A stretch of 64,000 nucleotides of DNA from an uncultured Actinomycetota bacterium (GCA_963782665.1 CAWAKP010000007.1:7909-71908); one strand, 5' to 3'. Shown: positions 1 to 64,000, counted from the first letter of the stretch. The notes: generated from the sequence alone by a model not told the origin. Translations and numbers: made by a program.

Positions 1-55
1 ACCGGCGACCTCCGCCGTGACAGGGCGGCGCGCTAACCAACTGCGCTACGGGGCC
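1..55 (-). tRNA. tRNA-Asp (anticodon GTC), 3' portion cut off by window edge
   Basis: Reverse complement reads GGCCCCGTAGCGCAGTTGGTTAGCGCGCCGCCCTGTCACGGCGGAGGTCGCCGGT: acceptor stem, D-arm and anticodon loop CU-GUC-AC of actinobacterial tRNA-Asp. The T-arm lies left of position 1. Confidence 0.85.
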
Positions 56-71
56 TTGCGATGGTGCGTCG

Positions 72-144
72 TACCCCCAACGGGATTCGAACCCGTGCTG
101 CCGCCGTGAAAGGGCGGTGTCCTGGGCCACTAGACGATGGGGGC
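72..144 (-). tRNA. tRNA-Glu (anticodon TTC)
   Basis: Reverse complement GCCCCCATCGTCTAGTGGCCCAGGACACCGCCCTTTCACGGCGGCAGCACGGGTTCGAATCCCGTTGGGGGTA. 73 nt cloverleaf, anticodon loop CU-UUC-AC, GGTTCGAATCC T-loop, CCA not encoded. Confidence 0.9.
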
Positions 145-269
145 CTCGTACTGGCCTCCGACGTCGCCCGTCGGGGGACGCGCAGAGCATACGGGACTCC
201 CGGGTCCGGCTCCAAAACGGGATCCTCGCCGTGCGGACCCGTCCCGAGACCGCCGCGCGGGGGGATCGG

Positions 270-638
270 GTGCGCCACGATGGGATCGTGCTCGACATCG
301 GCCAGGAGGAGTTCGAGGCGCTCGTCGCCCAGGCGCTCGACGCGATCCCCGACGAGCTGGCACGACTGGTCGACAACGTGGTCTTCGTGGTCGAGGACGA
401 CGTGCCCGACGGCGAGGAGCCGCTGCTCGGACTCTACGAGGGCGTGCCGCTCACCGAGCGCGGGTCCTGGTACGCCGGGGTGCTGCCGGACCGCATCACG
501 ATCTTCCGCCGCCCGACCCTCGAGATCTGCGACACCGTCGACGACGTCGTCGACGAGGTGCACGTCACCGTCGTGCACGAGATCGCCCACCACTTCGGCA
601 TCGACGACGACCGGCTGCACGAGCTCGGGTACGACTGA
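270..638 (+). CDS. small zinc metallopeptidase family protein (zinicin-like, HExxH)
   Basis: In-frame GTG at 270 within ORF 117..638. C-terminal VVHEIAHHFGIDD motif and ~120-aa size typical of the small actinobacterial metallopeptidase family. Start uncertain. Confidence 0.7.
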   Translation: MRHDGIVLDIGQEEFEALVAQALDAIPDELARLVDNVVFVVEDDVPDGEEPLLGLYEGVPLTERGSWYAGVLPDRITIFRRPTLEICDTVDDVVDEVHVTVVHEIAHHFGIDDDRLHELGYD

Positions 639-658
639 GCGCAGCCGACGAGGACGAG

Positions 659-3600
659 TCACACCGGTGGCGGAGGGTCCTCGGCGTCGGCCTGGATCCG
701 GTCCATGACGGCCTTCCAGTGCGGCGTCTCGACGTCGTCGACCGACGCGAAGCTGCCGGGCACGGTGTCCTGGTGGGGCAGTGCGATCCCGAGCTCGCGG
801 GCCAGCTGCTCGGCGATGTCACCGGGCGGCGCCTGGGGAGTCGCGGTGACGGCGGGCGGCGCAGCAGGTGCCACCGGGGGCTCGACCGGGAGTGCGCCGG
901 GCAGCGCGACCGGCGCTCCCGTCGGCTCGGGTGCCTCGCGCCACGGCGCTGCGGCCTCGGGTGCGCCCTGGTCGGTGTCGACGAGCGCCGGCAGCTCGTC
1001 GTAGGACGGCGCGGGCTCGACCACCGAGCCCTCGACGACCGGCTCGGGCTCGAGGGTCGGTGTCGCGACGTCGGCCGGCCGTACCACCGGCGTGGCGTCC
1101 TCGGCCAGGCGCGCGGTCATCATCCGGGCCCACTCGTCGGCGTCGAACGTGGTCTCCGGAGCACGCCCGCGCGAGCCGGGCTCGGATCCCTCCGCGGAGC
1201 CGTCGTCCGCCGGCACCGCGCGCTTCGGCAACGTGATGCGTCCGCCGTGCAGCAGGTCGCTGTAGGTGTCGAGTGGCGCCGGCGGTCCGACGAGATCGCC
1301 GTGCACGGCGTGCACTCCGAGCGAGCGGGCGAGCTCGAGCTGGTCGTGGGACGCGACGTCCATCGCGATCGTGACGACACCGAGGGCCGACGCGGCCGCG
1401 ACCAGCGCCTGCACGACCTCGGCGGTCGAGGCGCTGTGCGCAGCCTCCTCGAGCAGCGACGGGTCGAGGGACACCGACGCGGCGGAGAGCTGCTGCAGGA
1501 CGCCGAGGGGCACGGCGTCGGCCGTGAAGTGTCCGACGCCGATCGCCAGCGGTCCGAGCTCGAGCAGCTCGTCGAGCGACTGGTGCACCGTGTTGCGTCG
1601 GGTCAGGACCGAGACGTCGCTCTCGTGGAGGTCGAGGACGATCGACGGCGCGGAGTCGCCGCCCTGCGAGCCGTCCGGCCCGCGCAGGGCCGCGGCGATG
1701 GCCACCCTCGTCGACGACGCGACCGCGGCACGGGCGGACAGCGGCACCCACACGGACACGTGGTCGACGCGGGTCGGCGCAACCGTACGGACGTCCCGGA
1801 TCGCCTGCGCCACAGACCATTGCACGACCGGAGTGGCGCGCGTGCTCGACTCGTGGCCGCCATGGACATCATGGGACGGAATCGGCTCACGGCTGTTGTT
1901 GCGCCAACGCACGACCGTCGTGACGCCGAGCACCGCGCCCGTCGAGAGCGACACGATCGGCTGGTAGTGCTGGGTCAGCTCGCCACGGGCCACGGCTCCG
2001 GCGAGGTCGAGCGGCGCCGCGACGGGACGCCCGTCGGAGTCGGCGCGCACGACTCGAGATCCACCGGCCATCTTCGCCCGGTACATCGCCGAGTCCGCGC
2101 GACGCAGCAGCTGCTCGACGTCCTCGTCCTCGGCGTTCGTGGCGATGCCGATGCTCGCCCCCGGACGGACGGTCTCCCCGCCGATGGTGATCGGTTCGAT
2201 GGCGGCCGCGAGGATGCGTCGACCGATCTCGTCGACGGTCGACTCGTCGAGCAGGTCCTCGCAGATCGCGATGAACTCGTCACCGCCGAGGCGACCGAGG
2301 GTGTCCGCGTCGCGCAGAGCCTCGCGCACCGCCGCCGCCGTGCTCGTGATGAGCTGGTCGCCCGCGCGGTGCTTCCAGGGGTGCGTGTCGTTGACCCGCT
2401 TCAGGTCGTCGAGGTCGATGAAGAAGACGGCGAGGCGTGATCCCGTCCGTCGGGCACGCGTCATCGCACGCTCGAGGCGGTCGATGATGAGGCGTCGGTT
2501 GGGCAGCCCGGTCAGCTCGTCGTGGAGGGCGTCGTGCCGCAGCTGGTCCTCGGTGGCCTTGGCGCCGGACACGTCCTCGAGCGACAGCAGCGTGTGCACG
2601 CTGCCCCGGTAGTCGAGGTCGGAGGTGCGCACTCGGGCCCACACGGTGCTGCCGTCGGCCCGCAGGATGCGGCCCTCGGTCGATGACTGCAGGGTGCCTT
2701 CGCTGATCCGACGCGCGCGCGAGATCACTGCGGCCGCACGATCTTGCGGGTGCAGGAGCGCCTCGTAGACCGTCGCGAGCACCGCTTCGCGGGTGCGCCC
2801 GACCAGCGTGCAGAACGAGTCGTTGACGTCGGTGAACTGTCCGTTGTCGTCGAGGACGGCGAGGCCCACGGGACTCACGCCGAACACCTCGCGGAACGCG
2901 CGCTCGCTCTCCGCGACACGCAGCGCCGACTCGACCCGGTCGTGGACGTCGCGGACGAGGAGCACGACCTCGGTGACCCGTCCCTCGGCGTCCCGGCGGA
3001 ACTCCGACACGCGCAGCTCACGCCAGCGCCACTCGTCGGCGACCCGGAAGCGGGCGTCGGTGTGCCGGACCTCACCGTCGTCGAGGTCCGCGAAGCTGCG
3101 ACGCCAGGTGATGAGGGCGGCGAGGTCGTCGGGGTGGACGTCGTCGCGCAGGTGCCCGCCGTGGCGCAGGTGCGCCACGAGCTCGGGTGCGTCGTCCTCG
3201 TTGCCCGCCATGCTCACCACGCGACCGTTGTCGAGGTCGTAGAGCAGCAGCAGGTCCGGTGACGCGGAGAGGACCGCTTCTGCGAGCCCCACCCTCTCGT
3301 CGGCGTCGATGGCTTCGCCCCACTGCGACGGCGGCTCGACCTGGTCCGTGCCGGCCGCGGCGGTGACCCGGGCGGCGAGCACCGCGGCGTCCTCCGTCGA
3401 CCGCTGCTCGTCCTCGACCGTGCCGGCCGCTGTCGCCGACCCGGTCGTGTCGTCGTCGCCGGGTTCCGTGGAAGACACCGGCTCCGCGACCGCCGTGTCC
3501 ACCGGCACCGGCTCGACCTCGACCGGCTCGGGCGCCGTCGCCTGGTCGGGCACCGTGCGCGCATCGGAAGGAGCACCCGGTGTCGTGGCCAGCTCGCGGA

Positions 3601-4015
3601 CGTCGACCACGCGCGGGTTCGATGTCACGGCAGAGCGCGGCGCGGCGCGGTGCACCACGCCGACACCGCGGCCGAGCGCGCGGAGCACGAGGTCGCGCAT
3701 CTCGCCGGACTCGCCGACCGTGGTGTAGCGCAGCTCGACGTCGGGGTCCTCGAGCGTCGCGATGTACGCGGCGCGCAGGGCACCGGCGTCGGTGAGCCCC
3801 CACCCGAGGTCGTCGATGGTGCGGACCCGTCGCCATCGGGGACGCCCGTGCAGGCGGTAGGCCTCGTCGGACCACCAGACGCGGCCGTCGTCGTCGATCG
3901 AGACCAGGCCGACCTCGGCGGACGTCGCTGCTCGCACCAGGGCGTCGTCGATACCACCGCGGGCGGCATAGTCCGCCGCGACGGTGGTCAGCCAACCCGG
4001 CGAACCGTCACGCAC
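659..4015 (-). CDS. PAS / GGDEF / degenerate-EAL signalling protein (diguanylate cyclase with likely inactive phosphodiesterase domain)
   Basis: 1118-aa ORF. Intact GGDEF (RLGGDEFIAI) preceded by RDAD at I-site spacing. EAL-fold region starts YQPIVSL, but the EAL, DDFGTG and EGVE positions read TVV, GHFTAD and MDVA. Long Pro/Ala-rich C-terminal tail. Confidence 0.85.
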   Translation of the reverse strand: MRDGSPGWLTTVAADYAARGGIDDALVRAATSAEVGLVSIDDDGRVWWSDEAYRLHGRPRWRRVRTIDDLGWGLTDAGALRAAYIATLEDPDVELRYTTVGESGEMRDLVLRALGRGVGVVHRAAPRSAVTSNPRVVDVRELATTPGAPSDARTVPDQATAPEPVEVEPVPVDTAVAEPVSSTEPGDDDTTGSATAAGTVEDEQRSTEDAAVLAARVTAAAGTDQVEPPSQWGEAIDADERVGLAEAVLSASPDLLLLYDLDNGRVVSMAGNEDDAPELVAHLRHGGHLRDDVHPDDLAALITWRRSFADLDDGEVRHTDARFRVADEWRWRELRVSEFRRDAEGRVTEVVLLVRDVHDRVESALRVAESERAFREVFGVSPVGLAVLDDNGQFTDVNDSFCTLVGRTREAVLATVYEALLHPQDRAAAVISRARRISEGTLQSSTEGRILRADGSTVWARVRTSDLDYRGSVHTLLSLEDVSGAKATEDQLRHDALHDELTGLPNRRLIIDRLERAMTRARRTGSRLAVFFIDLDDLKRVNDTHPWKHRAGDQLITSTAAAVREALRDADTLGRLGGDEFIAICEDLLDESTVDEIGRRILAAAIEPITIGGETVRPGASIGIATNAEDEDVEQLLRRADSAMYRAKMAGGSRVVRADSDGRPVAAPLDLAGAVARGELTQHYQPIVSLSTGAVLGVTTVVRWRNNSREPIPSHDVHGGHESSTRATPVVQWSVAQAIRDVRTVAPTRVDHVSVWVPLSARAAVASSTRVAIAAALRGPDGSQGGDSAPSIVLDLHESDVSVLTRRNTVHQSLDELLELGPLAIGVGHFTADAVPLGVLQQLSAASVSLDPSLLEEAAHSASTAEVVQALVAAASALGVVTIAMDVASHDQLELARSLGVHAVHGDLVGPPAPLDTYSDLLHGGRITLPKRAVPADDGSAEGSEPGSRGRAPETTFDADEWARMMTARLAEDATPVVRPADVATPTLEPEPVVEGSVVEPAPSYDELPALVDTDQGAPEAAAPWREAPEPTGAPVALPGALPVEPPVAPAAPPAVTATPQAPPGDIAEQLARELGIALPHQDTVPGSFASVDDVETPHWKAVMDRIQADAEDPPPPV

Positions 4016-4124
4016 GACGTGATTCTCCCGCGTCGACCACTCCCCGTCACAAGACGGGCCGGGAAGGTTGAGCCGTGTGAGTGAGAAGGGGGGTCACCGT
4101 GCGTGAGATCGGCCTCGCGCGGTG

Positions 4125-4919
4125 TCAGGACGTGGCCGCGACGTCCGATTTCAGGTCGTCGAGGCGTCCCGCGACCCTGCTCGCGAGCAGGGCGATGTCG
4201 TGGAGCTCCTGCGGAGTGGCCGTGGCTGACACGGACGTGTAGACGAGGGCCACGAGGACGCGGCCCCGCACCTGCCAGACCCGGGTGGCGCGGTAGGTGC
4301 CCGCGCCCGTCCCGGGGTCGACGGTCGTCGACACCAGCAGCCGGTGGTCGGCGGGGACGAGGCCCGAGGTGTCGATGTCGTCGCTCGGGACGACGGTGAG
4401 CGTGGCGGTCTCGCTCCCCGACGTCGCCTGACGCGGGCTCGCGCACCCCTCGTCGGCGACCCGGAGCTGCATGAGCGCGGCCGACGCAGCCGCGGCGGTG
4501 CGGTAGTAGACCGCCTCCGTGGCAACTCCGGCGTCCGCCCCCGACGACGTGGTGGCGACCATCCGCCGACGCGCCTGCCGGTCGGACTCGCTGGGGTAGG
4601 CGCCGGAGCAGTAGGTCAGCGAGTGCACCGCGAGCGACGTGCCGTCCGTCGCGAGGGCGACGGTGAGGCCGGTGCCGACGTCGATCGGCTGGAGACCGAC
4701 GCCCTCGAGCGCCTGCTGGGTCGTGTCGAGCGGGGTGGCCGACGCGCTCGGGCCCAGGCCCGCCGGGCCGTACCCGGCGACGAAGAGTCCGGGGTGCCAG
4801 GCCGAGGCGACCGGGATCGGTGTGGCAGTGACGGCCACCTGGCCGCCGCAGGCGGACAGGGCCAGTGCCGCGGCGACAGCGGTCGCTGCCGCGGCCGCCC
4901 GGCCCCAGGTCGTCCTCAT
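4125..4919 (-). CDS. putative lipoprotein, function unknown
   Basis: 264-aa ORF with signal peptide and lipobox (AAALALSAC-GGQ). No catalytic motif recognised. Confidence 0.6.
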   Translation of the reverse strand: MRTTWGRAAAAATAVAAALALSACGGQVAVTATPIPVASAWHPGLFVAGYGPAGLGPSASATPLDTTQQALEGVGLQPIDVGTGLTVALATDGTSLAVHSLTYCSGAYPSESDRQARRRMVATTSSGADAGVATEAVYYRTAAAASAALMQLRVADEGCASPRQATSGSETATLTVVPSDDIDTSGLVPADHRLLVSTTVDPGTGAGTYRATRVWQVRGRVLVALVYTSVSATATPQELHDIALLASRVAGRLDDLKSDVAATS

Positions 4920-5054
4920 GCGTGCAGTATCGCCCGACCTGCGGCGCCCGGCACAGACAGGTGCCGTCCGACCGGGTGTCGGCGAATCGGTCGGGAGACG
5001 GGGCGGGGCCGCACGGGGGCACGTCGGCCCCGCCTCGTCGATCGGGACGGCCGG

Positions 5055-7286
5055 TCAGGCCGTGGTGGTGGTCGTCGTCGACGGCGACGTGGGTGCCGTG
5101 AGGTCGTAGACGGTCACGCCGTCGACGGTCTGCGCGGTGAAGGTGGCGGCGACCCACGAGGCGATCTCGCTCGTCGCGGACGACCCGCCGTTGGCGTTGC
5201 CGCCGCCGAACCCGCCGCCGCCGATGAAGTAGTGCACCTGGTGCGCTGCGACGTAGGACTGGAACACCGCCAGCGTGGGCCACGGGTCACTGCCGTTGAA
5301 ACCGCCGAGGGACATGACCGGCAGGCCGCTGGCGAGCTGGTAGCCCGCCGCCGTCTGCGCGCCGACCGCGGCGGCCACCCACGTGTAGGAGGCGGAGTCC
5401 GCGCTGAGCATCGAGGTGAGCGCCGCGCCCGGCGTGCTGGCGTCGAGGAGACCGCCCGGGCCGCCGGTCCCGCCGGGACGTCCCGCCGCCCCGCCGGGGC
5501 CACCCGTCATCCCGCCCGGGCCACCCGCGGTGCCGCCGCCGGGCAGCGCGCCCGTGCCGTTCTGCGCCCCCTGACCCGGTGCGAACCCGGCGGGCGGGCC
5601 GAACCCGCCACCCGGTCGGGCGCCGCCGGGTCCGAACCCGCGGCCACCGGTGACCGTCGGGCCGGCGGAGGGCAGCGACCCGGTGTGCGCGGTCGAGGCC
5701 GTCTGCACCGAGTACGCCGTGGGCGCCAGCAGCGCGGAGACGAGCGCCGTGCCCGCGACGACCAGCGCGACGCGGCGGCTCATCCGCTCGACCACGAGCA
5801 GGGCGAGCGCGGCACCGATGCCCAGGACCAGGACGGCGTAGCGCAACCAGGGCAGCCACTCCGACGAGCGCGACAGCAGCACGGCCGCCCACACCGAGGT
5901 GCCCGCGACGACGAACGCGAGGGTGATGCGCGCGGCGGCGTTGTCGCGCAGCCTCCACAGCACGACCCCGCCGATGCCCACGAGCGCACCGATCGCCGGG
6001 GCGAGCGCCACGGTGTAGTAGGAGTGGATGATGCCCTGCGCGTAGGAGATGACCAGCGCCGTCACGAGCAGCCAGCCCAGCCACAGGATCGTGGCGGCAC
6101 GAAGCCGATCGGTGCGCGGGGCCCGACGCGTGACCCAGAGGGTCGCGATGCCGAGGGCGAGGGCGGCGGGGATGAGCCAGGCGACCTGGCCGCCGTAGTC
6201 GGCGCTGAACAGTCGGCCCCAGCCGGTCTCGCCCCACATCGACGTCGCACCTCCGGCCGCGTTCCCGCCGCCGGTGACGCTGCCGACCTCGTTGCCGGTG
6301 ATGCGGCCCAGGCCGTTGTAGCCCCAGATGAGCTCCCACACCGAGTTGGTCTGCGAGCCGCCGATGTAGGGACGGCTGCTCGCGGGCCACAGCTCGACGA
6401 GCGCCACCCACCAGCCGGCCGCCACCACGACGGCCACGCCGGCGGCGAGGAGGTCGAGGATCCGGCGGCGCAGCGACGTCGGTGCGGCCAGCAGGTAGGC
6501 CAGCGCGAACGCGGGCACCGGCAGGAAGGCCTGCAGGCTCTTGGTGAGGAACGCGAATCCGACGAGGACCCCGGTGGCGACCAGCCAGCGGGTCGACGCC
6601 CTCTCGATGGCGCGCACGGTGGTGTACGCCGCTGCCGTCAGCAGCAGGACGAGCAGCGCGTCGGGGTTGTTGAAGCGGAACATCAGCGTGGCCACCGGGG
6701 TCACGGCGAGCACGGCACCGGCGATGAGGCCGGCCGTCGGACCGGCCCAGCGACGTACGGCGAGGTAGAGCAGACCCACGCTCGCCACGCCCATGAGGGC
6801 CTGCGGGACCAGGATGCTCCACGAGCTGACGCCGAAGATGCGCGCCGCGATCTCCATCGGCCACAGCGCCGCGGGCGGCTTGTCGACGGTGATGAAGTTC
6901 GCGGCGTCGCTCGAGCCGAACAGGAACGCCTTCCAGCTCTGCGACCCGGCCTGCACCGCCGCGGAGTAGAACGCGTTGGCCCAGCCGGATGCCGACAGCC
7001 CCCAGAGGTAGAGGACCGACGTCGCGGCGAGCAGCGCGAGCAGCGTCGGTCGCACCCAGCGCGGGTCGCCCGCGTCGCCGCGCCAGAGCCGAGACGTGCG
7101 AGAGTGCGGCGCCGGCGGCGTCGGATCCCCGTTGCCCGCGACGAGGTCGACCTCCTGCTCGACGAACGGCGGCAGCGCGACCGGATCGAGCCCGCTCAGC
7201 GGTGGCACGAAGCCCGGCTCGACCGTGGTCGGCTGCGGCGGCTCGAAGCCGGTCGGGTGGAGGTGGTCGGGCGAGACGGTGGTCAT
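5055..7286 (-). CDS. GT39/ArnT-PMT-like membrane glycosyltransferase with C-terminal extracytoplasmic domain
   Basis: ATG at 7286 overlaps the stop of the upstream gene (ATGA). Multi-TM N-terminal half containing FITVDKPPAALWPMEIAARIFG, typical of family 39 glycosyltransferases. Gly-rich linker follows. Confidence 0.8.
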   Translation of the reverse strand: MTTVSPDHLHPTGFEPPQPTTVEPGFVPPLSGLDPVALPPFVEQEVDLVAGNGDPTPPAPHSRTSRLWRGDAGDPRWVRPTLLALLAATSVLYLWGLSASGWANAFYSAAVQAGSQSWKAFLFGSSDAANFITVDKPPAALWPMEIAARIFGVSSWSILVPQALMGVASVGLLYLAVRRWAGPTAGLIAGAVLAVTPVATLMFRFNNPDALLVLLLTAAAYTTVRAIERASTRWLVATGVLVGFAFLTKSLQAFLPVPAFALAYLLAAPTSLRRRILDLLAAGVAVVVAAGWWVALVELWPASSRPYIGGSQTNSVWELIWGYNGLGRITGNEVGSVTGGGNAAGGATSMWGETGWGRLFSADYGGQVAWLIPAALALGIATLWVTRRAPRTDRLRAATILWLGWLLVTALVISYAQGIIHSYYTVALAPAIGALVGIGGVVLWRLRDNAAARITLAFVVAGTSVWAAVLLSRSSEWLPWLRYAVLVLGIGAALALLVVERMSRRVALVVAGTALVSALLAPTAYSVQTASTAHTGSLPSAGPTVTGGRGFGPGGARPGGGFGPPAGFAPGQGAQNGTGALPGGGTAGGPGGMTGGPGGAAGRPGGTGGPGGLLDASTPGAALTSMLSADSASYTWVAAAVGAQTAAGYQLASGLPVMSLGGFNGSDPWPTLAVFQSYVAAHQVHYFIGGGGFGGGNANGGSSATSEIASWVAATFTAQTVDGVTVYDLTAPTSPSTTTTTTA

Positions 7287-8593
7287 CGGGTCGTCCTCGG
7301 GTCGGTCGTCGTCGCCGACGAGTGAGCGGGTTGCGCGGAGGCGGTCCGCCGTGGGAACACCCACGAGCGGAAGAGGAGGAAGCGCACGAGCGTGGCCGTG
7401 ACGTTCGCGGCGACGAGCACGAGCAGCTCGACGGTGCGCGACGCGTCCGGTGCCGTCGCGTGGAGCAGCGCGAGCGCGGACGAGGTGAGGACGAGACCGA
7501 TCGCGAACACCACGAGCCCCTGCAGCTGGTGCCGGAACCGGTCGGTGGCGCCGCGTACTCCGAAGGTGAGCCGTCGGTTGGCCGCTGTGTTGGCGATCGC
7601 GGTGACGAGCAGTGCGGTGAGGTTGGCGCCCTGTGCGCCGAACGGCACGCGCAGCATCAGGAAGAGCGCGAGGTAGGCGAGGGTGGAGGCGACGCCGATC
7701 GCGGCGAACCTCACGAGCTGACGAGTGAGGCCAGGAGGTACGTCGGGTGCGCGGTACGTCGGCAGCGACGTCACCGGGATGCGACCTGTCGCCATGCCGC
7801 GAGCGAGGCGGACGATGCCGCGGAGGTCGGCGACCGCCGTCGACACGATCTCGACGCGCGAGTCGGGGTCGTCGACCCAGTCGACGGGCACCTCGTGGAT
7901 GCGCAGCCCGCTGCGCTCGGCCAGGACGAGCAGCTCGGTGTCGAAGAACCAGCCGGTGTCCTCGACGAGCGGGAGCAGCTCACGCGCACGATCCGCGCGG
8001 ATCGCCTTGAAGCCGCACTGCGCGTCGGAGAAGCGCGTGGCCAGGGTCGTCCGCAGGATGAGGTTGTAGGTGCGCGAGATGAGCTCGCGCTTGGGTCCGC
8101 GCACGACCCGCGAGCCGCGCGCGAGCCTCGTGCCGATCGCAAGGTCGCTGTGGCCGCTGAGCAGTGGTGCGACCAGGGGCAGCAGCGCGGCAAGGTCGGT
8201 GGACAGGTCGACGTCCATGTAGGCGAGGACTTCGGCGTCGCTCGCGGCCCACACCTGGCGCAGCGCCCGGCCGCGGCCTTTCTCCTCCAGGTGCACCGCC
8301 GTGACGCCGGGCAGCCGCTCGGCGAGGCCGAGGGCGAGGGCCCATGTGCCGTCGGTGCTCGCGTTGTCGGCGATCGTGATGCGGAACGCGTACGGAAGGT
8401 GTGCGGTGAGGAACGCGTGCAGCCGCTCGATGCTCGGGCCGAGGTCGGTCTGCTCGTTGTAGACGGGCACGACGACGTCGACGCGGACGGCGCCGAGGTC
8501 GTGGTCGTCGGTCGTCGCCGTCCGCGCGCCGGGCGACGCGAGCGCCTCGGGAGCAGCCGCCGTGGCCCTTGTCTGTCGGGTCGTCGTGGTCAT
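7283..8593 (-). CDS. GT2 polyprenyl-phosphate sugar synthase-like glycosyltransferase fused to GtrA-like membrane domain
   Basis: ATG at 8593. VVVPVYNE and YMDVDLS (DxD) GT-A motifs, C-terminal 4-TM GtrA-like region. Translationally coupled to the GT39 gene. Confidence 0.85.
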   Translation of the reverse strand: MTTTTRQTRATAAAPEALASPGARTATTDDHDLGAVRVDVVVPVYNEQTDLGPSIERLHAFLTAHLPYAFRITIADNASTDGTWALALGLAERLPGVTAVHLEEKGRGRALRQVWAASDAEVLAYMDVDLSTDLAALLPLVAPLLSGHSDLAIGTRLARGSRVVRGPKRELISRTYNLILRTTLATRFSDAQCGFKAIRADRARELLPLVEDTGWFFDTELLVLAERSGLRIHEVPVDWVDDPDSRVEIVSTAVADLRGIVRLARGMATGRIPVTSLPTYRAPDVPPGLTRQLVRFAAIGVASTLAYLALFLMLRVPFGAQGANLTALLVTAIANTAANRRLTFGVRGATDRFRHQLQGLVVFAIGLVLTSSALALLHATAPDASRTVELLVLVAANVTATLVRFLLFRSWVFPRRTASAQPAHSSATTTDPRTTR

Positions 8594-8740
8594 GGCTCCA
8601 CCGTCGGGTCCGGGCCTGGCAGGACCCTGGCAACGGGCTGGCGCGGGGGTCGGACCTGGCTTCGCACTCGCTGAGGAACCTGAGAGCGCGCTGATCTCCT
8701 CCGTTCGCCCGAGGCGGACCTTCTCCCGTTCGGGCCACCC

Positions 8741-9571
8741 GTGACGCACACTGGGGCTATGGCCGGACCCGTGGCCAGGACGCTCGAGGAGCTCGGCGAC
8801 CTGGTGCTGCACCCGGCGGGCTTCCGTCCGCCGATGCTGACGGCCGTGCGCGAGAACCTGTCCGTGCTGCGCGTCGCCGGTCGGCTCATCCCGCACCAGC
8901 GCGACGCCACCGAGCCGGACGCGTCGCGCGTACCGGTGCTCCTCGTGCCCGGCTTCTTCTCCGGGGACTTCGCGCTCGCGCCGATGGCAGAGGCGCTGCG
9001 CGCCCAGGGTCACTGGACGTCGCGCTCCGGGATAGCGCCCAACATCGGGTGCACGCGCGACCTCGCCGACGCCGTCGAGCGTCGCCTGGAGACGGCCGCC
9101 GAGCGCACCGGTCGCCGCGTGGCCATCGTGGGGTGGAGCCGGGGTGGCACCCTCGGCAAGATCGTGACGGTCCGGCGTCCCGAGCTCGTCGCGTCGTTGA
9201 TCACGCTGGGGACGCCCAACACCGACCCGCTCGCCGTCAACGCCACGCTCGCGCTGCAGCTGCAGGTGATCACGCGTCTCGCGGCGCTCGGCGTCCCCGG
9301 CCTGCTCGGCGACGACTGCCTCTCCGGTGACTGCGCTCATCAGGTGCGAGGCTGGCTGGACGCCGACGTCCCGGACGGCATCCCCTACACCTCGGTGTTC
9401 TCCCTCGACGACGGTGTCATCGACTGGCGGGCCTGCCTGGACCCGCAGGCCGCCCACGCCGAGGTGAGCGCGACCCACATGTCGATGGGCGCCGACCCCG
9501 AGGTCATCTCCCTCGTCACCGCCCTCCTCGCCGACGTCACCCCGACCCCCGTCCGTCCCGCCGTCCCCTGA
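8741..9571 (+). CDS. alpha/beta hydrolase (lipase/esterase-like)
   Basis: 276-aa ORF with nucleophile elbow GWSRGG. Alternative ATG start at 8759. Confidence 0.7.
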   Translation: MTHTGAMAGPVARTLEELGDLVLHPAGFRPPMLTAVRENLSVLRVAGRLIPHQRDATEPDASRVPVLLVPGFFSGDFALAPMAEALRAQGHWTSRSGIAPNIGCTRDLADAVERRLETAAERTGRRVAIVGWSRGGTLGKIVTVRRPELVASLITLGTPNTDPLAVNATLALQLQVITRLAALGVPGLLGDDCLSGDCAHQVRGWLDADVPDGIPYTSVFSLDDGVIDWRACLDPQAAHAEVSATHMSMGADPEVISLVTALLADVTPTPVRPAVP

Positions 9572-9699
9572 CGAGTTATCCACGAATGTTGTCAACAGGG
9601 GTGTGCACGACCGTGGCGGTGAGCACGGCGGGCTGTGGACGTTCCTGTGGGTAGACCTGTGCAGGAAGATTGGTGGCCCCAACCCCTTGTGGCACCGCG

Positions 9700-10019
9700 G
9701 CCGACGCGACTAGAACTTGCCCCACGCCGAACGCGGCGGAGCGAGGATCCGGGGCAACCCGGCGAGACGCACCGGCGAGGTCGGTGGCTCGATCGGAGAA
9801 CGGCGCACCACTCCGGAGGGGGCAACCCCGACGGCTGCGAGTGTCATCGCAGCGGGACGTCAGGACCGATCGGCAGACCATCCGTTCGTGCGAAGCCCGG
9901 CTCGCCGGGTGAGTGCGGCGGCCGCGGTGACACCTGCGGGTCGTGCCGGCTCCCGGGTCTCCTGGGAGCGGGCCGACGGTCACCGCGGAGCCCCTCGACC
10001 TCATACGTCGAGGGGCTCC
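9700..10019 (+). other. non-coding, highly self-complementary region (candidate cis-regulatory leader or ncRNA) upstream of purine permease
   Basis: No frame gives a protein-like translation. Nested stems: CCGCGGTGAC 9922..9931 pairs with GTCACCGCGG 9979..9988; GCTGCGA/TCGCAGC around 9834..9853; GATCGG 9791..9796 pairs with CCGATC 9866..9871. Two GGGGCAACCC motifs. Ends in a terminator-like hairpin. Confidence 0.3.
9987..10019 (+). terminator. terminator/attenuator-like hairpin
   Basis: 13-bp perfect stem GGAGCCCCTCGAC / GTCGAGGGGCTCC with 7-nt loop, followed by GTTCCGTTGTGG. Lies ~70-140 nt upstream of the permease start candidates. Confidence 0.45.
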
Positions 10020-10085
10020 GTTCCGTTGTGGGCCGGTGTCGGAACACGTTGCGAATCAACGGGTTTCACCGATTGCCCCAAGTGC

Positions 10086-11627
10086 GTGACGTGGCGTTCA
10101 CCGCCCGTTAGCCTCAGTCGCTGTTCAGGCCGCTCACACGTCCGGAAGGGACATCCATGGCCGTCGACAGCCCGAGTCCGCACCAGCACGTCGTGGGACT
10201 CCTGGTTCCACCTGACCCAGCGCGGAACCACCAACGGCCGCGAGATCCGCGGTGGCCTCGTCACCTTCTTCACGATGGCCTACATCGTGATCCTCAACCC
10301 GCTGATCATGGGTACGGCGCAGGACGTCGACCACAAGTTCATCGGCGGCCCGACCGTCATCTCGTCGATCGCCGCCGTCACCGCCGCGACCGCCCTCGTC
10401 GCCGGGCTGCTCACGATCGCCATGGGAGTGTTCGGCCGGTTCCCCGTCGCGCTGGCTGCGGGCCTGGGCATCAACGGCGTCGTCGCCTTCGGCCTCGCGC
10501 CGCACATGACGTGGGCCGACGCGATGGGCCTCATCGTCCTCGAGGGCATCCTGATCCTGATCCTGGTCGTCACGGGATTCCGGACAGCCGTCTTCCACGC
10601 AGTCCCCGAGCAGCTCAAGTACGCGATCGGTGTGGGCATCGGCCTGTTCATCACGATCATCGGTTTCGTCGACGCGGGCGTCACCCGCACCGGCATCCCG
10701 CTCATCACGTTCGGCAACAACGGGGCACTGCGCGGCTGGCCGTCGTTCACGTTCGTCTTCGGCCTGCTGCTGACGGCGGTGCTCGTCGCGAAGAAGGTGC
10801 GCGGCGCGATCCTCATCGGCATCGTCTCGACGACCGTCCTCGCGATCGTCATCGAGGCGATCGCGCACGTGGGCCCGCAGACGGGACCCGACGGCAAGGT
10901 CGTCAACCCCAACGGGTGGAGCCTCAACGTCCCCAAGCTGCCGGACAGCATCACGGCATCCCCGGACTTCAGCTCCATGGGCCACGTGAGCCTCTTCGGC
11001 GGCTTCTCCGCGATCGGGGCGGTGGCTGCCGGCCTCGCCGTCTTCTCGCTCATGCTCAGCGACTTCTTCGACACGATGGGCACCGTCTTCGGCCTCGCCA
11101 ACGAGGGCGAGATCCTCGACGAGGACGGCTCGGTGCCGCACTTCGAGGGGATCCTCGTCGTCGACTCCGTCGGTGCGATCGCGGGCGGCCTGGCGGGGAC
11201 GTCGAGCAACACGAGCTACATCGAGTCGGCGTCCGGCGTGGGGGACGGCGCACGCACGGGTGTCGCGTCGCTCGCGACCGGGGCGCTGTTCCTCGTCGCG
11301 ATGTTCTTCTCGCCCCTCGTCACGATCGTCCCGCACGAGGCCGCGACGCCGGCGCTCATCATCGTCGGCTTCCTCATGATGACCCAGATCCGGCACATCG
11401 ACTTCACCGACTACGAGATCGGCATCCCGGCGTTCCTCACCATGGTGCTGATGCCGTTCACGTACTCGATCACGAACGGCATCGGCGCCGGATTCATCAC
11501 CTACTGCCTCATCAAGGCCGCGAACGGCAAGGCGCGCGAGGTGCCCGCGCTGCTCTGGGTGGTGTCGGCGGCGTTCGTCGTCTACTTCGCCTACGACCCC
11601 GTCACCCAGCTGCTGCACGTCGGCTGA
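10086..11627 (+). CDS. NCS2/AzgA-family purine (adenine/guanine/hypoxanthine) permease; 5' end ambiguous
   Basis: Motif GGLVTFFTMAYIVILNP and 12-14 TM segments. The only in-frame start near the N-terminus is GTG 10086. A much better SD+ATG (GGAAGGG-N6-ATG at 10157) is in another frame (see findings). Confidence 0.8.
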   Translation: MTWRSPPVSLSRCSGRSHVRKGHPWPSTARVRTSTSWDSWFHLTQRGTTNGREIRGGLVTFFTMAYIVILNPLIMGTAQDVDHKFIGGPTVISSIAAVTAATALVAGLLTIAMGVFGRFPVALAAGLGINGVVAFGLAPHMTWADAMGLIVLEGILILILVVTGFRTAVFHAVPEQLKYAIGVGIGLFITIIGFVDAGVTRTGIPLITFGNNGALRGWPSFTFVFGLLLTAVLVAKKVRGAILIGIVSTTVLAIVIEAIAHVGPQTGPDGKVVNPNGWSLNVPKLPDSITASPDFSSMGHVSLFGGFSAIGAVAAGLAVFSLMLSDFFDTMGTVFGLANEGEILDEDGSVPHFEGILVVDSVGAIAGGLAGTSSNTSYIESASGVGDGARTGVASLATGALFLVAMFFSPLVTIVPHEAATPALIIVGFLMMTQIRHIDFTDYEIGIPAFLTMVLMPFTYSITNGIGAGFITYCLIKAANGKAREVPALLWVVSAAFVVYFAYDPVTQLLHVG

Positions 11628-11630
11628 CAT

Positions 11631-11670
11631 AGCACGGAGGCGGGGCGCGGAGGCGCCCCGCCTCCGTGCT
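11631..11670 (+). terminator. intrinsic terminator-like hairpin after permease gene
   Basis: 18-bp perfect stem AGCACGGAGGCGGGGCGC / GCGCCCCGCCTCCGTGCT with loop GGAG, 4 nt after the stop codon. Confidence 0.7.
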
Positions 11671-11767
11671 GTAGCGGCGTCGATGCGGACGGTGAAGTGA
11701 GGTCACCCTGGCTCGAAACCGGCTCCACATGCGCCCTCGTCCCCCACTCGGGAGCAGTTCGCCGGTC

Positions 11768-11789
11768 GTTCACCATTCGTTCACTCCAC
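11768..11789 (+). promoter_or_regulatory. PHO-box-like direct repeat (candidate PhoP site) upstream of pit
   Basis: Two contiguous 11-nt units GTTCACCATTC GTTCACTCCAC. They match the GTTCAC-core, 11-nt periodic direct repeats of actinobacterial PhoP operators. ~80 nt upstream of the pit start. Confidence 0.5.
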
Positions 11790-11871
11790 CGCTGGACATA
11801 CGACGACGAATCGTCATGATGGAGCCGCCTGGGGTTGTCGATGGGACCGCCCCCACCCGTGGGGGAGACCC

Positions 11872-13050
11872 GTGGACCTGACCCTGGTGGCGGTCATCGT
11901 CGTCATCGCGCTGGCGCTCCTGTTCGACTTCACCAACGGTTTCCACGACGCGGCCAACTCCGTGTCGACCGTCGTGGCGACCCGCGCCCTGCCGGCGAAG
12001 TGGGCCGTGTGGTTCTCGGCGTTCTTCAACTTCGCCGCGGTCTTCGTGGTGGGCACAGCGGTGGCGAACACGGTGGCGAAGACCGTCCACTCGAACGTCA
12101 CCGGGATCGCGGTCGTGTTCGCCGCGCTCTTCGCGGCCATCGCGTGGAACTACGCGACGTGGTGGGTGGGCATGCCGTCGTCGTCGAGCCACGCACTCAT
12201 CGGTGGGCTGGTCGGCGCCGGCCTCGCCGCCGGTGGCGTCGACGCGATCAGCTGGCCGAGCGTGGAGAAGACGCTCATCGCGATCGTCGCGAGCCCGCTG
12301 GTGGCCTTCGGCATCGCGTTCCTGGCGATGTTCGTCGTCGCTGCGGCGCGCACCCTGTTCAAGCTTCCCGACAACGCCAAGCAGTTCAAGTGGCTGCAGC
12401 TGGTGTCGGCAGGCGCCGTCTCGTTCGGGCACGGCGCCAACGACGCGCAGAAGACGATGGGTGTCATCGCCGCGCTGCTCGTGGGCACCGGTCATCTCGC
12501 GTCCGGCAAGGACGGGACCGTGCCCGTCCCGGTCTGGGTCGAGTTCGCCGCGTACAGCGCGATCGCCCTCGGCACGGTCTGGGGCGGCTGGAAGATCATC
12601 GAGACGATGGGCCTCAAGATCACGACGCTGCACGCGTCGTCCGGTGTTGCTGCCAACGTCGGCGCGGTCACGGCGATCTTCGGCGCGACCGGGCTCGGCG
12701 TCCCGATCTCGACCACGCACGCCGCCGCGTCGTCGGTCGCCGGCGCCGGTGTCGGCTCGGGGATGGGGATCAACCTCAAGGTCGTCGGCGAGATGGTGCT
12801 GGCCTGGGTCGTCACGCTGCCGACGACGATCGTGCTGGCATTCGGTGTCTACAAGCTGACCCAGCTTCCGGGCATCGCCGCCTGGGTCGCCGTCGGCACG
12901 CTCGTGCTCATCGTCGGCGGCCTCATCGTCTACGCCATGCTCAACACGATCGGGGCCGACGACGTCGAGGCCGAGATCCCCGACGAGCAGGTCCTCGAGC
13001 TCCCGGTGTCGATGCACCCGCACCTCGAGGGGCACGGACCCGCCGCCTGA
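11872..13050 (+). CDS. pit: inorganic phosphate transporter, PiT family
   Basis: 392-aa ORF (GTG start) with both PiT signature repeats (FTNGFHDAANS and GHGANDAQKTMG). Multi-TM. Confidence 0.9.
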   Translation: MDLTLVAVIVVIALALLFDFTNGFHDAANSVSTVVATRALPAKWAVWFSAFFNFAAVFVVGTAVANTVAKTVHSNVTGIAVVFAALFAAIAWNYATWWVGMPSSSSHALIGGLVGAGLAAGGVDAISWPSVEKTLIAIVASPLVAFGIAFLAMFVVAAARTLFKLPDNAKQFKWLQLVSAGAVSFGHGANDAQKTMGVIAALLVGTGHLASGKDGTVPVPVWVEFAAYSAIALGTVWGGWKIIETMGLKITTLHASSGVAANVGAVTAIFGATGLGVPISTTHAAASSVAGAGVGSGMGINLKVVGEMVLAWVVTLPTTIVLAFGVYKLTQLPGIAAWVAVGTLVLIVGGLIVYAMLNTIGADDVEAEIPDEQVLELPVSMHPHLEGHGPAA

Positions 13051-13058
13051 CGGCCGTC

Positions 13059-13274
13059 CTACTCAGGCGGGGACGCGCGCCGCGCCTCCTCGATCCGCTG
13101 CTTCTCAGCCTCGTACTCGGCGGCCGTGAGGAGGCCTGAGTCGCGCAGTCGGGTCAGCTGGGGGAGCACGTCGTCGGGGTCGTCGCGCACGTCGACCGGG
13201 GGCACGGTGCGCAGGTCGACGTCGTCGACCGCACGCCGGCGCCACCACCTCCGTCGCCCCGCGTTGACCGTCAC
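13059..13274 (-). CDS. SHOCT-domain small protein
   Basis: 71-aa ORF, C-terminal LRDSGLLTAAEYEAEKQRI typical of SHOCT. GAGGA just upstream of the GTG. Confidence 0.5.
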   Translation of the reverse strand: MTVNAGRRRWWRRRAVDDVDLRTVPPVDVRDDPDDVLPQLTRLRDSGLLTAAEYEAEKQRIEEARRASPPE

Positions 13275-13367
13275 AGTTCCTCTTATCCCATGTCACCCGT
13301 TCGGAGTACATCCCCCGTGCGGTCACGGCCTTAGCGTGTCGCGCCCTGTGTGCCCTGCCCCGGCGTG

Positions 13368-13404
13368 CGACAGGGCCCCCGCGCGCTGCGCGGAGGCCCT
13401 GTCG
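13368..13404 (-). terminator. terminator-like hairpin downstream of 13412 gene
   Basis: Stem CGACAGGGCC / GGCCCTGTCG enclosing a second GC stem, immediately after the stop at 13412. Confidence 0.5.
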
Positions 13405-13411
13405 GGGAGGG

Positions 13412-13888
13412 TCAGTCGTCGTTCTGGTCGCCCCCGCCGCCGGATCCGCCGGATCCGCCCTGGCCGCCCTGCTGACCGTCGCCGCCCTGGTCGTGCGACG
13501 CGTCGGGCGAGTGGGTGGAGCCGGACGAGTGGTCGCCCTGCTCGTCCTGGTCGTCGCCCTGCTCGTTCTGGTCGTCGGCGTCGTCGCTCTCATGGGTCTT
13601 CGTCGTCGACGGCGAGGCGTGCTCTGACTCGCTCGGCTCGGCGGACTCCGACGGCTCAGGGGTCCGCGAGTGCGTGGCGGTCGGCTCCGCCGACGCCGAC
13701 TCCGAGGGCTCATCGGACTCGGTGGGCTCGGGAGACTCGGACCCGGTGCTCGCGCTGGTGGACGTGGACGTGGACACGACGTCGGTGCTGGGCGACAACG
13801 GTGACGCGAGGTGTCCCGAGGCGAACGCGGCCGACGTGCCCATGAACACGCCGGCGACGACCAGCGGTACCAGGAGCTTGATCTTCAT
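13412..13888 (-). CDS. secreted low-complexity acidic Ser/Glu/Asp/Gly-rich protein
   Basis: ATG 13888 preceded by GGGGGA. Signal peptide MKIKLLVPLVVAGVFMGTSAAFA, then SESPEPTESDEPSES..DDQDEQGD..GGSGGSGGGGDQNDD. Confidence 0.6.
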   Translation of the reverse strand: MKIKLLVPLVVAGVFMGTSAAFASGHLASPLSPSTDVVSTSTSTSASTGSESPEPTESDEPSESASAEPTATHSRTPEPSESAEPSESEHASPSTTKTHESDDADDQNEQGDDQDEQGDHSSGSTHSPDASHDQGGDGQQGGQGGSGGSGGGGDQNDD

Positions 13889-14088
13889 GATGTGGATCCC
13901 CCTCGGATCGACTTCACGTGGCATCGGCCGCAGGGGCCGCTACCCACACGATCGGATGCCACCACCCCGACCTCGTCCCACGGACATCCAAGAAACGGAG
14001 AGGGAGATCCTGCGTTCGCCCGTGCGGGTGAACCCAGCCGCTCGCGGACAGCCGGAGACAGCGGCCGCGGTTCGAGAAGGGCCGTGCT

Positions 14089-17000
14089 TCAGACGACCCG
14101 AAGGCGCAGTGTGGAGCTCACCGAGGTGTAGTACACCTTGTTGGATCCGATGACGACGCGCAGCGACCAGGTGCCTCGACTGCGCATCGCGAAGCCGAGG
14201 TAGGCCGCGCCCGAGCGGCTCTTGGCCGACACCAGGGTGCGCCACTTGCCGGCGTAGGCGTACTGCACCGTCACGGCCGTACCGCTCGGCAGCGAGGCCA
14301 GCCGGCAGGTCATCACGTCGCGCACCCCGCGCTTGACCGTCGTCGCCGAGAGCCGGCACGTCGGTACTCCCGCCACGTACTGACGCAGCACGGTGCTGCT
14401 GGGGAGGTACCAGCCCGTCGTCAGCGCCTGCGCGGTGAACACCGTCGTCGTCGAGACCCTGAACGCAGCCGCGAAGTAGCCGGTCGACGTTGTCGCGACG
14501 GTGCGCGAGATCGCCGTGCCGACCGCCGGCCTCCCGGTGACCTTGACGGTCATCGCAGCGGCACCGAGCTTGCTCAGCGGCACGGTCACGCGACCCTTGA
14601 CGGTCACCGTGGTGCCGCTGCGCACGACCTTCAACGCCGTGAGGGCGACGGCGGTCGGTGCGGCGACCTTGACCGCGAGCGCCGAGCTGAGCTTCGAGCA
14701 GGCGTTGGTCACCGTCTCGCAGCCCGTCGTGGCGTTGACCCGCACGGCGAGCGTGTGCGACCCGTAGAGCCCTGCGGTGTTCCAGGTGAGGACGCCGCTG
14801 CAGTCGTACGTCGTACCGGTGCAGGGCACGCTCGTCGCCGGTGCGCCGGTGTTGCCGTCGACGATGAGGTCGAGGCTGGACGGATAGGTGGTCGTGCCGG
14901 TGACCGTGCTGGCGGCCGCGTGCACGTCGACCGGCCCCGGACCGACGACGCCGGTCGTTCCGGTGCCGGCGCCGGGGACGCTGATCGACACGGACGGCGC
15001 CTGAGGTGCCGCTGACGCGAGCACAGTGAGGGTCGCGGTGGCCGACGTCGCGGAGTCCGCGGGGTTCACCGACGTGATGCGGGCCGAGACGGTGTGGCTG
15101 CCCAGCGAGAGGGTGCTCGTGTCCCAGTCGAACGTCGTCGAGCACGACCAGCCGGTCTGGGCGCAGGTGAACGTGTACGCCGGGCTGGCGACGCCGTCGA
15201 CGAGCAGCTCGAGCGTGGCGGGCTCCGACGTCGTCCCTGGCGTGGTGGTGCCGAAGACGGACACCGGCACCACGCCCTTGACCGACGTGCCGTCGGCGAC
15301 GCCGCCGAACGAGACGGTCGGCTTCTGCGGCGTGAGACTGGCCACCGTGGTCCCCGGCAGGTCACGAGCGCCCCAGTGCACGGCGACCGCGGAGGCGCTC
15401 AGTGCCGAGTTGTAGACGGCGGTGTCGTCGAGGGTGCCGGCGAAGGCATAGCTCGCCGGAGCGCCGGGCCACGACACGAGGTTGTCGCCGCCGACGTGCC
15501 AGTAGCCCTTGAACACCTGGTTGGTCTTCGTGGTGTTGGACGCCACGAGTGCACCGTCGACGTAGAGCCGCATGCCGAGGCTGGAGCTCTGCGTCGCGAC
15601 GACGTGGTGGCGGACCCCGTCGTTGTAGACCGTCGGGCTGGTGAGAACGACCTTGGCCCCGGTGTAGACGCCGAAGGCGAGCTGCCCGGCGTTGGTCATC
15701 CAGAGCATCTTGTCGAACGTGTTGCTCGCGTAGTCCTGCTTGTTGCCGAATCCGATCAGCTTCCCGCCGGACGTCGACGTCGTGGAGAACCACGTCTCGA
15801 GCGAGTAGTTCGTCGGCGAGTCCATGAGCTTCTGGCTGTAGAGCACCTGGCCCGCGCTGCCCGTCAGGGTGAGGGCGTGGCTCGGGTCCGAGCTGAGCAG
15901 CCCCGGCCCGAACGAGCCGGCGCCCTTGAGGACGAGGTTGTCGCGGTTGTCGCTGCGGTCGGAGAGGAAGACGTCGCCGACCTCGTCGTAGCGGACGTAG
16001 AGCTCGGGGTTGTCACCGAGGACCGCGGCCTCGTACGGCGAGGGTCCGTAGGAGCCGGGGGCTCCGGAACCGATGTTGGTGACCACCACTGTGCGCTCGC
16101 CCGAGGTCCGCGTCACGGTGCCGTCGGTGACGGTGACGCGGTACTTGTAGGCCGACCCCATCGCGACGGCCGAGTCGGTGTAGACCATCTGCGGCCGCTG
16201 CCAGAACCACGACCGCTGCGTGAGTCCCGTCGCCGCGGGGATGGCCGCCCAGCTCTGCCCGTTGTCGGCCGAGCGCTCGAGCGTGTAGGTGAGCGTCGCG
16301 TCGTCGTTGTCGAGGCTGGGCAGCCAGCTGACCCGCACCTGGCCCGGCGTGAAGCTGCTCGCACTCACGACGGGGAGGCTCGGCTGCGCGTCTGCGGTCT
16401 GGCTGAAGCGCGTGAGGCCCTGCTGCACGACGCCGTTGACCGAGCTGAACTCCCCGCCGACGTAGAGGTAGTCGCCGCCGCCCGTGTGCGCGACGGTCAT
16501 CGCGCGCGGTCCGATGCCCTCGAGGGCGGTCTCGCGCGGGAAGAGGGTGATGTCGCCGTCGTTGGTGTTGGGGAAGAATGGCAGGAGCGTCGGGTAGGGC
16601 AGCTGACCTGAGACGCCGATGCTGGTCGGGTCGGCCGTGAGGGTCTCGGCGAGCAGGTGGTGGCGCGCGCCGTCGGGGTAGGCGCCGATGAACGAGCAGT
16701 TGTGCGCGTGCGACGCGGAGTAGAGCGCGTTGGAGTGGACGACGAGGGCCTGGGTGGCGCCGAGGCAGCCGTCCTTCCACCGGAGGACGTGGTCCCAGCC
16801 CCAGGACGTCCGGCCGTCGAAGGACCCGGAGCCGGTGCCCTCGTTGCCGGTGTAGAAGCCGTTGGCGTCGACCACGATCGTCTTGACGGCCGACGTGTAG
16901 CCGAGGCTGTCCGTGCCGGTCGTCCACGGCGGCGCCGTGAGCGCCCAGGTCACCGCGCCGGTCGCGTTGTCGACCCCGGCGATGCCGTGCGAGTGGGTGC

Positions 17001-17760
17001 CGTTGACGTCCTCGAAGTCACCGCCGAGCAGCACCTGGCTGCCGTCGGGCTTGACCGCGATCGTGTCGACGTCCGGCAGGTTGTGCGTGGGGTCGACGGT
17101 CGAGGACGTCGCGGGAGCCCAGGCCTTGAGCGACCCGGGGCTCGGCTGGCCGACGGCCACCGCGGCGGCGGCGCGGGTGCGCGCGGTGAGCACGCCGCCC
17201 GTGTTGACGCTGGTGAACGCCCCGCCGTAGTAGACGGTGGTGTTGTCCGGCGAGACCGCGATCGCCTTGACGCGGCCCGTCGGCGCCGGGGTGAAGCCGC
17301 TGACGACGGTGCAGCTGGCGATGTCGAGCGCGGCGAGGTTGCCCTTGTTGGCGCCCCCGAACGTGGAGAAGGTGCCGCCGACGTAGAGCGTCGCGCCGTC
17401 GGGCGAGACAGCGAGGCTGCGCACGGTGGCCGCGGCGGCGGTGCCGAGCAGAGCCTCGGGGGCGCAGGACGTCGGTGCGCCCGTGGCCGCGTCGAGGACG
17501 GCGAAGTTCGAGCGGGCGACGTCCGCGGCGCCCTGGGCGGCGCCTGCCGGCCGCAGGTTCGAGAAGCTGCCGCCGACGAAGACCTTGCCGCCCGCGCTCG
17601 CGACGGCCCAGACGATCCCGTCGGTCTGGTACGTCGACTGCGGTGTCGCCGTGAACGTCACCGGCGCCTCGAGCGCTCCCGCGGACCCGGACGCGACGAG
17701 GGGGAGTCCGGCGGCCACCACGGCAGTGGTGGCCAGACTCGCCAGCAGACGTGCGCGCAT
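14089..17760 (-). CDS. large secreted multidomain protein (beta-propeller repeats, FN3, LamG/concanavalin-like, Ig-like domains)
   Basis: ATG 17760 gives signal peptide MRARLLASLATTAVVAAGLPLVASGSAGA. Repeated (Y)xGGxFxxVNG propeller blades, FN3-like VRVSWLPS..TYTLERS, LamG-like block (..ETWFSTTS..LYVDG..), C-terminal Ig-like repeats. Confidence 0.8.
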   Translation of the reverse strand: MRARLLASLATTAVVAAGLPLVASGSAGALEAPVTFTATPQSTYQTDGIVWAVASAGGKVFVGGSFSNLRPAGAAQGAADVARSNFAVLDAATGAPTSCAPEALLGTAAAATVRSLAVSPDGATLYVGGTFSTFGGANKGNLAALDIASCTVVSGFTPAPTGRVKAIAVSPDNTTVYYGGAFTSVNTGGVLTARTRAAAAVAVGQPSPGSLKAWAPATSSTVDPTHNLPDVDTIAVKPDGSQVLLGGDFEDVNGTHSHGIAGVDNATGAVTWALTAPPWTTGTDSLGYTSAVKTIVVDANGFYTGNEGTGSGSFDGRTSWGWDHVLRWKDGCLGATQALVVHSNALYSASHAHNCSFIGAYPDGARHHLLAETLTADPTSIGVSGQLPYPTLLPFFPNTNDGDITLFPRETALEGIGPRAMTVAHTGGGDYLYVGGEFSSVNGVVQQGLTRFSQTADAQPSLPVVSASSFTPGQVRVSWLPSLDNDDATLTYTLERSADNGQSWAAIPAATGLTQRSWFWQRPQMVYTDSAVAMGSAYKYRVTVTDGTVTRTSGERTVVVTNIGSGAPGSYGPSPYEAAVLGDNPELYVRYDEVGDVFLSDRSDNRDNLVLKGAGSFGPGLLSSDPSHALTLTGSAGQVLYSQKLMDSPTNYSLETWFSTTSTSGGKLIGFGNKQDYASNTFDKMLWMTNAGQLAFGVYTGAKVVLTSPTVYNDGVRHHVVATQSSSLGMRLYVDGALVASNTTKTNQVFKGYWHVGGDNLVSWPGAPASYAFAGTLDDTAVYNSALSASAVAVHWGARDLPGTTVASLTPQKPTVSFGGVADGTSVKGVVPVSVFGTTTPGTTSEPATLELLVDGVASPAYTFTCAQTGWSCSTTFDWDTSTLSLGSHTVSARITSVNPADSATSATATLTVLASAAPQAPSVSISVPGAGTGTTGVVGPGPVDVHAAASTVTGTTTYPSSLDLIVDGNTGAPATSVPCTGTTYDCSGVLTWNTAGLYGSHTLAVRVNATTGCETVTNACSKLSSALAVKVAAPTAVALTALKVVRSGTTVTVKGRVTVPLSKLGAAAMTVKVTGRPAVGTAISRTVATTSTGYFAAAFRVSTTTVFTAQALTTGWYLPSSTVLRQYVAGVPTCRLSATTVKRGVRDVMTCRLASLPSGTAVTVQYAYAGKWRTLVSAKSRSGAAYLGFAMRSRGTWSLRVVIGSNKVYYTSVSSTLRLRVV

Positions 17761-17976
17761 CCGTCGTCCTCTCGTGTCCCCCGTGGGCGTTGCGAGCCGG
17801 TACGTCGGCTCAGCGCGGCCCGCTGGTGCGACGACCAGCGTATGTGCTGCGTTCCCTCCCCTTGCACGACAGGTCGACCAGGTTGACCGTTCCGGAGTGC
17901 TGGCGAGAGCCGAGCGGAGCAGACCCGTCACGGAGTGTGGAGCAGGGCACACGCAGCGCCATGTCGACGGGCGCAG

Positions 17977-19368
17977 TCAGTGCGGTCCGGGGGGCTCGCG
18001 CAGGGCGTCCGGGTCGGCGCCCATCGCGGCCATGAGGCGGGCGACGAGCGACTCGCGCACCCGCTGGTAGGAGGCGTCGTCGGGCAGCGCGCCGCTCTCG
18101 TGCGCGAGGTCGAGCATGGCCAGCTCGTCGGCCAGCACCGCGGCGTCCGTGGGTCCCGGGACCGGTGGCTCCGGCTCGGGAGGGTCCGGCCGGGGCACGG
18201 GCGCCGTCGTGGTCGTGCGGCCGGCAGCCGTCGCGGTGGCAGGGCCGGACTTCTTCGCCGGCGCGGGTGTCGCCGCCGCGGTCGTCGTGGCCTTGCGCGT
18301 GCGGGGCGGCTGCGGTGTCGCGCCCTTGCCGCGCTGCGCGGGCGCGGGCGGGGTAGTCCCGCGTCGAGCTCGGCGCCACCACCACACGCCTGCAGCGGCG
18401 ATGCCCAGGATGCCGAGCCCCGCGACGATGGCCGTCCAGGGGACCGTCGATCCGGTGCCGAGATCGAGAGTGACGGTCGTCCCGGCGGCGAGGGGTCCGG
18501 CGCGCAGCACCTGGTAGGTGGTCCCGCGGTCGGTCTGGGTCCCCGCCGACGTGAGCTGCGCCGACGTCACCGCCGTGCCCTGCGGTGCCAGCACGGTGAA
18601 CGTCGTCGTCGGCTGGTCGATGAGGAAGAAGAGCGAGGCAGCCGTCGGGGCCTCGTAGCGCATCGTCCCGGTCGTCGTCCCGGGCGGGACCGGTCGCGTG
18701 TGCGCCCACGTCGTCCCGACGACCGCGTCGCAGCAGACCTCGAACCACCCGACGTACTGGAGGTTCGTCGCGCCGGGTGCGACGGGGAGCAGCACGGCGG
18801 CGTTGCCCTTGTCCGGGGCACCGGCGAGCGGCTGCTCCGTGCGGTAGGCCGTGCCCGCGGAGTTGACGAGCGTGAGGTCCTGCTCGACGGCCATCGTGGC
18901 TCCGGTGATGTCGAGCCACACTGTCCAGTCCTTGCGCGTGATCGGCGCGGCCGCCGTCGTCGTCTCGTAGACCGGCAGGGTCACCGTGACCGTGGCGGCC
19001 GCGTCGACCCCGATGACGTCGGTGGAGAACGTCACACCGGAGTGGACCGTCGTGACCGTGTAGGTCCAGTCCGAACCGCCGGCGAGGCCGTCGAACTCGA
19101 ACTTGCCCGCGGCATCGGCGGTGCCGGTCGCCGTGATCGGGTCGGACGTCGAGCCCGCGCCGTGCAGCGTCACGATGGCTCCGGGCACCGGCTTGTGCGC
19201 GACGCCGAGCAGCACGACGCCGCGGATGGCTGCCGTGCCGGCGGCCGAGCTGGACCGCGCGAGCGCGGCCTGCGCAGGCAGCGCCGCGACGATTCCGGGC
19301 ACGAGGCAGAGTGCGGCGCCGGCGAGTGCCAGAGCGACCCTGACCCGACCGGCGCCGTGATCCCGCAC
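17977..19368 (-). CDS. single-pass membrane protein with N-terminal carboxypeptidase-regulatory-like beta-sandwich domain
   Basis: GTG 19368 lies 3 nt after the stop of the upstream gene. Signal peptide, IRGVVL..PVPGAIVTL..TDAAGKFEF motif, TM helix (IVAGLGILGIAAAGVWWW), Pro/Thr-rich cytoplasmic tail. Confidence 0.65.
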   Translation of the reverse strand: MRDHGAGRVRVALALAGAALCLVPGIVAALPAQAALARSSSAAGTAAIRGVVLLGVAHKPVPGAIVTLHGAGSTSDPITATGTADAAGKFEFDGLAGGSDWTYTVTTVHSGVTFSTDVIGVDAAATVTVTLPVYETTTAAAPITRKDWTVWLDITGATMAVEQDLTLVNSAGTAYRTEQPLAGAPDKGNAAVLLPVAPGATNLQYVGWFEVCCDAVVGTTWAHTRPVPPGTTTGTMRYEAPTAASLFFLIDQPTTTFTVLAPQGTAVTSAQLTSAGTQTDRGTTYQVLRAGPLAAGTTVTLDLGTGSTVPWTAIVAGLGILGIAAAGVWWWRRARRGTTPPAPAQRGKGATPQPPRTRKATTTAAATPAPAKKSGPATATAAGRTTTTAPVPRPDPPEPEPPVPGPTDAAVLADELAMLDLAHESGALPDDASYQRVRESLVARLMAAMGADPDALREPPGPH

Positions 19369-19371
19369 GTG

Positions 19372-19764
19372 CTACTCCTTCACCCGAGTCCCGCAGGAGC
19401 GGCAGAACGCGTCGGCTGCGTCGACGGTGGCACCGCACCCTGCGCAGGAGTGTCGCATCATCGCGGCCTTGCGCGCGGCGATGGCGGCCTCGATGTCGGC
19501 GCGCAGCTCGTCGGGCGACTTCGCGTGCGACATGACCGGAGGTGACGACGGCTGTTCCAGCCCTGCGGCCGGGGAGAGGGTCGCAGCATCCGCGGTGGCG
19601 GTTGCGACGGTGCCCGCGACGTCCTCCCGCGCCACTGCGGACGCCGTGACGGGAGGGAGCACGATCGGCGGCTGTCCGGACACGGCCGGCTCGAGGAACG
19701 GGTGCAGGACCATCCAGGCCATGCTCACGAGCAGCAGCAGTCCGAGGACCAGGTAGGCGTTCAT
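19372..19764 (-). CDS. membrane-anchored zinc-ribbon protein (CxxC..CxxC), function unknown
   Basis: ATG 19764 is 1 nt from the ccmF stop. N-terminal TM helix, C-terminal CAGCGATVDAADAFCRSCG. Confidence 0.6.
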   Translation of the reverse strand: MNAYLVLGLLLLVSMAWMVLHPFLEPAVSGQPPIVLPPVTASAVAREDVAGTVATATADAATLSPAAGLEQPSSPPVMSHAKSPDELRADIEAAIAARKAAMMRHSCAGCGATVDAADAFCRSCGTRVKE

Positions 19765-19765
19765 G

Positions 19766-21733
19766 TCAGGCCTCGACCTTCTCCGCCTCGTGCGCGACGT
19801 CGGTCGGCAGCGGCGGTGCGGTGCGTCGGCGCGGCAGCACGAAGAGGATGCCGCCGAGCGAGAGGAGCAGGCCGCCCAGCCAGATCCACACCACGGTCGG
19901 GTTGGTGAAGACCGTCAGGGTGGCGACGTTCTTGGACAGGTCGGCCTCTTCGAGGACCACGTACACGTCCTGCTTCCAGCTCGTGATGATGCCGACGTTG
20001 GCATGCGTCTCGCCGCTCGACGTGAACTGGTCCTGCCGGGTGTCCATCGTGGCGACGGTGCGACCGTCGACGTCGAGCACGTTGACCGTCGCGACGAAGG
20101 AGCTGCGGTCGGCCTGCTGGTCGACGTTGAGAGCTGCCAGCCGGATGTTCTGACCCTGGCTCGTGCTCGCGCTGCCGACGGTGAGCGTCACGCGGTTCTG
20201 CTGTTGCAGGCTCGAGTTCAGCGTCACCGCAGCGAGCAGGACGATGAGCCCGACGTGTGCGACGTACGGGCCGGACGCGCGCAGCGCGGCGAGCAGCCGT
20301 CCGTCGCTCGTCTCGCGCCAGGCCGAGCCGACGCGGCGGTACATCTTGCGCGCGACCGTGGCCAAGGCCAGCAGTGCGAGCGTGACGACGAGGGCGACGC
20401 CCCACGCCTGCCAGCCGCTCATGGCCCACAGCCCGACGAACAGCACCGCGCCGGTGCCGGCACGGACGACGAGAGTGCGGAGCCGCGAGCCCTCGGTCTG
20501 GTCGGGCAGGAGCGGGGACAGCGCGAAGATCGCGAGGATCGCGATCCCGAGCGGGGTGCACACGAGCCGGAAGAACTCGGGGGTGACCGCGATCTCCTGG
20601 TCGCGCAGCACGCGGAGGAACAGCGGGAACATGGTGCCCCACAGCACGGCGACGGTGATCGCGACCAGCAGCACGGTGAGCGCGCGCTGGCCGAACCAGC
20701 CGTGGCCGCGCCCGTCGGCCTTGGGGGCGCGCAGCTGCGGGAGGCGCCAGACGATGAGGCCGCCGCTCACGAGCATGATCGCGAGGATCGCTGCGCCCAT
20801 GACCCCGCCGAGGCCGGACTCGCCGAACGCGTGCACCGACGAGATGACACCGGACCGGGTGAGGAAGGTGCCGAACAGGCAGAGCAGGAAAGTCGTCACG
20901 ACGAGAACGAACCCGAGGACGCGCAGGCGACCGGTTCGCCAGTGCGTGAGACCGGAGTGCAGCAGCGCGGTGCCGGTGAGCCAGGGGAGCAACGACGCGT
21001 TCTCGACCGGGTCCCAGCCCCAGTAGCCGCCCCAGCCCAGCTCGACGTATGCCCAGCGCGCGCCGAGAACGATGCCGATCGTCAGCGCGATCCAGGAGAG
21101 CGCGCTCCAGCGCTGCGTCACCTTGAGCCAGGGTCCCTTGTCCGGTCCGGCCACGAGTGCCGAGATCGTCAGGGCGAAGGGCACCGTGTAGAGGATGTAG
21201 CCGGCGTACAGGGTCAGCGGGTGGATGATCTGGAGCGGGTTCTGCAGCAGCGGGTTGAGTCCCTGGCCGTCGGCCACCGGAGTCACCATCGTGACGAACG
21301 GGCTCTCGATCATCGTGACGAGTCCGGCGAACAGAGCGGTGACGACGCCGAACGTCGTGACGGCGTACGGCGCGATCCCCCAGTGCTTGCGGCGGTTCTG
21401 CACGACGATGATCGCGGCGAGCAGGGCCGAGATCCACGTCCAGAGGAGCAGCGACCCACCCTGGCCGGCCCACATCGCAGCGAGCTTGTAGGGCAGGTCG
21501 AGGCTGCGGCTGGTGTAGTCGGCGACGTACTGCATCGAGAAGTCCGACGTCACGAGGGCCACCAGCAGGGTCACGGACGCGACGGTCGTCGCGAGAGCCG
21601 TCGCGAAGACGGCGCCCTCCGCGCTGCGGACGAAGTCGTCGCGGTGGCGCAGCGCGCCGACGAGCGACGCGACGACGCTCCACAGTGCCGACGCCAGCGC
21701 CAGTGCGATGGCAAACGTGCCGAGCTCAGCCAT
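19766..21733 (-). CDS. ccmF: cytochrome c maturation haem lyase CcmF
   Basis: 655-aa polytopic protein with WWD-type motif WGGYWGWDPVEN and conserved His-containing loops. Confidence 0.9.
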   Translation of the reverse strand: MAELGTFAIALALASALWSVVASLVGALRHRDDFVRSAEGAVFATALATTVASVTLLVALVTSDFSMQYVADYTSRSLDLPYKLAAMWAGQGGSLLLWTWISALLAAIIVVQNRRKHWGIAPYAVTTFGVVTALFAGLVTMIESPFVTMVTPVADGQGLNPLLQNPLQIIHPLTLYAGYILYTVPFALTISALVAGPDKGPWLKVTQRWSALSWIALTIGIVLGARWAYVELGWGGYWGWDPVENASLLPWLTGTALLHSGLTHWRTGRLRVLGFVLVVTTFLLCLFGTFLTRSGVISSVHAFGESGLGGVMGAAILAIMLVSGGLIVWRLPQLRAPKADGRGHGWFGQRALTVLLVAITVAVLWGTMFPLFLRVLRDQEIAVTPEFFRLVCTPLGIAILAIFALSPLLPDQTEGSRLRTLVVRAGTGAVLFVGLWAMSGWQAWGVALVVTLALLALATVARKMYRRVGSAWRETSDGRLLAALRASGPYVAHVGLIVLLAAVTLNSSLQQQNRVTLTVGSASTSQGQNIRLAALNVDQQADRSSFVATVNVLDVDGRTVATMDTRQDQFTSSGETHANVGIITSWKQDVYVVLEEADLSKNVATLTVFTNPTVVWIWLGGLLLSLGGILFVLPRRRTAPPLPTDVAHEAEKVEA

Positions 21734-21739
21734 GACCGA

Positions 21740-21895
21740 TCACGAGTCCTTGGTGTCCTGGTCCGCGGCGTCCGAGTGCAGGGCGAGCGCGGAGGCGAGC
21801 GCGCGGCGACGGACGAGCAGGTGGATGGTGTAGGCGCCGTAGAGCGTGACGGCGAGGCCGTAGCCGACGACGAGGTTCAGGCTGTTGTTGATCAT
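21740..21895 (-). CDS. ccmD: CcmD-like small haem-export protein
   Basis: 51-aa single-TM peptide (MINNSLNLVVGYGLAVTLYGAYTIHLLVRRR..). ATG 21895 overlaps the ccmC stop (ATGA). Position between ccmC and ccmF. Confidence 0.6.
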   Translation of the reverse strand: MINNSLNLVVGYGLAVTLYGAYTIHLLVRRRALASALALHSDAADQDTKDS

Positions 21896-22629
21896 GACTC
21901 GATCTCCTCGAGAGCTGAGGCCATGCGACCCACCTGCAGGCGGAGCCGGACGAGGTAGGCGTAGACGAGGGTGAACGTGGTGAGACCGACGAGCAGCGCG
22001 ATCACCATCGGGGCCGGCATGTGGGGACCGCCGCTGGTGATGATCACCTGCTGCGGGTGCAGCGTCCGCCACCAGTTCACCGACAGGTAGATGATCGGGA
22101 CGTCGATGAACGCGATGATGCCGAGGACGGCGGAGAAGCGGGCCCGACGGGCCGGGTCCGGGACGTACGCGCGCACCGCGTTGTAGGCGAGGTAGAGCAG
22201 CCACAGGACGAGGAACGACGTGAGCCGCGGCTCCCAGGTCCAGTACACGCCCCAGATCGCGTGGCCCCACATCATCCCGGTGACCAGGACGACGGTGGTG
22301 AACAGCGTGCCGATCTGGGCGGAGGCGGCGGCGAGCGCATCGGCCTTCATGTCGCGCTTGCTCAGGTAGTGGATGCTCGACGCGAACGTGACGCCGAAGG
22401 CGACGAAGCAGATCCACGCCGACGGCACGTGGATGTAGAAGATCCGCTGCATCGCGCCCTGCAGCTCGTCCTCGGGTGCGAAGAAGAACGCGAAGTACGC
22501 GAAGACTCCGAGCATGGCCGTCGTGAGGATCGCGAGGCGGCTGGGTCGCTGGCCGGGGTGGTAGTCGCTGACGTGGACGACGGAGACGGCCTCTCGCCCG
22601 ACGGTGGTGAGCTTGCTGGTGATGCTCAT
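21892..22629 (-). CDS. ccmC: haem exporter/haem-handling protein CcmC
   Basis: ATG 22629 overlaps the stop of the upstream gene. WWD motif WGVYWTWEPRLT, 6 TM. Confidence 0.9.
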   Translation of the reverse strand: MSITSKLTTVGREAVSVVHVSDYHPGQRPSRLAILTTAMLGVFAYFAFFFAPEDELQGAMQRIFYIHVPSAWICFVAFGVTFASSIHYLSKRDMKADALAAASAQIGTLFTTVVLVTGMMWGHAIWGVYWTWEPRLTSFLVLWLLYLAYNAVRAYVPDPARRARFSAVLGIIAFIDVPIIYLSVNWWRTLHPQQVIITSGGPHMPAPMVIALLVGLTTFTLVYAYLVRLRLQVGRMASALEEIES

Positions 22630-24170
22630 TGGTCCTCCACTACGAACGAGAAGGTGGCGATCGCCGCCAGGCCGACGACGGCGTCGAAGCCGGCGAGGAG
22701 GGCGAACCACTGGAACATGTCCACGCTGCCGCCGGCGTCGCCGCCGAGGGCACGCCGCGTCGTCTCGACGGCAGCGATCATGAGCGGGACGGCGACGGGC
22801 ATGACGATCAGCGGCAGGAGGGACTCGCCCATCCGGCTGCCGACGGCGATGCCCGAGAACAGGGTGGCGATGACGACGAGGCCGATGGTCGCCAGGACCA
22901 CCACGCCGATCAGCGCCGGCACGTCGAGAGAGCCTGCGGACTCGCCGGTGGCGAGCACGAGGAACATCGGGACGACGAAGGCCTCGATGACGGCCATCAT
23001 CGCCAGGCCCGAGATCAGCTTCCCGACGAAGATCGACTCGCGCGGGGCGGGCGAGAGCAGGAGTCCCTCCATCGCGCGGTCCTGAGACTCACGCGTCATC
23101 GACCGGCCGACGCCCAGCAGGACGGCGAACAGGAGGCTGATCCAGAGGATGCCGGTCGCGAGGCCCTGCGAACCGCCGCCGGGGGCCGAGGTGAAGCTGG
23201 CCGTGATGAGCACGGTGATCGCGAACAGCGCGGCGGAGCCGAGGGCGTCACGGCTGCGCAGCTCGACACGCATGTCCTTGACGGCGATGAGCCAGGCCGC
23301 GCGCATCCGTGTCGGCGGCGTCACGCGCGCCGGGTTCGGGTCGAGCGCGACGTACGCCACGGAGTCGTCGTGGTCACGGCGCGAGCCGGTCGGAGCGGGT
23401 ACCCACGGTGCGTCGCCGGTGCCGGAGGCCGTGCCTGTGCTGGCGCCGGCGCCCACGAGCGCCAGCTCGACGGATGCGACGCTGTCGAACTCGCTCTCCG
23501 TAGAGGAGATCGGCTCGTCGACCAGCACGCCGCCCTCACCGATGACGACGAGGCGGGTCGGACCGTCGGTGGCGCGGGCGGCCTCGTGCACCGTCATGAC
23601 CACGGTGGTGCCGGCGGCGTTGAGCATGCGGAGCATCGCGACGAGCCGTGCGCACGACGCCTCGTCGAGCCCGGTGAACGGCTCGTCGAGCAGCAGCACC
23701 TCGGGACCGTGCATGAGCGCGCGCGCGAGGGTGAGGCGCTGGCGGTTGCCGCGTGAGAGCACCGCGGCCGGCCGGTCGAGGACCTTGCGCAGGTCGAGCG
23801 CGTCGGCCAGCTCCTCGATGCGCGCCTCGGCGTCGGCGACACCGAACATGCGGCCGTGGAAGAGCAGGTTCTGGCGCCCGGTCAGGTCGCCGTAGAGCAG
23901 GCCGTCGTGGGAGACGAAGCCGAGCATCCGGCGCAGGCCAGGTCCCGCCTTGCGCAGGTCGACCCCAGCCAGGGTGACGGTGCCCGACGTCGGGGCGGTC
24001 AGACCTGACGCCATCCGCAGCAGCGTCGTCTTGCCGGCGCCGTTGGCGCCCATGAGCGCCACGAACGCGCCGGCCGGGACGGTCAGGTCGACGTGGCGCA
24101 GCACCTTGTGGTGCCCGTACGTCTTGCTGACGTCCTGGAAGACGAGGTCACTGGCCATTGCTGGTGCCAC
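22626..24170 (-). CDS. fused CcmA (ABC ATPase) - CcmB (permease) protein
   Basis: Single uninterrupted 514-aa ORF. N-terminal Walker A GANGAGKTT, signature LSRGNRQR, Walker B LLLDEP; ~70-aa linker; C-terminal 6-TM CcmB-like domain. Confidence 0.85.
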   Translation of the reverse strand: MAPAMASDLVFQDVSKTYGHHKVLRHVDLTVPAGAFVALMGANGAGKTTLLRMASGLTAPTSGTVTLAGVDLRKAGPGLRRMLGFVSHDGLLYGDLTGRQNLLFHGRMFGVADAEARIEELADALDLRKVLDRPAAVLSRGNRQRLTLARALMHGPEVLLLDEPFTGLDEASCARLVAMLRMLNAAGTTVVMTVHEAARATDGPTRLVVIGEGGVLVDEPISSTESEFDSVASVELALVGAGASTGTASGTGDAPWVPAPTGSRRDHDDSVAYVALDPNPARVTPPTRMRAAWLIAVKDMRVELRSRDALGSAALFAITVLITASFTSAPGGGSQGLATGILWISLLFAVLLGVGRSMTRESQDRAMEGLLLSPAPRESIFVGKLISGLAMMAVIEAFVVPMFLVLATGESAGSLDVPALIGVVVLATIGLVVIATLFSGIAVGSRMGESLLPLIVMPVAVPLMIAAVETTRRALGGDAGGSVDMFQWFALLAGFDAVVGLAAIATFSFVVEDQ

Positions 24171-24654
24171 CCGACTGGAACTTCGACGGGCACTTGGCGA
24201 GCAGGACGCTGGAGTGGAAGAGGCCGTCGGTGCCGAGAGAGCCCTCCGCGACCATCTGCGTCCCCGGCTGCGACGCGGTCGACAGCGCCGTGGTGGCCGA
24301 GCCCTGGTAGACGACCGGCACGGAGGTGGTGCCGTCGGTCAGGACGAAGGTCGTCGTGCCGGCTCCGGTCTCGACGCTGTCCTTGACGAGGGTGCCGGCG
24401 AGGCGGACGTGCTGCCCCTGCAGGGCCTTCACCTCGGTCGGGGTCTTGTAGTAGACGACCGACTTGCCGAGCATCGAGGTCGCGACGAAGGCGACGCCGA
24501 TGACGAGCACGGATCCGATGACGATCCAGAGCCACGCGTGGCTCTTGCGCTCGAGATCCGCGGGCGCGTCGTCTGCGGTCGCCGGCTGCGGGGCCTGGTC
24601 GAGCTGGGTCATGGGGACCTCCTCGGACCGGTGGGTGCTGACCTTCGTCGTCAT
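24148..24654 (-). CDS. ccmE: CcmE haem chaperone, Cys-type variant
   Basis: N-terminal TM anchor plus OB-fold. C-terminal LLAKCPSKF aligns with canonical VLAKHDENY. Alternative start ATG 24612. Confidence 0.85.
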   Translation of the reverse strand: MTTKVSTHRSEEVPMTQLDQAPQPATADDAPADLERKSHAWLWIVIGSVLVIGVAFVATSMLGKSVVYYKTPTEVKALQGQHVRLAGTLVKDSVETGAGTTTFVLTDGTTSVPVVYQGSATTALSTASQPGTQMVAEGSLGTDGLFHSSVLLAKCPSKFQSGGTSNGQ

Positions 24655-24710
24655 GGCCTGCTCCCCTCCACGTCTCTCACTGCCTCAATTCTGCGGCGCG
24701 GAGGGTGTGC

Positions 24711-24798
24711 GGCCCATCCGTCGCACGGCACGTTCAGGGCACATCCCTGCTGCTCAGAGGCGGTGCCAGGTGCCGAGCGGCATATGCCCTCCTGTACC
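24711..24798 (-). promoter_or_regulatory. conserved upstream element, copy A (ahead of ccmE operon)
   Basis: Blocks CCATCCG, GGCACGTTC, GGTGCCG and the 20-mer GGCATATGCCCTCCTGTACC occur at the same relative offsets (65, 52, 10 nt) as in copy B. Confidence 0.45.
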
Positions 24799-24906
24799 TA
24801 CCGGACGGGTCAGGCGGCGAGCGGCCGTGCCGCGAGGAGGCCGGGGACGCCGCGGCACCGGCCGCGCGGCGCGACCGGTGGCGTGGGCGGAAGGACCGGG
24901 CGAGCG

Positions 24907-25590
24907 TCAGCCCGCGGCGACGGCCTTCTCGAGCATCGTCGTGAACGTGGCCTCGTCGAGCGAGCTGATGTACTTGTCGATGACCTCGCCCTTGCTGTTG
25001 ATGACGTAGGTCTCCGGCAGGCCGCTGACGCCGTAGGACGCACCGATGCGCGAGTCGGGGTCGACCACGCTGGGGTAGTCCAGGCCGTAGGTCTGGTAGT
25101 AGGTGTGGGCACCGGCTGTCGTGTCGTGCGTGTCGACGCCGAGGAACACGACGCCCTTGGCCTCCCAGCGCTTCGCGACGTCGGCCACGACCTGCGCCTC
25201 GGCCTTGCACGTCGTGCACCAGGACGCCCAGAAGTTCACGACCACCGTCTTGCCCTTGTAGTCGGCCAGCGAGATCTGCTGGTCGCCCGTCACCTGGGTG
25301 CCGCTGAAGACCGGCGCCATCGAGCCGATGGGGTCGGCCGACAGCCGCGGGCCGGTGACGTTGGCCGTCGCGCTGGAGCTGCGCGGTGCCAGGGCGAACC
25401 CGAACAGCACGAGGGCGACGACGACGATGACTGCCAGGATGAAGATCCCGATCCGGCGGCTGCTCGTGGCGCTCGGCTCCGCGGTATCGACCTGGTCGGC
25501 GTCCGCGCCCCGCGCGTCCTGGATGGTCATCGTGCTCGCCTCCACGGCGGACTCGTCGTTCGGTACCGGTTCCTGGGGCCACGTCGTCAT
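24907..25590 (-). CDS. TlpA/ResA/CcmG-type membrane-anchored thiol-disulfide oxidoreductase
   Basis: ATG 25590 overlaps the stop of the decahaem gene (ATGA). TM anchor then thioredoxin fold with WASWCTTCKAE active site. Confidence 0.85.
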   Translation of the reverse strand: MTTWPQEPVPNDESAVEASTMTIQDARGADADQVDTAEPSATSSRRIGIFILAVIVVVALVLFGFALAPRSSSATANVTGPRLSADPIGSMAPVFSGTQVTGDQQISLADYKGKTVVVNFWASWCTTCKAEAQVVADVAKRWEAKGVVFLGVDTHDTTAGAHTYYQTYGLDYPSVVDPDSRIGASYGVSGLPETYVINSKGEVIDKYISSLDEATFTTMLEKAVAAG

Positions 25591-27224
25591 GACGTCACCT
25601 GGCCGTTCTGCTTGGCGGGCGGGGTGTCGAGGATGTCGCCCTGGTGGCAGCGGGCGCAGAAGACGGGCTGGTGGCAGTAGGCGCAGGCCTTTCCGCCGGA
25701 CACCCGCATCGACGCGGCGTGGTTGTAGAGCATCTGGTCGTGGTCGACCTTCACCGCGCCGGTGGTGTGGCAGTTCTCGCAGTAGGACTTCTGGTGGCAC
25801 GACCCGCAGGTGGTTCCGGATGGATCGACAGCACCGGCGGGCTGGTGGGCGATCGACGCGTTGCGTGCTGCGGCGACGGCTGCCTCGGCGCTCTTGTGGC
25901 TGAAGACCCAGAGCTTGTCGCTGTGCGAGGTCGGTGCGCCGGCGAGCACGAGCCCGGTCACCGAGCCTCCGATCTGCGGGAAGGTGTGGCAGGTCGAGCA
26001 CGTCGACGGGATCGAGTCGCTCGTGACCTTGCCGTTGACGACCTTGAAGTGCGCGCCGTCGTGGCAGCGGAAGCAGCCGGCCGAGGTCTGGTGACCCAGG
26101 TTGTCGGGGTAGGTCTGGGCCTGCACCTTCATCTCCGGCGTGGCGAGCTCGCGGTAGATCGACTTGAGCTCGGCGATCGCGCTCGTGATCTGCGCGGCCT
26201 GCTTCGTCGCGACGGCGGGGTACTCGTCCTGGTAGGTGAAGCGGAGGCTGTCCATCCCGCGGTCGGCGTCCTCGAGGGTCGGGTACGAGGCGTTGAGCAG
26301 GTCGACGGCGTCCTTCTTGATGTACGGGAGCGTCGTGCTCATGCGTCCGGCGGCCAGCGCCTCGTCGACGGCCTGCGAGGTGCTCGGGATCGCGTGGCCG
26401 ACGCGGTTGTGGCACTCGATGCAGTCCATCGTGCGCGTGCGCTGCTCCTGCGTGAGGCGCTGCACGTCCGGGGTGGCGTTGCTCGACAGGCCGACCTGGT
26501 TGGCGGCGATGTACTGCGTCGTCGTGCCGTCGGGGTTGTGCACCGCGACCGAGTCGATGGTCTGCGAGCGTGGGTCGGAGCTCGTGAACGTCACGTTCTG
26601 CTGCACGTGCCAGTGGACCCCGCGCGGGCTGTTGGGCCCTGCCGCGGTGTCCTGGTCACCGGTGAGGCCGGCGGGACGCAGGACGACGGCCACCATGTCG
26701 CGCGTGTTGGCCTTGTTGTCCTCGTAGCGCGGGCGCAGGACGAGACGCACCGGACCGCCGTTGGCCGTGATCGACTCGAGCGAGTGGCACCGCAGGCACG
26801 TCTCGGTCACGGGCGGGAGGTCGGCGTGGTCGGGCGCCGGGATCGGGCGCTCGTAGGTGTTCGTGATCAGCTGGAAGAGCTGCTTGGTGCCCGCAGCCTT
26901 GGCCTTGACCCACCCGCCGACGCCGGGCTCGACATGGCACTCGGCGCACGCCAGCTCCGAGTGCGGCGACATCTCGTACGCCTTGTGCTCGGGGGCCATC
27001 GTGTGGCACAGGCCGCAGAAGGCGGCGGTCTCGCTGAAGCTCACCGCGAACACGGCCCCGATCGTCATGATCGAGCCGATCCCGGCGATGACGATGAACC
27101 CGAGGATCGCGCCGCGGCGCGTCTTGGGCACCGGGATCTTGTGGATCAGAGCCCGGGTACGTCGCCAGTGCTTCCGCCTCGGTGCAGGCACCGAGGCTTC
27201 GGCGACGGGCGCTTCGTGCGACAT
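25587..27224 (-). CDS. membrane-anchored NapC/NirT(NrfH)-family cytochrome c extended to ten CXXCH motifs
   Basis: 545 aa. N-terminal TM helix followed by CGLCH, CAECH, CLRCH, CIECH (NapC/NirT-like module), then CFRCH, CSTCH, CGSCH, CENCH, CAYCH, CARCH. Confidence 0.85.
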   Translation of the reverse strand: MSHEAPVAEASVPAPRRKHWRRTRALIHKIPVPKTRRGAILGFIVIAGIGSIMTIGAVFAVSFSETAAFCGLCHTMAPEHKAYEMSPHSELACAECHVEPGVGGWVKAKAAGTKQLFQLITNTYERPIPAPDHADLPPVTETCLRCHSLESITANGGPVRLVLRPRYEDNKANTRDMVAVVLRPAGLTGDQDTAAGPNSPRGVHWHVQQNVTFTSSDPRSQTIDSVAVHNPDGTTTQYIAANQVGLSSNATPDVQRLTQEQRTRTMDCIECHNRVGHAIPSTSQAVDEALAAGRMSTTLPYIKKDAVDLLNASYPTLEDADRGMDSLRFTYQDEYPAVATKQAAQITSAIAELKSIYRELATPEMKVQAQTYPDNLGHQTSAGCFRCHDGAHFKVVNGKVTSDSIPSTCSTCHTFPQIGGSVTGLVLAGAPTSHSDKLWVFSHKSAEAAVAAARNASIAHQPAGAVDPSGTTCGSCHQKSYCENCHTTGAVKVDHDQMLYNHAASMRVSGGKACAYCHQPVFCARCHQGDILDTPPAKQNGQVTS

Positions 27225-27231
27225 GGTCAGG

Positions 27232-28119
27232 TCACTTCCCGCTGCTGCTCGCAGGCGCCGGGGTGGCGGTCGTCAGGCTCTTGAGGTGGGTCTGCACGTT
27301 CTTGGCGATGTCGGACGTCGGGTCGATCGCGATGACCCGCTGCCACTCGGCCCGGACCTTCGCGAGATCCGGCGTCGCGCTGCTCAGGTACAGGAAGCCG
27401 AGGTCGTAGTGCGCCTCGGCGTTCTTCGGGGCGATGGCCGCGGCCTTGAGCCAGCTCTTCTCGGCGTTCTTGCTGTCGCCCTGGTTGAACTGCGCGGCCC
27501 CGAGACCGACCCAGCCGGTAGCGTTCTTGGGATCGAGCTTCACGACCTCGGAGCTGAACTGCGCGGAGTTCTTGTAGTCGCCGGCCTGGAAGTAGAGGCT
27601 CGCCAGCGCCGCGTACGACGCGACGTCCTTGGGGTTGGTCGTGATCTTCTGCATGAGGTCCGAGACCTTCTTCATGTCCAGAGCGGGCGCGCTGCTGCTC
27701 GCAGAGACGTCCGGGGCGCCGGTGATGCCGGGCACGCTGCTGGCGTTGCTCATCGTGTGGACGCCGAACGCCGCACCGACCATCACGACGAGGCCGGCGG
27801 CGACCCACGCGATCTTGCTGCGCGAGCGCGGCAGGGCTGCAGCGGGAGGCGCGTCGTCGCCGTCGAGAGCCATGGGCGCAGGTGCGGGTGCCGGGTCCTC
27901 GGTCAGCAGGCTCCACACCGCCTCGACCTCGGAGAGCTGGTCCTTCGCCCAGGCGCGCTGGTCCTCGGGCGCGTGCTCGAGCACGGCCACCGCGGCCCGG
28001 TGGGCGGCCTCGACGTCACGGTCGGTGGCGTCCGGCGGCAGGCCGAGCCGGCTGAGCAGCTCGCGGCGTACGTCGACGGGGTCGGTGATCGTGGGTCCGG
28101 GCTGCGTCTGCGACGACAT
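27232..28119 (-). CDS. TPR-repeat membrane protein, CcmI/CycH/NrfG-like apocytochrome chaperone candidate
   Basis: ATG 28119. Cytoplasmic N-terminal region, one TM, then TPR repeats (ALASLYFQAGDYKNS.., GWVGLGAAQFNQGDSKNA.., AHYDLGFLYL..). Confidence 0.6.
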   Translation of the reverse strand: MSSQTQPGPTITDPVDVRRELLSRLGLPPDATDRDVEAAHRAAVAVLEHAPEDQRAWAKDQLSEVEAVWSLLTEDPAPAPAPMALDGDDAPPAAALPRSRSKIAWVAAGLVVMVGAAFGVHTMSNASSVPGITGAPDVSASSSAPALDMKKVSDLMQKITTNPKDVASYAALASLYFQAGDYKNSAQFSSEVVKLDPKNATGWVGLGAAQFNQGDSKNAEKSWLKAAAIAPKNAEAHYDLGFLYLSSATPDLAKVRAEWQRVIAIDPTSDIAKNVQTHLKSLTTATPAPASSSGK

Positions 28120-28207
28120 GGTCGCCCCCTGCTCGTCCTTCGGTCCTCGCGGGACCGGCGGGTGCACTCCACCCACCGACAATCCTCGGCGCGCGCCGCC
28201 CTCGCGA

Positions 28208-28292
28208 CCATCCGCCGTCGGGCACGTTCCAGGTAGAGAAACCGATACCGCAGATGCATCCGGGTGCCGGAAGGCATATGCCCTCCTGTACC
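28208..28292 (-). promoter_or_regulatory. conserved upstream element, copy B (ahead of TPR-decahaem-tlpA operon)
   Basis: Same four blocks and identical 20-mer GGCATATGCCCTCCTGTACC (28273..28292) as copy A. Also contains the palindrome GATGCATC. Confidence 0.45.
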
Positions 28293-28380
28293 GGGAGGAG
28301 GTGCGCCCGTCGGTGCGCGCGGGGGTTCGGGCACCGGGCACCGTGATCACCTTCTCCCGTCGCCGATGGATCGGCAGGCG

Positions 28381-29841
28381 TCAGTAGGACTCGTTGTCGT
28401 GCGACTTGCCGTGGCAGACGAGCGTGCAGGTCCCGTGGCCCTCGCTCGTCGACGTCCACGTCAGGACTCCGTTGTACGGCTTGACGTTGGGACCGAAGTT
28501 GACGAGGCGCGTGTAGGGCGACGCCTCCGTCGCGGTCGAGTGCAGCGTGAAGTGGCACTCGGCGCAGATCGCGTTGCCCTGCCCGGCGCCCAGGACGTCG
28601 ATGCTCGTCCCGGCCGACCCGGAGCCGCCGATCCCGGTCAGGTGCTTGCCGTGGTAGCGGAAGTTGGTGGCGGTCGACGTCTCGGTGCGGAAGGGCGCCG
28701 GGTTGTGGCAGGTGTAGCAGAGGGCGAAGTTCGTGTCGGAGTAGCTCTCGCCGCTGCCCATGAGGTCGCGGTCGCGGTAGTTGCGGATCAAGAGCCCGCG
28801 GAACGTCGAGCTGTGCGGTGACAGGTCGTCGCCGGGTCCGGCTGCCGTCGACGCCTTCGAGCTCGCGTGGCAGCTGGTGCAGCGCACGGTGTTGGGGACG
28901 CCACCGGCGCCATCGACGCTGAACGTCCACAGCTTGCCGGTCCACGAGCCGGCGAGGCTGTCCTTCATCTTCTGCGTCGTGTTGGTGCCCGGGCCCTCGA
29001 CCGGGTGGAACGAGGCGTTGGCCGGGTTGAACTCGACGCCGGCGTCGAGCATCTGCCACGACGGACGCACCCCGCTGTTGGACATCAGCGTCGTGTAGCC
29101 CGAGTGGCACTTGAAGCACAGCTGGTACTCGAACTGGACCGCGGCGGACTTGCCGTCGAGGAACGTGTACGCCGGTGTACTGCCCGCGGCGCCGTTCGTG
29201 ACGGCGACGCCGGACACGCCGGTGAGCCGACCCGAGAGAGGCCAGGCGACCCCCGCGGCCGGAACGGTCGAGTCGACGGCGGCGGCCTGGTGCGGGTCGT
29301 GGCAGTCGCTGCACTCGACGTGCCGGTTGAGCACCCCGCCGAACTCGTCGTTGCTCCCGAGCACGTGCGAGGTCGTCACGGTGGCGTCGTGGCGGTAGAA
29401 CGACGCGGTGTATCCGGTCGCGGCGGGATCCGACGGGTCGTTGGTCGCGACCGCGGGATCCGAGTACTGGGACTCGACGTTGGAGCTCGCGCCCGTGCCG
29501 TCGTGGCAGGTGAAGCACAGCGTGCTCTGCGGCGACACCTGCGGGAGGAGGTCCACCGACTTCGCGGTGTGCGCCCGGTGGCAGCCGGCGCAGGCATCGG
29601 TCCTCATCGAGTTGTAGGGGCCGTGCGGCGAGGCTGCGGTGGGGACGACACCGGCCCTCGGCGCGGCCACGGTGCTCGGCACCGGGTTCGCGGCGGCGGG
29701 GGTCGTCACTGCTGCGCGGGACGCGCCCGCCGACGCCTGTGCGACGCCGACCGGGAGCATGACCATCCAGGCGGCGCAGAGCCCGACGACGCCGGCTCGA
29801 CGCACTCGGTGCGCCGTGGTCGTCGTCCGCCTGGTCATCAT
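28381..29841 (-). CDS. secreted multihaem cytochrome c (7 CXXCH + 1 CX3CH)
   Basis: 486 aa with signal peptide. CAGCH, CFTCH, CSDCH, CFKCH, CTSCH, CYTCH, CAECH and terminal CTLVCH. Paralogue of the upstream gene. Confidence 0.85.
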   Translation of the reverse strand: MMTRRTTTTAHRVRRAGVVGLCAAWMVMLPVGVAQASAGASRAAVTTPAAANPVPSTVAAPRAGVVPTAASPHGPYNSMRTDACAGCHRAHTAKSVDLLPQVSPQSTLCFTCHDGTGASSNVESQYSDPAVATNDPSDPAATGYTASFYRHDATVTTSHVLGSNDEFGGVLNRHVECSDCHDPHQAAAVDSTVPAAGVAWPLSGRLTGVSGVAVTNGAAGSTPAYTFLDGKSAAVQFEYQLCFKCHSGYTTLMSNSGVRPSWQMLDAGVEFNPANASFHPVEGPGTNTTQKMKDSLAGSWTGKLWTFSVDGAGGVPNTVRCTSCHASSKASTAAGPGDDLSPHSSTFRGLLIRNYRDRDLMGSGESYSDTNFALCYTCHNPAPFRTETSTATNFRYHGKHLTGIGGSGSAGTSIDVLGAGQGNAICAECHFTLHSTATEASPYTRLVNFGPNVKPYNGVLTWTSTSEGHGTCTLVCHGKSHDNESY

Positions 29842-29870
29842 CGCTCCAGTGGGCCGGATGGGAGAGACCG

Positions 29871-29913
29871 AGGGGCCCCGTGGCCGTCCCCGGGGGGTTG
29901 GCCACGGGGCCTC
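29871..29913 (-). terminator. strong hairpin between the two multihaem cytochrome genes (terminator/attenuator candidate)
   Basis: 12-bp GC stem GGCCCCGTGGCC / GGCCACGGGGCC with 14-nt loop, in the 114-nt gap between stop 29956 and start 29841. Confidence 0.5.
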
Positions 29914-29955
29914 GTCGGTCGGTGGTGCACGTCGTGCGGAAGTGCTCAGTGCTGG

Positions 29956-31437
29956 TTACTTGTTGTGGCACATGTTGCAGGTGCCACGGTTGTCGACCCG
30001 GAGCAGGAAGCTGTCCGGAGCGGCCTTGTTGATGCCGAACTCGGTCTGCACGGTGCTCGAGTACGAGGTGGAGCCATCGCCGGTCATGCTGGCGTTGGAC
30101 CCGTGAGCAACGTGGCACTGGATGCAGTTGGGACTGCCTTCCTTGCCGTTGTTCGACCGGTGCATGTACATGAACGTCGCGTCGCCCGAAGCCGTCTTGT
30201 AGGACGAGCTACCCGCCAGCAGGCGGGTGTGGCAGGTGGTGCACCACTGCGAGATGTTCGCGATGAACGCCGTCGGGGCAGTCCCGCTGGCGACGTAGGC
30301 TCCGGTGTAGTTGTGGTCGTCCTGGGCCCAGTAGTTCGTGGTCGTGTAGACCTTGGTGCCCTTGGAGTCCGGGATACCGGAGATCTTGCCGATCACCGTC
30401 GCGGCAACGTTCACCGTGGTGGAGATCGAGAAGGTCGTCGTGGTCGCCGCCGCTGACACCGTGAAGATGCCGTTGTACGTCGCCGGGGTGAACCCGGAGA
30501 GCACGACCTTCTGACCAGCGACCAAGCCGTGAACGTTCCACGTCTTGAAGGTCGCCGTGGTGGCGTCGAACGCCGTCTCCGCTGCGATCCCTGCGGGATC
30601 CGCGTACCCGACCGTGCCGCCAGTCGCTGACGCGAAGCCGACGTTACGGATCGACAACGTGAAGTGCTGGTTGTCGGTCACGACCGTGACGGTGCCGGCA
30701 AGGATGCCGTCCGCTCCGCCGGTCGTCCCGTAGAACGAGACGGGCTGGGTCACCTTGAACGTGTTCGCCGCTGCGGTGATCACGTCGTAGGTGTAGGTGG
30801 TGTTCGAGCCAGAGACGGTCGCCGAGGTCTGCGTCACGCTTGTGACTGCAACCGGCGCGGGGAAGGCCAACGCAGTGCCGTCGGTCGGAACCGGACGGAG
30901 GATGCGGTAGTTCCCGTTGCCGTGCGGGTCGTGGCAGGACGTGCACTCGAGAGTGACGGCTGTGCCGTTGCCGCTACCGTTGGCGCCGCCGCCCCAGGCC
31001 GTGCCCGCGACGCCGATCTGGTGCTGCGACGTCGTGGCTGCTGCGGTCCCGACCGGGACCGACTTGGGGCTGGCTGTGTAGGACGCTGCTCCGGACCCGA
31101 TCAGGGCGAAGTTGAAGCCACCACCGCGCAGTGCGCCGATGCTTGCTCCACGTGTGTTGACGCCCGAGATCGAGTACCCGACACCGTCCATGACATCCGA
31201 CGACGCACCCGTGCCACCCGAGCCGTGACAGCTCTGACAGAGAACTGTCTCGTCCTGGGTGAGCAGGTATGCGCTGGTCGCGGTGTGAGCCCGGTGGCAA
31301 CCTGCGCACCGGTCCACGGCCATGTTCCCCGACGTCGAGACGTGGGGACCGTTGTCGGCGAACGCCGGCGCAGCGCCCATCATCCCGAAGGACAGGATGA
31401 CTGCACTCCCTACTACGAGGGATGCGAGCCGCTTCAC
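29956..31437 (-). CDS. secreted hexahaem cytochrome c with large non-haem insert
   Basis: CAGCH, CQSCH, CTSCH, CTTCH, CIQCH, CNMCH. ~230 aa without haem motifs between sites 3 and 4. GTG 31437 has GGAGG 9 nt upstream; the ORF could also start at GTG 31446. Confidence 0.85.
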   Translation of the reverse strand: MKRLASLVVGSAVILSFGMMGAAPAFADNGPHVSTSGNMAVDRCAGCHRAHTATSAYLLTQDETVLCQSCHGSGGTGASSDVMDGVGYSISGVNTRGASIGALRGGGFNFALIGSGAASYTASPKSVPVGTAAATTSQHQIGVAGTAWGGGANGSGNGTAVTLECTSCHDPHGNGNYRILRPVPTDGTALAFPAPVAVTSVTQTSATVSGSNTTYTYDVITAAANTFKVTQPVSFYGTTGGADGILAGTVTVVTDNQHFTLSIRNVGFASATGGTVGYADPAGIAAETAFDATTATFKTWNVHGLVAGQKVVLSGFTPATYNGIFTVSAAATTTTFSISTTVNVAATVIGKISGIPDSKGTKVYTTTNYWAQDDHNYTGAYVASGTAPTAFIANISQWCTTCHTRLLAGSSSYKTASGDATFMYMHRSNNGKEGSPNCIQCHVAHGSNASMTGDGSTSYSSTVQTEFGINKAAPDSFLLRVDNRGTCNMCHNK

Positions 31438-31540
31438 CGTCGTCACCTCCTTCCATGAGGACTCACGTCTGTGACGTGATGGGTTTGTCTTCCTTCACGG
31501 AGCGGTTCTCCGCTCCCCGCTCACCCCTCTGTCTGCCGCA

Positions 31541-32626
31541 TCAGTAGCTCCATACCTGGACGCGGCCGTTCTCCCGGTCCGTGATGTAGATGTCGGAGCG
31601 GGTGTCGGTTGCGATGCCGTTCGGGTACTCGAACAGGCCGTCTGCGACACCTTCGTCGCCGAACGCGCCGACGAAGGTGATCGTGTTGCTGCCCTTGTCT
31701 CCCAGCCGGTAGACGTGGACGGTCTGGTTGGTGGTGTCGACGACGTAGACGCGTCCCGAGTCGTCGAAGGCGACGCCTCGCGGGAGCCCGAGGTCGCCCT
31801 CGCCGATGCCGCGGTTGACCGCGCCGACGAGCTTGCCGTCGGGATCGAACGCGAGGAGTCGACCGTTGTTCCCGTCGGCTACGACGGCGATCCCGTCGGG
31901 ACTGACCCCGATGCCGTTGGGGAAGGTCATCGGCTGGTCCGCGCCGACGACCTCGCGCGCGACCTTGCCGGTCGGGTCGATCACGAGGATGCGGTGCGAC
32001 TTGCCGCCCACCTCGGTGACGTACATGACGCCGTCGCTGGCGAAGGTGATGCCCAGCGGAGCCCAGGACCCGGTGAGCCCGGTGGGCTTGAAGGTCCGGA
32101 GGTAGGTGCCGTTCGCGGTGTAGACGTAGATGGCCGACGTCATGCGGTCGGTGACGTAGACGTCGTTGGTCTGTGGGTTGATCGCGATGTAGACGGGCAC
32201 GTGCGCGGCGCCCGCGCTCTTGGGCGGCGTGAGCGTGGCCAGGACGTGGCCGGAGTGGTCGAACTCCAGCACCGTGCGCGTGCCACCGCTCTGCGTCACG
32301 TAGACCCGCTCACCATCCGGCGACACCGCGACGCCGAGCGGCTGGGTGACGCCGTAGATCGAGTAGTTGTAGTGCGGCATCGACTCGCGGCTCAGGATCG
32401 GGATGGCCGTGATCGGCTTGCGGGTGATGAGGTACCAGGCGAAGAGGCTGGTGACGATCAGCAGCAGCACGCCGATGATCGCCAGCACGATGAGGCGGCG
32501 GCGTCGCTTGCCGTCGTCCGGCGCCGCGTGGCCGGCGGGTGCCTCAGCGACGGCTACTGCGACTGCTGTGTCGACGGAGGCGTCGACGGCGGTGCCGATG
32601 CCTGCGTCGCGGGAGTGGGTGCTCAT
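31541..32626 (-). CDS. membrane-anchored NHL-repeat six-bladed beta-propeller protein
   Basis: ATG 32626 is 1 nt after the upstream stop. TM helix (LIVLAIIGVLLLIVTSLFAWYLI), repeated blades such as VAVSPDGERVYVT, IYVYTANG, VYVVDTTNQTVHVY, IYITDRENGRVQVW. Confidence 0.8.
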   Translation of the reverse strand: MSTHSRDAGIGTAVDASVDTAVAVAVAEAPAGHAAPDDGKRRRRLIVLAIIGVLLLIVTSLFAWYLITRKPITAIPILSRESMPHYNYSIYGVTQPLGVAVSPDGERVYVTQSGGTRTVLEFDHSGHVLATLTPPKSAGAAHVPVYIAINPQTNDVYVTDRMTSAIYVYTANGTYLRTFKPTGLTGSWAPLGITFASDGVMYVTEVGGKSHRILVIDPTGKVAREVVGADQPMTFPNGIGVSPDGIAVVADGNNGRLLAFDPDGKLVGAVNRGIGEGDLGLPRGVAFDDSGRVYVVDTTNQTVHVYRLGDKGSNTITFVGAFGDEGVADGLFEYPNGIATDTRSDIYITDRENGRVQVWSY

Positions 32627-32627
32627 G

Positions 32628-33608
32628 TCAGCCCGCCTTCGGCTGCGTCGTCGGGGCACCCGGGGCGTCCAGACGACCCAGCGCCGTGTTCGCGTTGGTG
32701 TTGGTGGGATCGGCGACGAGCACCTTGCGGTACCAGTCGACGGCGGCCGCGCGGTCGGACTGGGTCTCCGCGATCAGGCCGAGGCCGAGCATCGCGTCGA
32801 TCGCCGCGGGCCCGCTGGTGAGCGCCGAGAGGCGCTTGGTCGCGTTGCCGGGGTTCTTGGTGCAGAAGTCGACCATCGCGCCCGCGTACTCGGCGAGCTG
32901 CGGTGCCTTCATCGCGGTGTACGCGCCGCCGAGCGCCGTGTACGGCTCGCACCACCCGGTCGGCACGAAGGCGATGGCGCGCTGCAGGCTCGCGACCGCG
33001 CCCTTCGGGTCGCCCTGCTTGATCTGCAGGGTTCCCAGCAGGTACCACGAGTCGGCGTCGGAGTCGTCGACCTTGAGGGACGCGCGGATGTTCTTCACGG
33101 CGTCGTCGTAGTTGCCCCGTTGCGCCGCGATACTGCCCAGCCAGTAGTACGCCGTCTGCAGCTGCGGGTCCACGTTGGAGAACTCGACGTTCTTCGTCCC
33201 TGCGACGACCTTGGTGAACAGGGTGACGGCCCCGTCGAGGTCACCGTTCTGCATCGTCGCCGTACCCGCGCCCACGAGTGCCGCCCGGTTTCCCGGGACC
33301 GCCCGGAGGATCTCGTCGTACTGCGTCAGTGCGTCGTCGGGGCGACCGTCCTTGAGGTACGTGGCGGCGAGCGACAGCCGCGCGGCGACGTTCTGGGGTG
33401 CCTGGCGCACGGCTTGTTCTGCCGAGTCGATCTGGCGTTCACCCAGTGACGGTCCCGAGTCGACGTGCTGGCCCTTGTAGTAGATGGCGACGAACGCCAC
33501 GAGCAGCACGCCGAGGGCGATGGCTCCGTAACGGATCAGTCGGGTCAGCGTCCGGTCCGAGATTCCCTCGACTCGTGCCAGTGTCGTCATGGGCTCTCTC
33601 GCCCCCAT
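32628..33608 (-). CDS. TPR-repeat membrane protein
   Basis: 326 aa, N-terminal TM helix then multiple TPR-like repeats. First gene of the NHL/cytochrome operon. Alternative start 33590. Confidence 0.65.
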   Translation of the reverse strand: MGAREPMTTLARVEGISDRTLTRLIRYGAIALGVLLVAFVAIYYKGQHVDSGPSLGERQIDSAEQAVRQAPQNVAARLSLAATYLKDGRPDDALTQYDEILRAVPGNRAALVGAGTATMQNGDLDGAVTLFTKVVAGTKNVEFSNVDPQLQTAYYWLGSIAAQRGNYDDAVKNIRASLKVDDSDADSWYLLGTLQIKQGDPKGAVASLQRAIAFVPTGWCEPYTALGGAYTAMKAPQLAEYAGAMVDFCTKNPGNATKRLSALTSGPAAIDAMLGLGLIAETQSDRAAAVDWYRKVLVADPTNTNANTALGRLDAPGAPTTQPKAG

Positions 33609-33696
33609 CCTCGGTGCCAGCCCCGCCGCCGGCTTGCGGTGGAGCTCGTCGGGAGGCAGATGCCTCCGCTCTCATCGTGGTGCGGGACGTGGTCGC

Positions 33697-33717
33697 GGCC
33701 CATCCGTCGCGAGGCAC
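33697..33717 (-). promoter_or_regulatory. partial third copy of the conserved upstream element
   Basis: GGCCCATCCGTCGCGAGGCAC matches copy A (24711..24731) at 19/21 positions. A related box GGCAGATGCC is at 33655..33664, but on the other side. Confidence 0.35.
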
Positions 33718-33829
33718 AGACGGGGTACAACTCGGGCACATGACGCGCGTCACATCGCGCGTCCGTGCACGTCAACGAGGGTTCGTGGAAGTTCAGCAGT
33801 CCGTCGCCCCCGGGGCGAAGGGGGGCGGG

Positions 33830-34177
33830 TCAGACGGTGGCGTAGGCCCGATCGACGAGGGCCACGATCACCTCGGGCTGGGGCGGCTGGCCCTGCGTCG
33901 GGATGAGCGAGCCGGCCGGCGCGACCGCGTCACTGACGTCGATGAGCATCGCGTCGGCGACCAGGCAACGAAGGGTGGTCTCGTCGAGACCGGGGTAGCG
34001 CTCGAAGATCACCACGCGGGGGTGCAGCTCCAGCGCGCTCGAGACGGCGGCGGCGTCCGATGTGGCGATGGCCATGACGTCGAGGCCGGTGGCCAGGTGG
34101 AGGTGCTGCGCGAGTCCCTGACCGAGCAGGGGGTGCACGTAGAGGAGGACGACGGGTGTCGCGAGATTGTCGGGCAC
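33830..34177 (-). CDS. stand-alone receiver-like (pseudo-receiver) protein
   Basis: GTG 34177 preceded by GGAGAGGAG. The VVLLYVHPLLGQGL..VVIFERYPGLD pattern resembles a REC domain, but the acidic DD pair reads YV and the phospho-Asp position reads E. Confidence 0.45.
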   Translation of the reverse strand: MPDNLATPVVLLYVHPLLGQGLAQHLHLATGLDVMAIATSDAAAVSSALELHPRVVIFERYPGLDETTLRCLVADAMLIDVSDAVAPAGSLIPTQGQPPQPEVIVALVDRAYATV

Positions 34178-34325
34178 CGGCCTGCTCCTCTCCGGTGACG
34201 TGCGCGTCCGAGACGTCTCGACGGTAGCCCCGGTCCCGATCGGGCCGGTATCCCCACTGCGGCACAACTTCTGCCGCGTGCGCCTCTATCCACCCGTACC
34301 GATCGGATGGAGCCGGTCCTGGGCA

Positions 34326-35009
34326 TCAGCCCTGGTCGGACGGCCTGCCCAGGCCCTGGCGCACGATGTAGGACGCCGCCTGGATGCGGTTGTCGAGGCC
34401 CAGCTTCTCGAGCGCGTTGTGCACGTGGTTCTTCACCGTGCCCTCGGTGATGGACAGGCGATGGCCGATCTGCCGGTTGGACATACCGTCTGCCACGAGC
34501 TGCAGGATCTCGAGCTCGCGGGCGGTGATCGGCGGGGCCGGCGTCGCCGTCGGTGCGTCGACCGTGGTCAACGTGCCGTTGCGGATCTCGGACAGCAGAA
34601 GTCCTGCAACCGCAGGCGAGATGGGCGTCTCGCCGCGCATCACCGAGCGAAGCATGTCGAAGAGCTGCTCCGGACGGAGGTCCTTGAGCAGGTATCCCTG
34701 CGCTCCGTTGCGGATGGCCTGGAAGAGGTGCTCGTCGGACTCCGACACGGTGAGCATGACGATCTTGATCTCGGGCAGCTGCTCGTGCAGGAGCCGGGTC
34801 GCCTCGACGCCGCCCATGACGGGCATCTCGACGTCCATGACCACGAGGTCGGGTCGCAGCTCGTGAGCCTTCTCGACGGCGACGACCCCGTTGTCGGCCT
34901 CCCCGACCACCTCGAGGTCGGGCTGGCCGCCGATGAGGGACGCGATGGCGGTCCGGAAGAGGGGCTGGTCGTCGACCAGCAGCACCCGGATGACGTCACT
35001 GTCCGGCAC
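34326..35009 (-). CDS. NarL/FixJ (LuxR-type HTH) response regulator
   Basis: RVLLVDDQPLF.., DLVVMDVEMP, C-terminal LTARELEILQLVADGMSNRQIGHRLSITEGTVKNHV. Confidence 0.9.
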   Translation of the reverse strand: MPDSDVIRVLLVDDQPLFRTAIASLIGGQPDLEVVGEADNGVVAVEKAHELRPDLVVMDVEMPVMGGVEATRLLHEQLPEIKIVMLTVSESDEHLFQAIRNGAQGYLLKDLRPEQLFDMLRSVMRGETPISPAVAGLLLSEIRNGTLTTVDAPTATPAPPITARELEILQLVADGMSNRQIGHRLSITEGTVKNHVHNALEKLGLDNRIQAASYIVRQGLGRPSDQG

Positions 35010-36912
35010 GAGCAGCCTCCGTCGGTCGAGCGAACTTCAGCGGGCTCGGCACCGTGGCGACCACACGGGTTCCGCGTCCCGGCGACGAGTCGAGGGTGAG
35101 CGTACCGCCGAGCAGCTCCATGCGTTCGCGCATGGAGTGCAGCCCGAAGCCCTCGCGGCCGGGCGGGAGCGAGCTCAGGTCGAAACCGTGCCCGTCGTCG
35201 GAGATGACGACGTTGCACAGCACGCCGTCATCGCGCACCGTGACGACCGCCGCGGTCGCCCCCGAGTGCTTGCGCACGTTGGTGAGCGCCTCCTGGACGA
35301 CGCGCAGCACCTGCACCTGCTGACGGGTCGGCAGCACGACCTCGTGCTCCGGGTCGATGTCCAGCGTGGTCGGGATGCCGCTCTGCTTGCTGTACTTCTC
35401 GACGTAGGCACGGAGGCTCTCGATGAGCGCGCGATCGACCCGACTGGCCTCGTGCAGGCCGAGGATGCTCTCGCGGACGTCGCTGTAGGCCTCGAGGCAG
35501 AGGTCGGCGAGGTCGGACACCTCGGTGTGCAGGTCGGGGAGGTCACGCACGTCGCGGGAGGCCTCCATCGCGCGAAGGCGGAGGTGCGTGACGCCGAGCA
35601 CCTGCGCCATGCCGTCGTGCATCTCTCGCGCGATGCGCTCGCGCTCCTCCACGATGGCGGTCTGCCGCTCGCGCTCGAAGAGTCGCGCGTTGGCGACGGC
35701 GATGGACGCGATCTCTGCGAACGTGGCGAGGAAGCGTCGGTCGCCCTCGTCGAACGGCTCGTCCTCGTACCTCGCGAGCCACAGGTCGCCGAAGGATCCT
35801 TCGGACCCGCGTATCGCGACGGTGACCGACTCCTCCACCAAGGGGTCGGATCGCAAGGGGCACACGAGAACTCCGTCGTGGGCACCGAGCGCGTGGCTCG
35901 GGTCGGGCGTGATGCACATGCTGCCGTCGCCGAGCGTGACGGCGCCGACGAGCGACTCGTCACCGAGCAGCGCCCGCACGATCGGTGCGTGCAGCGTGAT
36001 GACCGCCAGGTCGCACGCGAGCAGCGTCCGCGCGTGGTGCAGGAGCGCCGCCAGGGTGTCGGGCAGCGGGTTCTGGTTGGAGATCTGGAGCAGGACGTCG
36101 TAGAAGGCATGGCCCTCGCGCATGCCGCGCGAGAGGTCGGCGAAGAGCTCGGCGGACTGGATGGCGCCGGCGAGCTGCTGGCCGATCGTCTCGAGCGTGT
36201 CGATGGTCAGCTCGTCGCCGGGCGAGGCGTGGGCGGAGAAGCGCAGCCGCAGGCTGCCGACGGTGGTGGCGCCCGTGGTCAGCGGGATCTCCCGTGAGCG
36301 TCCGGCCATGTCGGTGGCGCCCGTCGACGGGTGCGCCGTACGTCGACGGATCGTGCGCTGCTCGGTGTTCCAGCGGCTCTCCCTGCCGAAGCGCACGATG
36401 CTCGCTTCTGTAGCGCCGGTGGCGGCCAGGACGCTGTCGAGCGAGACGTCGAGCACCTCGTCGAGCTCGAGCGCACCGCGGACGGCCCCCGACACGTCGT
36501 TCGCGGCGGTGAGCTCGCGGTTGCGCCGGGCGAGCTGGCGCTGGGTGCGCCCGACGATGCGGAACACCATCGCCGAGAAGGCCACGATGCCGAGCAGCAG
36601 GATCCCGAGCAGCACCAGGTCGATGGCGCGGGCGCGCACGGACTGGTCAGACGCCAGCTGACGCACGACCTCCAGGGCGACGAGGAACCCCACCGGGAGC
36701 GCGATGGTGAGCCGCCGCAGGGTGCGCAGGCTGACCGCCTGGCCGACGTCGCCCGCGCCGCCGGTCTCGGACGGGCGGGAACTGCTCGCGGGGTCCACCC
36801 CGGCACCTCCTCGTCGTCCGCCTCGGTCGTGCGCAGCATAGGACGGCGGCGTCCGGGAACCGGGATCGAGCGCGGAAGGGTGACCGGTTTGACAAGGGTC
36901 GGATCGGGGCAT
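34996..36912 (-). CDS. GAF-domain sensor histidine kinase (HisKA_3/NarX-type)
   Basis: N-terminal TM region, GAF-like central domains, H-box ERERIAREMHDGMAQVL, HATPase_c (..VISDDGHGF..). Overlaps the RR start by 14 nt. Start codon uncertain. Confidence 0.8.
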   Translation of the reverse strand: MPRSDPCQTGHPSALDPGSRTPPSYAAHDRGGRRGGAGVDPASSSRPSETGGAGDVGQAVSLRTLRRLTIALPVGFLVALEVVRQLASDQSVRARAIDLVLLGILLLGIVAFSAMVFRIVGRTQRQLARRNRELTAANDVSGAVRGALELDEVLDVSLDSVLAATGATEASIVRFGRESRWNTEQRTIRRRTAHPSTGATDMAGRSREIPLTTGATTVGSLRLRFSAHASPGDELTIDTLETIGQQLAGAIQSAELFADLSRGMREGHAFYDVLLQISNQNPLPDTLAALLHHARTLLACDLAVITLHAPIVRALLGDESLVGAVTLGDGSMCITPDPSHALGAHDGVLVCPLRSDPLVEESVTVAIRGSEGSFGDLWLARYEDEPFDEGDRRFLATFAEIASIAVANARLFERERQTAIVEERERIAREMHDGMAQVLGVTHLRLRAMEASRDVRDLPDLHTEVSDLADLCLEAYSDVRESILGLHEASRVDRALIESLRAYVEKYSKQSGIPTTLDIDPEHEVVLPTRQQVQVLRVVQEALTNVRKHSGATAAVVTVRDDGVLCNVVISDDGHGFDLSSLPPGREGFGLHSMRERMELLGGTLTLDSSPGRGTRVVATVPSPLKFARPTEAARAGQ

Positions 36913-36975
36913 GACCGGCCGTCCGACGTGTGTCCGGACGGCTCGGCCCCTCCCGGGGCCCTAGGAGGACCCATC

Positions 36976-37362
36976 ATGAGCAAGTCCCGCCGCTCTGCCG
37001 CCTTCGCCTCGGCCGCCGGCGCGGCCGCAGCCGCCGGCCCCAGCGGGCTCGTCGCCCGGCTCACCGCACTTCCGCGCCTCGTGCGTGACGTGCTGACCGG
37101 CCGCTTCACCGGCGTCAGCAGGGGTCGCCTGGCGCTCATGGCACTGGCCCTGCTCTACATCGTGTCGCCGATCGACCTGCTCCCCGAGGCGATCCTCACC
37201 CTCCCCGGTCTGGTCGACGACGTCGCCGTCGCGGGCTGGCTCGTCGCCGCCGTGCTCGGCGCCACCAGCGCCTATCTCACCTGGGAGGGCGCACCGCCCG
37301 GCGGAGTCCAGGACTTCGGCGCCGACCCGCGTGTGGTGCCGGGCGAGGTCGTCACCCCCTGA
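36976..37362 (+). CDS. DUF1232/YkvA-family membrane protein
   Basis: AGGAGG 8 nt upstream of ATG 36976. Motif YIVSPIDLLPE. Confidence 0.7.
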   Translation: MSKSRRSAAFASAAGAAAAAGPSGLVARLTALPRLVRDVLTGRFTGVSRGRLALMALALLYIVSPIDLLPEAILTLPGLVDDVAVAGWLVAAVLGATSAYLTWEGAPPGGVQDFGADPRVVPGEVVTP

Positions 37363-37396
37363 CCGTCGGCCGGTGGCCGGGTCTTCTGCGGTCGGA

Positions 37397-39220
37397 TCAG
37401 CGCTCCTCGAAGGCCGCGACGTCGGCCGTCGAGGAGCGCAGCCGTGCCGAGAGGCTGCGCGCTATGGCCATGACGAGCTCGGACGCCGACGTCGGGTCGC
37501 GTCGACGCAGCTCGGCGAACGACTCGGCCGTGAGGACGAAGCAGATCGTCGGCTCCAGGGCGACGATGCGGGTCGACCGGGAGTTGCCGTCGACCAGCGC
37601 GAGCTCGCCGAACGACGAGCCGGCCCCGATCGTGCTGATCCGACGATGCCCCTCCTGGCTGCGCAGGCGCACGTCGACCGCGACCCGGCCCTCGGCGACG
37701 AAGTACAGCCCGTCGGCCGGGTCGCCCTCGTCGAACACCGCGTCGCCCGCGGCGATCGCTCGGCTCGTCACGCGTTCCTCGATCGCCTGGACGGCGTAGT
37801 CGGGCAGTGCATGCAGGAGGTCGTGATCCCGCAGGACGACGACGCCGTGCGTCGGCCGCTCGTCGAGGCCCTCGCCCGCGAGCAGGTCGGTCTCGCACCA
37901 CTCGAGTGCGGCGTCCGCGTCGGGGAACCGGCGTACCGAGGACGGGAGGGCGTGGATGGCCTCGTGCGTGTGCGGGGCACGTGGCTCGACGATGCCCACC
38001 GTGACGTTGCTCGACTCGAGCGTCGCGACGAGGGAGGCGAGCAGGGCCTGTGCCGCCGGGTCGACGCGCGTGACCCGACGCAGGTCGAGGATTCGCCAGT
38101 GCGTCGCGACGTCGTCGTCGAGCACCGACCGGACGAGCTGTTCGGTGCTGGCGAAGCCCTCCTCGCCGACGAGCTCGTGCACCGCGATCGCGGTGGCTCG
38201 GACGTCGAGGACGGCGCGGTGCTCGTGGGGTCGGGCGCGCCGCGATCGCACGGCGTCGGCTCGATAGCTGCGTCGCAGCCCGCTCCGGGCACGCTCGGCC
38301 GGGAGCAGGAGGTGCAGGCCCAGGTCGTGGCTGAGCGCCTCGGTCGCGGCCAGGCCACGGACGCTCGTACCCCGCTCGTCCAGTCGTGGGCTGTGCACGC
38401 CGATGCCGAGCTGGCCGGGAAGGCTCGACACGATGCCGCCGCTGACGCCGCTCTTCGCGGGAAGTCCCACCCGGTAGAGCCACTCGCCGGCGTAGTCGTA
38501 CATGCCGCACGTCGCCATCACGGTGAGGACCGGTGCGACGACCTCGCGCGGCACCACGTGCAGGCCAGTCACCGGGTTGGTGCCGGCATTGGCGAGGGTC
38601 GCTCCCATCACGGCGAGGTCGCGGGCGGTCACGACGAGGGCGCACTGCCGGAAGTAGAGGTCGACCTGCTCCTCGACGTCGTCGTCGAGGAGGTCGGCCG
38701 AGCGCAGGAGGAAGCCGAGGGCACGGTTGCGGTCACCGGTCTCGCGCTCGGAGGCGAGCACCGCGTCGTCGACGGCGAGGTCGCGCCCGGCGAACGCCGA
38801 CAGCCCGCGCCTGATGCGCTCGAACTGCGCCTCGCGGTCGGCGCCGGACACGAGCGACGACGCGACGATGGCTCCGGAGTTGATCATCGGGTTGAACGCT
38901 CGACCGCTGCGCTCGTCGAGCGCGACGTCGTTGAACGCCTCACCGGTCGGCTCCACGCCGACCCGGGCGAGCACGTCGTCGTGACGGTCGGCGAGGGCGA
39001 GCGCGTAGACGAACGGCTTCGACACGCTCTGGATCGTGAACGCGGTGTCGTCGCCGGCGCTGTAGACGTGGCCGTCCAGCGTGGCGAGCGCGATGCCGAA
39101 GGCCGTCGCGTCGGCGGAGGCGAGCGCAGGGATGTAGGAGGCGAGCTCCCCGACCTCGAGGGTGGACGTGCGTCGGTGGATCTCGTCGAGCAGGGTCTCG
39201 ACCGGCCCGGTTCCGCTCAC
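37397..39220 (-). CDS. glsA: glutaminase A fused to STAS-like and cyclic-nucleotide-binding domains
   Basis: GTG 39220. Glutaminase motifs (QSVSKPF, NPMINSGAI, LPAKSGVSGG). C-terminal cNMP-binding signature (GDPADGLYFVAEG..FGELAL). Confidence 0.8.
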   Translation of the reverse strand: MSGTGPVETLLDEIHRRTSTLEVGELASYIPALASADATAFGIALATLDGHVYSAGDDTAFTIQSVSKPFVYALALADRHDDVLARVGVEPTGEAFNDVALDERSGRAFNPMINSGAIVASSLVSGADREAQFERIRRGLSAFAGRDLAVDDAVLASERETGDRNRALGFLLRSADLLDDDVEEQVDLYFRQCALVVTARDLAVMGATLANAGTNPVTGLHVVPREVVAPVLTVMATCGMYDYAGEWLYRVGLPAKSGVSGGIVSSLPGQLGIGVHSPRLDERGTSVRGLAATEALSHDLGLHLLLPAERARSGLRRSYRADAVRSRRARPHEHRAVLDVRATAIAVHELVGEEGFASTEQLVRSVLDDDVATHWRILDLRRVTRVDPAAQALLASLVATLESSNVTVGIVEPRAPHTHEAIHALPSSVRRFPDADAALEWCETDLLAGEGLDERPTHGVVVLRDHDLLHALPDYAVQAIEERVTSRAIAAGDAVFDEGDPADGLYFVAEGRVAVDVRLRSQEGHRRISTIGAGSSFGELALVDGNSRSTRIVALEPTICFVLTAESFAELRRRDPTSASELVMAIARSLSARLRSSTADVAAFEER

Positions 39221-39370
39221 GGCACCCGCTCTCCTCGACGTCGGTGGCGTGGGGTCAGCCTGCCATCCGCCCGGCGTCCGCGGGCGCGCCCGCGTCGCTT
39301 GCCCTTTTCTTGGTCGGCAACCAAGATAGATCAGGGCGGACCTTCCGCCGCTCGTGACGTGGGAGCGCGC

Positions 39371-40411
39371 ATGTCGATCGACACGACCCGGACGCCGGCG
39401 GAGCTCGGATTCGCCATGCCGGCCGAGTGGGAGCCGCACGCGGGCTGCCTCATGCAGTGGCCGGCCCGGGACGAGCTCTGGGCAGGGTCGCTGGCCGCCG
39501 CGAAGGCCGACTACGCGACGGTCGCCCGTGCGATCGCCGCGTACGAACCGGTGGTGATGGTGTGCCCGCCCGGATCGGCGCGCGAGGTGCGCGACCTGTG
39601 CGGGGCCGGCGTCACCGCCTGGGAGATCCCGATCGACGACTCGTGGGCGCGCGACAGCGGACCGGCCTTCGTGCGCGACGTCGAGGGTCGCTTCGCGGTG
39701 GTGAGCTTCCGGTTCAACGCGTGGGGCGAGCGCTGGCACCCGCACGGCGACGACGACGCGCTGGCCGGACGCGTCGGAGAACGCCTGGGACTGCCGGTGT
39801 TCCAGGCGCCGATGGTGCTCGAGGGCGGCGCCTACTTCGTCGACGGTGCCGGCTCGCTGCTCACCACCGAGCAGTGCCTGCTCAACCCCAACCGCAATCC
39901 CACGATGACGCGGAAGCAGATCGAGCACACGCTCGGAGACCACCTCGGTGTCAGCACCGTCGTCTGGCTGCCCTTCGGGCACAGCCTCGACACCGGGCCG
40001 GCCGGCACCGACGGTCACGTCGACGGTGTCGCGCAGTGGGTGGGCCCGGGTCGGGTGCTGCTCGAGCTGCCGACCGACCCGTCCTCGACGGAGTACGACC
40101 GGTCGCAGGCCAACCTGACGGCGCTCCGCGAGGCGCGGCTCGCCGACGGCAGCGCGGTCGACGTCGTCCCGCTCGACCCCGGCCCGGACACCGAGGTGTC
40201 CTTCGCCAACCACTACCTCGCCAACGGCGCCGTGATCGTCCCGGTGAACGGTGACTCACGCGACGATGCGCCGTTGGCGGCGCTCGCGGCCATCTACCCC
40301 GACCGCGACATCGTCGGCGTCCCCGGCGCCGTGCTCGCCTTCGGAGGCGGCGGGCCGCACTGCATCACCCAGCAGGTGCCGCTCGGCGTCGACCTCGACG
40401 TCGACCGATGA
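39371..40411 (+). CDS. aguA: agmatine deiminase family protein
   Basis: MPAEWEPH, DDSWARDSGP, catalytic-Cys motif GGGGPHCITQQ. Confidence 0.85.
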   Translation: MSIDTTRTPAELGFAMPAEWEPHAGCLMQWPARDELWAGSLAAAKADYATVARAIAAYEPVVMVCPPGSAREVRDLCGAGVTAWEIPIDDSWARDSGPAFVRDVEGRFAVVSFRFNAWGERWHPHGDDDALAGRVGERLGLPVFQAPMVLEGGAYFVDGAGSLLTTEQCLLNPNRNPTMTRKQIEHTLGDHLGVSTVVWLPFGHSLDTGPAGTDGHVDGVAQWVGPGRVLLELPTDPSSTEYDRSQANLTALREARLADGSAVDVVPLDPGPDTEVSFANHYLANGAVIVPVNGDSRDDAPLAALAAIYPDRDIVGVPGAVLAFGGGGPHCITQQVPLGVDLDVDR

Positions 40412-41019
40412 CGACGGGCAGTCTCGTCGAGACCCGGCGGGCGAAGGGGCGCGAGCGCGAGGCGCTCATCGTCGCGGCGGCGATCGAGGTCATCGCCGAG
40501 CGGGGCCTCCCCTACACCCGCATCTCCGACGTCGCCGCCCGTGCCGGGATGACTCCCGGGCACGTGAGCTATTACTTCCCGTCGAAGAACGACCTGCTCA
40601 TGCGGGCGATCGAGGAGAGCGAGGCCGGTCTCGTCGACGAGCTGCTGGCGACGCTGAGCCGGGTCCGCGATCCGTGGCGGCGTCTCGACCGGCTCGTCGA
40701 GCTGTCGGTGGCGACGGGGCCGGGGGATCCCGGTTGGGTGCTGTGGTTCCAGGTCTGGCTCGAGGGTGCGCTCGACGACACGGTCGCGCGCGGCCACGAC
40801 GCGCTCGGTGCGCGCTGGCGTGCGGTGCTCGGCGACGTCGTCGACTACGGCGTGCAGCGCGGCGCCTTCCGACCGGTCGTGGTCGACGAGGTCGCCGACA
40901 TCGTGTCGGCGGCCGTCGACGGCCTCTCGATCCAGCTGACGCTGGGCGCGGACGGCATGTCCCGCGCCCGGCTGCTGTCCCTCGTGCGCTCGACCACCCG
41001 GGCGCTCCTGGCACCGTGA
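40408..41019 (+). CDS. TetR-family transcriptional regulator
   Basis: N-terminal HTH ISDVAARAGMTPGHVSYYFPSKNDLL. ATGA overlap with the upstream gene. Confidence 0.85.
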   Translation: MTTGSLVETRRAKGREREALIVAAAIEVIAERGLPYTRISDVAARAGMTPGHVSYYFPSKNDLLMRAIEESEAGLVDELLATLSRVRDPWRRLDRLVELSVATGPGDPGWVLWFQVWLEGALDDTVARGHDALGARWRAVLGDVVDYGVQRGAFRPVVVDEVADIVSAAVDGLSIQLTLGADGMSRARLLSLVRSTTRALLAP

Positions 41020-41071
41020 GGCGACAAACCGGCGGGACGTCGTCCACCGTGGGTCCTACTGTCCTGGTGCT

Positions 41072-42304
41072 GTGAGCCTGTTCGAACGCGTCGCGCCGTC
41101 CCGCATGGGCGTGAGCTTCCGCTGGCTCCTCGCGTCGTCGACGGCGAGCAACATCGGGGACGGCCTCGCGCTGTCGGCCGGCCCGCTCCTCGTCGCGTCC
41201 CAGACGAGCAACGCCGTCCTCGTCGCGATGGCCGGGCTGCTGCAGCGGCTGCCGTGGCTGCTGCTCGGCCTCTACGCGGGTGCGATCGCGGACCGGGTCG
41301 ATCGTCGGATCCTCGTGATGGCGTCGGACGGCGTGCGCGCTGTGGTGGTCGGCATGCTGTGCGTGGTCATCGCGACCGGTCACGTCAGCATCGGTGTCGT
41401 GCTGGTGGTCATGCTGCTGCTGGGCGTGGCCGAGGTGTTCGCCGACACCACGGGCCAGACGCTGCTCCCGATGCTCGTCCGGAGCGAGGACCTCGGAATC
41501 GGCAACGCGCGCTTCCAGGCAAGCTCCCTGGTGTCGAACCAGATCGTCGGACCTCCGCTGGGTGCATTCCTGTTCGCCGCCGGGATGGTCTGGCCGTTCG
41601 TGGCCCAGGCGGTGCTCGTGGCCCTGGCGGTGGTGCTGGTCGCCCGCATCGCCACGCCCAAGGGCGCGGTGCGCGACGTGGAGGGCACGCACGTCGTCAG
41701 CGACATCGTCGAAGGAGTTCGCTGGCTGCTGCACCACGACGCGGTGCGCACGCTGGCCCTCGTCATCGTCGCGTTCAACGTGACCTGGGGTGCGGCGTGG
41801 GCCGTCCTCGTCCTCTACGCCCTCGACCACCTGCACATGAGCGAGGTCGGCTACGCCCTGCTCACCACAGCGGGGGCTCTCGGCGGTCTCGCGGGCACCC
41901 TGTCCTTCGGCTGGATCGAGCGGCACGTCGACCTGGCGACGGTCATGCGCACCTGCCTCCTGCTGGAGGTCGCGACTCACCTGGCCTTCGCCCTGACCAC
42001 CACGGGGTGGGTGGCGATGCTGATCATGCTCGTCTTCGGCGCCTACGCGTTCGTCTGGGGGACGGTGGCGCAGACGGTGCGGCAGCGGGCGACGCCGAAG
42101 GCGTTGCAGGGGCGCGTCGGCAGCGTCTACCTGGTCGCCGTCTTCGGCGGTCTCGTCGTCGGCCAGGCGCTGGGTGGCTGGATCGCGCAGACCTGGGGGC
42201 TGACGGCGCCGTTCTGGTTCGCCTTCGTGGGTTCGGGGATCACGCTGGCCCTCGTGTGGCGCCAGCTCTCCTACGTGGCCCATGCGACGCCCGCCGACGA
42301 CTGA
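41072..42304 (+). CDS. MFS transporter
   Basis: 410 aa, 12 predicted TM segments, GAIADRVDRR loop motif. Confidence 0.8.
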   Translation: MSLFERVAPSRMGVSFRWLLASSTASNIGDGLALSAGPLLVASQTSNAVLVAMAGLLQRLPWLLLGLYAGAIADRVDRRILVMASDGVRAVVVGMLCVVIATGHVSIGVVLVVMLLLGVAEVFADTTGQTLLPMLVRSEDLGIGNARFQASSLVSNQIVGPPLGAFLFAAGMVWPFVAQAVLVALAVVLVARIATPKGAVRDVEGTHVVSDIVEGVRWLLHHDAVRTLALVIVAFNVTWGAAWAVLVLYALDHLHMSEVGYALLTTAGALGGLAGTLSFGWIERHVDLATVMRTCLLLEVATHLAFALTTTGWVAMLIMLVFGAYAFVWGTVAQTVRQRATPKALQGRVGSVYLVAVFGGLVVGQALGGWIAQTWGLTAPFWFAFVGSGITLALVWRQLSYVAHATPADD

Positions 42305-42456
42305 TCGCCCGCCGCCCGCGGGTCGGCCAGAAGTACGAGGCCGATGCCGTGCCACGGGACGGGAGGAGTCCGTCCCGCCCGCCGATGCGGCCGAAGTACC
42401 CGCGACGACACCCTGGCTGCAGGACGCGCGGTGCGTCCGCGCTGAGGGAGGTCGTC

Positions 42457-43131
42457 ATGTCGTCGAGGTGGCACTGGCTCGTTCCGACCGGGCTGGTCAC
42501 ACTGAGCCTGGTACCGGTGGCGGCGGGGTCGGCCCGGCTCGCGCAGCTCGCAACCGGTGTCGCGGCGACGCCGGCGAACGAGCGCTTCGTGTCCACGCCG
42601 CTGCCCGTGGTCTTGCACATCGTGGGCGCGACGATCTTCTGCCTGCTCGGCGCGCTGCAGTTCTCGACCAGCCTTCGGCGCCGCGCGTGGCACCGGCGCG
42701 CCGGCCGGGTCGTCATCCCCGCCGGTCTCGTCGCCGCGCTGTCGGGACTGTGGATGGCCGTCTACTACGACCTTCCCGCCACCGACAACCGCGCGCTCGA
42801 GGGCATGCGTCTTCTGGTCGGCGCCGGCATGGTGACGTCGCTCGTGCTCGGGCTTCTCGCCGTACGGCAACGGGACTTCGGCGAGCACCGGAACTGGATG
42901 ATGCGCGGCTACGCCCTCGGCATCGGTGCCGGGACGCAGGTGCTGACGAACGTGCCGTGGGTGATCGCGTTCGGCACCCCGTCGCCGGGGGTGCGGGCCG
43001 GTCTCATGGGTGCCGGCTGGGTGATCAACCTGGCCGTCGCCGAGTGGTTCATCCGCCGCCGACCGGCGCCCGTCCCGAGAGGACCGAGGACGACGCGCGT
43101 CCTCGTGACCGAGGGCTCGGCGACCCCGTGA
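42457..43131 (+). CDS. DUF2306-like membrane protein
   Basis: GAGGGAGG upstream of ATG 42457. 5-6 TM. The rest of ORF 41254..43131 is shadow. Confidence 0.6.
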   Translation: MSSRWHWLVPTGLVTLSLVPVAAGSARLAQLATGVAATPANERFVSTPLPVVLHIVGATIFCLLGALQFSTSLRRRAWHRRAGRVVIPAGLVAALSGLWMAVYYDLPATDNRALEGMRLLVGAGMVTSLVLGLLAVRQRDFGEHRNWMMRGYALGIGAGTQVLTNVPWVIAFGTPSPGVRAGLMGAGWVINLAVAEWFIRRRPAPVPRGPRTTRVLVTEGSATP

Positions 43132-43201
43132 GCGCCGCGGGCCGCGAACGGATCCGACTTCCGGCCGATGCCGTGCGTGGCCCGATCCCTAGTCTGAGTC
43201 C

Positions 43202-44353
43202 GTGATGGGACGGGTGCGCGCGCTGTGGGGCGTCCCTCGGGTGAGCGGGGCGACCGGTCCGGCGCGGGCCGACTGGGTGCTGGTCGGCGTCCTCCTCGTG
43301 GCGGTCGCACTCGAGGGGACATGGCGCGGCGACGTGGCGTGGCGTCCCGTCGCTGTCGTGCTCGGTGCCGTGGTCGTGCTGTGCCTGCCCTGGCGGCGCG
43401 TGCTCCCCGGGCGGTGCGTGGGCGTCGCATTCGGATCCATCGTGGCCGTTCAGGTCGCGAGCATCGTCGTGGGGACCGGTGCGTCCGTGGGCCTCACGAC
43501 GTCGGCGTGCGTTCTCCTCATCGTGTACGCCGTGGCCCGTTGGGGTTCCGGCCGCGAGATGGTGCTGCTCGTCGGGCTCCTCGCGACCGTGTTCGTCCTC
43601 GGCTACCACCGGGACTACCGGACCGTGAGCGATGCCGTCGGAGAGGCCGTCGTCCTGAGCTTCCCGGTGCTGCTCGGCGTCGCGGTGCGGGCCCAGACGA
43701 CTTCACGCGCACGTGAGCTCCAGGCGGTGCGCGTGTCGGAGCGCGAACAGCTCGCCCGTGAGCTGCACGACACCGTCGCGCACCACGTCTCCGCGATGGT
43801 CGTCCGGGCGCAGGCCGGTCGCGTCGTCGGCGCCGCTCGACCGGAGGCGGCCATCGAGGCACTACAGGTGATCGAGGCCGAGGGCGCGCGCACGCTCGCG
43901 GAGATGCGGGTCCTTGTCGGGGCACTGCGCGACGACGGTGACGGCGTCCCGCCGCTGTCGCCTGGCGCATCGGTGCGCGACATCGAAGGGCTGACCGCTG
44001 GCCGCGCCGACGGGGCGCGGGTATTGGTCACGATCACCGGCGACGTCGACGACGTCCACCCGAGCGTGGCGGCTGCACTGTTCCGGATCGCGCAGGAGTC
44101 GGTCACCAACGCGACGCGTCATGCGGCGGACGCTTCGACGATCGACGTCGATGTGCGCGTCGAGGGCGACGACCTGCATCTCGTGGTGCGCAACGACGGA
44201 ACGCCGCCCGAGCCCGACGGCGTCACCGGGTTCGGGATCGTCGGGATGAGCGAGCGGGCGGCACTTCTCGGCGGCTCGCTCCTGGCGGGTCCGGACGCCG
44301 GTGGTGGCTGGGTCGTCGATGCCGTGCTGCCGCGGTCGGGGGTGTCACGGTGA
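43202..44353 (+). CDS. sensor histidine kinase (HisKA_3)
   Basis: Multi-TM N-terminus, H-box REQLARELHDTVAHHVS, HATPase_c. Confidence 0.85.
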   Translation: MMGRVRALWGVPRVSGATGPARADWVLVGVLLVAVALEGTWRGDVAWRPVAVVLGAVVVLCLPWRRVLPGRCVGVAFGSIVAVQVASIVVGTGASVGLTTSACVLLIVYAVARWGSGREMVLLVGLLATVFVLGYHRDYRTVSDAVGEAVVLSFPVLLGVAVRAQTTSRARELQAVRVSEREQLARELHDTVAHHVSAMVVRAQAGRVVGAARPEAAIEALQVIEAEGARTLAEMRVLVGALRDDGDGVPPLSPGASVRDIEGLTAGRADGARVLVTITGDVDDVHPSVAAALFRIAQESVTNATRHAADASTIDVDVRVEGDDLHLVVRNDGTPPEPDGVTGFGIVGMSERAALLGGSLLAGPDAGGGWVVDAVLPRSGVSR

Positions 44354-45000
44354 CGATCCGCGTGCTGGTCGCCGACGACCAGGAGATCGTGCGCACCGGG
44401 CTGCGGATGATCCTCGATGCGCAGCCCGACATCGAGGTCGTGGCCGAGGCGGCCGACGGCGTCGAGGCGGTGCGCCTCGCCCGCGAGCTGCGACCGGACG
44501 TGTGCCTGCTCGACATCCGGATGCCGCGGCTCAACGGGCTCGAGGCGACGCGAGCGCTCGCCGGGCCGGACGTCGCCGATCCCATCGCGGTCGTCGTGAT
44601 CACGACGTTCGACCTCGACGAGTACGTGCACGGCGCGCTCAAGGCGGGTGCGCGCGGCTTCCTGCTCAAGGACGCGGGCCCGGACCTGCTGGCCCAGGCG
44701 GTGCACGCCGCCGCCAACGGCGAGGCGCTCATCGCCCCGAGCGTGACCGTTCGTCTGCTCGCCGCCTTCGCGGCGAGCTCGCCGTCGACGCCCGCGCAAC
44801 CCGTCGACCCGCTGACCCCGCGTGAGGAGGAGGTGCTGCTGGCGGTCGCCCGCGGTCGTACGAACGCCGAGATCGGTGACGAGCTGCACATCAGCCTCAG
44901 CACGGTGAAGACGCACCTCGCGAGCCTCATGGCCAAGCTGAACGTGCGGAACCGCGTCGAGATCGCGCTCTGGGCCTACGAGACGGGCCGACTCACCTGA
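44350..45000 (+). CDS. NarL/LuxR-family response regulator
   Basis: IRVLVADDQEIVR.., C-terminal LuxR HTH (LTPREEEVLLAVARGRTNAEIGDELHISLSTVKTHL). Overlaps the kinase stop. Confidence 0.9.
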   Translation: MTIRVLVADDQEIVRTGLRMILDAQPDIEVVAEAADGVEAVRLARELRPDVCLLDIRMPRLNGLEATRALAGPDVADPIAVVVITTFDLDEYVHGALKAGARGFLLKDAGPDLLAQAVHAAANGEALIAPSVTVRLLAAFAASSPSTPAQPVDPLTPREEEVLLAVARGRTNAEIGDELHISLSTVKTHLASLMAKLNVRNRVEIALWAYETGRLT

Positions 45001-45004
45001 GGCC

Positions 45005-45709
45005 CTATTCGGGTGGGCCCCAGTAGAAGAGGTCGAAACGGTCGGCGCTCGCCGCCATCGCCTCCGAGTAGGCGAAGGCTCCGTTGTAGAGGGCGTCGTC
45101 GATGATGATCCCGTCCAGGCCGTGCGGCACCAGCTCGTGCATCGCGTGCAGGTCGCTCAGGTGCGCGATCCCGCCGCGGGCCATGACGGGCCGACTGATG
45201 CGCGAGCAGAACGTGGCGAGCAGGTGCTCGTCGTCGTGCTTCCAGTGGTTGGCCTCCGCGCGGTCGGAGACGACGAACCGGCTGCACCCGGCCGCCTGGA
45301 GGCGACCGGCGACGTCGAGCACGTCGGTCTGCCGGATGTCGAGCCCCACCGCGATGCGCTCGCTCCGTGAGCTCACGGCGCCGAGCGCCCAGTCGAGGTC
45401 GGACGCCTCGATCACGACCCGGCTGGCACCGGTGGCGAGAGCCGCGCGCAGGCTGGCGTCGTCGTGGATCCCGCCGGAGTACTGGAGGTGGGCACCGCTG
45501 CTCACGATGTGCGGGTGGTTGGCGTTGCCGCCCTCGGCCGCGTCCTGGTCGACCACGTGGATCCACGCGGCCCCCTGCGCGACCCACCCGGAGATGGCCT
45601 GTGACGGCGTCCCGACAGCCTCCGAGGCGCCGAACCCGTGCGGGGGGAGACGGGTCTGCGAGCCCGAGATCGTGACGACGGGGAGCAGCGCGAGCGGGTA
45701 CTTGGCCAT
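45005..45709 (-). CDS. divergent HisA/HisF(PriA)-like TIM-barrel protein
   Basis: Colinear with PriA/HisA (..WIHVVDQDAA.., ..IAVGLDIR.., ..GIIIDDALY..), but the N-terminal catalytic AVDV region reads VVTI. Confidence 0.55.
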   Translation of the reverse strand: MAKYPLALLPVVTISGSQTRLPPHGFGASEAVGTPSQAISGWVAQGAAWIHVVDQDAAEGGNANHPHIVSSGAHLQYSGGIHDDASLRAALATGASRVVIEASDLDWALGAVSSRSERIAVGLDIRQTDVLDVAGRLQAAGCSRFVVSDRAEANHWKHDDEHLLATFCSRISRPVMARGGIAHLSDLHAMHELVPHGLDGIIIDDALYNGAFAYSEAMAASADRFDLFYWGPPE

Positions 45710-45777
45710 GGCCGAACACTAACCGGCCGACGCGGCGCGCTTCACCGGTCGTGCGTCGGTGCCGAGCTCGACGACGG

Positions 45778-48006
45778 TCACGACGTCGTGGGCGGTGTCA
45801 GGATCACCAGCTGCTGCGTGGCGCGGGTCATCGCGACGTAGCGGTCGACGGCTCCCTCGACACCGGGACCGAAGGCGTCGGGATCGACGAGCACGACCAG
45901 GTCGAACTCGAGGCCCTTGGCGAGCAGCGGCGGGAGCGACCTGACTCGGACGGTGGGCTGGAACGTGGGATCGCCTATGACGCAGGCGATTCCGTCGTCG
46001 TGCTCGGCCAGCCACGCGTCGAGGACGTGATCGCGATCGGCGGTGTCGCCGTGGACGACGGGCGCGCCGTCCGTGCGGATGGAGACGGGCACGTTCGCGT
46101 CGGGGAACACGGAGCGGATGACCGGCTCCGCCTCTGTCATCACCGGCGCGGGGGTCCGGTAGTTGATGCTGAGCGTGGTGACCTCGACACGGTCGAGGCC
46201 GATCCGACGCAGCCGCTCGGGCCAGGACTCCGTGAACCCGTGCCGAGCCTGGGCTCGATCACCGACGATGGTGAGGCTTCGGGACGGGCAGCGACGGAGC
46301 AGCATCTGCCACTCGGCGTCGGTGAGCTCCTGCGCCTCGTCGACCACGATGTGCGCGAACGGGCCGGCGAGGCGGTCCGCGTCGGCGTCGGGAAGCGCCC
46401 GCTCGTCGACGAGCGCGTCCCTGATGCCCTCCTGACGCAGCTGGGCGAGCATCCCGTCCTCGTCGGACTGGAGCAGCTCGTCGACGACGCGATCCATCCG
46501 CGCGCGCTCGGCGGCGTCGGCGGACTCGCGCGCGTGCCTGAGCCGGGCGGACTCCGGATCGCCGAGACGGGCGCGCGCCGCGTCGAGCAGGGGCAGGTCG
46601 GAGACGGTCCACGCGTACGGATCGCTGCGACGGAGCTGCCGCTGCTGATCCGCGTCGAGCCACGGCGCGCAGTGCCGCAGGTAGGCCGGTACCCGCCACA
46701 GGTCGGCCACGACGTCGGCCGCCTCGAGCAGCGGCCACGCCCGGTTGAAGGCCGCGCGCAGCTCGTCGTCCTGAGCGAGCGCACTGCGGATGCCGGCGTC
46801 GTCGTCGTGCAGCTCGTCGCCGTGGTGCTTCCTGACGAGGATCGCGAGGAGGGCCTCCCAGACCTCGTCGCGCGCCTCGTTGTGCGAGCTGCCGGGCTCG
46901 GCGGAGTCGAACGCGTCGGCCCAGTCGGCGGCGTCGAGCCAGACGTCGGACCAGTCCGTCGAGACGGTCATGCCCTGCGTCGGTGACTCCTCGTAGAAGC
47001 GCACGGCCCGCTCGACGGCTTCCGCCATCCGGGGAGAGGCCTTCAGCGCCGCGACGTCCGCGTCGCGCTCGTCGGTCGCGGCGCTGCCCTCAGCGACGAG
47101 GTCGCGCACGGTGCAGATCTGCACCTCGTGCTCCCCGAGGCTGGGCAGGACGTCGGAGACGTAGGCGACGTACGGCTGGTGCGGGCCGACGAACAGGACG
47201 CCGCCCCGTCGCTGCCCGAGGTGCGGGTCGGAGTAGAGGAGGTAGGCCGTCCGGTGCAGCGCGACGACCGTCTTCCCCGTACCCGGACCGCCCTCGACGA
47301 CGAGCGCACCGCGCGAGCTCGCGCGGATGACGGCGTCCTGGTCGGCGGCGATCGTGGCCAGCACGTCGCGCATCCGGTCCGACCGGTCGCTCCCGAGGCT
47401 GGCGATGAACGCCGACTGGTCGTCGAGCGCGGCGTTGCCCTCGAGACCCTCCGGGGTGAACACCTCGTCCCAGTAGTCGTTGACCCGTCCGTCGGCCCAC
47501 CGGTACCTCCGTCGACTGGCCAGGCCCATGGGTGCTGCGTGAGTCGCGGCGAAGAACGGTTCCGCCACGGGGGAGCGCCAGTCGACGAGCAGCCGTCGCC
47601 CGTCGCGGTCCGTGAGGCCGAGGCGTCCGACGTAGATGGGCTGCGGGTCGTCCGCGAAGACCATGCGGCCGAGGCAGAGGTCGATGCCGTACCGACGCAG
47701 AGTGCCCAGGCGCGCGGTCAGACGGTGGACGTCCATGTCGCGGTCCATCGCCTCCTGCCCGATGCGACCAGGCGCCTTGAGCCCGACGTCGAGGCGGTGC
47801 GTCAGCTCGGCCGTCGTCTCGGCGAGACAGGCCGCGACGGCCGCGAAGTGCGTCTCGTCGTCGGAGATCAGCGCCGGATCCCCTTTGGCGGCACGGTGAG
47901 CGGGCAGGTCGAACGGGCTCTGTGTGGTGGCGGTGGCTCGGTCACCTGAATCAGCGGAGTCGGACCGGCTCACCGGTCGCTCGCGTGCTGGACCCACTGT
48001 CGACAC
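45778..48006 (-). CDS. helR: HelD/HelR-family RNA-polymerase-associated helicase-like ATPase
   Basis: Strong colinearity with mycobacterial HelD (LCLGRMVF..IYVGRLGL..LLVDWRSPVAEPFF, Walker A GGPGTGKT, VVDEAQEL, SINYRTP, GLEFD). Start GTG 48006 or 47973; upstream ORF part is not protein-like. Confidence 0.85.
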   Translation of the reverse strand: MSTVGPARERPVSRSDSADSGDRATATTQSPFDLPAHRAAKGDPALISDDETHFAAVAACLAETTAELTHRLDVGLKAPGRIGQEAMDRDMDVHRLTARLGTLRRYGIDLCLGRMVFADDPQPIYVGRLGLTDRDGRRLLVDWRSPVAEPFFAATHAAPMGLASRRRYRWADGRVNDYWDEVFTPEGLEGNAALDDQSAFIASLGSDRSDRMRDVLATIAADQDAVIRASSRGALVVEGGPGTGKTVVALHRTAYLLYSDPHLGQRRGGVLFVGPHQPYVAYVSDVLPSLGEHEVQICTVRDLVAEGSAATDERDADVAALKASPRMAEAVERAVRFYEESPTQGMTVSTDWSDVWLDAADWADAFDSAEPGSSHNEARDEVWEALLAILVRKHHGDELHDDDAGIRSALAQDDELRAAFNRAWPLLEAADVVADLWRVPAYLRHCAPWLDADQQRQLRRSDPYAWTVSDLPLLDAARARLGDPESARLRHARESADAAERARMDRVVDELLQSDEDGMLAQLRQEGIRDALVDERALPDADADRLAGPFAHIVVDEAQELTDAEWQMLLRRCPSRSLTIVGDRAQARHGFTESWPERLRRIGLDRVEVTTLSINYRTPAPVMTEAEPVIRSVFPDANVPVSIRTDGAPVVHGDTADRDHVLDAWLAEHDDGIACVIGDPTFQPTVRVRSLPPLLAKGLEFDLVVLVDPDAFGPGVEGAVDRYVAMTRATQQLVILTPPTTS

Positions 48007-48052
48007 CTCATCGTCGCGGAGCACCTGGGCCCGGAGAGTCTGCGGCACGGCC

Positions 48053-48073
48053 GGGGTCTTGCGGCAAGCCCCC
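48053..48073 (-). promoter_or_regulatory. rifamycin-associated-element (RAE)-like palindrome upstream of helR
   Basis: GGGGTCTTGCGGCAAGCCCCC, an inverted repeat centred on G48063 (arms CTTGC/GCAAG and GGGG/CCCC). ~45 nt upstream of the helR start candidates. Confidence 0.6.
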
Positions 48074-48344
48074 TGGCCCGCTATACGTTGAAGGTGAGAG
48101 GTTCGGCGGTTACGCGAACCTGAGTCGGGATTCGACCGCTCCGCGACGGAATCGGCACCCAGGTTCGCGGGTTGCCCCGAGGGTGCGAGAGCAGGAGCGT
48201 CGTTGACGGCGTCGCCGACCTCGCGGCGTACGCCTCGACGCGTGCGCCTGACCCCTGCCGCCCTGCATCTGGGCGCTGCCCTACGGTCGGCGTCCTGACA
48301 TCGTCCCGCGCGTGCGGGGCACCGCGGAGCGAGAGGACGACAGC

Positions 48345-48689
48345 ATGAGCACCAACGACGAGGCAGTCGAGTCGGCAATCGAGGCCGTAGCACTGGTCGA
48401 CATCGACGGCGACGGCACAGTGGACGCGGTCGTGACGGTCGATGAGGCGGGCGACAGCGTCACCTACATCGACGTCGACGGCGACGGCACGATCGATGTC
48501 GTCATCGCTGACACCCAGGACGGCGGCACGATCGTTGCCATCGACGAGGACGGCGACGGCACGCCCGACGTCCTGCTCGTCGACGTGGACGGCGATGGCA
48601 CCGTTGATGCGGTGGCGACCCTGGACGAGAACGGCGAGATCGTCGACGTCTACGAGGTTGTGGAGGAGGACGCTCCCACAGCCGAGTAG
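48345..48689 (+). CDS. small acidic protein with four DxDGDGTxD calcium-binding-like repeats
   Basis: GAGAGGA upstream of ATG 48345. VDIDGDGTVD, IDVDGDGTID, IDEDGDGTPD, VDVDGDGTVD. No signal peptide. Confidence 0.6.
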   Translation: MSTNDEAVESAIEAVALVDIDGDGTVDAVVTVDEAGDSVTYIDVDGDGTIDVVIADTQDGGTIVAIDEDGDGTPDVLLVDVDGDGTVDAVATLDENGEIVDVYEVVEEDAPTAE

Positions 48690-48698
48690 CACCGCTCC

Positions 48699-48737
48699 GA
48701 CGAAGGACCGGGGCGCGCGCCGTCCCGGTCCTTCGTC
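48699..48737 (+). terminator. intrinsic terminator-like hairpin
   Basis: 14-bp stem GACGAAGGACCGGG / CCCGGTCCTTCGTC, 10 nt after the stop. Confidence 0.65.
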
Positions 48738-48849
48738 GTCTCCGCGCTCCGGGCAGGCGGAACCGCCTCACGCGAGACCCGGAGCCGAACATCACGCATC
48801 AGGCGGAACGAAACAATGCACGGGTGGGCAAGGGTGGGCACGGGCCGGG

Positions 48850-48922
48850 TGGGCCGCCTGGGGATCGAACCCAGAACCCGCGGATTAAAAGTCCGCTGCT
48901 CTGCCGATTGAGCTAACGGCCC
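48850..48922 (-). tRNA. tRNA-Lys (anticodon TTT)
   Basis: Reverse complement GGGCCGTTAGCTCAATCGGCAGAGCAGCGGACTTTTAATCCGCGGGTTCTGGGTTCGATCCCCAGGCGGCCCA. Cloverleaf with anticodon loop CU-UUU-AA. Confidence 0.9.
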
Positions 48923-49078
48923 GGCGTATGGGAACAACTATGGGCAGAACCCTAGGCGCAACGCGAGGGACAACTCGGCCTGGGTTCCTCGTGGCCAGGC
49001 GCGTGGATTGTCTCGCGGTCGAGCGACGACACAGCACTCACCAAAGTGCCCTACTCTCCTCCTGCTGATGATCCGGCG

Positions 49079-49249
49079 GACGGCGTCCGCGCGGTGCCCC
49101 GAGCTACCGGCCGAGCGGTCGCGGCAGTCGCCGCAGACCCGCATGTCATGAGGAGAACTGGCCACGCTCTCGGCGTGGCCAACCTCGCCGGCGACTACGG
49201 CTTCACGGAGGACGACGGCTCCCGGCCGCCGTCGGTTGAACTGACGTGA
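49079..49249 (+). pseudogene. 5'-truncated remnant of an SDR oxidoreductase gene (paralogue of 52821..53651)
   Basis: Translation ..TGRAVAAVAADPHVMRRTGHALGVANLAGDYGFTEDDGSRPPSVELT aligns with the C-terminus of the intact SDR (..TGRAVVALAADPGVMGKSGGTFVVANLAHEYGFTEDDGSQPPTVDLV). No N-terminal Rossmann part present. Confidence 0.6.
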
Positions 49250-49280
49250 GTCGGCCCCCGAACCGGCAGGGACCAGCGGT

Positions 49281-49664
49281 TCATCGTGGTCTCTGGCTCC
49301 GCGACTTCGTCGAGGCACGCGCGCGGAGTGCACTGACCTCGGCCTGAGCCGCGAGCTCCTCGGAGGTGTGGTCGACGAGCAGGCTCACGATTCGGGAGAT
49401 GTGGTCGTCAGAGGCCCGGTAGAAGGCATACGTGCCCTCGCGGCGGACGGACACCATGCCGGCCAGGCGGAGCTTGCTCAAGTGCTGGCTCACGGCCGGG
49501 GCCTTCGCGCCGACGATCTCCGCGAGGGCGTTCACGTGCTGCTCGCCCTGCATCAGGGTCCAGAGGATCTTCAGCCGCGTGTCGTCGGCGAGCAGCGCGA
49601 GGGAGGCGGCCGCGGCACTCGCCGTCTCGCCCGCGAGGATAGTCGGCTGCGTGTCTGCGGACAT
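49281..49664 (-). CDS. ArsR/SmtB-family metalloregulator
   Basis: ATG 49664. Winged HTH LLADDTRLKILWTL..HVNALAEIVGAKAPAVSQHLSKLRLAGMV. Confidence 0.85.
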   Translation of the reverse strand: MSADTQPTILAGETASAAAASLALLADDTRLKILWTLMQGEQHVNALAEIVGAKAPAVSQHLSKLRLAGMVSVRREGTYAFYRASDDHISRIVSLLVDHTSEELAAQAEVSALRARASTKSRSQRPR

Positions 49665-49848
49665 ACGCAGAGAGTGTCGCGGATACGGAGTCAGGTCAAT
49701 CACCCACCTCCAGCACTCGCAAGTCGGCGGGCGTCCGAGCGCTTGACTTCCGCCATCCATGCAGGCAATGCTTGCGTATAGACGCAGATACGAAGTAATC
49801 AGTTCGCGACCATGCGGGTCGTCGTCCAGGAGCGATGGAGGAGACGTC

Positions 49849-50175
49849 ATGTGGAGCCGGTTGCGAGAGGCCGTCGTGGGCATGGCCGAACAGGCCGGCA
49901 TCGAGGTCCCGGGCCTCGAGTCCGCGTCGACGGCCGTGACTGATCTTGGAGCAACGGCGGGAGACACGGCATCGGCTGTGGTCGCCGAGGCCGGGGCGTC
50001 GGAGTCGCTCGGCTCCGCGACCGATGTGGGGAGCTCGTCAGCGCCGACCGAGTTGATCACCGGGGCGACTGACGTGGCCGCCAGCGCGGGGGAGGCTGTC
50101 GCTGGTGTCGTCGGCGAGGCAACGACGACCGCGTCCGGACTCCTCGACGCCCTCAAGGGCGGGTTGGCTCCCTGA
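49849..50175 (+). CDS. hypothetical Ala/Ser/Gly/Thr-rich small protein
   Basis: GGAGGAG upstream of ATG 49849. Divergent from arsR and directly upstream of the ATPase. Low-complexity sequence. Confidence 0.35.
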   Translation: MWSRLREAVVGMAEQAGIEVPGLESASTAVTDLGATAGDTASAVVAEAGASESLGSATDVGSSSAPTELITGATDVAASAGEAVAGVVGEATTTASGLLDALKGGLAP

Positions 50176-50230
50176 GGTCACGTCCCGCTCTTCCCCAGCG
50201 AACCAGCGACACGATGCAAGGACGACAGTC

Positions 50231-52639
50231 ATGACACGGCTGCGCGAGCACCGCGAGATCCTCGAGTTCGTCACCGGCCTGGTTCTGCTCGGGCTCGGTG
50301 TCCTCGCGTTCGTCATCGGCGATGACGTTCTGGCTGAGGGGTTCTGGATCGCTGCGACCGTTCTGGGCCTGGTGCTGTCGGGCGCGTCGATGTGGGCGGC
50401 GGTACGCCGCCGGCAGCCGAGCGTGGACGTCATCGCGCTGCTCGCCTTGGCCGGGGCGCTGGCCGTGGGCGAGCCGTTCGCCGGCGCAGTGGTCACCGTG
50501 ATGCTCACCACGGGCGTGCTCCTCGAGGCCCGGGCCGCAGCGCGGGCCCGCCGCGAGCTCAGCCTCCTCGTCGCCCGTACCCCACGGACGGCCCGGCGAC
50601 ACGAGGGCGACGCGCTCGTCGAGGTGCCGGTCGAAGAGGTCGCCCGCGGCGACCGACTGCTGGTCGGAACCGGTGAGGTGGTACCGGTCGACGGCCGACT
50701 GCTCGGCACCGCCGTACTCGACGAGTCCGCCCTCACCGGGGAGCCGCTGCCGGTCGAGCGACCGGCGGGTGACGATGTCCGCTCCGGTGTCCTCAACGCC
50801 GGCTCCCCGATCGAGCTCGTCGCCACCGCACCGTCGGCAGAGTCGACCTACGCCGGGGTCCTGCGCCTCGTGGAGCAGGCCCAGGCCTCGTCCGCGCCGT
50901 TCGTACGCGCGGCCGATCGCATCGCGATCTACTTCGTCCCGTTCACCCTCGTGCTCGCCGGCCTCGCATGGCTGCTCAGCGGTGACGCCGTCCGCGCCGT
51001 CGCCGTCCTCGTCGTCGCCACCCCGTGTCCGCTGCTCCTGGCTGCCCCTATCGCCATCATGAGCGGACTCTCACGTGCCTCGAAGATGGGCGTGATCATC
51101 AAAGGCGGCGGGGCACTCGAACGGCTCGCCAACGGGCGGGTGCTGCTCTTCGACAAGACCGGCACGCTCACCCATGGCAAGCCCGTGCTGGAGACCGTGA
51201 TCGCGCCCTCTGCCATCGGCGCAGACGAGTTGCTGGGGCTCGCCGCATCGCTCGACCAGGTCTCGCCCCACGTCCTGGCCACGTCCATCGTGACCGCCGC
51301 GCGCGCCCGTGGCCTCGACATCACCCTGCCCGACGAGGTGGTCGAGCATCACGGTTACGGGCTGGAGGGCCGAGTCGGTGGCCGGCTGGTGCGCCTGGGC
51401 AAGGCCGACTGGATCGTGCCGGGCACTGCCCCGGCCTGGGTCCGGCACGCGCGCCGACGGGCCAGCCTCGACGGCTCGATGACGGTGTTCGCCTCGGTCG
51501 ACGGGCAGCCGGCCGGTGTGCTCCTGCTCGAGGACCCCATCCGGGCCGACGCGCCCCGCATGCTCCGCGCGCTACGCGCTGCGGGGATCACCCGCACCGT
51601 GCTCGTGACCGGGGACCGGGCCGACGTGGCCGAGACGGTAGGACGCATCGTCGGCGTCGACGCCGTCCAGGCCGACCGCGACCCGGGCGACAAGGTCGCC
51701 GTCGTCGCCGACGAAGCACGCAACGGCCCGACGATCATGGTCGGTGACGGCGTCAACGATGCCCCCGCCCTCGCGACGGCCGGTGTCGGGGTCGCGCTCG
51801 CCGCGCGCGGGGCGACCGCATCGTCGGAGACGGCCGACGTCGTCCTCACCGTCGACAGGATCGGCGTCCTCGCCGACGCCATCCTGGTGGCACGGCGAGC
51901 CCGCAGGATCGCCATGCAAGCCGCCGTTGTCGGCATGGGGCTCTCCCTCGTCGCCATGATCGCCGCCGCCGTCGGCCTGCTGCCGCCGGCCGCCGGCGCG
52001 CTCGTGCAGGAAGTCATCGACGTCCTCGCCATCGGCGTCGCGCTGCGCGCCGTGCTGGCACCACGGTCCCGTGCCGTCGTGATGCCGCCGGCCGACGTCG
52101 CGCTGCTCCAGCGCCTCCACCTAGAACACTGCGCGGTCCGTCCGATCGTCGAACAGGTCCGTGTGGTCGCCGACGCACTGACCGCAGGCGGCCCTGACCT
52201 CGCAACTGCTCACGCGCTCCTCGAACGGCTGCAGACCGAGACCCTGCCGCACGAACGGGCCGAGCAGGAGCTGCTGTACCCCGCCGTCGCACGCGCCCTC
52301 GGCGGCACCGACCCCACCGGCGCTCTGAGCCGCAGCCACGCGGAGATCGAGCACCAGGTCGGCCGCTTCGCCCGGTTGCTCGACGAGCTCGACGGCCAGA
52401 CCCCCGACGCCGAGGACCTGGTCGAGCTTCGCGGTCTGCTCTACGGCCTCCACGCCATCCTCCGCCTGCACAATGCCCAGGAGGAGGAGGGCGCGTTCAG
52501 CCTCGTACACGAGCCCTCACCGACCGTCGCCGTCCTCCTGAGCTGCGGCTTCGAAGGTTCGTCGAGCTGGGGGCTGTCTCCGCTGCCGCACGGCAAGGTC
52601 GGCGGCATCGACGAGCGCGATTCGTGCATGCCGAGATGA
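50231..52639 (+). CDS. P1B-type heavy-metal ATPase with TPCP motif and C-terminal hemerythrin-like domain (P1B-5-like)
   Basis: ATG 50231. No N-terminal metal-binding domain. VATPCPLLLAAP, FDKTGTLT, VTGD, GDGVNDAPAL. C-terminal ~150 aa with HHE-type His/Glu pattern (..LHLEH..HERAEQELLYP..SHAEIEHQ..LHNAQEEE). Confidence 0.85.
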   Translation: MTRLREHREILEFVTGLVLLGLGVLAFVIGDDVLAEGFWIAATVLGLVLSGASMWAAVRRRQPSVDVIALLALAGALAVGEPFAGAVVTVMLTTGVLLEARAAARARRELSLLVARTPRTARRHEGDALVEVPVEEVARGDRLLVGTGEVVPVDGRLLGTAVLDESALTGEPLPVERPAGDDVRSGVLNAGSPIELVATAPSAESTYAGVLRLVEQAQASSAPFVRAADRIAIYFVPFTLVLAGLAWLLSGDAVRAVAVLVVATPCPLLLAAPIAIMSGLSRASKMGVIIKGGGALERLANGRVLLFDKTGTLTHGKPVLETVIAPSAIGADELLGLAASLDQVSPHVLATSIVTAARARGLDITLPDEVVEHHGYGLEGRVGGRLVRLGKADWIVPGTAPAWVRHARRRASLDGSMTVFASVDGQPAGVLLLEDPIRADAPRMLRALRAAGITRTVLVTGDRADVAETVGRIVGVDAVQADRDPGDKVAVVADEARNGPTIMVGDGVNDAPALATAGVGVALAARGATASSETADVVLTVDRIGVLADAILVARRARRIAMQAAVVGMGLSLVAMIAAAVGLLPPAAGALVQEVIDVLAIGVALRAVLAPRSRAVVMPPADVALLQRLHLEHCAVRPIVEQVRVVADALTAGGPDLATAHALLERLQTETLPHERAEQELLYPAVARALGGTDPTGALSRSHAEIEHQVGRFARLLDELDGQTPDAEDLVELRGLLYGLHAILRLHNAQEEEGAFSLVHEPSPTVAVLLSCGFEGSSSWGLSPLPHGKVGGIDERDSCMPR

Positions 52640-52820
52640 ACCACGAAGTCTCTCGAAAGCCATGCCGGGTGGCGGGTTGCTGCAAGGTCTGGGCGTTCGC
52701 GACCCGAGGGCAGACCCGGCGGTTCAGCGACCTTTCGCACGCCCCAACCGTTGCCCGAGCGGCATCCCGCGGCTGGTCAGGACACGATCGGTGGAGGCTG
52801 TCATCGAGCGGAGGGACGTC

Positions 52821-53651
52821 ATGATTCTCGACGGCAAGGTCGCCATCGTGACCGGAGCAAGTCGCGGGATAGGCAAGGGCATCGCCACCGAGCTCGGCGC
52901 GTCAGGAGCGACCGTCGTGGTCACCGGGCGATCGACCAGCCCGGGCAGCCATCGTCTCGGAGGCACCGTGCAGGAGACGGCCGACCTGGTCACCGAAGCC
53001 GGCGGCGTAGGTGTGGCTCGCTGCGTCGACCACGCCGACGATGCCCAGGTCCGCGACCTGGTGGCCGGAGTGATGGACGAGTTCGGACGCATCGACGTCC
53101 TGGTCAACAACGTGTTCAGCACCCCCGAGCCGACCACGCCCGACGAACAGATCTTCGGACCGTTCTGGCTCACCCCGATCTGGGCATGGGACGCGATGCA
53201 GGAGGTGGGCCTGCGTTCCCACTTCGTCGCCTCCTGCTACGTCGCGCCGCACATGGTGACCGCCCGTTCCGGGCTGATCGTGAACATCTCCAGCCTCGGC
53301 GCTAGGGAGTACTACGGGAGCGTCGCCTACAGCGTCGCCAAGACCGGCGTGGATCGTCTCGCCCAGACCATGGCCATCGACCTGCTCGAGCACGATGTCG
53401 CAGCCCTGGCCCTGTACCCCGGAACGGTGCGGACCGAGCGGATGATCGAGGCCGTCCGGCTCAGCAACGGGGCCTACAGCCTCGACGGGGCGGAGAGCCC
53501 TGAACTGACCGGCCGCGCCGTGGTCGCCCTCGCCGCTGACCCCGGTGTCATGGGCAAGAGCGGAGGGACCTTCGTGGTGGCCAACCTCGCTCACGAGTAC
53601 GGGTTCACCGAGGACGACGGCTCACAGCCGCCAACCGTTGACCTCGTGTGA
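52821..53651 (+). CDS. SDR-family oxidoreductase
   Basis: ATG 52821. TGASRGIGKG cofactor motif and YSVAK catalytic motif. Confidence 0.85.
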   Translation: MILDGKVAIVTGASRGIGKGIATELGASGATVVVTGRSTSPGSHRLGGTVQETADLVTEAGGVGVARCVDHADDAQVRDLVAGVMDEFGRIDVLVNNVFSTPEPTTPDEQIFGPFWLTPIWAWDAMQEVGLRSHFVASCYVAPHMVTARSGLIVNISSLGAREYYGSVAYSVAKTGVDRLAQTMAIDLLEHDVAALALYPGTVRTERMIEAVRLSNGAYSLDGAESPELTGRAVVALAADPGVMGKSGGTFVVANLAHEYGFTEDDGSQPPTVDLV

Positions 53652-53731
53652 GCATGGCTCGAACCGCGCGACCTGGTGATCGCTTGAGTCGGCTCGCTTC
53701 GTTCAGCCTGCAACCCGCGAGACCGAGTTGG

Positions 53732-54766
53732 TCAGCCCGGGCCGGGGGCGGCGCCGTGGGCCGCGGCGAGCACCGTGACCGCGCGCAGCGTGACCCACTT
53801 CGAGGTCGAACCTTGGCGCTCGATGTCGACAGTGGTCTTGCCGTTGTACGCGTGCCGGTTGCGCCACCGTCCGGGCTCCACCTGCTGGTCGAGCAACCAG
53901 CTGAGGGCGTGCGCCGCACGCGGGTCACGCAGCCGGTCGAGCTCGGCGAGGACCTCCAGGGTCTGCAGCACGTCGGTCACGTACGCCACCGGGAAGCCCA
54001 GCGCGAACCAAGCGCGCGAGGGCTTGCCCGAGTAGGAGGGGAACGGGTAGTCGGCGACGGCCGGATCGCGTCCGAGCAGGAACTCGACCCCCTGCTCGAT
54101 CGCGCTGACCACGAGAGGGCTGCGCCGCGCCTGCGGGACCCGGGCCAGGGCGAGCAGCTCCTTGACCGCACCCCAGGCGCAGGGCTGCTTCTCGTTGGCA
54201 CCACAGGCGAAGCCCGGCCCACTGGTCCCGGAGGCGTACCAGCGGGCGACGTCACGTCCGGTGATGGTTCGGGCGGCCCAGTCCACCGCCGCCTCCACGC
54301 GCGGGTCGTCCCCGAACCCGAACCCGATCAGGGCGCGCACCAGGTTCCCGTTGAGGCAGTGGATGGCACTCGACGGCGGTGGCGGGACGCCTTCTTTCGC
54401 TCCGGAAGCCCCCATCCCGCCCGTGATCGCGGGGGTCCGGTTCAGCACGTACTCGCAGGCTCGAACGATCCGTTCGTCGGCCGGTTCCGCCCCGAGCTGG
54501 TCGAGGAAGATGAGCTGCCAGACCGTCCCCTGGTACTTCGGCTGATAGCCGGCACCGGCCTTGACCCAGAATCCCGCGGGGTTCTGCGCGGCCAGGATCG
54601 CCCTGATGGGATCGGCCGACATGGCGGCCGCGCGGGCGGCCACGACCTCTGGGTCGTCACGCGGCACACCGAGCAACCGGACGAGCGTGGCGGCTCGCAC
54701 GGCAGGATCCTGCGGTTCGAGCAGCCACGCTCGCGGGTCGTCATCCAGAAGGTCTAGCCAGCTCAT
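53732..54766 (-). CDS. prenyltransferase/squalene-oxidase-repeat-like (alpha-alpha toroid) protein
   Basis: ATG 54766. Repeated aromatic-rich helical hairpins (..GFWV..YQGTVWQLIFL.., ..QPCAWGAVKELLAL..). Assignment by family resemblance only. Confidence 0.45.
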   Translation of the reverse strand: MSWLDLLDDDPRAWLLEPQDPAVRAATLVRLLGVPRDDPEVVAARAAAMSADPIRAILAAQNPAGFWVKAGAGYQPKYQGTVWQLIFLDQLGAEPADERIVRACEYVLNRTPAITGGMGASGAKEGVPPPPSSAIHCLNGNLVRALIGFGFGDDPRVEAAVDWAARTITGRDVARWYASGTSGPGFACGANEKQPCAWGAVKELLALARVPQARRSPLVVSAIEQGVEFLLGRDPAVADYPFPSYSGKPSRAWFALGFPVAYVTDVLQTLEVLAELDRLRDPRAAHALSWLLDQQVEPGRWRNRHAYNGKTTVDIERQGSTSKWVTLRAVTVLAAAHGAAPGPG

Positions 54767-54951
54767 ACGCCACCCCGAGCAGAACGTGGGCAACCACGTC
54801 CAGCGTAGGGGCCACGCGTGGCGGCACGCGCGGCCGCTGTGTCCGTCCGGTTCGCGCTGACGATGGCACGGACTCAGCGCCGGGTGCGGTCTAGGCTGAG
54901 ACTGCGAGCGCGGGCTGACACCCCGTCGTGCCACGCGCCCGGAGGCGCACC

Positions 54952-55915
54952 ATGGCAACCGCAGCGATCCGCACCGTGGGACTCACCAAGCACTTCGGCA
55001 GCGTGGTCGCACTCGACGGGCTGGACCTGGAAGTCGCTCAGGGCGAGATCTTCGGCTTCCTCGGGCCCAACGGTGCAGGGAAGTCCACGACGATCAGAGC
55101 TCCTGCTGGGCCTGCTGCGGCCGACGCGCGGAGAGGCCTGGTTGTCGGGCATTCCCGGTCACGGACGTCGAGCGCGCTCATGCGTCGATCGGCTACGTGC
55201 CCGGGGACGTGTCGCTTGTGGCCGAGCCTGACCGGTGAGGAGATCCTCGCACTTGCTCGGCAACCTGTCGGGCAACGTCGACACCCGTGCTGCGCGACGA
55301 GCTGATCGAGCGCCTCGACGTCGACCCGAACCGGCGAGCCCGCTCGTACTCGAAGGGGAACCGGCAGAAGATCGCGCTCGTCGCCGCGTTCATGACGCAG
55401 CCCGGACATCCTGCTGCTGGACGAGCCGACCGTCGGGCTCGACCCGTTGATGGAAGCGGAGTTCCAGGCCCTGACGCGCGAGGCAGCGGCCGGCGGCCAG
55501 ACCGTGTTCCTGTCCTCGCACCTGCTCGACGAGGTCGAGGACGTCTGCGGTCGCGTGGCGATCCTGCGGGCCGGAGTCGCTGGTCGAGGTCGCAGCGCTC
55601 GAGGACCTGCGACGGCTCACCGCCACGGTGCTCGAGGCATCGTCTGGACGGGCCGGTGCCGATCCTCGACGACCTGGACGGCGTGCTCGGCGTCGAGCCG
55701 ATGGACGGCGGAGTGCGGGTCACCGTGAGCGGCGTCACCCGGCGACGTCCTCGACCCGGCTCGGCACGGCCGGCATCACCCGGCTGCAGAGCCACGCGCC
55801 GACCCTCGAGCAGATCTTCCTGAGCTACTACGAGACCAGCGCCACGCAGCGGGACGCGGTCGCCGCGGCGCACGGTGCGTCCGCGCCCTTGGTCTGCGGG
55901 AGGCGACGGGTCATG
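54952..55915 (+). pseudogene. ABC transporter ATP-binding gene disrupted by about nine frameshifts
   Basis: GGAGG+ATG 54952. Conserved segments lie in alternating frames: [12 protein letters not shown] / [19 protein letters not shown] / [19 protein letters not shown] / [13 protein letters not shown] / [11 protein letters not shown] / [38 protein letters not shown] / DILLLDEPTVGLDPLMEAEF..AILRAG / LVEVAALEDLRRL / LDGPVPILDDLDGV / ITRLQSHAPTLEQIFLSYYE. Confidence 0.8.
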
Positions 55916-57634
55916 AGCGCCCGACGCATGCGCACGCACGTCACGCCCGCCGAGAGTCCGGACGCAGGACTCCGCCCACGCGAGCTGCATCAGGCCGTCG
56001 CCACCGTGCCGACCGTCGGCAGGAGCGCGCGACCGCGGCGCGCGATCGCGGCGCTCACCGTCCGGCAGACCCGGCGCGCCACCGCGCTGCGTGATGATCG
56101 GCAGGCGTCGCGTACATGGGATTGGAGGTCGTGAGCTTCCGCACCGCCTACCCCGAACGGGGTCTCGCCGCTGCAGTTCCAGATGTTCGAGGACAACCCG
56201 GCGATCCGGATGATGCAGGGCGTCCCGGTCGCCCTGGACACCCCGGGCGGCTTCGCGGTGTGGGACGGCGGCTGGGTCATCCAGCTCATCCTCGCGGTGT
56301 GGGCCATCCTGACCACGACTCGGCTGCTCCGCGGTGAAGAGGACCTGGAACGCACCGACCTGCTGCTCGCCGGTCCGGTGCGTGCGTCGACCGCGACGAT
56401 CACCGTCTTGTCGGTGCGTCGGTTGCCGCCGCGCGGTGCTGCTCGGATCGGTCGTCGCGGTCACGATGGCGCGTCAGCGGGACCAGGCGTCACCGGGTCG
56501 CTCCTGCTCGGGGCGGCGCTCGCCGGGGTCACGGCGACGTTCGTCGCGGCCGCGGCAATCTGCCTCGCAGCTCGTTGACGTGCGCCGGCGGGCTGCCGCA
56601 CTCACCGCAGGCGTCCTCGCGGTCTCCTACGTGCTGCGGATGGTCGGCAACAGCACCGACGCTCGCTCTGGGTGCGCTGGTTCACCCCGCTGGGTTGGCT
56701 CGACCAGCTCAAGCCCTACGGCGACCCGGACCTGCGCGCCCTCATCCCGCTCGTCGTCGTCCCGGTGCTGCTCGCGGTCGCTGGCGGTGCTGCTCCGGGC
56801 GCGCCGGGACACCGGCGGCGCCCTGCGTGTCGCGCGAGTCGGGACGCGCCGCCCATCTGCGCTACCTCGGCGGACCGACGGCATTCGCGTGGCGGAGCAA
56901 TCGCGGTGTGCTGCTCGGCTGGGCGGCAGGCCTCGGCGGTGTTCGCCATCGTGATGGGCGCGCTGATCGGCACGATGATCGAGTGGCTCGCCGGTGACGC
57001 AGTCCTACCAGCAGCTGCATGGCCTCCATCGGCCTCGACGCAGCCCTGACCTCCCTCGGGTTCCTCGCGATGATGGGATCGATGTTCGGCGTCGCCGTCG
57101 GGCTCCAGGTCGCCTGGAGGATCGGGCTCGGCGCGCGCCGAGGAGGAGTCCGGTCGGGCAGCGACGATCCTGGCGGGACCGGTGTCGCGGCTGCGCTGGC
57201 TCGGCGGCCATGCGGCGCTCGCGTTCCTCGGCGGACTGCTGCTGATCGTGGTCAGCGGAGCCGCACTCTGGGTCGGCGTGATCCTCTCGGGGGCGGGCGG
57301 GATCACCTTCGACGACGCGATGAAGTCGGTGCTCAACACCGTGCCCGTCGTCGTGCTCATCGGCGGTCTGGCGGTTGCGTGCTTCGGGCTGCTGCCGCGG
57401 GCGACCACCGCGGTACCGGTGACCCTGACCGTCGTCCTGTTCGTGCTGGCCATGCTCGGACCGGCCCTGCACTGGCCGGCGTGGGTGCTCAACCTGTCAC
57501 CCTTCACCCACCTCGCGTGGGTCCCGATGACCCCATGGGCCGCCACGTCCGGGGTCGTGATGACCCTGATCGGACTGGTACTGCTGATGATCGGCCTTGT
57601 CGCGTTCCAGCGCCGCGACATCACCGAGGGCTAG
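55913..57634 (+). pseudogene. ABC-2-type exporter permease gene disrupted by ten or more frameshifts
   Basis: Recognisable permease segments (FEDNPAIRMMQGVPVALDTPGGFAVWDGGWVIQLILAVW.., RWFTPLGWLDQLKPYGD.., AVFAIVMGALIGTMIEWLAGD, MASIGLDAALTSLGFLAMMGS.., last 150 aa intact) are scattered over all three frames. 5' boundary approximate. Confidence 0.7.
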
Positions 57635-57669
57635 GACACGGGGTCGGCGCGATGGGAGCTCCCTGACGC

Positions 57670-57777
57670 TCATGCCCGCCCAGGGCCGAACGCCAGGTGG
57701 CCGACGATCAGTAGACCGACTGCGACGAGCACGACAACGATCGACTGCAGCACTCGCGTCAGGATCCGACTCCCCAT
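57670..57777 (-). CDS. possible 35-aa single-TM peptide
   Basis: GGGAGG 7 nt upstream of ATG 57777. MGSRILTRVLQSIVVVLVAVGLLIVGHLAFGPGRA. Confidence 0.3.
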   Translation of the reverse strand: MGSRILTRVLQSIVVVLVAVGLLIVGHLAFGPGRA

Positions 57778-57973
57778 GAGTGTGCCTCCCACCGTCGAGC
57801 CGTTGGCTGAACCGGAGCGCCCTACGATCAGTGGATCGCAGACGGGGCGAAGGTGCCGGTACCATGACGCTGATGTCCCACCGGCTGCCCTGGGCGTCCA
57901 CTTCCGGCGTAGAACGGTCCGATACCACGGCGAGACGCGCACTAATCGGGGGCGCGGGCCAGTGGGAGGGCAC

Positions 57974-59029
57974 ATGAGCGACCGGTCGAACCGCCTCGTC
58001 GTGCCGCCCAAGGCTCGGCCCGGCGATCGCGTCGCTGTGGTGTCGCCGTCGTGGGCCGGCCCGGGCGTGTTCCCCGCGGTGCACGAGATCGGGATGCGGG
58101 TGCTGCGCGACGAGCTGGACGTGATCCCCGTCGAGTTCCCGACGACGCGACAGGTCGACGCGACGCCGCAGGAGCGTGCCCGTGACCTGATGGCGGCGTT
58201 CTCGGATCCGACGATCACGGCCGTACTGGCGACGATCGGTGGTGACGACGAGATCGCCGTCCTCCCCCACCTCGACCCGTCGGTGTTCGTGGCCAACCCG
58301 AAGCCCTTCGCGGGGTACTCGGACAACACCAACCTGCTCAACTGGCTGTGGAACCTCGGAATCGTCAGCTATCACGGCGGTTCCACGATGGTGCACCTCG
58401 CTCGCCCGGGCGGCACGCACCCGGTGTCGGTCGAGTCGCTGCGGCGCGCACTGTTCACCACGGACACCGTCGAGCTGGAGCCCGTCGCGGAGTTCACCGA
58501 CCTGCACGCGGTCTGGGCCAGGCCCTCGACGCTCGACGGCGCGCTGCCGATGACTCCCGAGCCGGGGTGGTCGTGGCACAACGTCGACCAGGTCGTCACC
58601 GGGCCGACGTGGGGCGGCAACCTCGAGATCCTGCACTGGAACCTTGCGGCCGACCGGTGGATCCGCCCGGTCGACGACTACGCCGGATGCGTCCTGCTGC
58701 TCGAGACGTCCGAGGAGATGCCGGCGTCGGAGGAGGTCTACCGGATGCTGCGCAACATGGGCGAGCGTGGACTTCTCGCGCAGTTCCCGGCTGTCGTCGT
58801 GGGCAAGCCGAAGGCGTGGGACTCCGCGATCGACCAACCTGAGGCTGCGAGGACCGCCTACCGCGCGGACCAGTACGCCGCGGTGCGCCGCGCACTCGCG
58901 CAGTACAACCCCACGACGCTGCTGGTGTGCGGCCCGGACTTCGGCCACACCGACCCGCAGTACGTGGTCCCGTTCGGGGGTCGAATGACGGTGGACGGTC
59001 GCTCCCGCCGCATCACCATGACCTACTGA
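57974..59029 (+). CDS. S66-family LD-carboxypeptidase (MccF-like)
   Basis: GGGAGGG upstream of ATG 57974. PGDRVAVVSPS, nucleophile motif GYSDNT, C-terminal His/Glu region. Confidence 0.8.
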   Translation: MSDRSNRLVVPPKARPGDRVAVVSPSWAGPGVFPAVHEIGMRVLRDELDVIPVEFPTTRQVDATPQERARDLMAAFSDPTITAVLATIGGDDEIAVLPHLDPSVFVANPKPFAGYSDNTNLLNWLWNLGIVSYHGGSTMVHLARPGGTHPVSVESLRRALFTTDTVELEPVAEFTDLHAVWARPSTLDGALPMTPEPGWSWHNVDQVVTGPTWGGNLEILHWNLAADRWIRPVDDYAGCVLLLETSEEMPASEEVYRMLRNMGERGLLAQFPAVVVGKPKAWDSAIDQPEAARTAYRADQYAAVRRALAQYNPTTLLVCGPDFGHTDPQYVVPFGGRMTVDGRSRRITMTY

Positions 59030-59208
59030 GGAGCGGCGCGACGTCGCGGGGCAAGGCGTCTGCAGAACTCCTCGCGGCGTCATCGTTGCAGGTCACGGAG
59101 GGTTCGCCTGGTACTACGACCAAGGTCTGATGGTGCGCGCGACCCCGACTCCCGTCTGATGGGGACCAGTCGAGCCGACCCGGCTCAATCCACCACAGGG
59201 AGAACGTC

Positions 59209-59712
59209 ATGAGCCGCCTCACCATCTTCGTCACCGCCGTCGCCATCGCCGCCGTCCCCGCGGCCTTCGGGCTGGCCGGCAACTCCTCCTTCGCCCAGGG
59301 CGTCCCGGTCCGGGTCCCGGCCCACGCGACCCTGCTCAGCGACGACGGCACCGCCCCGAGCGCCGAGCCGGGCGACGACAGGTCCGCCACGCCGAGCGCC
59401 ACACCCGGTGCCGACGACAGGGGCGGCGCGACCGCGCACGCCGAGCCGGGCGACGACAAGGGCGGCGCGACCGCGCACGCCGAGCCCGGCGACGACAAGG
59501 GCAGCGCGACCGCGCACGCCGAGCCGGGCGACGACAAGGGCGGCGTCGCCACGACGACGAAGGCGTCCGACGACGCCACTCGCCACCCCTCGAGCAGCGC
59601 GACGCGCACCGCCTCGGCTTCGCCCTCGGACGACAAGGGTGGACACTCGGGGAGCGGCAGCAGCGGCAGCGGTCGCCACGGCGGAAGCAATGACGGCACC
59701 GGCCACCAGTGA
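59209..59712 (+). CDS. secreted repetitive Asp/Gly/His-rich protein
   Basis: Signal peptide MSRLTIFVTAVAIAAVPAAFGLAG. Three ATAHAEPGDDKGG repeats. Gly/Ser/His-rich tail. Confidence 0.6.
   Translation: MSRLTIFVTAVAIAAVPAAFGLAGNSSFAQGVPVRVPAHATLLSDDGTAPSAEPGDDRSATPSATPGADDRGGATAHAEPGDDKGGATAHAEPGDDKGSATAHAEPGDDKGGVATTTKASDDATRHPSSSATRTASASPSDDKGGHSGSGSSGSGRHGGSNDGTGHQ
59422..59538 (+). repeat. 3 x 39-bp tandem repeat inside 59209..59712
   Basis: GGCGGCGCGACCGCGCACGCCGAGCCGGGCGACGACAAG repeated at 59422, 59461 and 59500, with one substitution each in the second and third units. Confidence 0.85.
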
Positions 59713-59745
59713 TCCAGGCACCGACCCCGACCTCGTAGGACCCAC

Positions 59746-61179
59746 GTGACCACGCGATCTGACGACAGCACCGCCGGCCGCACCCCGCGCCCGGCGGTGC
59801 CGTCGCGCGCTGACGACGCCCCGCGCCACTGGGTCACGCTCGTCGACGGACCCGCGGGCGCCGACCTCGTCGGTCCGCCGCTGCGGATGCGCCGCGTCTT
59901 CCTGCAGCTCGTCGCCGCTGCGCTCGTGGTGCTCGCCGTCGTTGCCGTCGGCGGTGCGTACGCCAGCCGCAACGTCGCCGAGCGCGAGGCGGTGAACGAC
60001 GCCGCGGTCATGACCGACCTGCTCGCCGAGTCGACGGTGCAGCCGGCCATCGAGAACGGTCTGCTGACCGGATCGGCCGATGCCTACGCGCGGCTCGACA
60101 AGGTCGTACGAGCGCACGTCCTCGGCCCGTCGGTCGTCCGGGTGAAGATCTGGACGCCCGACGGCACGGTCGTCTACTCGGACGAACCGCGCGTGGTCGG
60201 CTCGAGGTTCGACCTCGGCGACGACGAACGTGAGGTGCTGGCCACGGCCACCACCCGTGCGGAGGTCAGCGATCTGTCCAAGCCGGAGAACCGGTTCGAG
60301 TCACAGGACAGCAAGCTGCTCGAGGTGTACCGGCCGGTGTGGACGCCGGGCGGGTCGCCGCTGCTGTTCGAGACCTACCTGCCCTACGACACCGTGGCGT
60401 CGCGCACCGGCGCGCTGTGGCGCGGATTCGCCGGGATCACCGTGACGAGCCTGCTTCTGCTGCTCGTGCTCATGCTGCCGATCATCTGGCGGCTGCTCGA
60501 TCGCGTGCAGGCGGTGCAGAACCAGCGGGTCGCGCTCCTCGAGCACGCGGTCGACGCATCGACTGCCGAGCGCAGCCGGATCGCCGCCACCCTGCACGAC
60601 GGGGTCGTGCAGGAGCTGGCCGCGGCGTCGTTCGCGGTGTCGGGCGCGGCCGAGAAGGCTGACACCGACGGACAGGGCGACCTCGCCCGCATGCTCCGCA
60701 GCGCGGCGTCAGCAGTGCGCGGCACGATCGGCGGGCTGCGCTCGCTGCTCGTCGACATCTATCCGCCCAGCCTGTCGTCGTCCGGGCTCGCGGCTGTGCT
60801 GTCCGACCTCGCGACGACCGCGCGCACGCGCGACATCGAGGTCGAACTCGTTCTCCCGCCCGGCGACCGGACCGGTCTCGACGAGGACGGCGAGAGGCTC
60901 GTCTATCGCGTTGCGCAGGAGTGCCTGCGCAACGCCACCAAGCATGCTGCGGCGAGCCGCGTCGTGATGGAGCTGACGACGTCGGGATCCGACGTCGTGC
61001 TCACGGTGACCGACGACGGGAAGGGCTTCGTGGCGCAGGACGTGCTCGACAACCCGCCGGAGGGCCACTTCGGCGTGCAGGTGATGACCGATCTCGCCGC
61101 GCGCTCGGGCGCGCGGCTCGAGCTCGCGTCCGAGCCGGGTCACGGGACCAGCTGGCGTCTGACGGTGCCGCGGTCGTGA
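59746..61179 (+). CDS. sensor histidine kinase (HisKA_3) with extracytoplasmic sensor domain
   Basis: GTG start. Two TM segments flanking a ~170-aa loop, H-box ERSRIAATLHDGVVQEL, HATPase_c. Confidence 0.85.
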   Translation: MTTRSDDSTAGRTPRPAVPSRADDAPRHWVTLVDGPAGADLVGPPLRMRRVFLQLVAAALVVLAVVAVGGAYASRNVAEREAVNDAAVMTDLLAESTVQPAIENGLLTGSADAYARLDKVVRAHVLGPSVVRVKIWTPDGTVVYSDEPRVVGSRFDLGDDEREVLATATTRAEVSDLSKPENRFESQDSKLLEVYRPVWTPGGSPLLFETYLPYDTVASRTGALWRGFAGITVTSLLLLLVLMLPIIWRLLDRVQAVQNQRVALLEHAVDASTAERSRIAATLHDGVVQELAAASFAVSGAAEKADTDGQGDLARMLRSAASAVRGTIGGLRSLLVDIYPPSLSSSGLAAVLSDLATTARTRDIEVELVLPPGDRTGLDEDGERLVYRVAQECLRNATKHAAASRVVMELTTSGSDVVLTVTDDGKGFVAQDVLDNPPEGHFGVQVMTDLAARSGARLELASEPGHGTSWRLTVPRS

Positions 61180-61799
61180 CGAGCGTGCTGGTGGTCGACG
61201 ACCACGCGATGGTCCGCTCCGGGCTCACGGTGCTCATCGACGCCACCGGGGACCTGCACGTCGTGGGCGAGGCCGCGGACGGTCGGCAGGCCGTCGCGCT
61301 GGCCGCGGACCTCGCGCCCGACGTCGTCCTCATGGATCTGTCGATGCCGGGGATGGACGGCGTCGAGGCGACGCGCGAGCTGCTGCGCCAACGTCCGGAC
61401 AGCGTCGTCGTGGTGCTCACGTCGTTCTCCGACCAGCCGCGCGTCGCCGAGGCTCTCAAGGCCGGCGCTGTGGGCTACCTGCTGAAGGACTGCGACCCGC
61501 GCGACCTGATCGCCGCGATCCGGTCCGCCGCCGAGGGGCACGCGCCGCTCGACCCGCGCGTGGCGCGCGCGCTGCTGCCGAGCACGACGTCGGCGTCGCC
61601 CGCGGACGGCCTGAGCGCGCGCGAGAAGGATGTCCTGCGACTCGTGGCGCAGGGGCTCGCCAACAAGCAGGTGGGCACGCGCCTGGGCATCAGCGAACGC
61701 ACGGTGAAGGCGCACCTGGGGAGGGTGTTCCGCGAGATCGGCGTCCAGGACCGCACGAGCGCGACGCTGTGGGCCCAGGAGCACTTGCCGGCGGAGTGA
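61176..61799 (+). CDS. NarL/LuxR-family response regulator
   Basis: GTG 61176 overlaps the kinase stop (GTGA). VLVVDDHAMVR.., LuxR HTH LSAREKDVLRLVAQGLANKQVGTRLGISERTVKAHL. Confidence 0.9.
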   Translation: MTSVLVVDDHAMVRSGLTVLIDATGDLHVVGEAADGRQAVALAADLAPDVVLMDLSMPGMDGVEATRELLRQRPDSVVVVLTSFSDQPRVAEALKAGAVGYLLKDCDPRDLIAAIRSAAEGHAPLDPRVARALLPSTTSASPADGLSAREKDVLRLVAQGLANKQVGTRLGISERTVKAHLGRVFREIGVQDRTSATLWAQEHLPAE

Positions 61800-61841
61800 T
61801 CGTCACGCCGTGCGGCGACCGCACGCTCGTCGGTGGAGGTC

Positions 61842-62876
61842 TCACGCGTCCAGGACGATCGCGGTCGTGACGGCGTCGAGGGCACGCGGGTCGGCGGTGC
61901 GCCGGTGGACGTCGAGCGCGGTGTCGGCGAGCTTGACGATGTGCTCGCCGCCGTTGCGCACGGCGCGCTCCCAGACGTCGTCCGCGTCGTCGACGCCGTC
62001 GGTTGCAGGACACGCGGCCTCCGCCGGGAGGTACGCCGCGAGCACCGCGGACGTCGCTGCCCACGCCGCGTCGAAGCTCGGCCGCCACAGGCCCCGCGGG
62101 AGGGACGGCAGCGTGCGAGCAACGGCGTTCGGCGCGGTGGCGGCGTGCACGAGCATCGTCGGATTCCCGACAGCGATGGTCGGGTAGGCGAGGACCACGG
62201 CGTCGACGAGGGCGTCGAGCCGCGGCGGCACGTCGTCGTCGGACATCGGGGCGCGCAGTCGCTCGCCGTGCTCCGCCCAGCCTGCCGTCGACGGCAGCTG
62301 CGCGAGACGCTCGCGGATGCCGCCGTTCTGCCGAGCCACACGGGGAACCGACGCGACGAGCGCGTCGGCGTCCGCCGAGCCGTGCGGGTTCGGCACCGGC
62401 ACCTGCTGCCAGCGGGCGGCCCAGTAGCCGAGGGCGTGCGCGAGCTCGAGTCGTCGCGGCTCGGTCTCCTCCGCACGCAGCGCGCGGGTGGCGTGCCCGA
62501 CGCGGATCACGCCGTGGGTGGCGCCGGCGGCGATGCCCGGGAGCAGCACCGGCCACCACTCGACGAGGAGGTCGGTCCACGGCTGCTCGTCGACACGCTC
62601 GGTGAAGTAGGCGATCCAGTCGGCCAGCCGACGCGGGTCGCCGAGGGCCTCGCGGGTGTCCGTGACCGGACCGCTCGCGCGCGGGAGGCTTTCGAGGCGA
62701 CGTGCGTAGGAGTCGACCCACGCGTGGACGGACGCGCCTGCGCCGTGGTGCGTCAGGGCCTCGACGGCCATGGGTCCATGGTTGGACAACCAGCCCTCGA
62801 ACTCGGGGCCGGTGCGGTGAAGGCGCTCGAGGGCCTCGTCGTACGTGCCGGTGTCGATGCTCGTGTCGATGCTCAT
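61842..62876 (-). CDS. questin-oxidase-like (DUF4243) family protein
   Basis: Family-typical N-terminus ..YDEALERLHRTGPEFEGWLSNHGPMAVEAL... ATG 62876 chosen because it lies 7 nt after the predicted -10 (leaderless). Confidence 0.6.
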   Translation of the reverse strand: MSIDTSIDTGTYDEALERLHRTGPEFEGWLSNHGPMAVEALTHHGAGASVHAWVDSYARRLESLPRASGPVTDTREALGDPRRLADWIAYFTERVDEQPWTDLLVEWWPVLLPGIAAGATHGVIRVGHATRALRAEETEPRRLELAHALGYWAARWQQVPVPNPHGSADADALVASVPRVARQNGGIRERLAQLPSTAGWAEHGERLRAPMSDDDVPPRLDALVDAVVLAYPTIAVGNPTMLVHAATAPNAVARTLPSLPRGLWRPSFDAAWAATSAVLAAYLPAEAACPATDGVDDADDVWERAVRNGGEHIVKLADTALDVHRRTADPRALDAVTTAIVLDA

Positions 62877-62882
62877 GGCATG

Positions 62883-62913
62883 ATTGCAGGACATCAAGTG
62901 GACTTGAGGTCAA
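62883..62913 (-). promoter_or_regulatory. SoxR-type promoter: -35 TTGACC, 19-nt spacer containing SoxR box, -10 TGCAAT
   Basis: Minus strand reads TTGACC-TCAAGTCCACTTGATGTCC-TGCAAT. The 18-mer CCTCAAGTCCACTTGATG (62892..62909) matches the SoxR box CCTCAAGTTAACTTGAGG at 15/18. Confidence 0.65.
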
Positions 62914-62916
62914 GCC

Positions 62917-63378
62917 GTGAAGACGACGGATCTGCTGAGCATCGGCGAGGTCGCCCATCGAAGCGGTCTCGCACCGAGTGCGTTGCGCTACTACGAGACG
63001 CTCGGGCTCATCACGAGCAGTCGTACGGTCGGCGACCGACGTCGCTACCCGCGATCGGTGCTGCGCCGCCTCGCGGTGATCCGTTCGGCGCAGAACGTCG
63101 GCCTCACCCTCGACGAGGTCACGGAAGCCCTCGCGGAACTCGCCCCCGACGCAGCGCCGACGAAACGGCAGTGGTCGCGGATCTCGGCGACCTGGCGGCC
63201 GCTGCTCGACAAGCGGATCGCCGACCTCGTCGCCGTCCGCGACAACCTCGACAGCTGCATCGGGTGCGGCTGCCTGTCGATGCGGCAGTGCACGCTGTTC
63301 AATCCGCAGGACGAGCTGGCCGCGACCGGCATCGGTCCGCGGCGCAAGGTCGCGATCCTCGACGAGGACGACGACTGA
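62917..63378 (+). CDS. soxR: redox-sensitive MerR-family activator SoxR
   Basis: MerR HTH LSIGEVAHRSGLAPSALRYYE and the [2Fe-2S] cluster motif CIGCGCLSMRQCTLFNP. Confidence 0.9.
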   Translation: MKTTDLLSIGEVAHRSGLAPSALRYYETLGLITSSRTVGDRRRYPRSVLRRLAVIRSAQNVGLTLDEVTEALAELAPDAAPTKRQWSRISATWRPLLDKRIADLVAVRDNLDSCIGCGCLSMRQCTLFNPQDELAATGIGPRRKVAILDEDDD

Positions 63379-63413
63379 GTCGAGCATCGTGCGGCTCCGC
63401 CGGACATGCCGGG

Positions 63414-63614
63414 TCAGACCGGGGCGACGGCCAGCGCGGCGAACCACAGCACGAGGGTGCCGACGGCGCCGACCCCGAGCGTCAGCGACCGGACCACCCA
63501 GGTCGGGTGCCACTCGCTGGGGTGACGGGCCGCCATGACGGCTGCCGCGATGGCTCCGGCGACGAGAGCGGTGAGGGCAAGGCCGAACAGCAGGTCGATG
63601 CTCATCGAGCTCAT
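63414..63614 (-). CDS. small two-TM membrane protein
   Basis: GAAGGAG upstream of ATG 63614. 66 aa, hydrophobic (LLFGLALTALVAGAIAAAVMA.., LTLGVGAVGTLVLWFAALAV). Confidence 0.5.
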   Translation of the reverse strand: MSSMSIDLLFGLALTALVAGAIAAAVMAARHPSEWHPTWVVRSLTLGVGAVGTLVLWFAALAVAPV

Positions 63615-63842
63615 GGATCTCACTCCTTCGGGTTGTCGGGTTCGGTTCGACGCTAGGCAGAGGTCGTCCCGGCTTCGCCCGGTCATGACCCAAGGAGCGG
63701 TCAAGAAGTGGCAACGGTTGGACGAGATGCGCGTGGTGTCGGCGTGTCGCGCAGGCTCGTGAGTCCGTGACGACCAACGAGTTCGTGTCGGGTGGCTCCA
63801 CGTGGCGCATCCGCGTTCCCGCACCCGGGGTACCCTCACCCG

Positions 63843-64000
63843 GTGAGAAACGGGGTGCGAGCGCTGGTGGCTGCGCTCGGCTGCGTCCTGGTCCTGGCGG
63901 GGTGCTCCTCGACGGGCGGATCGGCCGGCCCTCGGGTCTCGGGCTCGCAGGCGACGTCCGCAGATGCGGCACAAGGTGTCGGTGTCACCCGTTTCGCCGA
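63843..64000 (+). CDS. putative lipoprotein, 5' part only (runs off window)
   Basis: GTG 63843. VRNGVRALVAALGCVLVLAGCSSTGG gives a signal peptide with LAGC lipobox. Open to the window end. Confidence 0.4.
   Translation, partial: MRNGVRALVAALGCVLVLAGCSSTGGSAGPRVSGSQATSADAAQGVGVTRFA

Follow-up and report, generated by a model that had tools for sequence, protein, structure and literature searches.

A cysteine-type System I (Ccm) operon with a CPSKF-bearing CcmE and a fused CcmA-CcmB adjoins three multihaem cytochrome genes in an uncultured actinobacterium

A real and intact Ccm (System I) operon, belonging to the variant known as "cysteine-type CcmE" and adjoining three multihaem cytochromes, was found in a 64-kb stretch of DNA from an uncultured Actinomycetota bacterium (the whole stretch analysed, hereafter the window). 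Its gene content, motif identity, conservation, purifying selection and synteny were established directly. We consider it probable (roughly 70%) that the locus is a functional, dedicated Cys-type System I operon, co-transcribed with the three adjacent multihaem cytochrome c genes and most likely serving them.

Table 1. Positions of the genes and sequence elements, from the head of the cluster to its tail
Feature	Position	Strand	Description
TPR326, TM-anchored TPR protein	32628..33608	-	TPR_CcmH_CycH (PF23914), 44.4 bits against a cut-off of 42
NHL-repeat β-propeller protein	31541..32659	-	NHL, 95.8 bits
Hexahaem cytochrome c (paired CXXCH)	29956..31446	-	6 CxxCH; PF09699
Heptahaem cytochrome c (paired CXXCH)	28381..29841	-	7 CxxCH; PF09699
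TPR372, TM-anchored TPR protein	27232..28350	-	TPR Pfam matches
Decahaem cytochrome c, NrfH/NapC-like N-terminal quinol-dehydrogenase module	25587..27224	-	10 CxxCH; PF03264
Membrane-anchored thioredoxin-like protein, CcmG/ResA-like	24907..25584	-	AhpC-TSA, Redoxin and Thioredoxin Pfam matches
CcmE haem chaperone, Cys-type	24148..24654	-	168 aa; PF03100, 63.2 bits against a cut-off of 24.6
LLAKCPSKF of CcmE	24178..24204		
Cys155 codon of CcmE	24192..24190	-	TGC
Phe159 codon of CcmE	24180..24178	-	TTC
Fused CcmA (ABC ATPase)-CcmB	22626..24170	-	514 aa; PF00005, 106.2 bits; PF03379, 91.8 bits
CcmA-CcmB linker	23295..23504		low complexity, ~70 aa (~aa 223-292)
CcmC	21892..22710	-	PF01578, 120.9 bits; likely start ATG at 22632
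WWD-type motif of CcmC	22231..22254		WGVYWTWE
CcmD-like single-TM ORF	21740..21895	-	51 aa; position, TM-plus-basic-tail shape
CcmF haem lyase, unsplit	19766..21733	-	655 aa; PF16327, 137 bits; PF01578, 112 bits
WWD motif of CcmF	21011..21034		WGGYWGWD
ZnR130	19372..19764	-	N-terminal TM helix, C-terminal CxxC…CxxC zinc ribbon
CPDreg463	17977..19368	-	signal/TM segment, tandem β-sandwich ectodomain, TM helix, cytoplasmic helical hairpin

The Ccm operon forms the tail of a cluster of ~15.6 kb, in which it is accompanied by genes for TPR proteins, an NHL protein and the three multihaem cytochromes, with 23 CxxCH motifs between them. The gene junctions of the cluster are tight or overlapping from 33608 down to 17977, the structure of an operon. 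The NHL protein and TPR326 (31541..33608) make up the head of this conserved cluster, and the synteny of the whole was found in Actinomycetota MAGs (L001-L010). The decahaem cytochrome matched NrfH (2J7A) at 6.6e-6. With a CymA/NrfH-like quinol dehydrogenase, secreted multihaem cytochromes, NHL- and TPR-repeat proteins in one cluster and regulators nearby, the locus resembles the clusters of Gram-positive metal reducers such as Dethiobacter alkaliphilus (PMC10376724), a likeness of gene content; unlike them, it has its own complete Ccm operon.

The core proteins were compared with canonical System I (E. coli CcmABCDEFGH; 7F02, 8CE8, 6ZMQ). As in that system, there are an ABC module (CcmA ATPase and CcmB permease, here in a single fused ORF), a thioredoxin resembling CcmG and a TM-anchored CcmE with an OB-fold. 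CcmC has the Trp-rich WWD loop, in which Glu replaces Asp (WxWE against the canonical WxWD), and keeps its two His haem ligands, YIHVPSA and WWRTLHP being equivalent to His60 and His184 in the alignment to E. coli CcmC (7F02). CcmF has the WWD motif and matches its T. thermophilus counterpart (6ZMQ) at 1.8e-69; the four conserved His all fall into register, IHP, LLH, SVHAF and VAH corresponding to P-His1, TM-His1, P-His2 and TM-His2. The CcmD-like ORF overlaps the CcmC stop codon in the sequence ATGA and is conserved in two related loci, L002 and L004 (tblastn). Since it matched no Pfam or NCBIfam HMM, we infer its assignment as CcmD from position and shape. The locus departs from canonical System I in having CPSKF for HDENY, a fused A-B and no CcmH LRCxxC domain.

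The host is an uncultured high-GC actinobacterium of a monoderm lineage. Actinobacteria had been introduced in the preliminary description as classically System II organisms, which is true of model species such as C. glutamicum (PMC9145763), but System I also occurs in the phylum: some genomes have the Cys-type, and other Actinomycetota, including a Mycobacterium sp., have a His-type system that comes with CcmH. System I is not alien to Actinomycetota. System II (ResBC/CcsBA with CcdA and ResA; C. glutamicum, PMC9145763) performs the same overall task and shares a ResA-like thioredoxin with the locus; unlike the locus, it has neither a haem chaperone nor an ABC module. No homologue of ResB, CcsA or CcdA was found in the window, in which the sole ResB match was weak and lay inside CcmF, and Cytochrom_C_asm (PF01578) matched only CcmC and CcmF.

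CcmE consists of an N-terminal TM anchor and an OB-fold, and its C-terminal end reads ...SSVLLAKCPSKFQSGGTSNGQ. The PF03100 match and the structure alignments agree with the original reading that the protein ends in LLAKCPSKF, with Cys for His and Phe for Tyr. In the HMMER alignment to solved CcmE structures, LAKCPSKF takes the place of LAKHDENY in the S. putrefaciens and E. coli proteins. The alignment with H-type and C-type CcmE that had been proposed as a check (1J6Q, 8CE8, 2KCT) placed Cys155 opposite the canonical haem-binding His130 and Phe159 opposite the axial ligand Tyr134, and showed KCP in common with D. vulgaris CcmE (2KCT), which aligns as TKCP. The domain is present without the canonical HxxxY motif; of the variant CXXXY motif, the Cys is there and the Tyr at +4 is replaced by Phe159.

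This motif is widely conserved. CPSKF was found in 113 of 120 CcmE homologues, down to 43% identity, which argues against chance or a sequencing error behind the Cys and Phe codons. It is the dominant CcmE motif of a large clade of Chloroflexota and Actinomycetota, and the Cys-type CcmE consensus reads CPSK[F/Y]. Among the nearest 258 CcmE sequences (C…F in 154, C…Y in 98), at least ~10 Phe/Tyr switches were counted. Given these repeated swaps, the conserved feature is an aromatic residue rather than the Tyr hydroxyl. The Tyr-to-Phe change had been put forward as an uncharacterised, additional peculiarity: our literature search found no paper describing a Phe-for-Tyr Cys-type CcmE, but with CPSK[F/Y] as the Cys-type consensus the change does not set this locus apart.

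If it behaves like the Cys of the D. desulfuricans and M. acetivorans proteins, Cys155 would form a covalent bond with haem. In M. acetivorans, the Cys of CXXXY is needed for haem binding (PMC9084895). However, the Cys-type CcmE of D. vulgaris reportedly binds haem through its Cys without a covalent bond (PMC3884852), and Cys155 may likewise be a reversible axial thiolate or a non-covalent haem binder, with the loss of Tyr marking another mode of haem holding in the subfamily. Consistent with this, the D. vulgaris protein holds ferric haem through the conserved Cys, the Tyr-ligand position in CcmE relatives is repeatedly occupied by Phe and rarely by Met or Leu, and no conserved substitute His, Met or Tyr was found in the CcmE C-terminal tail. 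We nevertheless regard non-covalent binding as unlikely, given that the Cys-type holo-CcmE of D. desulfuricans and M. acetivorans is haem-stainable, SDS-stable and Cys-dependent, and that the invariant CPSK context is common to these proteins and the locus. Covalent attachment through Cys155 is the reading that we retain.

The statement that the operon encodes no LRCxxC protein was borne out across the whole window: a six-frame scan for the CcmH motif [LIVMF]RCxxC returned only out-of-frame matches and one cytochrome CxxCH site, and no ORF matched PF03918 (CcmH). A Cys-type CcmE in an operon lacking CcmH is what Allen 2006 and Goddard 2010, cited in PMC9084895 and PMC3884852, describe for Desulfovibrio and archaea; within the window, the locus agrees with the hallmark originally invoked, save for the Phe. 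As a rule, however, the coupling fails, because Ktedonobacteria bearing CPSKF keep CcmH: in Ktedonobacteria and Thermogemmatispora, CcmF and then a true CcmH (PF03918, 127 bits) come after the same AKCPSKF CcmE. A Cys-type CcmE does not entail the loss of CcmH.

These loci, with CcmH directly after CcmF, raise the question of whether the present system is truly CcmH-less, or whether ccmH and ccdA lie elsewhere in the genome and act in trans as in the Ktedonobacteria version. The His-type System I with CcmH in some Actinomycetota (L032, L065, L069) fits the latter, as does the need for a CcdA gene beyond the window: no CcdA/DsbD that could re-reduce the thioredoxin was found within it. Yet the examined flanks of 13 Cys-type Actinomycetota loci (L001-L014 except L011) contained no CcmH-like CxxC protein, the slot behind CcmF in such loci is taken by ZnR130/CPDreg463 or TPR372, and in Desulfovibrio and Methanosarcina, Cys-type systems without CcmH have been proven to work (for M. 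acetivorans, PMC9084895). A CcmH acting in trans is therefore quite improbable, and a CcmH-less system is preferred. The thioredoxin-like protein has the active site WCTTC and scored 98.9 bits with the NCBIfam ResA model and 79.5 bits with DsbE, both below the curated cut-offs.

The claim of a continuous CcmA-CcmB ORF with a linker of ~70 aa was also upheld. Both domains (ABC_tran, residues 24-165; CcmB, 295-509) lie in one uninterrupted ORF, of which the CcmA part spans ~aa 1-222. Given that the core of E. coli Ccm(AB)2 contains A and B in a 1:1 ratio and that its CcmB N-terminus is cytoplasmic (PMC10457321), the fusion is topologically sound. It occurs in frame in 9 independent related loci (fusions recorded in L002-L010 and L014) and in ~90 related protein clusters, which speaks against chance or a sequencing error. 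It is clade-wide, and it recurs in Nitrospinota. Compared with L002 and L004 (dS ~0.5-0.6), dN/dS was 0.25-0.44 for CcmE, A, B, C and F; within CcmA-CcmB, it was 0.25-0.28 for the domains and ~1-1.8 for the linker. That the operon is a decaying, non-functional remnant, or its odd features sequencing or assembly artefacts, is effectively refuted by conservation and deserves next to no credence, for although every Ccm score lies below the NCBIfam equivalog cut-off (CcmA 130.1 against 131.6 bits, TIGR01189; CcmE 67 against 126) and the linker evolves neutrally, all ORFs are intact, all catalytic residues are kept, dN/dS is well below 1, and identical Cys and Phe codons and the identical fusion recur in dozens of independent assemblies. 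The Phe-for-Tyr change, the CcmA-CcmB fusion and the absence of CcmH from the window are accordingly conserved natural variation rather than errors.

Behind CcmF, ZnR130 and CPDreg463 are candidate accessory proteins. ZnR130, which lies between CcmF and the β-sandwich protein CPDreg463, gave weak zinc-ribbon Pfam matches and is conserved in L002 and L004; its N-terminus resembles a small TM protein in the same slot in Ktedonobacteria. In 50 Cys-type loci, a CPDreg463 homologue follows CcmF at a distance of ~1 kb; none of the three His-type loci with room for it has one. CPDreg463 is a partner conserved across Cys-type Ccm clusters, and its AF2 model has a pLDDT of 75.8. TPR372 scored 27.6 bits with TPR_CcmH_CycH, below the cut-off of 42, and its homologue directly follows CcmF in L005-L007, L010 and L014, making it a CcmI/NrfG-like candidate. 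Against the PDB, the TPR proteins matched only generic TPR proteins; position and weak matches are what suggest CcmI-like roles for them.

Compared with the Desulfovibrio/Archaea variant as outlined in Allen 2006, Goddard 2010 and Gupta et al. 2022 (PMC9084895), the locus shares Cys for His in a KCPSK context, CcmABC, CcmE and CcmF, and an operon without CcmH. It differs in having Phe at +4, a fused CcmA-CcmB, a CcmD-like ORF, the conserved ZnR130, CPDreg463 and TPR genes, and a monoderm-lineage host. Its CcmF is a single protein, not divided into CcmF1 and CcmF2 as in M. acetivorans, and, unlike the Desulfovibrio system, it has a CcmG/ResA-like thioredoxin and TM-anchored TPR proteins, one above the TPR_CcmH_CycH threshold. 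With Ktedonobacteria and Thermogemmatispora (Chloroflexota; loci such as L024 and L057), it shares the identical AKCPSKF motif at 31-39% overall CcmE identity, a thioredoxin upstream of CcmE and, downstream of CcmF, a small N-terminal-TM protein followed by a CPDreg-type β-sandwich membrane protein. There, however, a true CcmH separates CcmF from the small TM protein, CcmA and CcmB are encoded by two genes, the gene order is Trx-E-F-H-x-CPDreg-A-B-C instead of Trx-E-AB-C-D-F-ZnR-CPDreg, and the flanks examined showed no genes for multihaem cytochromes.

In the mechanism that we propose, a homodimer of the fused CcmA-CcmB half-transporter, with CcmC and the CcmD-like peptide, would present haem on the outer side of the membrane. 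Cys155 of membrane-anchored CcmE would capture it, and Phe159 may help to hold it by packing on the porphyrin, in place of the iron ligation by Tyr in His-type CcmE. The CcmH thiol-oxidoreductase would take no part; the TM-anchored TPR proteins, possibly with ZnR130 and CPDreg463, may handle the apocytochromes. CcmF would then accept the haem and ligate it to the 23 CxxCH sites, held reduced by the ResA/CcmG-like thioredoxin. The decahaem, heptahaem and hexahaem cytochromes c are the likely clients of the Ccm system.

From position 33608 down to 17977, all credible genes of the window (G+C ~70%) lie on the minus strand, and their junctions touch or overlap. The cluster joins genes for cytochromes, TPR proteins and an NHL propeller to a set of ccm genes, and the gene identities in the following table were taken from Pfam matches. 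A pair of genes for a histidine kinase and a LuxR-type response regulator is located directly upstream (34326-36912). Directly downstream of the ccm genes (14089-17952, minus strand), a 1287-aa secreted protein is encoded, with β-propeller-like and Laminin_G_3 (ConA-like) domains and repeated Ig-like modules at its C-terminus. Elsewhere in the window we noted a 952-aa ORF that joins a glutaminase domain to a cyclic-nucleotide-binding domain at its C-terminus (37397-40255, minus strand), and a P-type (E1-E2) ATPase with a C-terminal hemerythrin HHE cation-binding domain (50057-52639, plus strand), beside which an ArsR-family regulator lies on the opposite strand (49281-50177).

Genes of the cytochrome and ccm cluster, and counterparts in related loci of the genome scan (L-numbers)
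Feature	Position	Strand	Remarks
TPR326	32628-33608	-	TPR protein
NHL propeller	31541-32659	-	NHL repeats
Hexahaem cytochrome	29956-31446	-	6 CxxCH
Heptahaem cytochrome	28381-29841	-	7 CxxCH
TPR372	27232-28350	-	TPR protein
Decahaem cytochrome	25587-27224	-	10 CxxCH, NrfH/NapC-like
Thioredoxin	24907-25584	-	ResA/CcmG-like, WCTTC
CcmE	24148-24654	-	PF03100
CcmA-CcmB	22626-24170	-	single ORF
CcmC	21892-22710	-	PF01578
CcmD-like ORF	21740-21895	-	51 aa, no HMM match
CcmF	19766-21733	-	PF16327, PF01578
ZnR130	19372-19764	-	TM helix + zinc ribbon
CPDreg463	17977-19368	-	β-sandwich membrane protein
CcmH after CcmF	L024:12745-13311, L057:12484-13101, L016:12442-13083, others		PF03918, L[RQK]CPxC
Small TM protein between CcmH and CPDreg homologue	L016:13080-13550, L024:13311-13709		Ktedonobacteria

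The C-terminal end of CcmE reads LLAKCPSKFQSGGTSNGQ, in which Cys155 is encoded by TGC (24192-24190) and Phe159 by TTC (24180-24178). In HMMER alignments with the solved structures, LAKCPSKF lies opposite LAKHDENY of the S. putrefaciens and E. coli proteins; therefore, Cys takes the place of the covalent haem-binding His130 and Phe that of Tyr134, as the preliminary description had proposed. Published descriptions name Tyr134 as axial ligand of the haem in holo-CcmE (PMC3884852; PMC10457321). The D. vulgaris Cys-type construct 2KCT aligns as ...LMTKCP and thus has the K-C-P context in common with the CcmE of the window.

A word-indexed search found 155 CcmE homologues, and the 120 that were listed span 43-94% identity and carry CPSKF (113), CPSKY (6) or GPSKF (1). 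When 1.84 billion representative proteins were searched exhaustively with a profile, 4375 of them were CcmE-like at E <= 1e-3. Of the 258 nearest sequences that could be used, 154 were of the C…F type, 98 C…Y, four H…Y, one C…M and one C…L; the Phe:Tyr frequencies were taken from this search and not from the genome scan (one genome per species, 80 loci), which is biased to Phe forms because AKCPSKFQ was among the peptides it searched with. In a rough neighbour-joining tree, this position changed state at least 14 times. Given these frequencies and changes, the consensus motif of Cys-type CcmE is CPSK[F/Y], with a Tyr/Phe position that is labile in evolution; conservation at +4 concerns the aromatic side chain and not the hydroxyl. 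Rare variants include GPSKF in homologue P0011, where the Cys is lost, possibly through an error, and CPSKM and CPSRL in homologues P0157 and P0255. The literature searched held nothing relevant on CPSKF, CxxxF or Y134 mutants of CcmE. In that literature no characterisation of the Tyr-to-Phe change was found, in line with the preliminary description; the change is no peculiarity of this locus, since 154 of the 258 nearest relatives share it.

CcmA and CcmB had been read as one 514-aa ORF, and both domains were indeed found in a single uninterrupted frame (ABC_tran, residues 24-165; CcmB, residues 295-509; Pfam). The two are likewise in frame, with no stop between them, in the related loci L002-L010 and L014, with linkers of 19-60 aa. 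PF00005 and PF03379 occur together in ~90 protein clusters of 460-530 aa, and one distant fusion is annotated from a Nitrospinota MAG; the data suggest that the CcmA-CcmB fusion arose more than once. Distant fusions from other lineages, at 32-35% identity, were seen in proteins P0402-P0404, P0406, P0408, P0409, P0411, P0416 and P0417. In comparisons with L002 and L004, dN/dS was ~1-1.8 for the linker (neutral), 0.25-0.28 for both CcmA-CcmB domains (constrained) and 0.30-0.44 for CcmE, CcmC and CcmF, indicating purifying selection on the latter three. Since E. coli has a Ccm(AB)2 core and the N-terminal elbow helix of its CcmB is cytoplasmic (PMC10457321), a fusion of the NBD to the TMD is unproblematic in both stoichiometry and topology. 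CcmC retains the equivalents of E. coli His60 and His184, and CcmF retains residues aligned to all four conserved His of T. thermophilus CcmF. The Trp-rich motif of CcmC (22231-22254) is WGVYWTWE, in which Glu stands where canonical WxWD has Asp. This WxWE form is limited to the six closest actinobacterial loci, and its co-variation with Cys-type CcmE was ruled out because most Cys-type loci have WxWD.

An in-frame [LIVMF]RCxxC motif is absent from the 64-kb window. Nor did Pfam scans covering essentially every credible ORF in it yield a CcmH, ResB, CcsA-only or DsbD/CcdA protein, which agrees with the earlier observation that the operon encodes no LRCxxC protein. Likewise, no CcmH-like protein was found in the examined flanks of 13 assessable Cys-type Actinomycetota loci, where the slot after CcmF is taken by ZnR130 and CPDreg463 or by TPR372. 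The arrangement in Chloroflexota differs from this. Most of the other scan loci belong to Ktedonobacteria and Thermogemmatispora, cultured strains included, and their CcmE motif is the identical AKCPSKF. Their gene order is thioredoxin, CcmE, CcmF, a 180-225-aa protein, a small TM protein, a CPDreg homologue, CcmA, CcmB and CcmC, the last three as separate genes, whereas CcmA and CcmB are fused in the window. The protein directly 3' of CcmF carries the motif L[RQK]CPxCxGES and is a bona fide CcmH (PF03918, 127 bits). Therefore, Cys-type (CxxxF) CcmE coexists with CcmH in the Chloroflexota lineage, and the actinobacterial operon does without the latter. Since 2006, the variant system has been rationalised by a correlation of Cys-type CcmE with a missing CcmH; the Ktedonobacteria loci break this correlation, and the pairing of the two features put forward in the preliminary description is contradicted. 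ZnR130 was considered as a degenerate CcmH. This reading was ruled out, as PF03918 does not match the protein and its N-terminus is similar instead to the small TM protein encoded after CcmH in Ktedonobacteria.

The closest relatives of the locus are uncultured Actinomycetota MAGs (Candidatus Nanopelagicales and "Actinomycetes bacterium"), in which the cluster is complete from TPR326 to CPDreg463, with its gene order either unchanged or rearranged; thus, the Ccm operon travels with the multihaem cytochrome genes. Seven scan loci, including some from Actinomycetota MAGs and one from Mycobacterium sp. PSTR-4-N, have instead a canonical H-type CcmE (VKHxxxY) and the order ccmABC-E-F-Trx (among them L026, L032, L041, L065, L069 and L071). 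Where the flank permitted a check, CcmH was present in these loci (L032 and L065, by PF03918 or motif; L069, LTCPSC). In the Mycobacterium locus (L069, NZ_JAKRFN010000004), positions 9250-13666 encode CcmC, CcmE with VKHSNEY, CcmF, thioredoxin and the CcmH-like protein with LTCPSC. Actinomycetota are normally described as having System II only. This classical view holds for model actinobacteria such as C. glutamicum (PMC9145763), but not for the phylum, as both Cys-type and His-type System I loci occur in its genome record.

Homologues of CPDreg463 were sought in the 80 loci with an iterated HMM on six-frame ORFs. In 50 Cys-type loci, a homologue was encoded ~1 kb 3' of CcmF; none was found in the three H-type loci with enough flank. 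They are present in nearly all Cys-type (CPSKF) Chloroflexota clusters and several Actinomycetota (e.g. L024:13684-15096), and the annotations of database homologues go no further than hypothetical or "carboxypeptidase-like regulatory domain" protein. The AlphaFold2 model (mean pLDDT 75.8; ectodomain mostly >90) predicts a tandem β-sandwich ectodomain (~45-305) followed by a single TM helix (311-335); beyond a disordered stretch rich in Pro and Thr comes a cytoplasmic helical hairpin (406-449), modelled with confidence. Its best Foldseek matches were OST subunit Ost1/ribophorin I and the N-/β-domain of M1 aminopeptidase at low TM-scores (~0.25), which may be read only as an architectural resemblance, "tandem β-sandwich plus TM". 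The cytoplasmic motif L..eL..LD…G.l….Y…R is kept across both phyla. Vicinal Cys212-Cys213 are invariant in the immediate clade only; a general role of this pair as CcmH substitute is unsupported, since it is missing in the CcmH-less loci L013 and L022 and in all Chloroflexota homologues. ZnR130 matches the small TM protein of Ktedonobacteria in its N-terminal TM helix and position, with a zinc ribbon at the C-terminus instead. The sequence LD(V/L)ExxxxLGxLxxxxYxxLRxRY is common to that small TM protein and the CPDreg cytoplasmic tail (window 18020-18150), and its Pfam match is weak and GvpG-like. TPR326 scored above the Pfam TPR_CcmH_CycH gathering score (44.4 vs 42 bits) and TPR372 below it (27.6 vs 42 bits); a TPR372 homologue is directly 3' of CcmF in five related loci, and searches of the TPR proteins against the PDB gave generic TPR matches only. 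From position and weak similarity, we infer that ZnR130 and the TPR proteins may be accessory factors.

Together, the three cytochromes have 23 CxxCH motifs. They are encoded at 25587-33608 (minus strand), together with the NHL β-propeller and two TM-anchored TPR proteins, upstream of and contiguous with the ccm genes. This segment is syntenic in the Actinomycetota MAG loci L001-L010. At its N-terminus, the decahaem protein has a module of the NrfH/NapC type (PF03264; NrfH 2J7A, 6.6e-6); the hexahaem and heptahaem proteins are paired-CXXCH cytochromes with weak MtrC/MtrF-like matches. For Gram-positive iron reducers, clusters have been described in which NHL and TPR proteins accompany a CymA/NrfH-like quinol dehydrogenase and secreted multihaem cytochromes (PMC10376724), and the cluster of the window resembles these electron-transfer clusters. 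Multihaem cytochromes were considered rare in neutrophilic Actinobacteria (PMC7399161). Electron transfer outside the cell or in a periplasmic space is a plausible candidate role.

We propose that a (CcmA-CcmB)2 half-transporter dimer would act with CcmC and the CcmD-like peptide to present haem on the outside of the membrane, where it would be captured by Cys155 of CcmE, by analogy with D. desulfuricans and M. acetivorans, in which the Cys is required for holo-CcmE (PMC9084895). Phe159 cannot serve as an iron ligand, and its ring probably stacks against the porphyrin. In the main rival mechanism, the Cys would be a non-covalent or thiolate haem ligand, as reported for D. vulgaris CcmE (PMC3884852). 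Following capture by Cys155, CcmF would ligate haem to the CxxCH motifs of the adjacent cytochromes, kept reduced by the ResA/CcmG-like thioredoxin; CcdA, as the source of reductant, must have its gene outside the window. Apocytochrome handling would fall to the TPR proteins, possibly with ZnR130 and CPDreg463, and CcmH chemistry would be dispensed with, as in proven CcmH-less systems. The main genomic rival to this last step is a ccmH elsewhere in the genome. Decay of the operon or an artefact is effectively excluded by conservation; a sequencing error behind the Cys, the Phe or the fusion is ruled out, as codons and frame are kept in >100 homologues and nine loci.

Cys-type CcmE in variant System I is already known, and the locus is a well-founded lead for cytochrome c biogenesis specialists and not a categorically new system. 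New with respect to the literature searched are the widespread CxxxF subclass with its labile Tyr position, Cys-type CcmE alongside CcmH in Ktedonobacteria, the clade-wide CcmA-CcmB fusion, the conserved partners CPDreg463 and ZnR130, and a private System I paired with a multihaem cytochrome cluster in Actinomycetota. It is possible, though doubtful (probability roughly 0.2), that CPSKF-type CcmE defines a System I subtype of its own within Terrabacteria (Chloroflexota and Actinomycetota), with a chaperone that does not ligate haem iron via Tyr and with non-canonical CcmF partners (CPDreg463 and the small TM protein), in which CPDreg463/ZnR130 and TM-anchored TPR proteins replace CcmH/CcmI in their apocytochrome role in actinobacteria. 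If true, this would be a previously unrecognised accessory module of cytochrome c biogenesis. CPDreg463, ZnR130 and the CcmA-CcmB half-transporter fusion are tractable leads for reconstitution work. The toggling between Tyr and Phe (rarely Met or Leu) in a large family is a natural experiment on the importance of iron ligation by the chaperone where Cys stands in for His, and the joining of a private System I to a multihaem/NHL/TPR cluster bears on how monoderms gain extracellular or respiratory multihaem electron transfer.
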